Of a stretch of DNA of 64,000 nucleotides, positions 1 through 64,000 are shown one piece after another. Within the stretch, counting starts at the first letter, position 1; the number at the start of each line of letters is the position of its first letter. The DNA comes from Raillietiella orientalis (taxonomy: Eukaryota), in NCBI GenBank assembly GCA_036172245.1, contig JAYWIR010000001.1, forward strand, positions 5,456,001 through 5,520,000, read 5' to 3'. A program made the translations under genes and the position numbers. The notes beneath the pieces were generated by a model. It worked only from the letters and a program-made list of their open reading frames with translations. It had not been told where the DNA came from and searched no databases.

Positions 1-2925
1 AAAAGAGATTCAGGATCTGAAACACAAATGCTCAGAGCTGGAAGAGAAAATAGGGCTTTTGAGGCAGCAACAAGCGCAATTAAATGATGAGAGAGAGAAA
101 TTACTATTTCAAGCAAAAAACAGCGAAGCCAAAGTGAATTCTTTAGAGGAAGATTGCAAAAACAAGCAAGAAGACATTTCCGGCAAAGAGGCTAAGTTGT
201 CCTCTATGGAAATGGTAAGAATTAGATCTTGAAAAATATAATTAGCAACATGTGGGCATGCAGAACTATTTAGCTTTGAAGAAGGTTGCAATGATTTTGG
301 ATGGAGAAGTGGAGATGTTAAGTGAGAAGATTAGCCAGCTCGAGGAAGACAAAAAAGCAGATGCTGTGCTCAAAGAAGAGCTCCAAAATCAAGTAACACA
401 ATTAAAAGAGAATCTAAAAAAGGCCTATGCTGCCAGCAATGAGAATAAATCGTTGAAAATTTTCACGGAGGGCCGGGCTGCCGATTTGGAAAGACAAATC
501 AGGCAACTTCAAGAAGAAGCAAATCAGCAAGAAACGGCCCTTCTTAATGAGCGCAGCACGCATAACGCTTGTGTGCTACAATTGACAGCTGAGTTGGAAA
601 CAGTCACCAAGGAACTGAATCAGAGTAAGGAAGAAGTCAGCAAGCTAGAAAAGGAGAACTCTGAACTGAAACAGAAAGTCAAATCCCTGCTTGCTGATTG
701 TTTGAAGCTTCATGATGAATTGGCTGCTTTTAAGCAAGAATCTCAGAAGTCTTCTGCTTATCTGATGGATTCGTGGGAGAGGTCAGACAGCCAGGCAAAA
801 CAGTTAGCAATGGAGCTCACTAAGCTTCAAGATCAAAACAAGGAAAACCAGATGACCATACAAGAACAGAACATCAAGTTTTCTGCAACAATTTTGCAGC
901 AAAAGAAATTGATTGATTTTTTACAAAAGAAAAATGAAGAGCTGAAAGGAAGTAAAAAGAAACCTCTGTCTGTACTAGGGAGACCCTACAAGAAAGGCTC
1001 ACAACGAACGGATGTTCCCTGCGAGCATCAGAATCATCAAAGTAACTTGGACATGAACAAACACTGCGCCTTTTCGGTATTTAATCAACCCGAGCAGCCC
1101 AGACTTCAGTTGCCCAATGTGGAAGAGCAGATCCAAGGCTGTCATAGTGTAGCTAACAAAACTGAGAAGAAATACGTAGCTCATCAGTTTATCCCAACTC
1201 TGAATATGATGACAAGAAAATGCTGCGGGTGCTTAGGCACTGTCCATTTTAGTCGCCAATGTTTGTGTTGTAATCAGTGTGGCTGCGTTGCTCACCGTCA
1301 TTGCGCAGATAAAGTGAATAAGGAAGCTCCATTGTGTGGATTTCCTCAAGAAGGAGATCCTCAGTTAGCCAATCTGTGCTCTAAAGGAGTCACATTTGAG
1401 GATGGGAAATACTCTGAAAACTCTGCGCAATTCGAAACTGGATTGGCTGAGGGTGTTGTTCAGGTGCTGCGAGGAGAAGCTTGGGAAAGACGCAAGTTGC
1501 AACTGCAAGGCACTCATCTGCTAATATGGGATGAGGATGCTCTTGAAGAAGTGGACCTCCATCCGGACGACGGGCATACGAATGTTGTTGCAACAGTTTC
1601 TGACGCCGAGCTTCCCAAGATAGATGCTGGCCAACTTGTCTTTGTTTTCAAAGTCGAAATATTGCCTTACACGACAAGTTGGGTGCCCTACGTCTTTTAT
1701 TTTATGGCGCCCACTCTGACAGAGAAGCAAGGATGGATCTCCTCCATTTCCGAAGTTGCCGCTCCTCCGGTTGAAGGTCAGGACCCAGAAGTGTTTCCCC
1801 GCACAGCCGAGACAATTGCCACATTGACTTTCTCAAATATCAGTGAAGTGTTTTGTGCCCTGCCCTTTCGTCAGCGGCTGTTGATTGGAACGAACATAGG
1901 AATCTGCGTCTTGGAAAAAAACCAAGAAACATTTTTCATTCGAGATATCAGTCCCGTTTTTAGTCTAACCAAAGTCAGTCAGTTCCAGAGAGTGTTGTTC
2001 ATTGCTGGGAAAGAAAGACAGGTGTTCATGGCGACGTCGGACAATTTAAAAGTCTGCGTGGAAACTTGTAGATACGCGGAACCCTGTGCCCTCCAGCTGA
2101 CTCGGGTTGCGACGCTGTCCGATTGCCAGCTGCTGGCGGTCAGCAAACACGAACACGATGCATATCTTTGCGCAGCCCGAGCGGACAAGATCAGCCTTCT
2201 GAGCTGGAATCATGAAACCAAAGAATTTCGGATTCGAAGAGAAAAGACTACCGAGGAGGAATGTCGGTGTGCATTATTCACGGCCGAAACGGTCTTAATA
2301 GGGACGGACCGCATCTACGAAGTACTGCTGCGGGAGCCTTATAACTCGGTCGAGTTCTTAGACGAAAGAGATGACACGCTGTTGTACATAACCCAAAGTT
2401 CGAATCACCACAACAGTTATCCTGTGGCCATCATAGGAATCAGTGAAGTGGAATTCCTGGTTTGCTATGATAAGTTGGCTGTCTTCGTTGACAACAGAGG
2501 TCGCCGATCACGCCGAAGGGACCTGCATTGGCAGCGGCTGCCGTTGTCCATAGGTAACGTGTGTGTGTGTGTGTGTTTTTTTTCTTCTTCTTCATTGTGC
2601 CGGGACGTTCAGTGTACGGAGCTCCCTACCTTTACGTGCAGCACCACAACTCTTTCGAGATCATCAAAGTCCGACCTGCACTGTGCCGAACCGATGTTGC
2701 GACCGGAAGCTTTGTGAAGTTGGGGAACCCGCGCTATTTGGGTAAGTCCTCTCCTCCGAACCGGCGGACCAGAGTGATGTCCCGCCACTAGGACGAAGTG
2801 AGGATGCTGACGGAATCTACGCTGCGGCATTCTCAGATAGGGGGATCGACATAATTCAGCTGAACGGAGAGGACATCTGCTTAGATATCAGCCTCGACAG
2901 CGACGCTTCGGACGGCAGCTTTTAG
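1..2925 (+). CDS. CIT: Citron Rho-interacting kinase-like (citron/MRCK family), 3' part: coiled coil, C1, PH and CNH domains; 5' end outside the window
   Basis: Exons <1-214, 264-2553, 2613-2741, 2792-2925 are joined by GT-AG introns of 49-59 nt with matching phases; stop TAG at 2923-2925. The protein shows a long heptad coiled coil with TILQQKKLIDFLQ (citron-like), a C1 domain (HQF...KCCGC...CNQCGCVAHRHCADKV...C), a PH domain (FYFMAPTLTEKQGWISSI) and a CNH domain (LLIGTNIG, EFLVCYDKLAVFVDNRGRRSR, APYLYV). Confidence 0.85.
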
Positions 2926-3113
2926 TCAGCGACCGAAGGAAGATGCCTCCGGCGCCATTCTTTCCCGACGATTTCGAAAGTGCCCTCTGCGTAGGTGTTT
3001 CTTTGTTTCCTTTTCCAAGTCATTACTGGAACTCTGCGTTGCGATCTGCGATCCACCTGAGAAAGGGCGACCGGGATCCAGGTTGCTACACGTTCAGTGT
3101 TCCCAGATTCACG

Positions 3114-3119
3114 AATAAA
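3114..3119 (+). promoter_or_regulatory. Candidate polyadenylation signal of the citron-like gene
   Basis: AATAAA ~190 nt after the stop codon, followed by GT-rich sequence. Confidence 0.45.
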
Positions 3120-5099
3120 GCTGCCACGGTGTAGTTCGGGGTGCTTCCGTCAGCCTTGACCCCCTAGAAATATGCAGGGATGGTGGGGTGGTGGTGGTGG
3201 TTCTCCCAGATGCGGAACGAGACGGGAACTGAGCCTCGGGCTGAACGTGCGAACCGGTGGTGTCCAGAAGATGCGATGAGTGCTCGGGCGCAGCGTCCAG
3301 TTTTGTGTGTGCGCTGTTGCTTTCGGAAAGGATCGCACCCTCCCCCCCTCGGTCCAGACACACCTTTTCCCGAACCGAAAAATCATCATCATCACGCGCC
3401 CCCGGTTGGATCCCTCCCTCATCTTTCCCCGGCATGTGATTTTCTGGATTGGTTCTTTCAATTCACATTGCGTCATCAGTGTTCTGCCCCCTGAAGAGTT
3501 CCGTCCCGTCAATGTTGAGTGCCTGACTTCAGGAAGTCTTCAGCCGCCGGCTCTCGGCAAAACTCAGGTGTTCGCGGTTCGACCTGAGGGTTCTTTACAT
3601 TCGTAACCATCTTCTCTCTCTGCCCAACAGTTTGGAGCCGTTCTTCGCCGAGTCCCTCGCTCTGGATGTTGCGTCTCCCTTGCCTCCACGGTTCGTGGCG
3701 ACTACCAGGCGCCATCCACCACGCATCGCAAACTTTCTGCCAACACTTTTTTTTTTTTCCTTCTTCCTCTTAGAAGTGCGGGCCCTGTTTTCCGCAAAGA
3801 ATTTTCAGCAGTCGGAATTTCTTCAAATCTCAGCACCGGCGGTCGAGTGCATTCAGTCCCCGTTCCGGCGGTGGTTTTTGCTCGAATCTTCTTGCAAGCT
3901 CGAATGGACCCGATCCAGCACATTGCCAACTGGGGAGGATGGTGGTGGCAGAACACGTGTAGTTAGGCGTTGCGTCAGAGGCCATTCTCAGCGCCATCAT
4001 CACCCCTTTTTTTTTTTTTTGACTCTTTTTCTTCGGTCTGCATTATTCCGTGTGCTCAGATTGTTTCACTGTGTTTTTACCTTAAAGCATTCCAATCCCT
4101 TGCATATCCGTCCTCCAAATGCACGTAACTTTGCCGACAACACGGTGCCCCTGCAGAGTGGTGTCGCCAGGCGACACGCTCGAGAAAAGAAATGAGATTC
4201 TCTCCCTCGGACTTTGGTGGCACCACTGCCTTGCGAGGAGAAGCTCAGCGCCGAATCTGCGAAGCATCGAATCCCGCGACCGAGAATACCCGACCGGGAA
4301 AAGGATCGCGGAAGAGGATCTCGCGTGCGGAGCCGTGGGTTACCTCACCCCCACGGCGGTAGGTCCTGACCTACCGCCGTGGAGCACACACCCAGCAGCC
4401 TCTCTTGCACGAGGTTCCATCCCAGTTTATGCGTATTCACGCTGTTTTGCAAGATGATGGCCGCAACATCCACGGCTGTAACTTTGCGGGTGCGCTCCCA
4501 ATTTTCATTTCCTTTCGACTTCTTGGCGTGAAGCCTTTGCAGGTTTTGCTGTAGCCTTGTGGAGGATCTTCGGTTTAGCAGCGTGGGTTGCAGTTCTTGC
4601 AAGCGTGTGTGCAGATGAGCAGCTGATGACGTAGCGCCCAGCAACAGGCTTGCATACATTTTCGGATCGGACAGGTGCGCCACCAGGCAAATTTCGTCCG
4701 TGGGGCTGCTCTTCCTCTTCCTGGAGCTTCCTAGACTCTTCTAAATTTTCAGTGTTGACTACATGAAGTATCAGTTGCGCAGTACAATTCTAATTTCTTC
4801 AATTTCTAAGTACAAATGAGCATGCTTTTTCGCCCCCCCCCCCCCCTTGATTGAACGAAAGTGGCTCCTCTATCCAGTGTCCAACGGCAATGGAGGGCAG
4901 AGAAAAAGACATGCATTCAAAAGTAATTTCGAATGAAGGAGAATTACAGAGATTAGGTCGCCTTGAGGTCGCCAAATCATCAGTTGCTGCTAAAGCTTTG
5001 AGTTATTAATGAAGGTTCGAGAGATAAAAGGGGGGGAAATTTAGAGAACGTTTCGGCAGGATGAGTGCCAAAAGGAAAGCTCGTTCTCTCATGGCCGCA

Positions 5100-6300
5100 C
5101 AGCGGAAGAGTCCCTGATGGAAGGCAATACGCCGCGTCAGTGCTTTGAGATGACGGTGATTTCGTACATTTCGAATGCCTTTGGTTCGACGAAACAAAAG
5201 GAAAAGGCATTCGAAAACCTAGAAATGAGTTCGGGCGACCTACGAATTATCGTTCCGAACCACATAATTTTCCTAGTAGTAAAGGGTAATGCGAAAGATC
5301 TGATGGTTTCCCGTTGCGTGGCAAAAATCTGAGATGACCTGTACGCATCCAATCAGGTTTCTGGGAGGGATGCTGCAGGAGCTTACCGTCGACCAAAGAA
5401 TTCAGCGCTAACGGAACTCCCTCTTGGAGAGGAAGCCTGTAAGAGAACTACGTTTCAAAACATGAGAGCTGCTTGGGGCTCCAAGTCGCTGAAGACCTGA
5501 AAAGTCCGTGTGCCCTCCCCCCCCCTCCTGAATGCCTCGAGCTTCACAAACAAAGCCGTTGAGGGATCTCTTTCTTGCTCTCGAGTAACAGAGTACCAAA
5601 AACTATATTGGCATCGAAGTACGCGGTGGTTTGCCCAAGGATTTCTCGACTTGTCCGAGGAAGTACGCGGAAAAATAAAAAGTATTCATCTGCAAGGTCC
5701 CGTTCATTTTAGAGAATGCACGTGAGCCTCCCAAGGAACTTGAGCAGTCAAACGTTCCAGCTTTTCCTATCCTCCAACGGGACCTTACTGATGCAGCCAG
5801 CGCGACGCGTTGATATTTCGCCGCATATGCCAAAAGTCCCTATCGATTCCAGGCAGAGCAGATTCTGATACTGTCCTTCGCTGGAAACATTTTCAGTTTT
5901 GGACGGCGCAGAAATCGGTTTCTGCATCCCTTACAGCAGCAGCAGCCTCTGGCACCCACAGCAGGCGATGGAAACGCTAACGTCTACAGGGAATAAACAC
6001 CACGCCCCCTACGGGAGATATGACCTCACGGAAACCCCTGTTCCTTTCGACAGCAGCCAAGGCTACATAGGAGACTCTCGCATCCCTCGCGAGCGGTTCT
6101 GGCCGAGAATTCAGCACAGGATGATGACACACCAAGAAATCCAATGACGAGCATCTCAGTTCACGATGGGCCCAGCTCACTTTTATGGGACACTTTCACA
6201 GGGAGCGACTAGCGATCGGCTGCCGCCAAGGGGTGGGAACTTTTATATACGATAATTCTTCGAAGGTGCGGAATGTCAACCCCTCTCCCTCGAAAAAACA
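5100..6300 (+). mobile_element. Heavily decayed Ty3/gypsy-like pol relic (RT, RNase H, integrase)
   Basis: Degenerate motifs appear in gypsy order across frameshifts: VISYISNAFGSTKQKEKAFENLE (cf. VYIDDILIxS...EHxxNL), NHIIFL, KVPFILENAREP (cf. GxPFxLETDHxPL), SIPGRADSD (cf. YIPGKxNxxAD), SQGYIGDSRIPRERFWPRI (cf. HxGHxG...R...FWPxI), FMGHF (cf. DFMGPF). No intact ORF or LTRs. Confidence 0.45.
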
Positions 6301-7824
6301 AACAAATCTTTGATACATTTGATGCATATCGAATCCATAAAGATTGTGCACAGCCAGAAGCGACCCACTGCAAGTGCGGGAGTGCCAAAAGATAGTCTTT
6401 TGAGATGCCTGAAAACTTGCAGTTCAACCGAGAGACGAGAGGGAGTAGGCGTGCGGCTGGTGAGAATCAGAATTTCAACGACCCTTCAGGCCCACAGAGA
6501 CGGGAGGAAAAAGGTGTTGATGAGCATTCTCAAGCCACGCGGAATCAACTGAAGGCCGCTAAGCGTCGTCGAACTTCTTAAGTTGGGCTCCGTTCGGAAT
6601 TAAAAGCCCAGCTGCAGAAAGTGAGAAGCACACGTTTCGGCGGAGACGCAGCCTCCTCCCCAGTTTCCTCGCCCGACGTGGTCAAGCATTCCCCAGTACA
6701 TCTGTTCTTGGGAATGCTATCCCCAAAAGCCTTTTCTACAGCATTACTGAAGCGTCGAAGAAAAGCGTCCGAGCTTTGAGAACACCGAAGATAACGAATG
6801 AATAAAACGGCAAAATCGTAATAATACCAATAATGATAAAGCATCGACTTTTTCGTACTTTCAGGTTCTTTGTTTTCTTCTTCTGGATGATTACAGACAA
6901 GGTGGAAATGCGTGTTTACTAACCAATGTCCACTGTTTATGGAACACACCAATACAGAGAGGCTGCTGCTGCAAGGCAGCAAAGAGGGCAAGCTGAAAAT
7001 TTTTGCCTTTTTGTGGAATTTTGCAAATTGTCTCGAAGCTCAACTGCCGAAAACTCACTTCCCCCCCCCCCTCCTCCTACAAAAGGCCGCTGACATTTGG
7101 ATCCACTGACACTCGACCAAGCGGCTCCCCACAACAGCGATTGGAATTCCAGCAGAAACCGCACGAATGGAATTCAAATCGAAAACCAGGAAGGTTATCA
7201 CTCGAAACCCCCACCAGTGAAAACATCTTCATCAGAGTGCATATATGTATTTCAGCAGCACGAGTTCGTTTTCGGCTCGTTGCACCAACCGTTTGACAAG
7301 CCGATGACCGTTGGGCCTCCTCGTCTTCCATGTTTGAAGAAAGTTACGCGAAGCTTTCACCTTTAAAACATATGCGATCGGTGGACCACGGCACACGAAA
7401 TTGGGGGGGGGGGGCTGCCCCCCGTTTTTGCGAGACCGTCCCGGCCGTTCGCCGCGAGAAGGCACGCGCAAAGACGATGATGGCCACGGTCGTCCCGCAG
7501 CCTCGTGCCCGCCGTCCCGACGGAAAGGTCCAAGTTGGTCCTGAAACCGCAGCTTCCCCCGCGGCTCTTCCACGCGCTCGCCTCAACGGGTCGAATCACC
7601 ATCATCAACAATAGCACGAAACTTGCGATGAAACCACCCATCACGGCAACCGGCAAACCGCGGCGGGAAAGACCGCAGCCTACCGGTGCTGTGTGTACAC
7701 CGAAGCCACTGACTGGGAGGGAAAACCTCCGCAGTCCACACACGAGCACCCCTGCATATTCCGCTGTAATCAACGTACGCAATCAGGAAAGGGTAATACA
7801 TATATATATACATAAATGCATATG

Positions 7825-10563
7825 TCAACTGGAAGCTTGGTCGGTGGAACCGCCCGAGCCAGTTTTAGCCACTTTTGCTCTCGTCTTCTTTGCACCTGCA
7901 CTCTTGCGCTTCCGCTGGTTATTCTTTGCGTTCTCCGGCTGGACGGGACCCCTTTTTTTCAAAGCCTTGACCCTGCGTGAACTGAGCTTCGTGAGGTCCT
8001 GTTTACTCATGTGCACCCTCCCGATCTTGGACCCGAACGCATCTTGACTAACATTCTTCACCTTCTTAGTCTGCAAAAAGGAATACAAAAGAATGTGCCA
8101 CTACTGCGGCGTGACCTGATTTTTACACCCAGTGCCCACAGGCCCGCCGATCGGCAAATGCCGCATTTCAACTCGATCAATAGGACCGACGTTGGAATAC
8201 GAACTTTCCCGAAAAGTTTGGAAATTTTCCACAAAACACTGAAAAATCACAGTCATTTTTCCGTTTTGCTTAGCAGCCAACGACTTGCATTAGCAAAGCG
8301 ACCGCGACATCAAGTATACAAAGCAGATTAATGATAGACCTTAAGAAGCAGCGGCAACCACAAAGGCGGACACCCATGTATTCTATGATTTTCAGGAATT
8401 CCTATTATCACTGTTTGGGACTAGTTAACAACACACTGCAGCTAATACATTAGGAACACATCTCTTTTGAGATCCAAAAAGATTTACCCAGGACAGGAAA
8501 ACACCTGTGTAACTGAAATCCTAGCTTACTTTGCTTAAACTTCATTCCCTTAATACTGGGGAGTTACCTCACATCACCAGCATACAAAAAAAATCAACAC
8601 ATCTTGAACCTAATGATCCTAATTAACCTCACCTCTTTTTTCCAACAAGTACTATACACATTCCAGAGCTCAAAATTTCCTATCACCTACTCTTTTACAC
8701 CCTACTATGAAAATTGCTCTTATCACCTGACTACTAATCCTTCAACTGGAAAAAAACATGTCCAGGATTCAGGAATAACTTGATCCCAAAACAACATTTT
8801 CCACAGCACTTATTATTTAATGTTACCTTTTCTACTTATAATACCTTTCTCATTACAAATTTATCTGTTTAATTCACACCCCTCACTTGATTATGAAGGT
8901 CACAGACAACTGCTAATCACTTTAAAATAACTGTTCACTATTTACAACTACAGAAAGTTTCTCTCTTATTTTTTCTTCTCCCTTTGAACTGCCAAAGAAC
9001 TTGAAATTTAGCATTTTCCCTTGTACCCCCCATGAAAACTAAGATTTCTGTAAAAATGCTTTTGCTTACAACCCACAGATAGGATTAAACACATCATCAC
9101 CTCCCTCAGAAGAGATCATCACGTTTTGCATTTGAACATTATTTCTGATTGACCTATTCTCCTCCTCTGCACACAAGTAAGTGCCTAACCTAGCAACATC
9201 AGCCATTACTCAATCTGACTATATATTCTATCACTCATTACAACTGCAAACTGTCCTAACAATACTAATTCTATTCTAGAATCTTCCCTGAAGATTAAAA
9301 CACAGTAAATTCAATGCAAAAAATAGTACTCTTAAGCTACAATCCAAGACATCTTTGTGCCAGAAGCTGATCATTCCTACCAACAAAAGATTACAAAAGT
9401 GAGTTACCATTTACACAAAAACTTTTTGTTTAACTGTAACATGAATGAACTTGATGTGCAAACAACATGACTTGTAATGAATAAGATTAAACATTAACAG
9501 GTTAAACAACTGCCTGATTTAAAAACAACAATCCACAAATCAATTAATACCTTGTTCTCAGCAGGCTGCTTGCAGGCATGGCGAAACAGATCATCAGAAG
9601 CTAATTTTGTTCTCCGCATGCAAAAATCAACTCTTGGACCAATTTCCAATAGATTCACTACAGGAGTTTGACCATCAGAATTATTCATGATCAGTCTGGA
9701 AATACACAATTACAGCTGTTATTGATCCTTACTACTTTTAAAAGGAATTGCTGATCAGTGGATTCACTGTACCTGTAACTTCTCACTAGAACTTTATCCT
9801 CAATGGCAGTGAACACCCAAGCATGTTCAAGTCCATCTAATCTTATATCTGTCACTTCTGGCCCTTTGAAGAAATCTATCAACAAATTTTTCAAACGAAT
9901 GTAAGTGTCGTCTATTTCAAATAATTCTCCATTGAACACTAATACTGATTTACTTTCTTGAGTGATTTTTGGATTCTTGAACTCTTGCATGCTCATAAAA
10001 TCTTCCATCCCCAATTCAAACATATCTAATAAATGATAGTCAAACAGACGCCCTGAAAAGTTTGTTGTGTTATAGATCTCCCTAATAAACTGCCCAACCA
10101 ATGAAAATGTTGTGTGGGCGTTTCTTAGAATGACTTCCTGCCATAAATAAAGAACAATCATGCTGTTGACAAAAATTTTCCAATGGTATTACATTTTCCA
10201 TTGGATGAACATCATTTTTCCTATTGAAATAAATAGCATTTGGTTTCTTGAACAAAACCTGATATACATTTAAAAACACATACATGTTAAGAACTTTCAA
10301 AAACTCCTACATCTTACTATTTCTTTCATCAACTGAATGGTCGACTGTGATGCTGTGTTTGTACGCATGAAAAGGGCCATTTTGGGATTTTCCAATATTC
10401 TTGGCTCTTTATGACCCAAACACCTCTTTCCTTTCTTCGTAACATGCTCCCTAGAAATAAATTCGAAAAATTCCACATACACAACTGTACTGTATTCATG
10501 ATTTTATCTAACTAGTTCCGAAATGCTGTAGTCATTAACTTACACAGTAGTTTTGACGCCCAT
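7825..10563 (-). CDS. RPF2: Ribosome production factor 2 (Brix domain)
   Basis: Exons 10563-10544, 10450-10318, 10258-10099, 10052-9773, 9695-9551, 8070-7825, all GT-AG and phase-compatible. Motifs [75 protein letters not shown] and KNVSQDAFGSKIGRVHMSKQDL are typical of RPF2. Confidence 0.95.
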
Positions 10564-12299
10564 TACTTCAATAAGATAGTCGGGAGTTTAACGAAATAAT
10601 CAATCCTATCTGTGGCCTAACATTGCGAACAGAAACAGTTTCTTACCACACACTCCTTGCGTAAAGTCACCTGGGAGGCAAGAATTACCAAGTAATTTTT
10701 TTTTCGTTTTAGTTTTATAGCCATCGAGAATTTACATGCAAACAGAATAAGGACATCGATTAATTAAGAAGCCCATTAACGTCTCAAATGCAGATAGAAT
10801 CCTTTCCTTTGCAAAAAGAATATCAAAAACAATCCTCCTGCATTGATTTCGCATGAGTGAATGATGGGCGCTTTAGAAATTAATGAAACTTGTACTTAAA
10901 GAAATAAAAATTCACGTACAGTGTGATTTTTTATTTCATCTACAGACGAAGAACTTATATTAGTATTGGAAAACATTTAACTAGAATACTGAAGTAACTA
11001 ATGAATGATTTGGATTTTTTCAAACTTCTAATTAAAAGATCTAATGAAGACGTTCAGTTCTAATTAGAAGGTCCATTTCAATTTGAGAATGCGAAACCTA
11101 GGATTAACTCGGAATTGCATAATGTGGATGCATAATTTTGAATTATTATCAGAGTAACAAATCCATGACGACCTTTAACCTGATATTTTTTTATTAAGAT
11201 TTAGATCAAATGTTCAAATGCACCTTTTTTTCATTTTAGTTAGTATTAAAACCTAACTATCGTATATTACATATCGTATTCGGGCGTTTAAGCAGATTTT
11301 TAGAAAATTACAAAACAAACGTGAGTTAGTGTAAATACTTCAAATTCATAAACATAATTAATTCACATTATGTTATTCCGGGTTAATCTCGACATTCCCT
11401 AATTAAGATAAGTGATTCATATAAAGTGTACATCGGATTCATCGTGCATTTCAATATATTGTGCCTGTTGTAAACGGGCATGAACTCTTAAATAGGCTAC
11501 TATTAGTAATTTTTAAACTGAAACTTGAGAAAAGTTGATGAAACCGCGACCTTTATACATGTAAAAAGAAATCCACATCTAGACTCTATCGTAGTCCTTC
11601 TTAATGTTCACATGGAATGAAATGTGGCATTTTTGGTACATTCAAATTCAAATTCAATTCTTTACTAATCACTCTACTATTCTGTGCTTTGTTAACAAGA
11701 ACTCTACTCACTAAAGTCACAAAATGGAACACTGAACTTCTTTCAAATTTTTCATTTTATTCTTCGACCAATTATTCCTACCTTATAGCAGGGCGTTTCT
11801 CTCGACCCCTAAAATTGTTGACGCTGTGGTGAAATTGAAATCATGACGACCACTCTCATGAAAAGAAAATAGAAACTGAAATTTCGAAACTTGTACCAAA
11901 GATTAGCAGCAGGTTACCTGTGGCATCTTCGAATCTTGGAATAGACAGTGTGGTTAAACCAGTGTTCAGTGAGCTGATAGAAACCTGAGAATTTCTTGAA
12001 TGCATAAGAAGCTGAAAGCACTCTTAATACAAAGGAAATTCTATATGAAGAAAAGAAGCAACGTTACTATTCATTCGCACAGCCTTTCATCCACAAGAAT
12101 AAAAGAAGTTGAAAGAAAAGAAAAATGCATCTACGAAGAAAAAGAGAGAGAAATGCATTCAGATGCATTGAATCGTGGCTTCAAAATGATGTCTTCAGGT
12201 TAGTTGAGAGATTCTGAAAGAGGATGAAAATGTATGATGCGAAGGCAAAAAACTACACAGGCATGCAGGAGCTCAAAAGCTGATGAAATTGTCCGTCAG

Positions 12300-13600
12300 T
12301 TTTAGAAATCTTACAAATATAATGACATTCTCGTCTACTCGATTTGATGAATATCTATATAAATACGGTTCCATATTACTGTAAAGGAAAAGAAACTTAT
12401 AACACGACACTCCTAACGTCAAACTTCACAATACCAGCAATATGTGAAGAATAACTGTTACCATCTCATTCTGGAGGTATAGCACGTGCATTTGAGATCT
12501 TGAAAGGATGAAGTCAAAAGCTGAACTTGGGTTCAATATTCGGATCATTTCTAACGGAACTCACATTCCAACGGAATGACTGGAAAAGCACAATTGATTT
12601 CGCGGATTTTGCTTTCCATTGTATGTACACGGTACATTCATTAAATATGAGGCGCTGTATTTGTATCTACATTGTATGGGCGTATTTTAATGGGATGAAT
12701 TTAAAAATTGAGCTGATAATCACTACAGAAGGAGTGAATTGGCGTTCATAAATAAGTAAAGAGGAAATACCATAACACCAACAACTTGCAGGGAGCCTGT
12801 GTGGCAGTAGTAATTCATTTTGAGGAAAAATAATGTAAAGGGAAGGTCACATTTTAAGACTTCCTTACTAGAATCTCATCAGGAGAAGATCAGGATCAAC
12901 TAACAATAATGTATCTTTCACTACATTACGGTTGCATGCCATGAGGAGGATAAAGGGATCAGAAATGGCAGAAAGCTATAATCTATCCTTTGATCAAACG
13001 GTCTAATTCATTATCTGGGACCTTCTATGATAGGGGATGCCAGTCCTCTACGAAACGTTACTCCCATCCTCCATCCAAAAACCATGTCAAAATCATTAAT
13101 CTCTTTTGAGTTCTTGTATTTGCAGTTCGAAATACAATACAGCCTCTGATTTCAGTACCTAGAACAAAAACCGATACCATTGGAACCTTTTGGAAGCTTA
13201 TAAAATGAAATCCAAAAGAAAGATTCGAATCACCTTGGTTTTTGGAACTGATCGTTTTGGTGGTTTCCATCTGCATGCTAAATGACAGCTTTCCAGGTGA
13301 TTTGCCAGGTGCCTCCACGCCAGTATGGCTTTTCTTAGGGGACACACTTTATTTTCCTCTGGTATGTGCGGACCAATGCTGGTGCAAATCTGGGTATTTG
13401 ATTTCGTATAAATTCGCTCATTTGTCGTTGGCTGCGAGTGGCAGCACACACCTCTACTCTGATCACGGTGCAGTGCACACCGTGCTGCATTCCCTGCATC
13501 CCGAATGCATTTAGGAATCATTCAGAGATAATTATCTCGAGACATCGTCATTTACGGATGATCCTTTGACTCCCTAGGAAGAATCATCGGTTCTGTCCCT
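12300..13600 (+). mobile_element. Decayed LTR-retrotransposon pol relic (RNase H, integrase)
   Basis: Degenerate motifs in order: AFEILK (~12487); LTFQRNDWKSTIDFA...IVWAYF...LKIELIIT (RNase H-like PIAFAS / LAIVWA); GDLPGAS and HLYSDHGAVHT (integrase core D..GPLP / xSDxGxxF). Many stops. Confidence 0.35.
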
Positions 13601-14299
13601 CTGATGCGTACTGATCACTGATCCCTTGTCTTTGAAAGTGATTTTGCAAAAAACGATAAGGTGTTGTGAATGCTTTTGAAGCCAGGGAAGATGATGAAAC
13701 CTTCTCAGGAAGGAAAGAAAGAGAAACCCCGCTTCAGTGTGTCATTGTGTTTGAGAGAACTGATCGCTACTGATATTTGCACATTGTTCAATTTCAACAG
13801 AAACATTCGCTTATCTGCTACACATAATTCCAGAAACCGGTTCAAAAAGGATTTGTACTGCCACTAAAGACAGCAATGTGTAATGAAAGCATTTTCCTTC
13901 ATTCACAGTCCCTGATCACCTCTTGCATATGACCAGTGAACTGGCGTGAAGAAGCACGAACTATGTGCGTGTGCGTCTGGCTTGTTATCGTTTAATGGTT
14001 CCTGCAAACTGCCTGCCATAGATGACAGATTTTCATTTCAGCTGTTGCTTCCGCAATTTTGATCAACCGGCTGACTCATTTCCAAATGGAAACGAAAACA
14101 AGGGCAAAAAAAAAGCAAACAGACGAAAACAACGCGTTCGGTGAGTCCCTGACGGTGAAAGACCACGACCAGAGATGGCAGTTGTCTTCAGAGGTCCGTA
14201 TGAAGACCGAAAGCGAGAGGATCATGACCGATAGAATTCCGGGAGCAATGCACTTGAACTTCAGGCAGGAACCATCGGCACTGCAGCTCGTCCCTCAAC

Positions 14300-15100
14300 T
14301 TCCAGGCAAGCTGAGGAGGACCTTTGACGGATCGATTTCCATCCTCGGTCTATCCTCTTTCCATTCCAGTCTCGGCCTAACCTAAAAACATCCCATACGA
14401 TCCCTGTGCACAAGTCGAGCAAGTTGAAGCTACTGGCCAAACGCTCCAGTTTCATATCAAATCCCTGAACCAGGCATCCTTAGCATCTCCAATCGTTTAT
14501 TTGCATGACGGTTGCGGTGGGTTTCAGAGTAGTGCAACTGCAGATGTGTTTGCGCAGCATCGAAAAGAGTACAGAGTTCACCCGTTGCCGGGTGGAGTTG
14601 CTTCTGAAACTTCCAAACGATGGAAGCACATCGTTGATTGGTGAAACACACCGTTCGTTCGTCTGCAAATTGTGCACCAAATTGTGACACCCTACCTCAT
14701 CGCGATTTCTGCAGCAATCCACTTACGGTTCTGCGAGTGATGCATTCGTGCGTTGCATGTCCACTGGAGGTCTTAAGAACACGTTTGCCCAATGTGTTAC
14801 TGACAGCTTGTGACCACCTTTCGTTTCTGCAACAGGAGCGCCAATCATCTGCTCGCTCCACTTCGCCATGAGTTGAGAGTTGACCTGAATTTCAGCGTCG
14901 GAACAAGACCCCGGGCGAGAGATCGGTGCTTTTGCACCTCTGCACGGGATGGTTGAACGGCAGGGGTGCATGTTGTTCCTACGTGCCTACCAGAGGAACC
15001 TTTGGATCTCGTGCACACAAGTCCTTGAAGCTCACAGCCTCCTCCTTGCTGGTTGCATCTTCCTCACAGGAATGCACAGCGCGGAAGCTGGACCAGAGAA
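14300..15100 (-). mobile_element. Decayed non-LTR (LINE) reverse transcriptase C-terminal relic
   Basis: Minus-strand fragments in LINE order: GT*EQHAPLPFNH (cf. GVxQGxxLSPxLFN), ADD near 14845, LPSFGS (cf. YLGS), RVNSVLFSMLRKHI, AW...KLERL. Interrupted by stops and frameshifts. Confidence 0.3.
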
Positions 15101-16096
15101 TCACAGTACAGATTGCAGCGTTTCCCCTTCTCCAATGGGGAGGGGAAAATGTGCTTTTGGGAACGTCTCGTAGTTCTTGAGCATTTGCTACCGGCGAAGT
15201 TGCGGAACAGTTTCTTTCCCTTCCGGGAGGCTTCCACCCTCATGGATCTTGCTCTGATTCTTGGACTCCCTCTTTCTTCTTTCTTAATTCTTAGCAGGCG
15301 CTGCGAGAATGGACGAAATGCTGCTGCGGATATTCATCTTGGCCGTTCTTGAATGGATGTGCGAACGCGCTCTTCGGTGCCTTCGAGACCGGTGCTCATT
15401 TTGGGACTCTCAGCTGCATCCACGAAATGCTGGCGAGCAGAACCTCGCTCCGGAAGAGTAGGGTTGGCGCAATCGGCGACCCGCTTTCCGAAGAATCACT
15501 CGACTCACCCTTTGCTTGGATGTGCTCGTGAGATGACTGCGTGACAGATAACGGAGGTCTCTTCTTGTATTTTTATTTTTTATTTTTCCAAATCCCATAT
15601 TCTAATTTACTGAATGACTTCGTATGGAAAGGACTTTTGTGGCTTTTTTTTATAAGGGGAAAAAAAATGATTTGGGGCACTTCTTATTCCAGGATAGAAA
15701 TGTGCTGAAGCTGTGTGGTTGGGATGCTTCGTGTTCGTTCGCAAAGTGGGATTTCTACTTTACCCTGCACCCCCCTCTCCTCAAAAAAATAAAATAAAAA
15801 TGCACACACGTACTTGCGAACGTGTATGGATTGACTTGCAGAGACTTCTTTCGAAGCCACGCGTTTGATCCGATGGAAACAAAATAAAACCGCAAATATT
15901 TATTTATAGATTTTACACTTAGAGGGAAACGGGAGCATTTTGTTTTCATTCACGACCAGCTCGTAGAGGCCCGGGCTGGGTTCGATTCGTGCTCGGCGGC
16001 TGTGAGGGGTCGGTCGTCAAGGTGGAGCCTCCCTTCTGTATCTTCGCCCAAAAGTCTTCCTTCCTTGAGCCCGCGTGCGCGCGCACCCGGCGCCGA

Positions 16097-19000
16097 CTAG
16101 ACCCTGTCGAACGTGAGCGTCTGGATGTGGAGGCAGGGGGAAGACAGGGAGTCTGAGGCCAGGATGGACGCCGTGCACTCTCTTTCCTTGGACACGGCTT
16201 CTTCCCGTTCCTCCCTGGTCACGGCCAGCGAGTTGATCTTCTCCAGCTGAGGGACTATCCGCAGGACGCGGATCCTGCTCTCGCGGTCGCTGCAGCCGGT
16301 GTGGCTGATCTCACGCAGCTTTTCCAGCCCTCTCAGGTGCGCGAGCTGCGTCCAGTCCTTGGGCAGAAGATGGAAACGTCCGAATGATCCCCTCGAGGGT
16401 CCCCCCGCGCGCGGGTCCGCGGGGCGCAAGCCGCACGCACGGGAAGAGGATCGCGCGGGGGCGGAAGCGGCGGCAAGCAGCAGCTGAACCCAGGAAAGCA
16501 GCGGCGGGGCACGGGGAATGGGGGTCGGCGCGTCAGTCGAACACCCGCAAAACCATTTTGAAACTGACCACGGGACTTCGGTACTCGATGTACGGGAGAA
16601 ACATGGCGCGCAGCGACGTGTACAGAAACCCCGTTTACGGATACCCGGCGCTCCCACCCTGCGCGAATCTCTTCACTCGCTTTAGTGGACGCGCACACTG
16701 TTGAAACACCTGCGAGAACACTTTTTTGTGAACCTTCGGTCACTCAACACAAGCAGCTGTGAGTCCAACTGATGCATCTTTTCCAATGATAGCAGCTTGT
16801 TGATTTTCGAAGGTGAGAGAAGGAAAGTAACTGAGATATGAAGTAGAAAAAAAAATTCAGCATGCACGCATCTATTTTTTTTAGAAGAAGAAAATGATTT
16901 TTTTTTTTCAACATATCTACCAGGATCCCCACCTTTTCCTTCTTCTCATTATCATTTTCCGCATTCACGATGATGTGATCACAACCTGAGCCCGATGGCT
17001 TGGACGCAACGAACGCAGCAAGTGTGTCCGTGTCACACAAGGGGAAAAAAAAAAAAAAAATGGCCGCATTCCGGGTCTGCAAACGCTTTGGGAGAGCAAG
17101 GGGACCGGAAAGAAAGCATAGCCCGGGTGGTCGAAGAAGGATGGATTAGCAGGAAGATGATCATCCCTCTCTTCCTCTTCCTCCCTCCTCTCCCCCCCAC
17201 CCCCAAGAAGGTCACCTGGTCGCAGACGGAGACTGAGAGGAGGAGGAACACACGAGTTCCCTCCCTTTCGGCTGCCTGCCCCATCGGCTTCTCGCGGACC
17301 CCGGGTCAAGCCAGGGTTCGAGGACTTCGGGTAGGTGACGAGTTCCTGGCAACACGAAGGGCCGGAAGATGGAGGCCGGAGGATGCCGGGTGAGGAAGGC
17401 AGCATCCAGGTTTCCGGGGGGATTGGTAAGCAGGAGAGGCAAGGAAGGAAGGCCCACGCGTACGGGGGTGTTCTGGAACCGCATCCATCCGCAGGTGACC
17501 GTTGCTTCGGTGCAGGGGCGAGCAGCGGGGAAAGCAACCCGGACCACTTGGAAAGCAAAGGTGACCGACGCTAGCGTTGTCTTCCTGTCCACGTTTGGGA
17601 ACACTTTGTTCACGCACACAGCTCTCGCAGACGCCAGTTCGAGAGCGCACGCAGGCTTCCGGGTCTGCAGGCGAGTTCCCAAGAGATGCCCAGAGATCGA
17701 GCTGCTGCTCCGAGGCATCCTGTACTGATGAGACGTTGGCGCGTGGAAATCGCTCGAAGCGCTCAGCGTGCCGAGTGAGATGGCTTCCTCGGGCCCGCGT
17801 TACGGAAGCAGCACACATGGGACAGTGGGGGAAATGGAGAGGAAGGGGGGGGGGACATTGCAAAAACTGATTGGACCTCATTGAACGGAAGTGCATTTTC
17901 CCCCTCCCCCTTTAATCGTTGGCTACTGTAGTTACGAACTATTTTCGAGAGATGCCCTGAGGGGGTTCATGGGCAGGATGCGAGCTGCCACTAGGTAATT
18001 GTTACCGTGAAAAGGGGATGGTGCATTGCGTATTCAGCAAGGCATCAAGCTAGCTGAGGCGCAGTCACAAGTCAACAACCCCCCATCCTCCATCCCGTTC
18101 AGCTCCTCCCCCCACACACACACACAGTTCGTAAGGAGGTGCAGAGCGCGATAGCAACTGAGCTATTCCGACGAGCAGCACGGAAAAGCGAGAGGTAGGT
18201 GCGCGCACAAGAGAGGAAGGGCGAGATCGGAAAAGGCCACGAAAAATCCAAACGCGCTCCGAAACCTAAAACAAGGAAAAGGAACGAAGTGAACGTCGAA
18301 TGCCTCTCGATGGGCATACGCTGACCAAATGGGGCGTCCCGCGTCCCGTCGAGCCTTCGCAATGTCCCTCCCCAAAGCAGCTCCAGCTTCGAATTCAGAC
18401 TCGCGACTTGCAGCCTAAGGCGGGGCCGAGAAAAGAGCGAAGAAAAATCGAACGCGGGAGCGCGCGCCCGCTGGCGAAGAAGGAACGGCGCCAACCGGTT
18501 GCCCGCGGAAGAGCAGGACGCTCCAAGCACCTTTGCGCCGTTTCGCAACTGTATCCTGGCGACGAACACTTCGACAACGAACAGGCAACTCTGATGCAGC
18601 TGTTCCGGAAGGCATCGAGGAAGGAGAAGAGCACTGGGACACCGCTGTTGCCATGACGTAACGAAGCTCGAGCGGTACGATACGAGGGAGACGGTGTAGT
18701 CTGCGCGCGCGCGCGGCGGTCACCTGACGAGCGCTGCGAAATTCAGCCGCACACGCGCGCATGAAGCGTGCGCAGGAGCACAGCATTTGGGTCTCCTCCG
18801 AGGAACGGGCTGCGACGAGGACCGTCGAGTTTCCTGCTCTCTTTTTCCCCACGAACCGGCCGGTTCAAGTCGGGAGGAGAACGATGAGGAAAAACAGCCT
18901 CCAAGAAAGCAGTTCGAAGCTTCACACGAAGGATCTTAGCGCTTCCGCAGATGTGTGTGTTTTTTCCTTTCTCTCTCTCTCTGTCTCTGCGCCAAACGCT

Positions 19001-22000
19001 CGTCGATGCGCACCATCGAACTGCCGGCCTCGCTTCACCCGGGAAACAAAACAGAGTAGCCAGAGAAGCGGAGGAAGGGCAGCGCCCTGGAGATCAGGGA
19101 ATGAAGCTCGTTGTTGCTGTTGTTTGAACGGCGTACGGCGGCAACGGGTGGTTCCGAAGGGCAGTCAAAGAGGCAGGCCGCACCCACCTTCAGCTTGTTC
19201 CATCCCAGGTACAGCACGCGTAGGTGCTTCAGGGAGTCGAAGTAGCTAAGCGACGAGATAGAATTCCGTTCCGCGAATAGGAAACGCAGATCCATGCCTC
19301 GCGTCCCGGCACTCGCGGACTTCAGCTTGTTTCTGTCGACCACGAGCATCTTCAGGAACCTCAGGTCTGCGAATTCTGGAAGTGGCAACAACAGCGCAGC
19401 GGTTGCGGAGCAACGCCGCCGCCGCGGCGCTCAGGCACCCCGAACCTTCCCAGGACGAAATGCAGTTGTCCGTGAGGATGAGGCACGACAGGGAGCGGAC
19501 TTCCCACAGGCGCAGCGGCCTCAGAGATTCCATGCTGTTCCCGCTCAGGTGAAGGACTTTCAAAGAAGGAAACGGGTCCTCGGTGCTGGAAGGGGGGGAA
19601 AAAAAAGATGCGGGGAGCGACATCGAGCTCTCGACATCTTCGGCTGCAGCATTTCAGCGGGCGTTACGATTTTCGAGTGTTTATGGCCTCTCGCGAGATC
19701 TTCCGCGCGGTACCGGGGCGGGATCTGAGATCCATGCAATGAGGGCGCGAGTGGGCGAAAAGCTGGAGGAAGAGGCCAAGGAGCGGAAAGGGGTGCCTCC
19801 ATTCCTTTGCACTGCCTCGCAGGTCCGTGCCCCTGCAAGTCCTTGCTCCTCGCAACCTCTTCTTAAAGACGCGTTTCCGAGCCGCGCGGCTTCCGCATGA
19901 GGACCGAGGTCTCTCAACAGGCGTGGACTTTGAAAGGGGGGGAGGGGAGCTTGTGTCAACAGCACCAGTTTTCCTAGACAGGCGGGAAAGGGGCGGCAAC
20001 CTAGGGAAGCGCATCACGGCAGTGCCTCCGTCACTGGAAACCTGAACTCCTGCTGGGAGCGCGAAGACCACAAAGGACCGCCCTCCCGAAGGGAAAGATG
20101 GAAACTTTTTACGCAGATCCCATCGACTTTCCCGCGAGTTCTGCGGTCAGGTGCTGCAAGGGTCTACCTCCCCTGTCCTTTGGAGGACCTTCAGGATGCC
20201 GATGGTCCGGGCGTCGCGAATCAGAGCTTGGTGCCGGCAGGCCTCCTGCGAGGCTGACAGCTCGCAACAGAATACAGAAACGGCAGTGAAGCCGGTTGCA
20301 GCGCTTCAGCATTTCATTCCTCTCAGGATACATGGAAATTCTTTGCAACCCGCCTGCCGCGTTCCACAAATTCTCCAATTACGGATGCACGATTCACATC
20401 GGAGCAGATGGAAAGGGGATGCATGGATGGGAGAAGCAGCGTACCAGAGTGTGACAGCTTGAAATCACAGGGTGACTCTCACACTAAGAGGACGGAAGCC
20501 GCCTGCGGACTTCCTTCGGCTACTCGCGGAAACCTCCACTTCGTGGCCTATGGCCCGAGGCCTCCCCTGCGTTCCGCCGCGAAGCCGGCGGGAGGCCGCC
20601 CAGCATCTATTTTTAGATTGCATTGTTGGCCGCCATGCCGAGGGCGCGCGCTGACGTCACGATGCTCCGTGTCGGTCCGCGGAGCGCGCGCTGCGGTTTC
20701 CACCATCGTCGCGAACGCCCTTCTTGGAAAGCGGCGGGGGGGTGGCGCCTCGGCATGGGGGAGGGGAACGCAGCCGCGCGGAGAGATTTCGGCGGGAGGT
20801 CCTTCCTTGCAGCCCGGCTTTTTAAAACCTTGAAATCGGTCGGGGTCGCTTTCGTCACTCGCTCATTCCCTGCGGCTCATCGCAATGCGAAGGATGAGCC
20901 ACCCAAACCGGTCCGGCTGAAGCCTCGCCACGCTCCGCCGCGAAGCAGCTCGCCATTTCTAAGTACCTCACCCTATTCCTTTTGCTCCACGTCCGTAACT
21001 ACGCAACTCGCCTCTTTGGCTTGCCTCCCCCCCCCTTCCGTCCCCCAACAGCAACAGCAACAAAAAAAAGCGGCTTTCTTCGGAAAAAGAGCAGCACCTA
21101 TTGAGTTCCCGCGCTTCCTGTGATTTGGTGAGAGCCGTGGCGTGCAGCGAAGCCCGCCCTCGCTGATCCGACGAGGTCGCCCCACAGATCCGCGCTGATT
21201 CGAACTTCCCGGCTAAGAGACGTCATCGTCGAGGAGGCAAACCTCCACACTCCGGCACTGCCACCACCGCTTTCATCACCTTGCATGCTCCTGTGGGCAG
21301 GTGAATGAAGCGCGCAGCTGTCTTCGTACACGTTTATGTGTTTGACCCTCTTGTACGCTAGCTGCGTGCTGCATAGTTCAATGGAGGACGTGCAAGGACC
21401 ACTCGCAAGTCTTTCGTTATCTCGGATCGAAAATGGAGTTGCGCACTCCCTATTTGGCCGGAGGTTTTCGCGTCTCCCTCTTCTCCTCCCACGTACGCAA
21501 TTTCGAATGTCCACTCAAGTTGGATGTCCTTTTAACAACAGCAGCTTCCTCGTTTCGAGCATTCGAAGCAATCCGACGCCCACTCGTAACACAGATTCCC
21601 GATTTCCGTAGAAACGCTGCTTCATGTCCAGCACTTATTCGCACGGAGAGTTTCAGAGGGAGAACTCGGGTTGTGACCACGGCAACTGAAGACAAAGAAA
21701 ACGGAGGCATACGGTTAATGGTGTTCCTTTCGTGTGCTCCAGAACACGTGCATCCTGGCAGCTGCAGCTGCGGAAACAGTCAGTCGCACCGGACGGAAGT
21801 TTCCATCCGCCGCTCCACCTTGCCCTCCGGCTCCGACGGGAGCCCGTGCCCGCTCGGGTCGCTGCTGTGCCTGACGCTCTCCCAAGCGGTGCGAGAGGAA
21901 ATGTTTTTCCTGCGCCGGCAAGCAAAGCGCAAGAGTCCCCACTTCACGCCACCGCATGTTTTCATGTTTTCTTCACTCGTCGAGGAAACACGGAATCATT

Positions 22001-25000
22001 TAATGGGGGCAGTCCGTTCAGCACGGCTACCCGATGATGACCCACCATCTCACGTAAGTCGCGATCCCAAGCGCAGCAACTTCCCGGCAGAGCCATCCAC
22101 CGGGTTTGGACTCTCGGAGGGAAGACAAGAGAATGACCTGCATCTTCGCTATACCTCTCGCACATTCAGTTCGCCCATCGAAATTGTTGCTTCGAGTCTT
22201 GTTTCCCCCCTTCACGTCCAAGACGTGCAAAAAGTTCACTCTTTGCAACGCCCCGGTTGATTGCTCCAAAAGGTGCACCCGTGAGGGAGCCTAACAGGTG
22301 TAGAACGAGAATGCGCTTTGAGAATCTTTCTCATATGCGGCTTGCGTAACCAAAGTGAACTGATGTAAAGCAAATAACTGGAATTCATCTCGATCAATTA
22401 GAAATGCAGATTCGTGATGACATGCGTTAGAGACCGAGAAGTCCAATGCTAGCGGCGAAAGTCGAATGTGAACAATTCAACGCGAGAACAGTCCTGGCAT
22501 AGAGTTAGGAGGGATACTTCCGATGAGCGGACTGATGTGCGAGAGAAAATGGAGACGATGAGATCCTGTAGTGAAGATGCAGGTCATTCTTGGTCTTCCC
22601 CCCAGCAGTGGACCTCGGCACAACGCGGACTCGCGTTGCGCGGCGACGACAAAATGGCGACGGCGGCCGCCCGCATCAGCCGAGCATCGCAACGCGGCTT
22701 CGTGCTTTTCCGGAAGAACGCGAGCACGTGTTCCTTGGACAGGCACGTTTCGGCATCCTGCCTCGCTTCCAGCGTCCCGAATGAAGTCGCCCAAGAGGAT
22801 GCCTCTTTCGGCAGCGAGGGCGGTCGAGCGGGAAGCACGCAGGTCGGCCGAACGTCCGCAAAACGTCCAAAGTTTTCTCCCTTCCACTCCAAGTGGAGCA
22901 GCAGCGCGTCGAGGCTTCCGGTCTCCTGCTTTCGTTTCCAAGTGGGACGACTCGGGATGTTCCACCGCCGGGACGTGTGGGACAGGCGTTTTCCAAACGC
23001 GTGTCCCTGGACCTCGTGCAACGCGCAGGGCTCGTATAACGCGGGGCCGCCCACTACTGTGCAGCCTGAAGCACCCGGCCGACGGATGGCGCGCCCGTCC
23101 TTCGCGCGTCAACGGCGCCAACTTTTTTGTCTTCGGCTTCCTTTCCGATCCTCGTGCCAACGGCGGGTGTTTCTTGCAGGATGCTGCGCCTGCGCCATGC
23201 ATGCGCTAACATGCATGGGGTGGAGCGGGTCCACGTCCACGTTGATGGCGTGCGTGCGAAAGGAACCGTTGACGCGCGCTCCAAACTCCCGGCGTATTTG
23301 GCACCCGAGGTTCGTGTCGAGGTCCGTTGGGGCGTGCGCTGCGGGGATAGCGGGCTGCGTCCCCGAGCAGCCAGAGGTTGACGTTTACGGGGACCGACCG
23401 CGCTCGGAACTTTGGCTTCCCGCTTCCGGTGTCCGTGGAGTCGAGTCCCACCGGCAGAGCGCGTGAGTTACCAGCAGGTCCGCTGCTTCTCGTGCAGATG
23501 CCCTCAAGGAAAAGCTCCTCTTCGTCTTTTTAGCATGGCCGGCTGGACTTCTCGCTCCAGCACCGCTGCAGGAGGAGAGCGGTTCGCGACCTACGCTGTT
23601 GCGAGCTCCAGATTTCTTCGACCTTCCTTCGGACAGCTCTCCGTCAACCGGTACGGAGATGCTTGGTTTTGGACGCGATATCACCCGCATCCGGTGACCG
23701 GATGCCAAGCGAGCTCCCCCAACGTCACGACAGGACGATCCGCGGGCCGAGGGGTGACCGACCACTGCGGGATGGGGAAAGGGCTGCAAAACTGAGGAGC
23801 TAACTGTTCTTTGACCCCAAAGGCACATTTCCGAAGTTCTTTCGCAGCCGAGACCGAGAAGCCTTGATGACTTACTAGTGGTGTTCCGGAGCCGATGAGA
23901 AGCGGTTGTCGTCGAGCACCAGCACCCTCAGGCATCGGAGGGAGCTCAGGGGCTCCATTGAGCACAGGTTGTTACCCGCCAGGTCCAACACCGCGACGGC
24001 GTACATGCTGTCGACAATCTGCGGATGGATGGAGCACAGGCACTTTTCCTCGAAGAACGCTTCCGTCGGCGCAGCCGCCCCCCAGTCCCCGAAGGCCTGG
24101 TCCACGAGGAAGCTGCTGAGCTGTGACTGGGCCCTCTCCACCATGTGCCTGGCTTCCAGCCTGCCTAACACCTTGCCGTTTATGACCTGGTAGCAGGAGG
24201 TTAGCGGGAGGGACAGACGGAGCGGCGGAGGCGGCAGGGGAATTCCGCCGCTTCAGACTCGGGCGAAGGCGGGTCGACCGGACCCGCCCCACCCACCCAC
24301 CTCCAGCCCAGGATTCAGGAACAGCGCGTAGGAAACCTCCTCCTCCGTTCCGAAATCCCAGCCCAATATCCTCAAGTTCTCGGTCTGCTTCAGGAACCGC
24401 AATGCCGCTTGCAACGTCAGGTGGTTGCGCTGGAGGTGGGCGACTTCCAACGCCGCCATCAGCACAGGTTCCAACGTCCTCAGCTCGTTGTCGCTGATAA
24501 TCAACACCTGATGAGGGGGAGGGGGGAGGGATAACTCGAATGCTTAGAAGCAGGGCGAAGAACCGAGCGAGCGAGCGACGACGCGCGTGGACTGCGCAGA
24601 ATCGGAGACAGCAAGAAAATGTTTTTTTTTTTTTAAAAAAGAAGACCGCATCCAGCACTTCCAGACTGCGACACGTGGAGCAGCTGCACCCACGGCGCTC
24701 GTAACACATGCGTGGTCGTGAAGCTGTTCCTGGGATGACGGAGGCGAGCAGCCAAGAAGCCGGTGGATCCAGCACGAAGGCCAAATCGAGAGCGACGGGT
24801 ACCCAAAGAGCCAGTCGCTCCAGGGAAAAACAGGAATTCGAACAGGACAGCCAGCATCTGTCTGTATCTCTGAATTATGCTAGCACGAACCGACAGGAGA
24901 CCACTCTCTGGAGAGCTTTAATAGCAGGAACAGCAGAAGAGGTCGCGGGAGGAAGGGAGGAAGAGGAGGAGAAAAAAGAAAGAAGGAAGGAGGAGGAAGG

Positions 25001-28000
25001 GGAGTAAGAGGATGAAGGAAGTAGAAAAGTTCCTGGACACGAGTACCTGATTCTACTCCCTTCTGACGGAGTCACCGTCCTGCTTAGCTCCTTTTCCTCC
25101 CGTTATCCCAGAGAAACAACGGAACGCAGAGTCAGGAGGTTCGGTGAGCTTGCAGCGAAGCACAAAGAAAGCTGCGACGATCGGCCCCGCAGGCGATCGG
25201 GAGAGTGCCGCTGACTCTGGCTGGCACCGATGGCAAGACCGTCAGGGAGGCGGGTCACAGACTTACCGAACCGGGACTTCCGCTCCCTGCCCTCTCCCTC
25301 GTTCTTTCCCCCTGAGCAGAGCTCCCGAGAAAAAGGCAAGGGGACCCTTGCCTCTCAAGAGAGGGGACATGCAGGGACCGGCTCCTCGGCTCGTCGCAAC
25401 CGGGTAGGGGTGGGCACGGAGACGAAAGTTCGACTGCTCACCTCCAGCTGGGAAGGAAGGGTCTCGAGGCCGCCTATCTTGTTGTTGGACAGGTTCAGGT
25501 GCGTCAGCTCCCGGAGGGACTCTAGGCCATCCGGGACCCTCTCGAAGTGGTTCCAGCTCAGGTCAAGCTTCTCTAGGTGCCTGAGGCTCGGCGACGCTGC
25601 CATGTTGATGCTCGAGAGACAGTTCTTGCTGAGCGACAGGCAGCGGAGGTCACGGATGGACCCCAAATCGGGCAGGTCTGTCAGTCCCAGCCCTTCCAGA
25701 CGCAGGCAGGTCAGCTCGCCGAAGTGAGGTTGGCGGTGTCGGATGGGGCAGCAGCAGCCCCAGGAGCCGCAGGCATCCGCTACGCCTTTGCTGAGTGCAG
25801 GAGCGCTCTCAGGCTCGTCTTCCGCCTCCCCTGCAGCGCCTGCAGCCGGAGAAGGATCAGGTGACGGCCCCAGCGACGGGAAGAGCTTCAGCAAACAGTC
25901 TGAGCTGCATCGCGTCCACGGGTTGTTCGAAACGTCCAGGCGGGCAAGCAGGGGACAGCGATCAAGCAGCTCCCGCAGCAACGCGCACTTGGTGCTGAAG
26001 GCGTTCCAACTGAGATCGAGGGTCCGGAGGTTCAGAAGGGAGCCCTATGAACAGAACCGGCGCTGTTCGGGAGGCGGCTCCGCGGGACGAGTGCCTCCGA
26101 AGTCTCACCTGCATTCCCGATGCTTCCTGAAGCTCGTTGAAACTCAGGTCGCACAGCTCCAGCAGAGGGATGAGGTCCAGCTTCGGGAAGGAGCGGATGC
26201 GGTTCGCCCTCAGATGCAGCCGGCGGAGTCGGGACAGAGCCGTGATCAAGGGAAAGGAAAAGAGCTCTTGCCCACACAGGGACACCTCGACCATCTGACC
26301 GTGAGGAGGAGGAGGAAAGGGAGAAAGCATCATCTCTTTTGATCACTTCCCGAAAAAGGAGAGGAAAGAAAGGGGAAGGCAGGGGAATGAAATGGAGGAG
26401 GAGAAGGAAGAAGAAAGGAGGAAGACGAGAAGAAACGCTGTTCGCCACCTACGCTGTTGCGAACTCCAGATGTCTTCGCCCTTCCTTCGGAAAGCTCAAT
26501 GTCAATCGGTACCGGGATGCTGTCGCAAGAGCGCCTGACCCTGGTGACCGGATGCGAAGCGAGCTCCCCAACGTCACCGACAGGACGATTCGCGGGCCAA
26601 GAGATGGCCAATCACTGCTACTGACCTGCGAGATGGGAGCAGGAGCTGCAAAACCGCCGGAGCTAACCGTTCCTTTACCCCGTGGGCACGTTTTCAGACC
26701 TCTGTTGAAGAGGAGGAAGGAAGAAAAGAGGAGGAGGAGAAAGATTCCTGCTTTCGAAAACGCTGCTACCCCAAGCGCATCAACAAAGATATCGATATGT
26801 GTTGAGCTCTGGAAAAACCACTAAGAGGGATCGTTAATATTAGGCTCCTTTGCTGTCCCTCTTCTCTCCGACAGTGATTGCCGCGTCATGACCTTCGTCA
26901 GAGGAAGGAACACGGAAGGAAGACTCCACCGGCAGGCCGATTGGCGACTCAGGACCCCTCCTACAGAGCCTTAGGAAGCAGGGAGGGTGCAAGAAACTTG
27001 CACGTCGATGGAATAGGCACTCTCTTGTTGGCCGGAGCTACTGCCTCCGCCGCCGTTTGCAGGGACGGTGCTGACAAAAGGTGAAGACGCTCCCTTCCTC
27101 AAACGGCGCCCGTGGCCTCTCAAATCCTCCTCCTTCTCCTCTTTATGACCGCCGAGGTCCGAATTTTGAATCCCCTCCGCAGACGCGGGCTGGAGGACAG
27201 GGATGGAAAGAAACCTCTCCCCGGAAGTGCGTTCCAATGGCAACTGGAGCGCGGCTCGAACCGACTCCCCTCCAACAGGTTCCTGCGCCAATCACGAAAC
27301 CCGGTACATACGAGGGAAGGGGGATAGAAGACAGGATATGACTCATCCCCACTGAGGATGCAAGTCCGAGGCGGTCTCTGGACGCCGCGTTTCGAGGGTA
27401 CGGTTAGGACGAAACGCCGCTCCTGTCGCGCCCGCGGCTCCCATTCGAGTCCAGACGACTCCTGGCAGGGAAATATGGGAGAAGGACCAGGGGTTGGCCG
27501 GCCATGGGCGCATAAGGCTGGGAAAGCCTCCCTCCAGGAAACCATGTCGACGAGCAGACGCTTGGAGAGGTGCGCGCCCCCCAACCAGCGGCGGCAGTGG
27601 CGCGCGCACAAGAGAGCAGCCCCCGCCTCCGGTTCTTGGAGTGCTGCCCGCCCCTCAGCTGCTCAGGGGCCCTGGGAGGAACGAGCGCGGCGGACACCTT
27701 TCGGCGGTAGAGGAAAGGCGCCAAGTCCGCCTTTCCGCGCGCGCTCCTGCGGAAGAGGCGCGAAGAATGGAGGACGCCTAGCGCCAAAGGGCGTTGGGCG
27801 CCCAAGGTTCGCGCCACGCGGAAGATCCCGCATTCGGCTTCTCCCGCGTGCCTCTCCGGTGACCGCCCGCTCCCCAGGGAGGCAGCCTGCCGTGGCTCAA
27901 GGGCTAGCAGGGAAGGAAAACCTGAAAACGCACCAGGCAGGTGCACTCCGGTTGGTGTCTCCTCCGACCTGGTATCGTTTTCAACTAGCAATAATCGCGC

Positions 28001-31000
28001 CTCCCTTTCGTTCAGCGGCGGCGATACTGCCCGTGAGCCCGACCTGGTATCAGAGAGCGGCACGGACGGTAGCAATCGTGCCCAGGGCCCTAGGGCTGCA
28101 GTGATCCAAGAATCGGCAGCAGCAGGTAGCGGATGGGAGACCGGTGGAGCCGAAGATGAACCGGCAGAAGCAGTCGAACCGCTCGCGCGCACGGGCCCTA
28201 CCCACCAACCCATCCGCGACAGAGAAAGGAAAGCAAAAAGAAGGGAAAAAAACAGACCATCAGCCATAATGGCTCGCGCCTCCCCCATCCACAGGAGAGT
28301 GGACGGCCAGCCGATCTGCAGGTTCCGAACTTCCGCTCCGCACCACCATCACGAACGTGCCCCGGATGCCACCCGCAAGCGATCGGCGGCTTCCCGGTAT
28401 CCCAGGAAACCGGGCGACGAGCGCGAACGCGACCGCGTGCTCGGGACGTGCGACGCCATCTTGCGGAATTTACGTTTTCCAGAGCCGGCGCGGACGGCAC
28501 GTTCTCCTCCAGGCGAACTGACGTCTCCTCTGCGTGTCTTCGCCTGCGCTCGTGATTTTGCAAGAAGTCCTCGATCTGATCCGACAGGATTCCCTGCATT
28601 CCAGAGTTCTCGACCGTTGGCTCCTATAACAGGGAGAAGGGAAAACAACAGTGGTGCGTGCAACAGCCACGGAACACCTGAAAGGAACAAACCGGCTCGC
28701 TTGTAGGGCGAAAACCTTCCTAGGTCGCTTGGCCCGCGCTTCATTTTCGTGCGTCGTGGAAAAGATAAGCAAAAAGAACGAACTTGTTGCTGCCTCGCGT
28801 TCTGGTCTCGTCAACTGCATAACGACAAACCGTCCTCGCAAAGGAAAACACACACAAAAACGGAAGGTGCGGACGCTCGAGTTTCTGCTTCGACAGGACA
28901 TCAGGCGGGACTCCACGAAATGTCGGCCCATGTGCGCGCGGAGCTGAGTACAACCTGCAAGAGTGGAGGAAGAACTCGCAGCTGTGGATAGCGACAGTCA
29001 CACTGGAAAGTCGTCACCAATGCTCCCACGCGGAGAGACGCACTCGAGGTCTTCGTTCCGTGCGTTTTCAAGGAAGAGAATTTTGCACCGGGAAGAAGCA
29101 AAGTGAAGGACGAGATCACGCGTTTGCCAAAGTGCTCCCGACGCGTGACACCTCAGCAGACCTTGAGCAGACCGACACATCTCCCTCTTGTGGCAGGTAA
29201 ACTTTGGGCGGAAGCAGCTCTGACCAGAGCTTGGTGTGCCCGGGGAAGTCACAAGCGCTGCCGCCGCACGTACAGAAGGATTCGAGGCCCAAGAAGCTTG
29301 TAGCGTGATGGCGCCCACGCAAGACGAACCGCAAAACGCGAGGGGTGGCTCCCGTGTGGCCACCCAATCAAGATCCCGTCCGACGTGCGGGTTCCTGGTC
29401 TCGTTTCGAAGTTCTCACCCGAGTCGATCCTGGCCAACCGGTCCATAATTTGTTTCGGAAAGGTCATACTTACGGCACGTCCAACAGAAACCCCCCGTAC
29501 GACACGGATTCGGTTAACAAGGCCACCGGGAAAGTGGCGAAAGTCCTCGCATAAAGCGGTCGATCAGCTCCGTACGACGCTGAGGGTAAATTTCAATTTT
29601 GTGGTGGGTAAACGCGAGCACGTGTTCCTTGGACAGGCACGTTTCGGCATCCTGCCTCGCTTCCAGCTTCCCGAATGAAGTCGCCCAAGAGGATGCCTCT
29701 TTCGGCAGCGAGGACGGTCGAGCGGGAAGCACGCAGGTCGGCCGAACGTCCGCAAAACGTCCAAAGTTTTCTCCCTTCCACTCCAAGTGGAGCAGCAGCG
29801 CGTCGAGGCTTCCGGTCTCCTGCTTTCGTTTCCAAGTGGGACGACTCGGGATGTTCCACCGCCGGGACGTGTGGGACAGGCGTTTTCCAAACGCGTGTCC
29901 CTGGACCTCGTGCAACGCGCAGGGCTCGTATAACGCGGGGCCGCCCACTACTGTGCAGCCTGAAGCACCCTGCCGACGGATGGCGCGCCCGTCCTTCGCG
30001 CGTCAACGGCGCCAACTTTACTTCAGCTTCCATGTCGATCATGCCGATTATGGCGCCAACTTCCTCTCTTCGCTTCAAGGTGGAATAACTCGAGATGTTC
30101 TACTGCCGGGCTGTTTTGAAATGCATTTCATATCTCGTAAATACACCCATGTATAGGGCTCTTACAGCGCGGAACGTATCCACGTGTCCATTGAGTATCC
30201 ATGTATCCGATGAGTCATACGGAGGCCCACTGTACGTGTAACCAGTCATTTGTCCTGCACTGCTGCCATCAGAACCGCCTGCAGGGACGCTCTTGACCGC
30301 GGACACGGGACTCCCTCACGAGTAGCGGAAATTCACGCCGAAAAAGCCCACGAAGTTACTGGAAAAATTCAACGGGGGATTCGCGCGACTTCTCACGCCC
30401 CTTCCTCACCGGCAGCCCCCTGATGGAGAACGGCGTCTATGACCATCGCAGCAGCACCTCAGCACGTGAAAGACCTCCCTAGCACCGGAAGCATGCCAGG
30501 GCCACTCCGACGGTGGGAGTGGCGAAACAGACGCGAGGGAACGAAAGAGACGTTGCTGCCGGCGCGGGGAGATGTCGAAAGTGTGGATGAGCGCTTCGGC
30601 AGGGGAAAATCTCTTGAAGGGATGCAGGACGAGACGCACGGATTGCTCGTATCTGTGAAACTTGTGATCCCGGTCTGGCCGAGAACCCACGAAGACGCCG
30701 TTCTAGGGAAAGGCCCTTGGGCCGTCTGCAGGGCTGAAGTGGGGGATCTGTGAGCGAACAGAAAGAGGCACAGCAAGCTAGAACCCGGGGCTCTTAAGGC
30801 TCTCCAGCACAGTCCGGCTTCTCATTTGCAAAGACGTTCCAGCTCTGTGGTTTCACCACAAGAAGAGCTTCAGGTGTGCCGCGTTGGTCACTCTACACCC
30901 CCGCAGGATTTTCTCCTGCGCCTATGGATTCCCCAAAGAAACTCCCCTGAAGAATCCGTCGAAGCCGCTGAATGAGGGAGGGATGTGGATTACGAGTGTT

Positions 31001-31556
31001 TCTGTGCTCCACTGCACCGCATGAGCCGTCGGCGTTGAGAGGAAAAAGGAGAGGAGTGGAGACGCGCAACCCTTTTGCGAGTCTTCAGGCCTCTCTGTAC
31101 TGGCAAAACAGCAGCGCCCGCGGGGTCTTCATCGCAAAGGGAGCCGATCGGCCATTCCGCCGTCAGTCCGCAGCCGACCGAAGAAGACGGTGGGGTACCG
31201 ATGGTTTCGTCCGCAGAGACGAAAGAAGACGGCAGCAAGCAGGGAAGGTGGGCGATTCTTCGCCCTCAAAGGTTCCTGCTTCTCTGCAGCTGAGGCAGCA
31301 GCAAGAAAAGCGGAGAAGCCACCGTCGAAAGGCGTTCGCAGGGCCTGCAGGGCTCGTGCGGGCGTGCGGTGACATGGAAACAAGCCCGAGCAAACCTCCC
31401 AGAATTCTAAGATCACGAGCTTTACGGAAAGAGGCGACGCTAGGTCAGCGTGAACGGATCCGAGGTCACGAACACAGGAGCGCTTGCTCGAAGTCGCCGT
31501 CTCAAGCGCCGTCTCACCTGACCACGAGGGAAGGATGGTAGCCAAGAATTAAACCA

Positions 31557-31588
<32 letters not shown>

Positions 31589-34500
31589 AACAGAAGGGTC
31601 ATCTCTTCTCGTGAAGACTTCACGAGAAGAGGACGCTTCGCGGAAGATCGCCGGAGATGGAACAGCCTCAAATATGCCCTACGGATAAACTCGTGCCTTC
31701 CCCTCTTTAAATAAACGGCCCACTCAACGCTGCCGCTCCATTTGCGTCGGGCGATCGCAGAAGGACCCCAAAACTCGAGTTTTCTCCCCCCCCCGTGCGG
31801 AATTCGCCGTCACCACGAAGGGCTTGGGATGGAGGAGGCAGCCAGTGGGGTCGCAACCTGAACTTCGTATGCGTATCCGATGATGAATTCCGGATAGACG
31901 AAAACGGGGTCAGCGATCAGCATGTCTTTGGCGTTCGGACAAACTGAGCAGCTCGAGTGGGCGAGCGTGGCAGCCACTTCATATGGGTCGCAGCAGCAAC
32001 TCGGGTGCCACAGAGCTTCGGGGAGTTCAAGGGGCAACGAATCCCTGAAAGACACAAACGCACACGACCTCAACAGGGACCCAGAAACGCTCGTGCATTG
32101 TTTATTAGGTCATCCTCGAGCGGCATCAGCAAGCAGCTGTTTCTTAGAGTGAGGGCAGCGAACGGCTTGCGAGATGGGGGGAGAGGGACGGAGGAGGAAG
32201 CTGTGCCACACGTGAGTCATGTGCGAATGACTGTGGACCACCGACTGTAGGGAAGCCGGCGCCATTTCCCGGCTGCGTCTTCCTCCACCCCGCCTCTGCT
32301 GCCAAGGGAGACGAACGCTACGAGGGTGTCCAGCGTCCTCGAAGTGTCCGCATCGCCATCCGGAACCTTCTGAGCGTGCGCCCGATGACCCCGGTGAACG
32401 GTCCCACGGTTCCCTTCTCCTCGCCGTCCATCGTCCTCGCCGATATGGTCACCCGGGTCCACGATAGGTGCGATCCTGCGGCACTCCAGAAGGAAGTTCG
32501 ACTAGGAGCGAGCGAACCTCGTGGATGAGCGAGGGGCGTCGTCTTCGCTTACAGATACGAAACAACGCGAATGCGCGCCGGGGACAACAGAGGTCCGGAT
32601 GCGGAAGAACGCATCAAAGGCGTGACGGATCTCTAAGGACTGTGAGGGCATCGTCCCCCGGGTAGCCAGAGGTTGACGTCCACGTGGGTCGATCGCGCTC
32701 GGTACCGCACCACAGACGTTCACAGGGCTCGTATAACGCGAAACAGCCCAAGCGTTGGACGGGCTCTACATCGCCCCCCAAAGGTGCAAGCTTACCTGTC
32801 GGGGGAGTAGGAGAGGTTGCCCTTGCCGACAAACACCCTTGCCAGGATGACCCGCTTGCTGGAGGGCGCTTTCGCGTTCTTCGGACGTGGGAGACCTTCC
32901 GCGAACGAGCAGCGACCTCCTCGATCGAGCATCCACAAGCTGTTCGTCAGGACGACCGGCGTCGCCTGGAATGGGAGGGGGGATCGGCTTGCGAGCGGGC
33001 TCACAGAAGACGCTTAAGAGGGAAGCAGCCAGGGGAGGTTTTCGACCCGAAGAGCTCCGGACCGGGGAACTCGCCTTCCTGGAGTCCATCAAGAACAGCT
33101 GCATCCAGTTGTCCCTTTCCATCAGGTAAAAGTACTGCCACTCTCCGCGGTAAGTTGGATTTCTTCTTAGGTACTCGTCGACGAAGTGGAACTTCATCCT
33201 GTTTCTGACGTTAGTGCAGTTCACAATCTTCACGCCGCAGACTCCGATTTTGCTTGACCATGGCATGGACGATCGAAAGGATGGAAGAAAAATACACGCA
33301 CCTGTAATGCTCCAGGCAGAGCGTGTTTGAAACAAACTGCTCGCAGCATCTCACCATCGGGTCATCTAGCGATACCTCGTTGAAAGACACGTTACCTCCC
33401 CAACGATATTCCATGTTTATGAATGACTTCTTCAGCTCGTAGAAACAAAGATGTGAGCATCCTAATTAATTAGCGCATACAAACGCAGTGGACCTCGGCA
33501 CAACGCGGACTCGCGTTGCGCGGCGACGACAAAATGGCGACGGCGGCCGCCCGCATCAGCCGAGCATCGCAACGCGGCTTCGTGCTTTTCCGGAAGAACG
33601 CGAGCACGTGTTCCTTGGACAGGCACGTTTCGGCATCCTGCCTCGCTTCCAGCGTCCCGAATGAAGTCGCCCAAGAGGATGCCTCTTTCGGCAGCGAGGG
33701 CGGTCGAGCGGGAAGCACGCAGGTCGGCCGAACGTCCGCAAAACGTCCAAAGTTTTCTCCCTTCCACTCCAAGTGGAGCAGCAGCGCGTCGAGGCTTCCG
33801 GTCTCCTGCTTTCGTTTCCAAGTGGGACGACTCGGGATGTTCCACCGCCGGGACGTGTGGGACAGGCGTTTTCCAAACGCGTGTCCCTGGACCTCGTGCA
33901 ACGCGCAGGGCTCGTATAACGCGGGGCCGCCCACTACTGTGCAGCCTGAAGCACCCTGCCGACGGATGGCGCGCCCGTCCTTCGCGCGTCAACGGCGCCA
34001 ACTTTTTTGTCTTCGGCTTCCTTTCCGATCCTCGTGCCAACGGCGGGTGTTTCTTGCAGGATGCTGCGCCTGCGCCATGCATGCGCTAACATGCATGGGG
34101 TGGAGCGGGTCCACGTCCACGTTGATGGCGTGCGTGCGAAAGGAACCGTTGACGCGCGCTCCAAACTCCCGGCGTATTTGGCACCCGAGGTTCGTGTCGA
34201 GGTCCGTTGGGGCGTGCGCTGCGGGGATAGCGGGCTGCGTCCCCGAGCAGCCAGAGGTTGACGTTTACGGGGACCGACTGCGCTCCATAACGCACCGCAG
34301 AGGCTCACAGGGCTCGTATAACGCGAAACGCAGCCCACGCGTTGGACGGGCTCCACTGCGCGATTTTCTCTACCATACATGAACGAACAGAATATTGGGA
34401 AGTTGACAGTACTTCTCGCTCATCTTCCAACAATCTCATGGCTTCGTTGAGAACATCCCCGTATGTGAAGAACGTCTTCACGATCTCTTTGATCTCATCT

Positions 34501-37500
34501 CCGCTGCACAACTCTTCCGGCGGAGGCTGCGACTCGCAGTCCATGGTGGAGATCTGAGCCCGAGAAGACATTTTAGTTTCCGTTCGCGCTTAAAGCGCAG
34601 TGTTGAAGATAGCCAAAAAGTTCACACAGCATTTCTGTGTACATGCGGATAAGGAACCGATGAATTTGGAACATTTGGTTATTTGCTCCTAAGAAGAACA
34701 GCAGTTTGCTTGACGGAGTCATGCGAATTCGATTGCATGCGAAGTCTCCTCGCCATGTGGAGTTTGAAAATTACAACCAGTTGCCAGAGGACCCTGACGT
34801 TTTCATTTCAACGTATAGTCAAAAACGAAACTTAGCAAATAACACATCCACATCTTTTTTGTTTTTGTTTTTCAAGTGCCCTTCTTTTAATGGTTCTGAG
34901 AAATTGGCTGCACCAGAAAGAATAGAGTTGAACGGCGGATTACGGTTTGAATGATGAAAAACAGTGAGGATCAGACTTGAAAAAATGCAGGTAAGTTTTA
35001 CCACGTAGCAAAACCATGAAAGAGAATAATTCCTCGTAACTTTCTTCTCCAGATACATCCTCGACGTCTGCCTCTCCTAAAAATCAGCTCTCAGCTCAAC
35101 TTAACAACGCGTAAACTCAGCCAGAAGGCGAAGCGTTTCCGGAGATCCTAGCGTCCGCAAAGTCCATCAAATGGAAACAGAATGCCTTTGGCGCTCTCGG
35201 ATTTTAATTAGCAAAGTGCTAGTTAAAATAGCTAAACTGCATCACCTTCTCCGCTCTCCCCACCTCCCCCTCCCACCCCTAAAGCAAAAAAAACAGAACT
35301 GAAGATAAAGCCAGAATATTTGATGATGAACCATTGAAGCCCCATTTCTATAGGCTGCTAGTACGTTGATGGTCCAACTTCCAGACCCTGAAAGGTGTGC
35401 GTCTCGTTTCCGTGTTCCAGGGAATATTCAGGAACAAAGACCCAACACACAGTTATATCACATGCTGGCAAAGGTGCCCAAGAAAGAAATCACAGAGATG
35501 AACTAAGTGTGGCATCAACCTGTTTCCTATGAAGGAGGAGGCACGTAAAGCTGCCAACCTAAAATGCAAGAACAAATTCCTGCCCCTCCCCATGGTCGGA
35601 CTTCATGCATTGTGAACCACCGTTAGATTGCAATGTAAAGTTTCGGGACGACAATCTCCTTATTGATTTGATGACACCGGTCCCTGTTGTCATCATATCT
35701 TGAACTGAGACGAAAACTTGGACTTTCCTTTCTTTCTCGACTGCCGAACTGTTGGGAACCACGGTGTCCTGCAAAGCACGTGTGTTTCCTTTCTGAGGGG
35801 TTCGACCCAAGTGAGGAACGCGTATCACCACGCTCCGGAAGTGCTAGCAGGGTCTGGAATCCTCCGCCCCGACCCCTTTGCCCTTTCTTTCTGAGACCAA
35901 GAAGCTTTGCAGGAGCTCTCTTCGTTCAGCCTTCGAGATTCAGAAGGTGTGCGTGTTTCGGATCTCCACATGCGCCTTACGTCTCTGCTTACGTGGATGC
36001 GAGCTCGTTCATCACACACTTGTATGCTCATTCATCACATTTCAGTCTGCGGATAGGCAGGCGCTTTTCCCTATGGAGTGCGCTCAGGCGGGTCTGCTTG
36101 CAAAGAGGATGGTCGCTCCAAGCGCCGGAGGCCCTCCTTGCTGCTTTCGCGGGTAGCAGCAAGGATGTTTCCGCACCCCAGCCCTTGGAATCCGAGAACC
36201 CATTGCGGCGCACGGCAAGAGCCTTGAAGAACGTCGACAGGGGTACATCAGTTGCATGGAATCCGTGTTTCATTACAGGAGGCTGGGGAAGCACAACATC
36301 TTCGACTACAACCACTCCCCTTCTCCTTCCCTGGAAAGATGGTTCGTTCTTGAGCTCGCAATTCCTCTTTTCCCCTTCCTTTCCACCGGAAGAGACCACC
36401 GGATAGACTTCGGGAGAGGTTGCCTCGCGAAAGGGGGGATGCGGGATCCCTTGCGAATGCACGGCTCACGCTTCTCCCTAGACCCTCCGCGCCCACGAGA
36501 GGTGCGCCAAACACCGTGCGTGCGGGGTTCGAGGAGGTGCTGTCATCTTCACTCCCTTTTTTAAAGAAAAATGCCTTTCTCTTTCGTTCTTTTCTCTTTC
36601 GCTTCGTCTCTTTCGGCTGTAAGCCGCGCTCTCACGCAAGATGAGAACAAGTCGACCGACCAATCAAATTGCTGAACAAGTTCCCACGGAGAATGTTTAC
36701 TCTTGACTTGAAAGAAACAGAGCAGAATATACCATGGCCATTATTTTGTACAATCAGAATCCTCTGACTCTGATTGCCACGAATGGTAACGCCAGACGGT
36801 GAGGCGTGGCGGGGAAAGGAAATCACGCGAGAGCGCCGCGAAGGATTCGCTGCCACCACAGGACAACCAGCGCGTCGAAGACGTCCTTCCTTCTGGGGAA
36901 GGCGAGCTGCATGGACATTTTCCTCACTTCCTAGCCGCCGGCACCCAGGTCGAAGTTGATACTCGTCCAGGCGGCTTCCAGTCGGAAGGATGCCGGCGCA
37001 CGCGCACCGTCCTCGCTCTTAGGAACACCGGAAAAGCAAAACGCAGATTTACTGCATTTGCGCCGACAAAGCTACGCAAAGAAACGTGCAGTGAGGAGAT
37101 TAGAGGAAAAAAAAAAAAAAAAATGAATCCGTCGGTCGATGAAAAAGGCATGAGGAGTGGAGCGTCATGCTGTAAACGCTTTCCCCTTTTTCTAAGTTGA
37201 CGGTAAACAGAAGAATTCTCTGCCACAAGGCAGTAATTTTGAGTAAGTTTTTACCCCTTTCCGTTCAGCGAGCTGTAGCTCTTCTTATCTTGTTTGTCAC
37301 CTTGGACCATCAACACACCATCGACCCGTAGAACGGCCATCGTCAAGTCTCTTGACTTTTTCTTCAGTTCTGTTTTTTGTTTTTGTTTTTTTGTTTTTCG
37401 GGGTGGAGAAGGGGTGATACACTTTTAGCTGTTTCAATTAGCACTTTGCTAATTTGAATATGAGAGCGCCAGAGGCATTCTTGTTATCTTGCTTAAATCG

Positions 37501-40500
37501 CAAATTCCAGAATCCCAGTGGGTGTCGAAGCGCCAGCAAATATTTGAACCTGACAGATGCAACCCTCGAGAATTATCTTTAAGAGGATCCTTAGAATGAA
37601 CTGAAGCGAATCGGTGGGAAAAACCGCGAAACCGTCACCACAAACTACTCAAAGGCAAACGGAGATGAACAAGACTCACTCAGAAGAACTGCTGCTGTGA
37701 AAGCACCCCCATCTTAGAAGTTACTCTCGAAGTGGACAGTCTGGGGCTCAAAAACTGCACCAAAGAACTAGACAATCGGGAACAGAATCCAAAATCCAGG
37801 AAAACAAATAGAAGGTCGAGGATGAGAGGTGCCGTTTCGTGCATTCGTGGGCGTCGGTCGAAATGCTGACTCTCTGGAACGCGGGTCAGCGGCCGATATG
37901 CTGACGAACCTGAAATCGAAACCAGTCTGCTCCCGCATCCGGGGGACCCGGAGCGCTCGAGTTTGAAGGGGAAAAGGGTGAAGGGAGCGGATGCTGTCGC
38001 TCCCGCGTTTCGTGCTCCACGAACGTTGGCAGCGACAAGGCAGCGAGCAGAACGCCTCATCCGCCCGCTCCGCCCGCATCGCAACTCCTGCTTCTAACCC
38101 TGTAGGGCAATCCTGTGGGAGCTGCCGAAGCATTCAGGTTGCCAAAGATGCATCAAGGTGCGAAATGTGGCGACAAACGGAAATGACGACGAAGTTCTTC
38201 CAAGGTGCGCCGTCCAGCACCGACCAGCGCGAAAGAACTCTGCCTGGCGTTTCCGAGCTAGGCCAACGCCTCAGGCGCAAACCGAGCAAACACGGAATCG
38301 GGCGTCGAAGCCTCAAGTCGACCGCACGGTGCACACTTGTTAACGTCATTGACTGTTTACCAGAAAACTGGTTCGTGTCGGCGCTCTGGATCCCGGACCC
38401 GAAAAGGAAACTGATCAAAGGATGCCGTGCATTTGTAGGAAAAGTCTCTTTTTTCCTTTTCCAAGGGGAGAAAAGCAAAAGTCCTCATCTATTAGAAACT
38501 TTTCTGAGTCGCAAAGGCGGAGAGCACCGCGCTACACTACCACGCCCGGCGATCATGACGGTTGGCAGGAAAACTGGGAAAAGGCCAAGGCGATCGAATG
38601 AGAGAGATCACCAAGCAGACAGCAACCTCTGGCTGCTAGTGCTAGCAAGGAAGAAGAGACCGGGCGAGACGGGTGCGATCTGCTTCCATGGCTGCTCGAC
38701 CATGGGACGCCTTGATTGAAGATGACGGCGAACGCCCCCACAGAGGACCGACCCTGCCTCGCTGCAGTTTTCTGACCAGGTCATGCGGTGGCATTGAAAT
38801 CGGTTATTTTCAAGCGGCGCGTCAGATTTGGGGAAGTGGCACGTCCGCCTTCGCATCTGCAAGCGCGCCAAGTGCTCGTGGAACGCTGCATTCACTATCT
38901 GTTTAGATCCGCCTAGCCGAAGAGCACGTGAGAGCACCGCTAAATGAAAGAAGGATTCCATTTACATAAAGCTTCACTCCTGGAGAGACATTATGACCAA
39001 TGAGAGGAACAGTTTGTTTACTGTGATGGCCGTTCTCCGAGAGTGAAAGTCTTTGGGTCGGTCTGCAAGTGTCAAGGAACAGAGATCCATATGAAAAACA
39101 CGGGTTTTGTGAGGTGAGGAGAGGTGGCCAAAGACGCCCATCTTCTTAAAGATGAGCTGTCGAATGGGATGACGAAATGAAATGTTCGCAAGCAGTAAAG
39201 ACACACGGTTGGTTGAGTTTTCCCAGCTCAGGTGGCGCCTGCACACCTCGCTGCAAAGGAGGGGACCCTTCATACAACCTGAGGTGAACCTTTAGATGCC
39301 CACGGATAAATAGGGTTGGCCTCGCCTGCAAGTGGTAAGCAAACGCGCACAGCAAGCTCAAGTCGGATATCTCAGGTTTCCACCTTTCCCCGCTCTGGAG
39401 AGGCCGAGCTGCCCCCCAGCTTGAGTTTGATTCCTCGAATCCACGCTGCTTGGAGAATAAGCACATCGCCAAGTTGAAATGGACAAAAACCTCAAAATCG
39501 AATCATTTCCGCCTAGCAATCGCGGTATGCCAATTCAGCTGTCAACAGCATCTTCAAAGAACATTCCCATTTTTTGTGTACAAAACAATATGAAAATCCG
39601 TGTTTGTATAGGTATATATATACGAATTTTCGCACTTTTTTTATTTCTCTTGCTACACCTACTTTTCACATATATACACACGCATATATATATATATATA
39701 TATATATGCGTGTGTATATAGGTGTAGTAGTATATAAATATAATATAGAGGTAGTATATATACTACTTTTCATATACGTATATATATATATATATATATA
39801 TATACGTATATGAAAAGTAGTATATATACTACCTCTATATTATATTTATATACTACTACACCTATATACTACATACACGTACTAAAATAGTACATAGGTA
39901 CTATACTACTTTTCATATATATATATATATACATGTACGTATGTATACGAATTATATATGCGTGAAAAAGTAGGTGTAACGAGAGGGAAAAAAAAAATGG
40001 AATGTAAAAGTGGTTCACAGTTCCGCCTGCTGCTGCCACGAGTGCTTAGGCGTTGGGAGTGACCACTCTTGGCGATAAAAATTTTGTGTCTTCGATCTTC
40101 AGCAACTGCGGATAGCGGGAGGTCACAACTGGCCATTTCATGGGCACTGCATTGTCTCTTGCGTGCCGCACAGAAACACGCAATCTGTTGACCTTTAAAC
40201 TTTTGGATCAGATGGCATTCGGAGCGGCAGTGCCACGTTTTAGAGGTGTCCGATCGAGCAAAAGAACAGAGGGTGTTTGCAGCAACGTTTGAAAGGACTT
40301 ACGAGGCAAAATTTACGGGCGAGCGTCATTCTGCATGCTCTTTGCAAACGACCCCGGATGCGTTCTTTCTCGGACAGGAGTGATGCAACTCTGCCTTCAT
40401 AGGTTTCCCTCGAATTCAGGATTTCGTCGAGAGAATGTAGGTTCTTTGCATGGACCAGACACTGGAAACACAAAATACACGCACACGCATGCAGTTGCGG

Positions 40501-43500
40501 GACACACACAAAAATGCTTCTAGTATGCGATCTTTGCTGAAACGAAAATATCACATACATAGTTTGGTGATTCCTTTTGCATTCATTTTGCTGTCGAGAC
40601 TTTAAGAGAACATGTTTTCCTTTTTTTTTTTAAAAAAAAAAAAAACTTTGCTGAATATGCAAATCTTAGGTTGCCGAAATCACGAAGTACCACAAGGACG
40701 ACGAGGCATTCGAAGTTACACAAAGCACACACCAAAATTCCAGAATGATTATGCATTACTATGATGTGCTTCCAGAATCAGAGCCACAGTCATTCCAAAG
40801 AGCAAGGAATCATGGCCAATTCGATTCAGGTTCACTGAAAAAAGCTCACCCGCAAGAAAAAAAAAAAATGCTTTTCGTACTTCATAATACGGTCTACAAA
40901 GGAATTGCCTAAGAGTCACTCCTCTGGAATGAAAGTCGGCGTGTGTATCGAACCTGACTGACACGAGAGGAGGAAGACGAGAAGAAACTCCTTCTTTACA
41001 AGACCTCAAACAACACTGATGATAGCCCAGAGGCTAGTTTCTCAATCTGAACCCTCGTGTTCGGTGGCTTGCTTCCCTTTTTTGTTCTTTAGTTTGCACG
41101 CGGCATGACCAAGCAGCCACCGGCAGCCCTCAGCTCAGTTTTTGGTGCCACCCTGCGAGTTCGTGCACCACGCCCACGGATCAGAGTGCTCCACAAATGC
41201 GGACACTGCGATGCGTTCCCACTGGTGGTCATTCCAGACCAACAAGTGAAGTAGACTGCATAGAGCTTCAAGAGTGCATTCCCAAGCACTTTACAGGAGC
41301 AATGATCGTATATGCCAGAGAGGGTCAAAAGCACACACGCATTGTACAGAGTACAGAAAACAAAAACTTGATACGCAGGAAGTTACGGTACTTAAACGTA
41401 CTTAATATCCCATGGACTATACATACCTCAACGCTAGTTATTTCTTCTTTCGTGATTCTTAACCCATCCAGTATCTGCAAACTTTTGCTCTTGTGTATGC
41501 TCAATTCTCGATAATTACACAGCAGTGACACGGGGCAGGGATGGTACATGGGATCGTTAAACCACAAATCCGCTATGGATGATCTGCCGAGGAATGCAAA
41601 GAGACTCTGCAAAACACGAAATTCAAGGGGAAATGTGATCCTGATACAGAAAGGAACTGCTGAAAAGGCAAAGAAAACCTAGCCATATTTGATGCAAGAA
41701 GGTTTGCAGTCGATCTACTCTAATTTTGAAATGATTCCACTGGGATCATTCTTAAGTATTTTGTTTGCTGTTTGCTAAATAGTGGATGCTTCGATCAATG
41801 AGGTAAATCTGTCGTTATGAAAGTCAAATTCTGAATGTTGATACTCCCACGTTAGGGAAGAAGAAAAAAAGAAGGACTTCCAAGGATCTGATTGCACCTT
41901 GGCATGTAGAAGAACCTGACCTGCAAGACAAGGAAGCAGAATTCCCAGTCACGCCAACTTTGAAGAATAGCGAGATGCCACCGATTCATCTTTGCGGAGG
42001 ATCGAACTTTCTCAACTCCCGCGGGCTTTGCATTCCGACGTCGACTCGGAATTCTCTCATTCCCTGGAACGTCTACTCCGAATCACGTTTCCGGTTCCAG
42101 GACGCACCTGGCATGAGACCACGGCACTGAGGCGTCCACAAAGCTGGAGGAGTTCTTCCGCGCCCAGGCAAAGATCGGATTTCCGAATGTGCTTGCGCGC
42201 CTCTGACGACGACGCCTCCCGTCACGTCGGGATGAGAGCACGTTCTTCACAGAGGTCTCGTCCAAGAAAAAAAATTGGACATGCGCTTTTCGCAACTCGA
42301 GCCGTGACACCGTTTGCACCGACAACCGACCTAAGGCAGCTTTAAGCCGTTAGGTTAAGAGAACTGGCAAACTAGATTTTTCGTTTTGCCTGTTCTGAAG
42401 TCGGATCCGCAAAGCAATGGCCGCACGCTGGCACCAAAGACACCCACCCGTCTTTCGACCTCGACCTCATCATGTGCTTCGGGAAAGCCGTACGTGCCGT
42501 TTGCTTTTCCGACCGAGTGGACACCACAAAAAGACCCTGCAAAGCAAGCCTTCCTCAGATTCAGCTACCATGCGACTAATCCCAGGCCACTGAATACAAC
42601 CCAATAGAATCTTAGCCCACCGCATTTCTCGTTTATGGATGTGGCTGACAAGAACATGTCGGATGGCAACTCCCTGTTTGCGTCTTAGATATCGCCGTAA
42701 ACTGGAAAGTTCACAGTTACACATCCGCACAGTATCGTAATTTTTGGTTCCTATGGCGAACCCTGTCTTTTCGTTTATAGCAAGTCAGCACTTGAGGGGA
42801 AGCGTAGGCTGCTTACAAATTTTGGCGAAGGTTTCAACATTCCAAAAGTAGGCACTAGTACCGATATTCATGCGTTCACGGAAGACAGTACACTCAAAAT
42901 GAAATCCAGATACCTCCATATCGTAAACAGGATTGCCAGAAAAATTTAGCAGCCTTAAAGCGGGCAAATTGTAAAGAACATCTTGAAAGTTCAGCTTGTT
43001 ATCTGCTACGTTCAGTTCTTCCAAACTGATAAGAGAAGCTAATGGCTGCAAGAGGAGAGATAACAAAATAGAAAGAAGTGAAATTTTAAAATGCAGTTCG
43101 AGAGAAACATGAAAAGTACTGTTAAGTCTTCCAAATAATTATTAGCCAACGAGAGAACCCTTAGACTTGGAATATTGGATAATGGGATAGCATCTGATAG
43201 GCAGCAATCATTCAGGACCAATTTTCTCAAATCTCTACACATGGATAAGCAAGTGGGTCTATCAAACTTATACCAGTTTAATTAATTTAGACATGGATCT
43301 GCAACTTACTTTCAAATTACATTCAGTGATCCAGAACTCTATTAACTTTGAAGGCACATAAGTAAGATTAATGTTTTTTGGTCCAATGATCATTAAATGA
43401 GTTATACACGAAAATTTTTCGGACTCAAGCTTTATCTTTTCTTCATTAAAATCTTCAATGTCAATTCCTAATTCATCCAATGAATACAACTGATTGGCAA

Positions 43501-43528
43501 CAATTTGTAAATCATCTTTACTAATCTC
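16097..43528 (-). CDS. LRRC9: Leucine-rich repeat-containing protein 9 (LRRC9 / Chlamydomonas FAP234-like): SDS22-type LRR arrays flanking a PARP/ADP-ribosyltransferase-like domain, ~1190 aa modelled; start codon unresolved
   Basis: Phase-compatible exons: 43528-43310, 43266-43120, 43045-42914, 41606-41427, 40461-40303, 34553-34374, 33435-33302, 33252-33075, 32965-32796, 32044-31858, (possible extra exon or exons near 31200-30450, unresolved), 26294-26109, 26044-25442, 24507-24301, 24186-23876, 19585-19446, 19375-19188, 16357-16097 (TAG). LRRC9-like motifs: LIEFWITECNLK, DLWFNDPMYHPCPVSLLCNY, WGGNVSFNE...VRCCEQFV, GVCGVKIVNCTNVRNR, VVLTNSL, VILARVFVGKG, VYPEFIIGY, plus many LxxLxLxxN repeats and a C-terminal LRR cap (RIVPQLEKINSLAVTREEREEA). 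Confidence 0.85.
22119..22600. mobile_element. MITE-like element with ~70-85 bp imperfect terminal inverted repeats
   Basis: 22119-22187 (GGGAAGACAAGAGAATGACCTGCATCTTCGCTA...TCTCGCACATTCAGTTCGCCCATCGAAA) matches the reverse complement of 22517-22600 (GGGAAGACCAAGAATGACCTGCATCTTCACTA...TCTCGCACATCAGTCCGCTCATCGGAAG). No target-site duplication identified. Confidence 0.55.
22605..23405. repeat. Intronic dispersed repeat A, copy 1 (801 bp)
   Basis: Near-identical direct copy at 33485-34285 with a constant offset of 10880; I saw only two mismatches (23077, 23399). Partial copy at 29611-30019. Confidence 0.95.
23582..23830. repeat. Intronic dispersed repeat B, copy 1 (~250 bp)
   Basis: Diverged direct copy at 26440-26695 shares TTCGCxACCTACGCTGTTGCGAxCTCCAGAT, GGTGACCGGATGC, AAGCGAGCTCCCCAACGTCAC, GCTGCAAAAC and GGAGCTAAC. 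Confidence 0.9.
26440..26695. repeat. Intronic dispersed repeat B, copy 2
   Basis: Colinear with 23582-23830, with substitutions and small indels. Confidence 0.9.
29611..30019. repeat. Repeat A, internal partial copy (409 bp)
   Basis: Matches 22717-23125 at offset 6894 with about 3 substitutions. Confidence 0.95.
32655..32768 (-). repeat. ~110-nt conserved intronic element C, copy 1
   Basis: Colinear with 34241-34356: GAGCCCGTCCAACGCxTGGGCTG..TTTCGCGTTATACGAGCCCTGTGA...ACGTCAACCTCTGGCT on the gene-sense strand. Confidence 0.85.
33485..34356. repeat. Repeat A, copy 2, running into element C copy 2; fills almost the whole intron 34373-33436
   Basis: 33485-34285 equals 22605-23405; 34241-34356 is homologous to 32655-32768. 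Confidence 0.95.
35180..37480. mobile_element. ~2.3-kb segment bounded by ~180-200 bp imperfect inverted repeats (non-autonomous DNA transposon, or two inverted copies of a dispersed repeat)
   Basis: 35180-35377 (GAATGCCTTTGGCGCTCTC..AATTAGCAAAGTGCTA..AACAGAACTGAAGA..GTTGATGGTCCAA) matches the reverse complement of 37302-37480. No transposase ORF recognised inside. Confidence 0.6.
39714..39869. repeat. Perfect 156-bp AT-rich palindrome inside a larger foldback (~39645-39985)
   Basis: 39714-39780 is the exact reverse complement of 39803-39869, and the 22-nt centre is (TA)11, itself palindromic. Outer imperfect arms TACACCTACTTTTCAC / GTGAAAAAGTAGGTGTA. Confidence 0.95.
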
Positions 43529-43632
43529 CTAAATAAATAAAATAATACCAATTTACACAATGTTAGTCTTGTGACATGATCAAATCACAATAAAATTAGC
43601 TATCACAGAAATCATTTAAATAAATATCACAG

Positions 43633-46600
43633 CTAGTTTCGACTAAAATTTTTCAGTTTGATTGTTGGGGCAAAAGGCATCTGTGGCATAGGATTGACAT
43701 CATCAGTTTTCTTGGATTTGTTTCCGATGACGGATCCCAATTTATCAAGCAAAGACGGGAACTCAAGCAGAACCGCTCGAAAGTCCTACAGATGTGCAAT
43801 GGAATCAAAAAACATAATGGTAATATTTACTGTGGGGTATAATGAACCAAATAACTGTAATTTTTTCAAGCAGCTCTCATGAAGATTGCGTTTTGAAACT
43901 GAGCTTTCATCCAACTGCAAAAACTCCACAAGCACCGGAAGTACCAACTTCAATATCCATTCTTCTGAAAGAAAAGGAAATATTTTCTCTATATTTGTTT
44001 AAACTAACTGTGTTGATAAGGGCATGCAGATATGAGAGCTTCCATCGCATTAAACACTTCCAGGCAAAGCGAGACTTCCATCTGATCCGAAAAATTGCTC
44101 CTGGCTACAATGATTAAGTAGTCTAGTAGACGAGGAGCGAATTCCAGAATAAAAGGGTATGATAGTTCAGCAGGAAGTTGAAAAACAGAAGACAAAATCC
44201 GGACACAGGCAATGCGGACCACATAGGAGGGAGACTGAAAGTATAACTGCATTTTGTTTATGATTGGGTAAAGCAGATTTGGAATTGAGATAAACGGGGC
44301 ATAGAGCACAAAGACAGCAAGAGAAGCAATTTGGACTTCTTCTTCACAACTAACATTCCCACCAGAAGTATCTAAAAAATAAGGTTCAGTGAAAACAAAC
44401 ACAAGAATTAGCCTAACCTGGAACTGAGTCCAGAATCAGTGCTAAGCTACTCCTCAACAGATTGGACCAGATACCTTTGCAGGCTGGCAGCTCACGAAAT
44501 TCATGCATTACTAGAGTCTTGAGGCAATTAAGAATCGCAGTAAAAGCAGCTGTGTCAGTTAAGCCAGCTATTCCACGAAGCACACCAAGAGTAAGATAAA
44601 GCAAAACAGACAAGAGTTCCAAAGCAGCAGAAGGGGAACACAAGAACAGCAGCCTCTCTATGGCTGTAAAAGAAGCAGTCAACAAGCTATCGACTTCTGG
44701 ACTTAGTTGAATCATGGGAAATCCATGGGAAGTTATTAAAACGGATTCTAAAGAAGGAATGTATCGAACTAGTACATTGAGGCATATCTGAAACAGAGGG
44801 AAGCATTTGGGGACTCATCTTACCACTTACCTGGAGAGAGGCCAAAACTAAGGATTCTCCAGGAACTAGCAGACCTGTGCTTCCTCCTTCCCCCAAAACA
44901 TCTGCAGCATGTGGACTCCCACTGTCAGAAGTATGAGATGCACACTCTTCTAAAATGCGAGATGGCACTAATATCTGTTCCACAGAAAAGGAAAAACATT
45001 CATTTTCTAATTTTTTAATATTTTTCTCAACAGGAAACACTACATTTCCAGCTATTTTGTACCTTCTGTAGCTCGTTTTATCTGTGCTATGTAAGATACA
45101 GGACATAAAGAGAGTAAGTAGACTAACTGACTTGCACTTATACCCAGTAGAATCACACATGAAAACAAACCTTTTTTCAACTGCTTTTGAGAGTCCAGAT
45201 GCCCTTGAGCAGCTGATAAAATGCAACCCACATCTTCCAGAATTATCAGGTGTACTTGTGTACTTTCTTTTGTCAAAAGCAAGCGATGTAAAATGCTGCA
45301 AAGTTCCATAAGAATTACTTTATCTCGTCCAAGCAGTTGACATCCCGTTGATGACTGCAAGAGTATCTGAATAGCTTGAAGGCATGTCACTACGTTATCT
45401 GAAGGCTCAGCAGCTGATGAAGTGCATATAGCCTCCACACAGAGTCCTGAATGACAATAAGTTTGAATCTACATTCCTTCTAGTACCAAATATCAAGATT
45501 AAATGCTCTTCCTTGATTCCTCTTGCTTGCTCAGATACTTCATCTATGGGCTGAGTTTTTTCTGCAAGTAACTTACTATCTTGATCCTTCAACCAGAAGG
45601 TTGCAGCAAGCAAAATGGGTGGCCACGAAGATCGATAGTGAGCTCTGGCATGCTCCATTGTTTCTGCTGTGTAAAACGTACCACCAGAATGAGGTAATTG
45701 CCCAGCGAATTCTGTTGATACAAATTATTATGACGTTATTGTCACTAAACAGTTTACCTGGTGGTAAATTGAGAAGGGCGTAGTCCTTGAGGGCTAACAA
45801 CCAATACTGGGAGAGATTTGTCATTTCTGGAACTACTAACTCAAGAAGATTCTCAGGTTTGCAAACAGTAGTAGAAGCCATCTGCACATTATTTCTCATG
45901 GCTATTACGTATACCTAATTCCAAAAGTGAGAAATAAAAATGCATAAAAATGGGGTACTTAGAACACTTACTTCAGCCCATGCTTTTAAAATCGCCAATT
46001 TTTCTAAAGTAGTAGCACTTTCATTGTATACTTGAATTGGAGAGGTTGCTTTCAACTTGGACAAGGAATGCACCAGCAATGTATGGATTCTAAACATGTT
46101 ATTCATGTCTTTAGCCACTCCACTCCCTAACCACACACTGCACACTTGGCAAGCCAGTGCTGTTACATGTGCAGGTGTTTCAGGGGAGAATGCAGGTCTA
46201 AGTGCAGCTCCCACTTGGGCCTGATACTGCTCCAGCACAACATGACCAGGAAATTCTGGTTCTGGAACTTGAGCAAATTTATCAATGATGAGTTGCAACA
46301 AGCTGAGGCCCTCCAGTTGTAACTGATCTGAGTCACTGGTTGCAGCCATAAATGCCATGCGCACTAAGTCACTCAAATAACAGGTGAAATGAGTGATATC
46401 AACCACAGATAGGTCATTATTTAAATTACTCAAGGTTCTGTCTGTAGTGTTACATGTGTTAAGTAAATATTTGATACACTTAATAGCAAAGACTTTGGTT
46501 TTCCATCTGCAAGGAATAGCTGACTCTGGCGCAGCATCTTGCCTTGTATGAAACTGTTCTTCATCATTGACATCATCCTCATCTGCATCTCCGTGGTCTT

Positions 46601-49600
46601 GATTTGCATCCTTATGGCTATCTAACATGGATTCTTTTGACAATTTAATTTGCCCAAACTTGTTTGCAAGCATCCCTCACCGGAACCACTGCTAAGAACT
46701 TCTTTACACAAGCAAATCCAAAAGTCACAATGAAGGGTTCCAATAGACTGAACTAAGGACAAAAGTGCCATTCGCACATCTCTGAGGAGAATCTCATCTG
46801 TTTCAGTGTCCATTAATTCAAAGAGTCTGTTTCCGAGATTAGACTTTTTTCCAGAAAATGATAAGGGATCCGCATTGTTACTCTCCACACTATTGCTATG
46901 ACGTTTTTGTTCCAAAAATGCGTATTTCCAAACATGATTAGCCTCTTGCTGAATGAGTTGCCTTAAGCAAGAAGCTGCAGCTCTACGTAAGAGCAACTCA
47001 TCACTATGCAGATAATCCTGAATCAAAACAAGATAGAAGCTACATTAAAGAGTCCATTGCACATACACACAACTTGAGCACCATCGGTGGTAAATGGACA
47101 TGTTTCAAGGCAAACATGTGCAGCTGTTGAAGACAGCGAATTGCTTCAGCTTGAACCAGAGCATTCGGGATCTCTTGCAATACTGAACATGCACATAAAA
47201 AATTTGTACGCAGGGTGGTAACTAATGTGCTTGCTCCTAAAAATGCATTAATTTGATGAGGACAATATTAATCCTCACCTTGTAGTTCTGGTCCAATAGT
47301 TGTAATAAGGGCTGCCAAACATTTGCCAATGCCCTGCGCAACTTCTGTGTGAACGGGAGAAGTTGATAGCAGAAGCTGAAGCAGTAATGAGAGAGCTGGC
47401 TCAACATAAGGCAAAAAAACTGGGCCCTCTGTATCTGCTATCAAGGACAAAGAATAAATAGCCCAGGACTGCACGATTGGAGAATTTTTATCCTGAGCGA
47501 GAGCCAGCAAAATAGATACAGATGTACTAAAATGTTGATTGGAACCCATGCTCCCCACACAGTGATGCAACAAGCCAAGAGCCAAGGAATGCCCTGTACG
47601 AGATAAGGCACTACGAGCAGATTTAATCTTGTCAAAACAAAATTGAGCCACTTCAGCAGTAAATCGAGCATCAGCTACAACTTGAGCAAAATGACCCAAC
47701 ACATCTGCTGCTACAGCTCTCAATACTGCATTGTTATGAGATAGGGAAGGCTAAATAATAATTAGAGCTATTGTTACAAAAAGGGTAATAATTACTAGCA
47801 GCAGTTCTGTTAAAGGTTTCCGGATGTCATCCAAGGATGGCTTTATTTTCATTTCTGCAGCATTTCGGAGGCCAAATGCAAGAGCGACATATATGTTCAT
47901 TTTAAGGACTTCCTGTCTATGGGCTTTGGCCTGCTTTCAAACACAGAATTATAGCCATAAAAAAAAAAAAGTGACCTGTTTGATGCATTCCGCGAAATGG
48001 TTTAGAATCTGACAACGGTGTTTGCAGGCTATCCGCGGAAAAATTGTTCCAAACAACTGAACTGCTGTATCAATAATGACCACACCCAAAGGCAAAGTGC
48101 CTCTGTGCCACTGCTAAAATGCAATGGCAATTCTACCAATTTTCCAACATTATTCCATTTACCCCAGGTAACTGAAGATACAGCATTGCTGTGTCATGTT
48201 GCAAAGAACCAGCACCTGCAGCACAGCTTGGTTGAAGCTGGAAACAAGTTATCAAAACTATTTAACATTAGTCATTTTTTACCTGTTCTTCAATGACAGA
48301 ATAATCAGACTGGAGCAACCAAGAACCCAACATAGGCACCTGGCCCTCGTGGCATATGGTACTGAGCAATGAAGTGCTGTAATTCCCTGGATTGTCAGCA
48401 AGCGTAAGGTCGGCAATTAACAGTCTCAACAAATTGGTGTAGGAACCTATAGAACAAATGAGTGATAAGGTTCAACACCATACTGACCTTCAAACAAGTG
48501 TGCAGGTATTTTTGAGAAAACTTGATAAAGTTTCTGCTTCACAGAGATGGATGATGCTTGCGTCATCTGTTTATAATTACGGATTACAGAAGCAATGCTA
48601 ATGAATATCGTATTATGCATAAAAGTATGTTCCTGATAAAATTACCCAGTCAGCATCATTAAAGCACTTTCTACAGGGAGAAGGAGTCTACGAACTGTAT
48701 CATCAGTAGCCAAGTCAGGGCAGTTGGTCAAAAAGGCCAACATTGTTGCCAGTGCACCAGTCCTACTTTCTAAAGTTACCTAGAGAAATAATGAAATGAA
48801 AACTTCAGAGGATGATTACTAACCTGCCAAGTGAATCCATCGCCCCGGGATATTTCAGAGTCCAATTCTTTGGTGGAACAAGGAAACGCATTTCTCCACA
48901 AAAGAAGCATCCGAGGCAACAATCCTTTGACCACAGGCGATCCAAGAAGCAAGACACCTCCAATAAGCTGCCATCCACTTTGGGTCCGTACCAATGACAT
49001 GCGACTGTTTTGATTTGCACTACGTAATAGTTCCTCTGCTATATTAAAAAACATCTACAAAGTCTATAGTTGTAAAAGAAACGAAAACGTTTCAATGAGC
49101 ACCTTTCCTTTAGAGTGTGGTATGCCTAAGGGTGTATAGCGTACACCACCCAATACAGCAGATATACAATAACTGTACCCTTGTACAGCTTCTGTATTCA
49201 GTTTCAGTTTCTCTAAATTATCAGCACACCTGGACACTTGCTTAGCAAAAAATTGGCAAAGGAATGCAAAGAGCTACCTCTCCAGAAGTGCACTAATGCA
49301 TGAAGGTACAGCAACACCTATAGATCTCAGACAACTTGCGGCAACCAGACGCACAGCAAACAGAGGATGGGTAAGAGCAGACATCAGCGTCTCTAGAAAT
49401 CCTGTAATTGATACGTAATATGAGCTTGCAAAAATATATCGTACCAACTGAGTTATCAGTTAGCAAAGAAGCTGCTACCATTCCTAGAGATTCTACTAGA
49501 CATGCCAATTCTTCCATAGCACAAACTAATGCATACTGAGAAGGGCCATTTTCACCACCTACATCCTTGTTTTCTCCTAGATTATCTTTAGAGATCCTTC

Positions 49601-51338
49601 CTGATTATTTTATTTTTTTTTGCAAGGAAGCAAAACCAACCTATCTGTTTCTTAATTATTTGTATTAGACACTTGACTGCAATTAAGTGTGCCTGATCAC
49701 CCAGCATCTTTTGGAATATGGTGTGTAAAATGAATACTACACATTTTGTGGAATACAGTGTATCTAAATGAGTCATCTGTGTCTTAGAATGATTAATTAA
49801 TTCCATAACTCGCTCCACAAAATAGCAGAGATTCTTCTCAACCCAAGAATTCCCCATGTGATATGCAAAGTAGATGTAGGTCTGAGAAAGAAAATAAGAA
49901 ATGCCAATTTCATAATTACATACTTACATAAGTAATACCAATACGAACTTTTTTGTTAACAGTAGGTGAGCTTTTAATGACTTCTCCCTTCAAGAATCCA
50001 ATGCATCCTTTCACAAAGCCATTAATTAGAAAGTTCAAAGCTTCATCTAAAGAACGATTTTGCCTAGCCGAAGAGGCTAAAAATGATTTACATGCCATAC
50101 AACCTTTTAAGGAATCAGTGCACACATTCTTGTTTCCAATCATCAAAATGCAACAATGAGACACAAAAAACACATATCATGAATGTAATATACCTTGGGA
50201 TAATGGCTTGTTTGCAAAAAGTTGTGAATGGGCTAGCAAAGTTCCTAGAACATTTGCCACAATACACCTTACTTCATAGCTGCTATCTTCAAATGATCGA
50301 AGACATAAAGCAATAACACTTTCTAGTTCATTACTACATATCAGAGTAGAAACTTTAATCAGTAAAAGCAAGGCCTGCAGGATAAATTAATAAAAAACAA
50401 AAAAATCAAAACTTGTGCACCTGGGCAGCAGCACAGCGAACAATCATCACACGATCCAAAATACCATGTCGAATGGCTTTGAAAACATCCTTATGAAGCA
50501 TTGCAGCAACTGAACCCACACCAATACATATTTTTCCTAAGGTTAACATGATTTCACAGCGCATTTGTGAATCAGCATTTTTCAAACATTTGATCAAAAG
50601 ATTAATTGTTTCTTCATAGCATCGACCCATCATTCGTCCCAAATGCTCATACATAATTCCCAAAATACATATGGCAGTACTAAACAAAACAAAATTAAAG
50701 AGATTCCATACATTGAACAAATGTACCATAATCAAATTCTAAATATTTTATTAAATATTAAACGAATGAAAGAAATCCAAACTTACACTTTAGACAAAAC
50801 AGAACTTGTCTCATCTTTACTTTTCACAATATCATTTAGTTTATTTACTGTTTCAAAAAGCAGGAAAGTATCGCCGAGATTAAACAGTAACACCAGGCAT
50901 CTGGCAATAAACTGTTGGATTGCAAATCCTTGACCTTCATAAACCAATTTCATAAGCTGATCAATGAGTTTGTTTTGATTATCTTTAATATCTTTCTGAA
51001 AGTAATACATCTTAATAATGGATGACTAAGTGAATGAAATAAATTAGGTTTTTAAAGGCTGGATACAACATGGGGCCAGGGGCCAATACGCAAATAAAAT
51101 CAGAATTAGCTCATTAAGATTTACTTTACTGTTTTTGATTACAATTCCATCACAAACACTTGGACTTCATATTGATCACCATTATTGGACTATCATATCA
51201 AAATCCTACCTTTTGAATAACATGTAATATATTATTTAAAAATTTCAACCATTCAACAAGGAATACTGGTTTTTTCACATCAGGTAACTGATTGAGAACA
51301 TCCTCATTTAAAAATAAACTGTGGCTCAGTTCCAGCAT
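43633..51338 (-). CDS. HEATR5B: HEAT repeat-containing protein 5 (HEATR5A/B, yeast Laa1 family; AP-1 accessory factor)
   Basis: Start [12 protein letters not shown] at 51338. Internal motifs include [139 protein letters not shown] and [13 protein letters not shown]. Last exon 43785-43633 ends [12 protein letters not shown]. More than 20 exons, mostly with very short GT-AG introns. Confidence 0.95.
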
Positions 51339-54300
51339 GCTGACCAGTGAAATTGAAAATCACATAAACAACACTCATCTAACAACTTCCCAGAAGTTCG
51401 TGTTATTTCGATGAATTCAAAAATACACGGGAGTGCCAGTTGAATTCAAGAATTTATCTGAAGGGATGTACCCATAAATTACTTCTGTGAAAGTAAGGCA
51501 GAATGGAATATTACTTTGGAATAGCAATTTATCATTGCTTGATTGCAGTAAAAATAAAAGTCGACATTAAACAAATCCTTTGATGCCCACCTTCTTTTAT
51601 ATATGCAAATGTAAGATCTTTAAGAATACACAAATTATTTTTGCTTCAAAACATTTATTTAAAAAAACAAATTAGTTGCTTTACTATTGGAGACGAATTA
51701 CTTAAAGGACTCGTGAAAACTCTTCATTTTTGGAGTATATTTTAAAATTGCCTATTTAAAACACATAATGCAGCAAAAAGAAACTACCGCTTACAAAACA
51801 CATTTTGTAGGTGAGACTTTTTCAAAATACACTTCCCACGAGAAACTTAATGATAAGGATTTCATTCAGACTACAATATCGGTAGAGCAGCAGATCATTT
51901 TTGTGGTGTTTCCTATTTTCATATTTCCGTAAACAACCAAAACGAATAGTAAAACGTGATGATAATTTCCATCCCTCTTGAGCTTTAAAAGATGGTCTAT
52001 TTTTAGGAGATGATCGAGTGAGGAAAACCATGAGAACATTGCAGGAAACACTTAGATAAGGATAGATACAAGGAATTTAGTGTGCATTCCCCCGAATTTT
52101 CTCTGTAGAGTGTCATACAGTAGAATCAGTAAACTCCTGGCCAACACATACTGCACATGCGATTTGTTATTCCCTTTTTCCAAATCAAAAATGGCCTGAT
52201 CAGATTCACATAGGAGAGTACAAAGTTTCCATACGCGTGCAAGAATCAATGTCGGTGTAAGGAATCCACGTGAAATCAACTGATGACAACGTCAATGCCA
52301 TCGAATACTAAGCCTTGAAGCATGACGTGCATGTTCTTTTAGAAAGCATATTTTGCAATTCAAACTTCAAAATGTAGAGCTTAAGTGTGGAAACCATTAA
52401 AGGTGTAAGACGAAATGCCGAACTTTAATCAAAATTCAGAGAGAATGAAGATGGAAAAAGAAGCTTCTTGACTGTTTGTGAACAGTCAAGATGCTGAAGT
52501 GCATTCTTCTGCAAATTTAAAACGCTGCACTGATGAGTGCTCTTTTCAAGAATTTCGATACGTTTTCTCAATGAAATATTGACACTGGATTCCGTTTATC
52601 TATTTGTCTAACTACAGTCGGCATTTTGAGTAACAGATATCCATTTGACACTTCTCCTGATGTTTATTAACTCATGACGAATGGATGAAGCAGGTAGCAA
52701 GTAACCCTAAACATGTCATGGAATTTTGGTCATGCATATTAAAATATATCTCAAAAACCTTACATCAGTAAGTGTACACCCATGATATGATTGTGAGATC
52801 ATACATCACATTTCATATTCTAACAAAGCATTTTTTCCTTCACATCACTGAGTGAAAAATTTAAGCATTTTTACTGAAATATTTGTGTAACTCAAAATGT
52901 ATAGTTAAGTTCTTCTTCTGCTGATGAATATACCTTATTCCTTCATCAGTTTAGAAATTTTCATCTATTAATGATTCAATTCCAAGTGTAGTGGATTGCA
53001 GATATGTTCAAGACCAAAAAAAAAATATAGCTGAGTATTCTCATTGCAATAGATGCTCCTATAACACAGTAACAGATGAAACTGCTGGCAAAATAATATC
53101 CATTACTTCTGCAAACAGTGACAAATATGGTATGTTTAGTATAAAGTCCCCCTATAACATTACAATGCGCGAAAAGTATATAAAGAATGATCCTTACGAT
53201 GTATTGTGCGAAACGCGTACATTGCAAATTTATGTATTTGGATTGCTGGAAAACAAATGTATTTCTCTGTGGTTATGCTATTTACCACATGACACGCGGC
53301 ACCGCTGAGTACTTTGGTACAACCGAATGCAATTTCGCTTCTGAATCGTTTTTTTTTTTTTTTTTTTCCTTTAAGGAAAAAAAACTTCACGCTTCGATGT
53401 GTTCTGCTAGTGAAAAGGTAAGAAGATACTTCAGGAAAACCTTATCTGCTCGCAACACAGAAGAATGGGAATATGGAGGAATGAGGAATCCTTCCATTCC
53501 CCACGCCCTTTCCTCTTGGCTTCGTACATCACCTCCCCTATTCTTAGGCTCCACAGTTCGAGGTTGCGCTTCTACTACTCGGGATAAACCCCTATTAGCT
53601 GCGTATACATAAAGTATACAATAAGCGATGGAATGGTAAAAGAAAACACATACACACACAACTCACCAAATCGAAAAGATATTTCGTGATGATTTCCCCG
53701 TGTACCATGTGGCATTTTCGGTACAAATGAATTTCGAGGGCCATTTCTTTCATTAAGAGTTTGAAAACTGCTTTGATGATTCGGTTTAGGAAATGCCAAC
53801 AGAATTGAGCAGAAAAGAATACCTTCCCTCGAACAAATTTTAATAATGTGAGTTTACAATTTGTACTTCCATTCTGAAATTGGGAGCGATACCAAGTTGC
53901 ATTTTCTAACTTCACAATTCTTCCCAAATTTGAAGAAATATATATATATATATAATAAATTAGCATGTTAACGAGAACACTGTTCTGGTTATTTTTTGGA
54001 GTGTGATTACTTTCGAGATAATGTACATTAGACTACAAACCTCCACTTCAGTAATTAGCTTTCGGGGAAGGGATGGGGAGCATTTTGAAAAAGAGTTTCA
54101 GCATTTTTTTTTTTTCCCCCTCCGCGGCAGGCTAATACCACTATCGTTCGTATTTTCACACAACTGTGGAAAACATTGGAAATGCTTTCCTGGAGAATTC
54201 ATCCTGACCCCAGGAAAAGATGGAAACTCTGAAATGGATACTGAAGCTTCCAAAGTGGAAGCCAAAAATTGTCATTTTTCGCGAAAATTCGTGGTCCATC

Positions 54301-55299
54301 AGATCAGATCTCTGACAGTTTATGGTTTGTTGTGGAGTGTACGTGCATAGGACTGTGCAAGGAACACATCAGCCCCGAGGCAAACACCGGGATGCTGAAC
54401 CACCTACCAATAAGTCGTGTAATCTCTTTAATTATAATAGCAAACTCGATGTTGACTTCTTTAAGGGTTGAGCATTATTTACAGTTTCAGCAGATCTGTA
54501 CATTTTTTCACTTCCTGTCAATATCTGCCAGTGATCCTTGCCGATTCGTCCAGAAAATGAGGCATCGAAGAATACTTCGGAGTTAGGATTATTAGGGACA
54601 AATAGAAAGGGAAAAGGCTTGCCAAAATTGATTTGATCTGATGAATACCAAAAATGCATTACTGCAAGTTTTTCAAGATATGCCACCTTTTTTTTTCCCC
54701 CTCTATAGATATGATGACATTAAAGACCAGAAAATGAGTAAACGAAAGGAGTCAGGAAAACTCCTAAATGTGTCTACCATTAGCTCTCAAGAGCATTCAA
54801 TACACTGAACAACCAATAAACTTGTAGCGAAAGGAAAAAAAAAGTTTATTGCCCAAATGAATATTTCATTCAAAAGTATATTGGAATTTTGTAACAAGCA
54901 CCATGAAAAAGGATATAATATAGAATCAGAAAACATAAAGAAGCTCAAGGATCATTAACAGAAGGGGGGAGGAAGGGGGGGGGGGGAAGAAGAAGAGAGA
55001 GAACAAATTTCAGAAAGTTGTTAGCTGCTCAGCCGATGCTAAAAATTAGATGACCCCACTTGTGGAATGGTTGCTTAAAAACGTGTGCTTACAATAATAA
55101 TCAGTGACGTCGGAATGCAAGAATTAACAAACGGGATCCAGCAACGTACTTTGGTTATGTATTCTTCTATAAATGTAAATGCGATGGAGAGCTTCTAAGG
55201 AGGAGTGGCCATCACATGTGCACAAAATCTTTGGATTCTTCAGAGTTTTCCTCGCACCTGAAGGATCTTCTCACCCAGGGAAACGCGAATGCTGCTCCA

Positions 55300-57050
55300 A
55301 AGGTAAACTCCGTTGTAGTTGTTTTGTTTGATGACAGTTCATATGGAATGCTCGCTGGTCATGAAGACTGTTCGTGATTCTTTTCTTTTTTTTGGTGATT
55401 TTTCCGAACAAGGACATTGGAGGAAGGCGACGCCACTTTGGTCAAACACAAGATCCGGTGTTTATTGGATGAGCCCCCATCTGGTTGGATACTTGGGTCT
55501 CAGCCGGTGATTCATCTTGAGAGTCCTGGAAAAGGAAATCAGAAGACTTTGATTCAAATTTCCAGTCCTCTTCATTAGAATTATGTATGAATGATATCGT
55601 CCGAGATTTGTAGAGTTGGAATGAATTTGCTTTTAGATTACATAATAGCCCTTTTGCTCTACTGGCTTAAACCATGACCACTTTGACAGTAAACTATTTC
55701 CAGATACAAAATATGCTTAAAATACCTCATTTTATTTGTGTTAAGAAAAACACGGTACTAGGATCTTTTTGTTTTTCATTCATCCTTTTGTGGCACACTT
55801 CTGCTTTATTTCTGGAGCAAACCAGAAGGTTCCTTTTAGAAAAAAAAAGCAAAGTAGAACAGAGTCAGGGGCAATTGAAATGACAATAATTTGCCCATTC
55901 TTTTCAGAAGTCTGGTTTCTTCTATTCTTCTAATCATCAGAGTTTATTCAAAATAGAGGAGCCCTGAAAAAAGAGAATTGCTGAGACAGGAAATGCAGTC
56001 ATGTAGGTCGATCGTGATTAGGAGGAAAAAAAAAAAAGAGAGAATTGTCTGGAAAACAACTGAATCGAACCAAAGGAAAAGGCTCACCATTCTACGAGAT
56101 AAACATAAAACCAGATATTGCTTGTTTCATTTGCGATTAAGACAGTTATGCAATTCGGAAAATTCGTGGATTCATGAAAGCTGTCGATTCGTCGGATCTT
56201 TTGCAATATTCATCTCCCTTGGATGAATTCTTTCACAGAGTAGGGCAGCACCGAACAGCAAATGAGAACACACTAATTGGAGCACCCACAAAGGCATCCA
56301 TGAATCTGACTGGATTCACGAATTCTTTCACTATCATAAGCAATTCACACTGCAAGGCAATTTTTTTTTTTTTTTGGACAGCGAGTGTTTGACTATGTGG
56401 AGGGAAAACAATTTCCGTCAGAGGATCTGAAGGAAGAGCCAAAAATTCTTCCTTCAAAATAGGAGCGTATCAATGCGGGCAGCAACTGCCTGTGAATAAA
56501 TCTGGAAGAACATGGAAAGAGGATTCAAAAAGAAAGGAAATTCACAGCGTTCTGAATAGCCGAATTCGTTAAGGAAGGGAAGAAAGGGGAAGGAAGGATG
56601 TGAGCCTTGAGGAAAGCCGTTAATCAGAAAGCGAGTGGAGATTCAAAACACGCGAACCTGTAGGTATGTCTATTAAATTTCAAGTTAAGAATTAATGCTT
56701 ATTCCAGTTTGCTCAGCAGATCGACTGAAGGACAGGCCAAAGATGAAATTTCAAGAAAAGAGTCGTAAAACGGAAGATGGCATCCCACCAATGAAGGCAA
56801 TCGTTTCTTTTACAGCAAAGCACACACAAAAATGGCTTCCGGGAGCCGAATGGACCTTCGCAGGGGACTGCAATTATTTCCACCATAGACAAACGCAAGA
56901 GTGCATCAGAGTTCCGAGAGGAGATGCTTTCCGAATGGGTCCTTCCGAGCTGAGAAAGGGGGCCGGGAAGGAAGACTTACCTCAAACCTTCCGGTGTACG
57001 AAGCGATTTGCACACCTCACTGAGCTTGCAGGAAGGAAGACTTTCATTGG
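55300..57050 (+). mobile_element. Decayed LINE ORF2 relic (APE endonuclease to RT N-terminus)
   Basis: FLFFGDFSEQGHW (cf. APE IxGDFN...W) near 55380, followed ~1.4 kb later by KSRKTEDGIP (cf. KSPGxDGIP), WLPGAEWTFA (cf. PxEWKxA) and LRKG (cf. QxGFRKG). Spacing fits LINE ORF2; no intact ORF. Confidence 0.4.
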
Positions 57051-57311
57051 TGTGCGTGTGTGCGTGCGTGTGTGTGTGGCCGAGTAGGAAGCGGAAGGCA
57101 GGGAGGGGGGAAACCGAAACACAGGTCACACGAAAAATTCCGAAATCTTCGAAACCGGTGGATGCTGCTGTTGCCGGAAAAGCGGACGCGTGTGTCTGAG
57201 GTTCGTTTTCCTCATGAGCTCGCGAGAATTCCAGAGGTCAAAATCACCGCTTTCATGCACTGCCTGCTGTCACAAGACGTACCGGAAGCAAAGTCGATAA
57301 AAGTTCGGATG

Positions 57312-57314
<3 letters not shown>

Positions 57315-57343
<29 letters not shown>
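57315..57343. repeat. (AC)n microsatellite
   Basis: About 14 uninterrupted AC units; similar short tracts at ~2558-2575 and ~59017-59036. Confidence 0.9.
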
Positions 57344-57345
<2 letters not shown>

Positions 57346-59899
57346 CAAGTGCTTCCAGATTTACGGAACTTATGAATCGGTGCGTTAAAGACTCCTGGAT
57401 GTTCGAGGAATTCCAGCACGAGGAAAATACCCCTCCGGTACACTACTGAAAAAGTTTGCAAGGTTAGGAATGACTTCATTTGCTCGAGCAGGGAAGAGTT
57501 AGAGGTGATTAATTTATCGGAATAAGAGTTGGTTCGAAACTCTGTGAATAGAAGTTCAATCTTCTCCCGCAGCGGGGATGGGAACGGGTAGGAACATAAG
57601 CATTGCACGAAGGAAGTGAGAGAGGGTTTAGGGATTTGGGTTGATGACGAAATTGAATTTGAATAAAGCGGTCCGTTGAGGATACTCAGAGAACGAGGGA
57701 CTTTTTTCGAATGACCAGTTGAGATGGCTTCATTATGTAAGTTTCCTTACTGGAAGGTTCTTGAATTCAACGAGATGTGATATCTTTCAGATCATATTGC
57801 AACTGTAGCTGTCATGAGAGTGGAGTCCTGTAGTTTCGCCATGGAGGGTGACCTTTTTCCCAGTCCATCCTATACTAAGAGACGCTACTCAACATCCCAC
57901 TGGAGCAGACTGTTCACCACGAGAGTCGTGCACACCTCGGTCACTCTATAATCCAAAGAGCATTTCAGAGCAAGAGAAGTCCCAGGGAACAAGCACTACC
58001 TCGACAACTGTCCACGGGAACCGGGTCTACGGGATGTTTCCGTGTGGACCGTGGAGCTCGATTTTGCTGTTGTGTACGAACTGTCTTGAAGATTAAGAGC
58101 GATGTCTCAACTGAATAAATCGGAAGCGTTTATTTATTATTTGAATTGAAATAAAAAAAGAGCCTTTAGAGTTTTTCTTTGATGTTTTTTCTTTCAATTG
58201 AAACAATTCTATACTTTCAGTCCAAAATTCTTGTTGCTGAAGAAGGAGCCTTCCTGACTACTAGGTCTTTCGCGCTTGATTCACGAAAAGTTGAATGAAA
58301 TAGAATTCCGTTTACTTAAGTCACGTGTTGGTGTTTCCAAAAGCAGCTGAACTGACACCACACCACGGGTTTGAAATGTATCCACAGCGTCGTCGTACGG
58401 GCTGACCGACCAAGTGGTACGAGGACTGCCGCCACGTTTTCTTCGTGTTATACGGGGGGTCTATCCATGAGCAATCACGACACCCATTTATAGGTGACTT
58501 GATATAAATAAAGCTGGTTTATTTTATTCATTTATTCGGTTTGGCCTATAACTGAGATGTGGACAGACTTAGAATGTTCCATCCCCCCCTCCCTTCTTTT
58601 TCCATGATTCACCAAGAATGCAAGCACGTGGTCACTGAGCGATGATTATTCTTCCAGTGCTACTTATATTAGGTATTCCTTTTGAGATTAGCTGTGCTTG
58701 AATGTCCGTCGAAGACTCAGGAAAGCTGCACTTCATGATAAGAATTTTAAAGAGTGTGCAATCTAAATGTTATCTCTTCTCGTCAGATCGCATTCTTGGA
58801 ACGGATGAGCCATTTTCTTCGGGTTCACTAACATAGGAAGCATAGGAGCTGTGAATGATAAGGGAGTTACTTGCAATAGAATTCACCTCTGTTGCTCAAC
58901 CTGAATCCCATTCCAATTCACGCAATTAAAAAACCTATTCCGCATTCCTCAGCCCGCAAGAGATTTAAACTTTAAATAATTAAGCGATCAATTTAAGGCG
59001 GCGATACTGAAACACCACACACACACACACACACACTGTTGCATCATTTTCACGTGTGCCCCTACAGGAAAAGTGCAATCAAAGCATTTTTTCGAGTTTG
59101 CGGATAGGAAGTTGACGTCTGTTATTCGAGGGAGGATTCTCTTTTTTTGATAAAAAAAATCTCGAGGTAGAGAGGTCCACGGAGCGTTTCTAAAGGTGCA
59201 CACCTCGCGAGCCGGTTGAAGTGGACAAAGGGAGCCACGTCGGCGTTTGCACATGTGGTGAAGCGCATGCCATGGTGCTCGCCATTTCCGGTTTCCGCAC
59301 GCGTGGGTGTGTGGAGTGAGGCTCGAAGAGAAAGCTGTGTTGCGGAGGCGGGGACGAAGCCTTGCCGACCTTCTCAACCCCTTACCACTGCCGCTCGAAA
59401 GTGAGCTGTCAGCTCGCAACAGGTATTGCGGTCGGAATCACAGGGTAATCGGAACCCTCTCCCCCCCCCCCCCGGAATCTTTGCTGACCCCAGAAAGCGG
59501 TGGAACGGCGAACCGGACGCCACGTTCGTGAAGCGTCGCAGGTCTTGGAAATGAAGGGGGAGGATGGAGGAAGGGGGGGACACACAGAAAGCCATGGAAA
59601 GCTGGAAGAAAACCCACCAGTAAAGTCTTTCCGACATTTGGATCACCGGGATTTCTGAGCGCGCCGCTTTCCGGCGCTGCATTCCATCAGGGTGGCGTGG
59701 AAGATTTTTTTTTTTTTTTTTCCGGGCGTCCTTTCCAGGGGGCGCAGGACAGGGACGTCCGACTGCGGACGTCGCTTTTCGACATCCGCCTTTCTCACGC
59801 AGGTCTCCCTGTCGTGAATTCGTGTCTTCCATGCGCAGACACGCAGCCGTCCCGTTCGATTCCGTTCTTGCACCGGTTCCATTCGATTCCGGTTCTCCG

Positions 59900-62800
59900 C
59901 CTTTGCATTTTTTTTTTTTTTTTTTTTTGCAGCTTCACGAGATTTCTGGACGCATCCGATGTGTCTACCACTACGGCGGAGATTGCAAATCGGTTTTTGC
60001 CCCGGGTCTCTCATGTGAGTCCCTGAAATTCGCGTCAGCAGGAAGACCTACGCAGTCAACGACGAAAGCATCCACACGGGCATTTTCCTTTGTCCAGCCG
60101 TCCAGTTGATCTGGAAAGTGAACTCAACTCCTCAGAAGTCACCCAATGCTTTCCCGTGCCCCCTTCCCCCTTCGACATCCCTTCTCTCTGCTCCCGGCGG
60201 ATGACAAAAGCGACAGCCGCCGCGTCATCCCGTTTCTCGCTGACACTTTTGTTCTTCCGTATGGGTGACACCTTTTGCCGTGGGCGGCCACAGTCGGGAA
60301 GCCCCACGGAGCTCAAAAGAGATGTACCCGGACGATTTCCGCCTCCAATGAGCGATAGCCTCGGAGATTTTTTGGGGGACGGAGGAGATTTGTGGTTTTG
60401 TGATTCGAAATGTAACGCTATTCTGTCACTCACATCGCATCCCGGCTGAAGCCAGGATGCGATGCGTCGTGAGAGTCACGGGCGCGTCGTCTTCACCACC
60501 AAGCTCCCCACCGGTCAACGGATGGTCACTCGGAGCACGCTGGAGCGAGGGCTGCATCCGGAGATCCCTCCCTGGGGCTCTGAGCAGACCTTCCTGCATC
60601 GGGTCACCGGCTTGCAGCAGATGCCGTTGCCGCGAGGCGGGAAGCCGAACGGGAGCGGCCCCATCTCGTACCTCCTGGCTGGCTTTGCTGGGCCCTGCTT
60701 TCGCGTTGGGAGAGCCCACGGCAAAGACCCCGAGCGTGCGGCAGCCTTCACCTTCGACCGGAGCAACAGCAGCTGCGGCATCCCCTCCCTCCCGTTCCGG
60801 ACTTTCAGCATACCGACCTGCGTGTCGGGGATCCCACCCCCTTCGTCTCTTGTTTTCCCCTTTGTCCGGGAACTCTGTTCCCGGATAGTTTGTAATAAAC
60901 GCCCCGGCGCACCCGGGTGACAAACAGCAGCTGCGGCAGCTATCTGCGCTGCGGCAGGTCGCTCCGATATCCACTGCTGGCGTTCCGCCGGGTGGGACTG
61001 ATCGGTCGGCCTCCTCCTCTCGACCAACTCCTCTTGCCGCGAGGAGCGCCAAGGTGACCTCGCCTGGTTCCAGCTGCAAGAGGAGTCATCGACCGCGCGG
61101 GACCGGCAATGACGGTCAGACGTGCCGACTCACAGCGGCCTTTCCCTTTCTCCCAGTGTTCATTTCTTTTCGCTTGTTTGCTGTCCCCTCTCCCGGACCT
61201 CTCCCCTGGACCAGCTGCACAAGACAAGAGCCCGGCCTTCTGTAATATGCTTGCAGGGGCACTCGGGCCCTGCGGTGTGCGCTCTTTTTTTTGGAGAGGA
61301 AAACACCCGAACGTGACCTTACGATCTTCCGATCCCGGATTGTCAGACAATTCGTCTCTTATCCTGGATAGGTGTGTTCCGGAGTTCAGTTCAGCAACAG
61401 GTTGCGCTCTCATCTTCGCCCCGTGTTGTCGCTCCTGTGTGAAAATGAAAAAAACAAGAACAAAAAAAAAAACAGAAGATGACGCAGGAAGCTCTCCTTT
61501 CCCTTTATTCCCGCTGATCGATCTGCGATAATCGCGTCTCCGGCATCTTCCCGTTTCTTATCCTCGAAGCTCGGGATCAAAGCGGCACAGGAATTCCCTC
61601 GGATGGTGCACTCGGCAAGAGAAGCGCTCATCCGTTGGTGAGCAGGCTCTTACCGTATTGTGGACCTCAGCATCCTGAATTCGATTTCTTCGCAAAGTTC
61701 CCCTCGTGTATGCTTTCTTCCCTCCCCTTCCTCCTCCTCACCAAAATAACAAAACGGGACCGAGACTTTTTTTTTCACAAAAGTCTACCCCGTCCACTAT
61801 TTTGTTACATCAACAAACCTTCGGGAAGGGGAGGAGGGGAAGAGAAGGGAGGAGAGAAATCTTCACGATCCCCACTAGTCGGAGGAGGGATGCTGCATCC
61901 GTGATCGCGCGCTTCATCGCGTCCTCTGGAGAGGAACCTGCGGCCATGCCGTGTGCTGGAGCATTCAGTCCTCCGGCTTCGTACTTCCTGCCTCTCCGTT
62001 CTTCGCGCTCCAGGCTGCTAGGAAGGCGGCCGAGAGAGCCCGGCCAAGCCCTCTAGCGACGAAGCGGATCGGAGATACAGTTTCTGGGTAGCTGTTGCCC
62101 TCCTTTCTTTGCCGCACTTCTAGAGCGGTCGCTGCGTTCCCACAAAGGCAGGAAGAAACATTCGAGGACGACGGCGCTAGCTGGTTCCGGAGAAGCAGAT
62201 CCGGCTGCCGAATTCTCTCGAGACGACCCCGGGTGTTAGGCCGGTTAGCTTCTGTCTTCCTTGCGCCACTTATCCGATTCGGTGGACTGGACGGTCCAGG
62301 GGGGACAGACAAGCCACTGACGTCTCCATCTGCTCTTTGAAATCGGAGAAGAACCTTTTCTCGAACATTCCAGCGCGCAAAACATTCCAGATAACATTTC
62401 GAAAGGAAGCTCACCCTCCGCGAAGGTGAGTCGCACCTGGAGGTATGCGGAGGAGATCTCCGAGACTGCAGCCACCTCACACTCGCGTCGTTGGCGGCCG
62501 TGCTGGCTGAGGCGCGGTCCGAACAGGCGGCACCGAGCATTGCGGGTTCGAATCCATCCTGGGAAGGATCGACGCCGAGGAATGGGAGGACAACGCTGGT
62601 TGGCCTGAAGGCTTCGATTCGGCACTAGTGGAAGCCGGAAATCCTCCAGATGGCATCATTGACTGACCGGGATTGCAAGTAGACCGTCTAGAGTCCCTCC
62701 AGGAACCAAGGAGCCGGTTGGTTCCCTTAGGATTCCCCTCCGGTTGTCAAAATGGAACCGTCCCGTTCCCCTCGGAGGGAGACCTTCCATCGCGCATCAT

Positions 62801-64000
62801 GAGCTGGTTGATAACCCCCTTGGGGGGTCGGTTGCCTCTCCAGAGTGTTTCAGAAGGATGCCGCTTCGTTCGGGGAGAGACCCTTTAGAGAAATTGGGAA
62901 ACATCCCTTCGGGCCTCTCTTCAGAGGAGGAAACAAGGAGCAATTCCCTTGGGGGTGGCCTCAGGAGAGAAATTCCAGGGGCTGATCTTTTCCCGGTTCC
63001 CTTCGGAGGAGAAACAACGAGCGGCCCCCTCATGGGGTCCCTCCGGAGAGAACAAGGGAGAAGTTCCCTCTGCGGTTCCCTACCAAAAACAAGAGGGACG
63101 GACTCCTTCATCCGGAGCCTTCCTGGATTCATAGGGTGCTCCCTAGCATCCTCAGGAATTTTTTCCTCTTCTTTGTTTTCTGACGGGGAGGAGGAGGAGA
63201 AGATACTCGTTGATAGCGTGGTCCCTTTTTGCGATCGCGACCACCATCTCGGGTGAGCTGATGCGGGACGGAATTCCAGATTGGTTCCTTGCCTTCCACT
63301 TTTCACTTGCAGGGATGAGGCGCCGCAGGCTGTTCGCTTCCGGTCGCCCCATTTCGCCGCCTTCGATCTTCCAGAGCGCTTTCCCTTTTTCTGCCTCGAG
63401 CGCCCGCGTCGTGCAGGCGCGGTTTCGAGACCCGAAAGCGAGCTCCTGGTCGCTCCCGTTTCCGGTCTTGGAAAGCTACGTTTCCGGTCGGAGCAGGCTG
63501 ATCCCGGACGCGTGGAGGAGGGAGGGGGGGTGGAGGGGGAAGGGAGGAATCTCCTCGGAGCTAACCGGAGCGGAACGTGAGTCCCCCATCGTTTCCAGCT
63601 CCTCCTCGTCCCTTTCGGTGCTTCTTTTCCAGCTTTCCTCCATCTTGATGATCCAATTTTTTCTCTTCCAGATGTTCTTCCCCCGAAAGTGGTCCCCTTC
63701 GGATTCCGTGACCACTTCCTCCTGGTTAGATGACGCGCAATCACGGAGCCGGATCGGAATTTCCTTCGCGCTCGCGAGGATGCAACAGAGCAGATCGGCT
63801 CTCGTTAGCATGCAAAGTGCAGCCACCGAGAAACGTCAACATCCGAGATGGGGTGACGGCGCTCACAATCCCCGTTATTCTTCTCCTTTCGTTCAGGTCT
63901 CCCGATTTCGGGATGCTTCGAGGGGGACGGCGTAATCCCAGCAGTTCCGCTTCCTTGTTCTTGCTTTCCGCACATCTTCAGCGACCCGGAACCCCCGGTT
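59900..64000 (-). CDS. Probable multi-exon gene for an unidentified S/P/R/E/G-rich, likely disordered protein; 5' part may lie beyond the window
   Basis: A chain of long minus-strand ORFs (63476-63826, 62797-63744, 61965-62540, 60940-61413, 60426-61079, 60056-60433) with purine-rich coding-like composition. Strong acceptors occur at TTTTTTTCATTTTCACACAG (~61436) and TTTCAG (~60023). No family motif recognised and the exon chain is not resolved. Confidence 0.4.

Follow-up and report, generated by a model that had tools for sequence, protein, structure and literature searches.

A candidate operon junction between HEATR5 and LRRC9 in Raillietiella orientalis with a start codon possibly supplied by a spliced leader

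Introduction

All reported spliced leaders (SLs) of flatworms end in ATG (PMC12582326); the 3'-terminal AUG goes back to Cheng et al. 2006 (cited in PMC9851317 and PMC12582326), and the leader ATG is in frame in 28% of Schistosoma's trans-spliced transcripts (PMC9851317). Within the literature consulted, flatworms are the only animals for which leaders with a terminal AUG are mentioned (PMC12582326, PMC9851317). Among crustaceans, SL trans-splicing is present in copepods (PMC4664967), and spliced leaders have been published for the amphipod Parhyale (PMC5111886). According to a statement of 2021, no operons resolved by trans-splicing had been reported from trans-splicing crustacean groups (PMC7986045). 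A search by title and abstract start, whose scope lay mostly outside the subscription literature, yielded no paper on trans-spliced operons of arthropods.

The locus analysed here lies in a 64,000-nt stretch (the window) of contig JAYWIR010000001.1 of Raillietiella orientalis, in which HEATR5 is followed by LRRC9 on the minus strand (all coordinates are those of the window, all features are on this strand). The original prediction had seen in the junction either an operon with trans-splicing or an in-frame fusion of both genes.

Results

The two genes and their assignment

The HEATR5 coding region (43633..51338) was modeled with 28 exons and approximately 1,990 amino acids on the basis of a Pfam PF20210 match (E 2e-55), tblastn and a stop-free spliced alignment; the details of five introns are doubtful in this model, and 21 of the 27 introns measure 40-49 nt. 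The PF20210 region, the length of about 2,000 amino acids and the conservation of both the N- and the C-terminus agree with a HEATR5/Laa1 protein. HEATR5 is complete at this locus and ends at 43633: the last exon (43633..43785) carries a conserved motif of the C-terminus and closes with the stop codon, a TAG at 43635-43633 as predicted. The motif is located at the C-terminus in 17 of 120 fetched homologues, the remainder being mostly fragments or proteins with other ends. The last intron (43786..43830; 45 nt, phase 0; donor score 4.4, acceptor score 8.1) begins with the donor that a fusion to LRRC9 would need. At the 5' end of the gene, an acceptor-like CAG (51340..51359, score 3.8) is located 1 nt upstream of the HEATR5 ATG, and no gene was recognised in the 51.4-54 kb region of the window. 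In a HEATR5 tree (FastTree, 20 rows), the window sequence was tentatively positioned on a long branch beside two malacostracans (SH 94).

The LRRC9 gene (16097..43528) encodes N-terminal LRRs, an ART-like centre (approximately 33.4-31.8 kb) and C-terminal LRRs, and its model of 1,052 amino acids contains no stops up to the terminal one at 16099-16097, several middle exons being uncertain. The assignment is based on the collinear order of N-terminal LRRs with an LRRC9 cap, ART-like centre (identified from the alignment to homologues, with no Pfam match in this part) and C-terminal LRRs; the LRRC9 N-terminal profile matched the 5' exons with 103.8 bits (E 4e-34), and the database search returned six matches among 1.84 billion, the two clusters that carry names being both LRRC9. 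Atlas and PDB searches gave generic LRR leads only, the search with the 32-kb exon of the region gave no match, and a fish LRRC9 query against the own genome returned 21 other LRR matches and missed the present locus. The first recognisable exon (43310..43528; 73 codons, both ends in phase 0, donor at 43309) is followed by exons 2-4 at 43266-43120, 43045-42914 and 41606-41427, all open and in phase 0. The LRRC9 introns are long and GC-rich (55% GC versus 39%), unlike those of HEATR5; this difference would suit a separate regulation of both genes and counts against a leader. LRRC9 had been called a ciliary protein, a designation not borne out by the accessible text of PMC7955679, in which the word "cilia" occurs 0 times and expression in brain, pituitary and testis is given.

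The spacer and its acceptor

The HEATR5-LRRC9 spacer (43529..43632) comprises 104 nt (T50 A30 G16 C8, 48% T) without AATAAA or ATTAAA, which confirms its proposed U-rich character and missing AATAAA. Same strand and very short intergenic distance (104 nt from stop to acceptor), as expected of SL operons, are given at this junction, whereas a poly(A) signal approximately 100 nt before the acceptor, as in SL2-type operons, was not found: AATAAA is absent across 43900-41400, and the first ATTAAA (43282) is situated within LRRC9 intron 1. The predicted branch-point-like GACTAAC is present at 43562..43568 and has no second copy on the window's minus strand; CTAAC appeared by chance in 46 of 5,000 dinucleotide shuffles of the spacer, and the rarity of the motif counts for a leader. 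The U-rich tract with the 3' splice acceptor (43529..43548, score 4.0) terminates in a TAG ending at 43529 that is, as originally proposed, an in-frame stop to LRRC9. This acceptor is of middling quality, surpassing 86.5% of 565 background AGs, while 11 of 31 true acceptors score no higher. The GT donors inside the spacer are all weak (-0.1 to 2.5), though true donors of such weakness exist here. Spacer folding was not unusual (z -0.76), and a 47-nt intron from 43575 was rejected, yielding an out-of-frame ATG only.

The missing start codon of LRRC9

The first in-frame ATG of LRRC9 (43391..43393) was confirmed 45 codons inside the exon and is located within the first LRR strand according to the HMM alignment; the first ATG after the acceptor (43513..43515, A at -3) is out of frame and opens 15 codons. 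The 45 codons ahead of ATG 43393 remained open in 85 of 10,000 shuffles, and their codon usage exceeds that of 1,981 of 2,000 open shuffles. A conserved Trp would be residue 21 with a start at 43393 and residue 66 if counted from the acceptor (60-117 in 17 complete homologues). The LRRC9 homology begins at approximately codon 37; no significant homology was obtained for the first 38-45 codons, the score being reached by 66 of 500 and 800 of 1,000 shuffles, which counts against a leader, and a resemblance of codons 9-27 to homologues noticed by eye failed the shuffle test. Given that the 45 codons are coding-like, that ATG 43393 would cut into the first LRR and that the nearest ATG after the acceptor belongs to another frame, LRRC9 must, judged from its sequence, obtain its start codon from outside exon 43528-43310, and so by splicing. 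Introns at the start codon are common in eukaryotes (PMC1626468), which is a point against a leader.

Other tight gene pairs

Tight same-strand pairs with similar acceptors recur in the genome (five other junctions inspected). In PAM16-MMAA (144 nt) and PI3K-CCDC134 (167 nt), the downstream gene shows a phase-0 acceptor and a Met-less start like LRRC9, and the first local ATGs are likewise out of frame; by eye, the start of MMAA reads as a mitochondrial presequence and that of CCDC134 as a signal peptide, each minus the Met only. The three phase-0 cases speak for a leader, with a chance probability of 0.088 in a sample biased by the choice of MMAA and CCDC134 for their missing ATG. Two features of these junctions count against a leader: a local ATG with phase-0 GT is present at all three Met-less junctions (best scores 2.1, 4.4 and -1.9), and PAM16 has a strong ATG|GT 3.3 kb upstream, which MMAA could share. 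Among 255 frames surveyed with Pfam (8 from the window and, out of 296 listed for the flanking loci, 247), one new tight pair, USP-REXO2, came to light.

An AUG-terminal leader would be out of frame at CNBP, RUVBL1 and HEATR5, which is no bar since only 28% are in frame in Schistosoma (PMC9851317). At six tested acceptors not in frame, a terminal AUG would meet a stop within four codons in 4/6, which speaks for a leader (p 0.03 in a post hoc test, with a null of 0.23 for each), while at HEATR5's own acceptor it would open an 11-codon out-of-frame reading across the start, which counts against a leader. In its favor, the match of a processed CNBP copy to the gene ends at the start codon, with the genomic spacer absent; the 5' flank of this retrocopy is too decayed for reading a leader.

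Search for a leader RNA

Neither a leader sequence nor an SL RNA gene emerged from the searches, which is a point against a leader. The Rfam SL1 model gave 0 matches among 50 scored candidates, a search that a divergent SL would escape, and Rfam gave no match in the window and two loci. A promoter motif common to 4 U5 genes resulted, when used as a pattern, in 6 matches (4 of them U5, none SL-like) versus 8 in the control; the examined U1 loci did not have this motif upstream, and all 20 examined U2 loci were without the U2 5' end. Short motifs of the amphipod and copepod leaders had 8 and 2 scattered matches, respectively, in 553,723 bases, none of which was convincing.

Discussion

Co-transcription and alternative sources of the start codon

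Co-transcription of HEATR5 and LRRC9 in any form is probable. In the best reading, held tentatively, both genes are co-transcribed, and a leader resolves the pair and brings the start codon with it; trans-splicing and a leader-borne start codon at this junction are what we infer. A single HEATR5-LRRC9 precursor would originate from a promoter upstream of HEATR5, and a short leader from elsewhere would be spliced to acceptor 43529 to free the LRRC9 message. This leader would end in, or carry in phase 0, the initiator codon and thus place a Met directly ahead of the first codon of the exon; a leader without AUG would fit badly, as the nearest ATG after the acceptor belongs to another frame. The HEATR5 3' UTR would be located within or across the spacer, and a single precursor may give just one of the two messages.

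A close rival, possible though on the doubtful side, is an LRRC9 start at ATG 43615 in a local micro-exon (43589..43615), with an ordinary intron ending at 43529, so that this acceptor would not be an orphan. The ATG is in the LRRC9 frame with two weak phase-0 GTs: besides donor 43606 (3 codons, 78-nt intron; score -0.1), which the original prediction regarded as the only option, donor 43588 (9 codons, MISVIANFI, 60-nt intron) scores 2.1, and 17 nt rather than 18 nt intervene between the HEATR5 stop and the ATG. The 5' end upstream of 43615 could result from an internal promoter in the last HEATR5 exons, a leader at an earlier AG (e.g. 43633) or a dicistronic mRNA on which translation re-initiates 17 nt past the HEATR5 stop, the last in line with Drosophila dicistronic pairs, whose stop-to-start distances range from -34 to 319 nt (n=159, PMC4528330). 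Introns of 57-78 nt are present in both genes and weak true donors exist here (lowest leave-one-out scores -0.2, 1.6 and 2.7), but the two donors belong to the lowest tail, 1/31 and 2/31 true donors scoring at or below -0.1 and 2.1, respectively. Moreover, such an option arose in 2,549 of 5,000 shuffled spacers (783 at this strength), so that its presence speaks neither for nor against the micro-exon. Further points against it are the T at -3 of ATG 43615, the low scores of the upstream AGs (2.0 and -0.3), a strict X-box not being found, and the separate local answers that MMAA and CCDC134 would each need. A distant cis first exon, shared or private, upstream of or at the HEATR5 start and spliced past the whole HEATR5 body to 43529, is rather improbable. 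The candidates, both in phase 0, are HEATR5 exon 1 and an unproven exon ending at 53667 (53665..53720; upstream ATGs in phase 0), whose donor 53666 scores 7.0. Multi-kb introns exist in LRRC9, a long intron would suit the strong branch motif, the ATG|GT at PAM16 provides a parallel, and unrelated genes share first exons in Drosophila (PMC4528330); up to 28 closely packed exons would have to be skipped, however, none of the 27 listed upstream ATG|GT exceeds a score of 7.5, and at 0 of 1,820 GT positions in 40 kb upstream did the encoded peptide match the LRRC9 N-terminal helix better than background (13.7 at best, as against 13-33.5 in homologues). A reading at 53649 that contains ELC was discarded, its rank of 2/1,820 being at chance level and its donor score 0.4.

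The proposed fusion, in which donor 43830 would be joined to 43529, past the last HEATR5 exon, to give a functional in-frame product, appears very unlikely. The phase 0 of donor 43830 and the open skip junction stood up to inspection, and in PAM16 and PI3K, too, the penultimate exon ends in phase 0; phase 0 is, however, the commonest among HEATR5 introns (12/27), so that the match is uninformative, and a better acceptor for this donor lies at a distance of 45 nt (8.1 versus 4.0 for 43529). The fusion would cost 50 C-terminal HEATR5 residues including the conserved motif and, in the parallel case, bury the CCDC134 signal peptide; one distant arthropod HEATR5 locus is without LRRC9 in 3.8 kb downstream. 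The homologue searches covered proteins of up to 2,000 amino acids, fused forms being outside that length. Least credible of all is a start at ATG 43393 via leaky scanning, which would produce an N-terminally cut LRRC9 with vestigial upstream codons: the first 36 codons are without detectable homology, but the upstream codons are open and coding-like, a start there would divide the first LRR, and it is preceded by the out-of-frame ATG, which has A at -3. The original interpretation is thus partly supported, by the need for an outside start codon and by the recurrence of tight pairs, whereas the fusion proved weak and a distant cis first exon had been overlooked.

Extended to the genome, the leader-supplied start codon would mean that an arthropod-like lineage possesses genome-wide SL-resolved operons, in which the leader gives the initiator codon and genes such as LRRC9, MMAA and CCDC134 need trans-splicing for their translation, their own ATG having been lost; this is a speculative generalisation. 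If true, both features, arthropod SL operons and an AUG-ending leader, would have originated independently and convergently with flatworms, and standard annotation would cut or fuse such genes.

Comparison with known systems

Like the targets of flatworm SLs, the LRRC9 frame is Met-less at an unpaired-looking phase-0 acceptor, and operon candidates occur within 300 nt; in contrast to flatworms, the host is arthropod-like and the terminal AUG is only postulated here. Indeed, some arthropods trans-splice, as documented for copepods and amphipods (PMC4664967, PMC5111886, PMC7986045). The dicistronic mRNAs of Drosophila and the first exons shared by its genes (PMC4528330) resemble the locus in the arthropod host, unrelated genes and a short stop-to-start distance without the necessity of an SL; unlike in Drosophila, the locus would need ATG 43615 with its weak donor, and translation would have to re-initiate behind a frame of 1,990 codons. 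The U-rich region of approximately 100 nt ahead of the acceptor is shared with C. elegans SL2-type operons (PMC1488885, PMC7986045), and to this extent the likeness to the nematode spacer claimed in the original prediction holds; the nematode 100 nt, however, run from the poly(A) site to the acceptor, whereas the present 104 nt run from the stop codon, include the HEATR5 3' UTR and are without AATAAA. As in the operons of Ciona intestinalis that have no intercistronic DNA and in the SL1-type operons of C. elegans, unrelated genes are arranged head to tail (PMC1488885). A leader-supplied start codon is not described for Ciona in the accessible text of PMC1488885, but AATAAA is missing ahead of the acceptor in 16/18 Ciona cases as well, and the upstream 3' UTR may reach the acceptor (PMC1488885). 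With the HEATR5 3' UTR within or across the spacer, the junction would therefore be closer to the intercistron-less operons of Ciona than to the SL2 operons of C. elegans.

HEATR5 and LRRC9 in their genomic setting

The host is arthropod-like, as judged by sequence comparison: the best named HEATR5 matches were mostly arthropods (47-60% identity), and in a FastTree of 20 rows the window formed a long branch next to two malacostracans (SH 94), which by itself does not settle the placement. At the DNA level, no second copy of the locus was present in the 210-Mb genome (491 contigs), where the window occupies G000:C1:5456001-5520000. HEATR5, linked to AP-1 in the literature, was recovered on the minus strand from 51338 to 43633 by spliced alignment (28 exons, about 1,990 residues, no stops), with 21 of the 27 introns measuring 40-49 nt; its last exon codes for a C-terminal motif present in 17 of 120 fetched homologues. 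The gene (43633-51338) has 39% GC and tiny introns, its ATG is positioned 1 nt past an acceptor (51340, minus strand), and a good donor 2.3 kb upstream of this ATG (53666, minus strand) may mark a 5' UTR exon.

The downstream gene is identified by its predicted protein as LRRC9, to which a ciliary role is ascribed. Its fourth exon as query retrieved 6 proteins among 1.84 billion, both named clusters being LRRC9, and exons 1-4 scored 103.8 bits against the LRRC9 N-terminal profile; the stop-free model comprises 1,052 residues and reaches about 16.1 kb, its middle exons being uncertain. LRRC9 spans 27 kb and has 55% GC (16097-42900); its introns carry repeated elements, and only the first two introns are compact (43 and 74 nt). 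Its ART-like domain is described in PMC7955679 as a likely pseudoenzyme. The window further contains a Brix-domain gene (Pfam PF04427, about 10600-7828, minus strand) and, by eye, a large kinase gene of citron/MRCK type (2-2714, plus strand, together with the separately read locus L092; 823-codon open frame), with a Pkinase match in L092. Among the snRNA loci read (range L006-L025, L056-L080), the U2 5' end was missing in 20 of 20 U2 loci, and several U1 copies had a replaced 5' end; a motif of 15 nt recurs roughly 60 nt ahead of four U5 loci (L027, L028, L029, L030) and was not found upstream of the U1 loci read.

The junction and the LRRC9 start codon

All coordinates of the original prediction at the junction proved correct on re-reading. 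The HEATR5 stop (43635-43633) is followed by a 104-nt spacer (43632-43529) and the first recognisable LRRC9 exon (43528-43310). With splice-site matrices built from 31 introns of both genes (5 doubtful HEATR5 introns left out), acceptor 43529 scored 4.0, mid-range among true acceptors. The branch motif GACTAAC (43568-43562) is unusual: CTAAC arose in 46 of 5,000 shuffles, and the 22 HEATR5 introns used for training all lack it in their last 50 nt. AATAAA is absent from 43900 to 41400. The junction feature is genuine and no artefact.

The LRRC9 start codon must be supplied from beyond exon 43528-43310. The first ATG past the acceptor (43515) is out of frame, and the first in-frame one (43393) lies within the first LRR; the 45 codons ahead of it were open in just 85 of 10,000 shuffles. 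In codon usage, these codons outdid 1,981 of 2,000 open shuffles. A conserved Trp would be residue 21 if translation started at 43393 and is residue 66 counted from the acceptor, compared with residues 60-117 in 17 complete homologues. The first 38-45 codons are without significant homology, which counts against an outside start; an internal start is very improbable. Since LRRC9 clearly needs an outside start codon, the junction is a sharp test locus, and this evident need is its added value.

Possible sources of the start codon

In the simplest single account, which we favor tentatively, one precursor would span HEATR5 and LRRC9, and a leader spliced onto 43529 would bring the LRRC9 initiator codon; co-transcription of the two genes in some form is probable. 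A micro-exon within the spacer is an alternative only slightly less likely. The predicted ATG 43615 is indeed in the LRRC9 frame and followed by the phase-0 donor 43606 (score -0.1), which is not the sole option, a second phase-0 donor being located at 43588 (2.1); just 1 and 2 of 31 true donors, respectively, scored as low. As 2,549 of 5,000 shuffled spacers offered a comparable micro-exon, its presence here is uninformative, and its use would require a 5' end inside HEATR5 or at most 17 nt from the HEATR5 stop. That a distant cis first exon provides the start is unlikely. As to the in-frame fusion also proposed originally, the product of skipping the last HEATR5 exon does stay open, but the fusion is very improbable: donor 43830 has a far better partner acceptor 45 nt off, its phase match is common (phase 0 being the commonest phase), the conserved HEATR5 C-terminus would be deleted, and one distant arthropod HEATR5 locus had no LRRC9 in the 3.8 kb downstream.

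Other tight same-strand gene pairs

The DNA of four further tight pairs was examined, and a fifth pair was found in a USP-family gene and REXO2 (L111:7350-9001, about 5.946 Mb on G000:C1; same strand, 202 nt from stop to REXO2 ATG). In REXO4-CNBP and VHL-RUVBL1, acceptors precede the downstream gene's own ATG by 5 and 2 nt, and the USP-REXO2 spacer holds two acceptors. In PAM16-MMAA and PI3K-CCDC134, a phase-0 acceptor is followed by AAVTGKW and ALLVLLLW, respectively, and the beginning of the frame lacks an ATG; thus LRRC9, MMAA and CCDC134 appear to be short of their Met alone (chance of three phase-0 cases 0.088, two of the three preselected). An AUG added at the other acceptors would be in frame at VHL; of the 6 left, 4 would put a stop within four codons of it (p 0.03, post hoc), whereas the acceptor of HEATR5 itself and the distal one of REXO2 would not. 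Against a leader stand a strong ATG|GT that PAM16 has 3.3 kb upstream and a weak local start option at every Met-less junction.

The PAM16 acceptor is preceded, 3,282 nt upstream in locus L105, by a 24-nt exon-like stretch that has its own acceptor and is ATG-terminal before a strong donor; the opposite strand there has a nucleoside-diphosphate-kinase-like gene (by eye). In L104/L108 (G000:C15), the penultimate PI3K exon is ATG-terminal before a strong phase-0 donor, and the first coding exon has another strong ATG|GT, out of frame; both are possible cis start sources for CCDC134. The 10-mer AGACTAACAT is common, by eye, to the USP-REXO2 region and the HEATR5-LRRC9 spacer. A decayed processed CNBP copy (L087, G000:C22:3060295 onward; 70-77% identical, strong A-to-G and T-to-C drift) matches the CNBP gene from the start codon on and not the spacer, which fits a non-contiguous 5' end and reveals none itself.

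Comparison with known systems

According to PMC12582326, the flatworm leaders reported so far are all ATG-terminal, and PMC9851317 gives the leader AUG of Schistosoma as in frame in 28% of transcripts. Because the 104 nt contain the HEATR5 3' UTR and no AATAAA, the layout is nearer to Ciona operons, as characterized in PMC1488885, than to SL2 operons.
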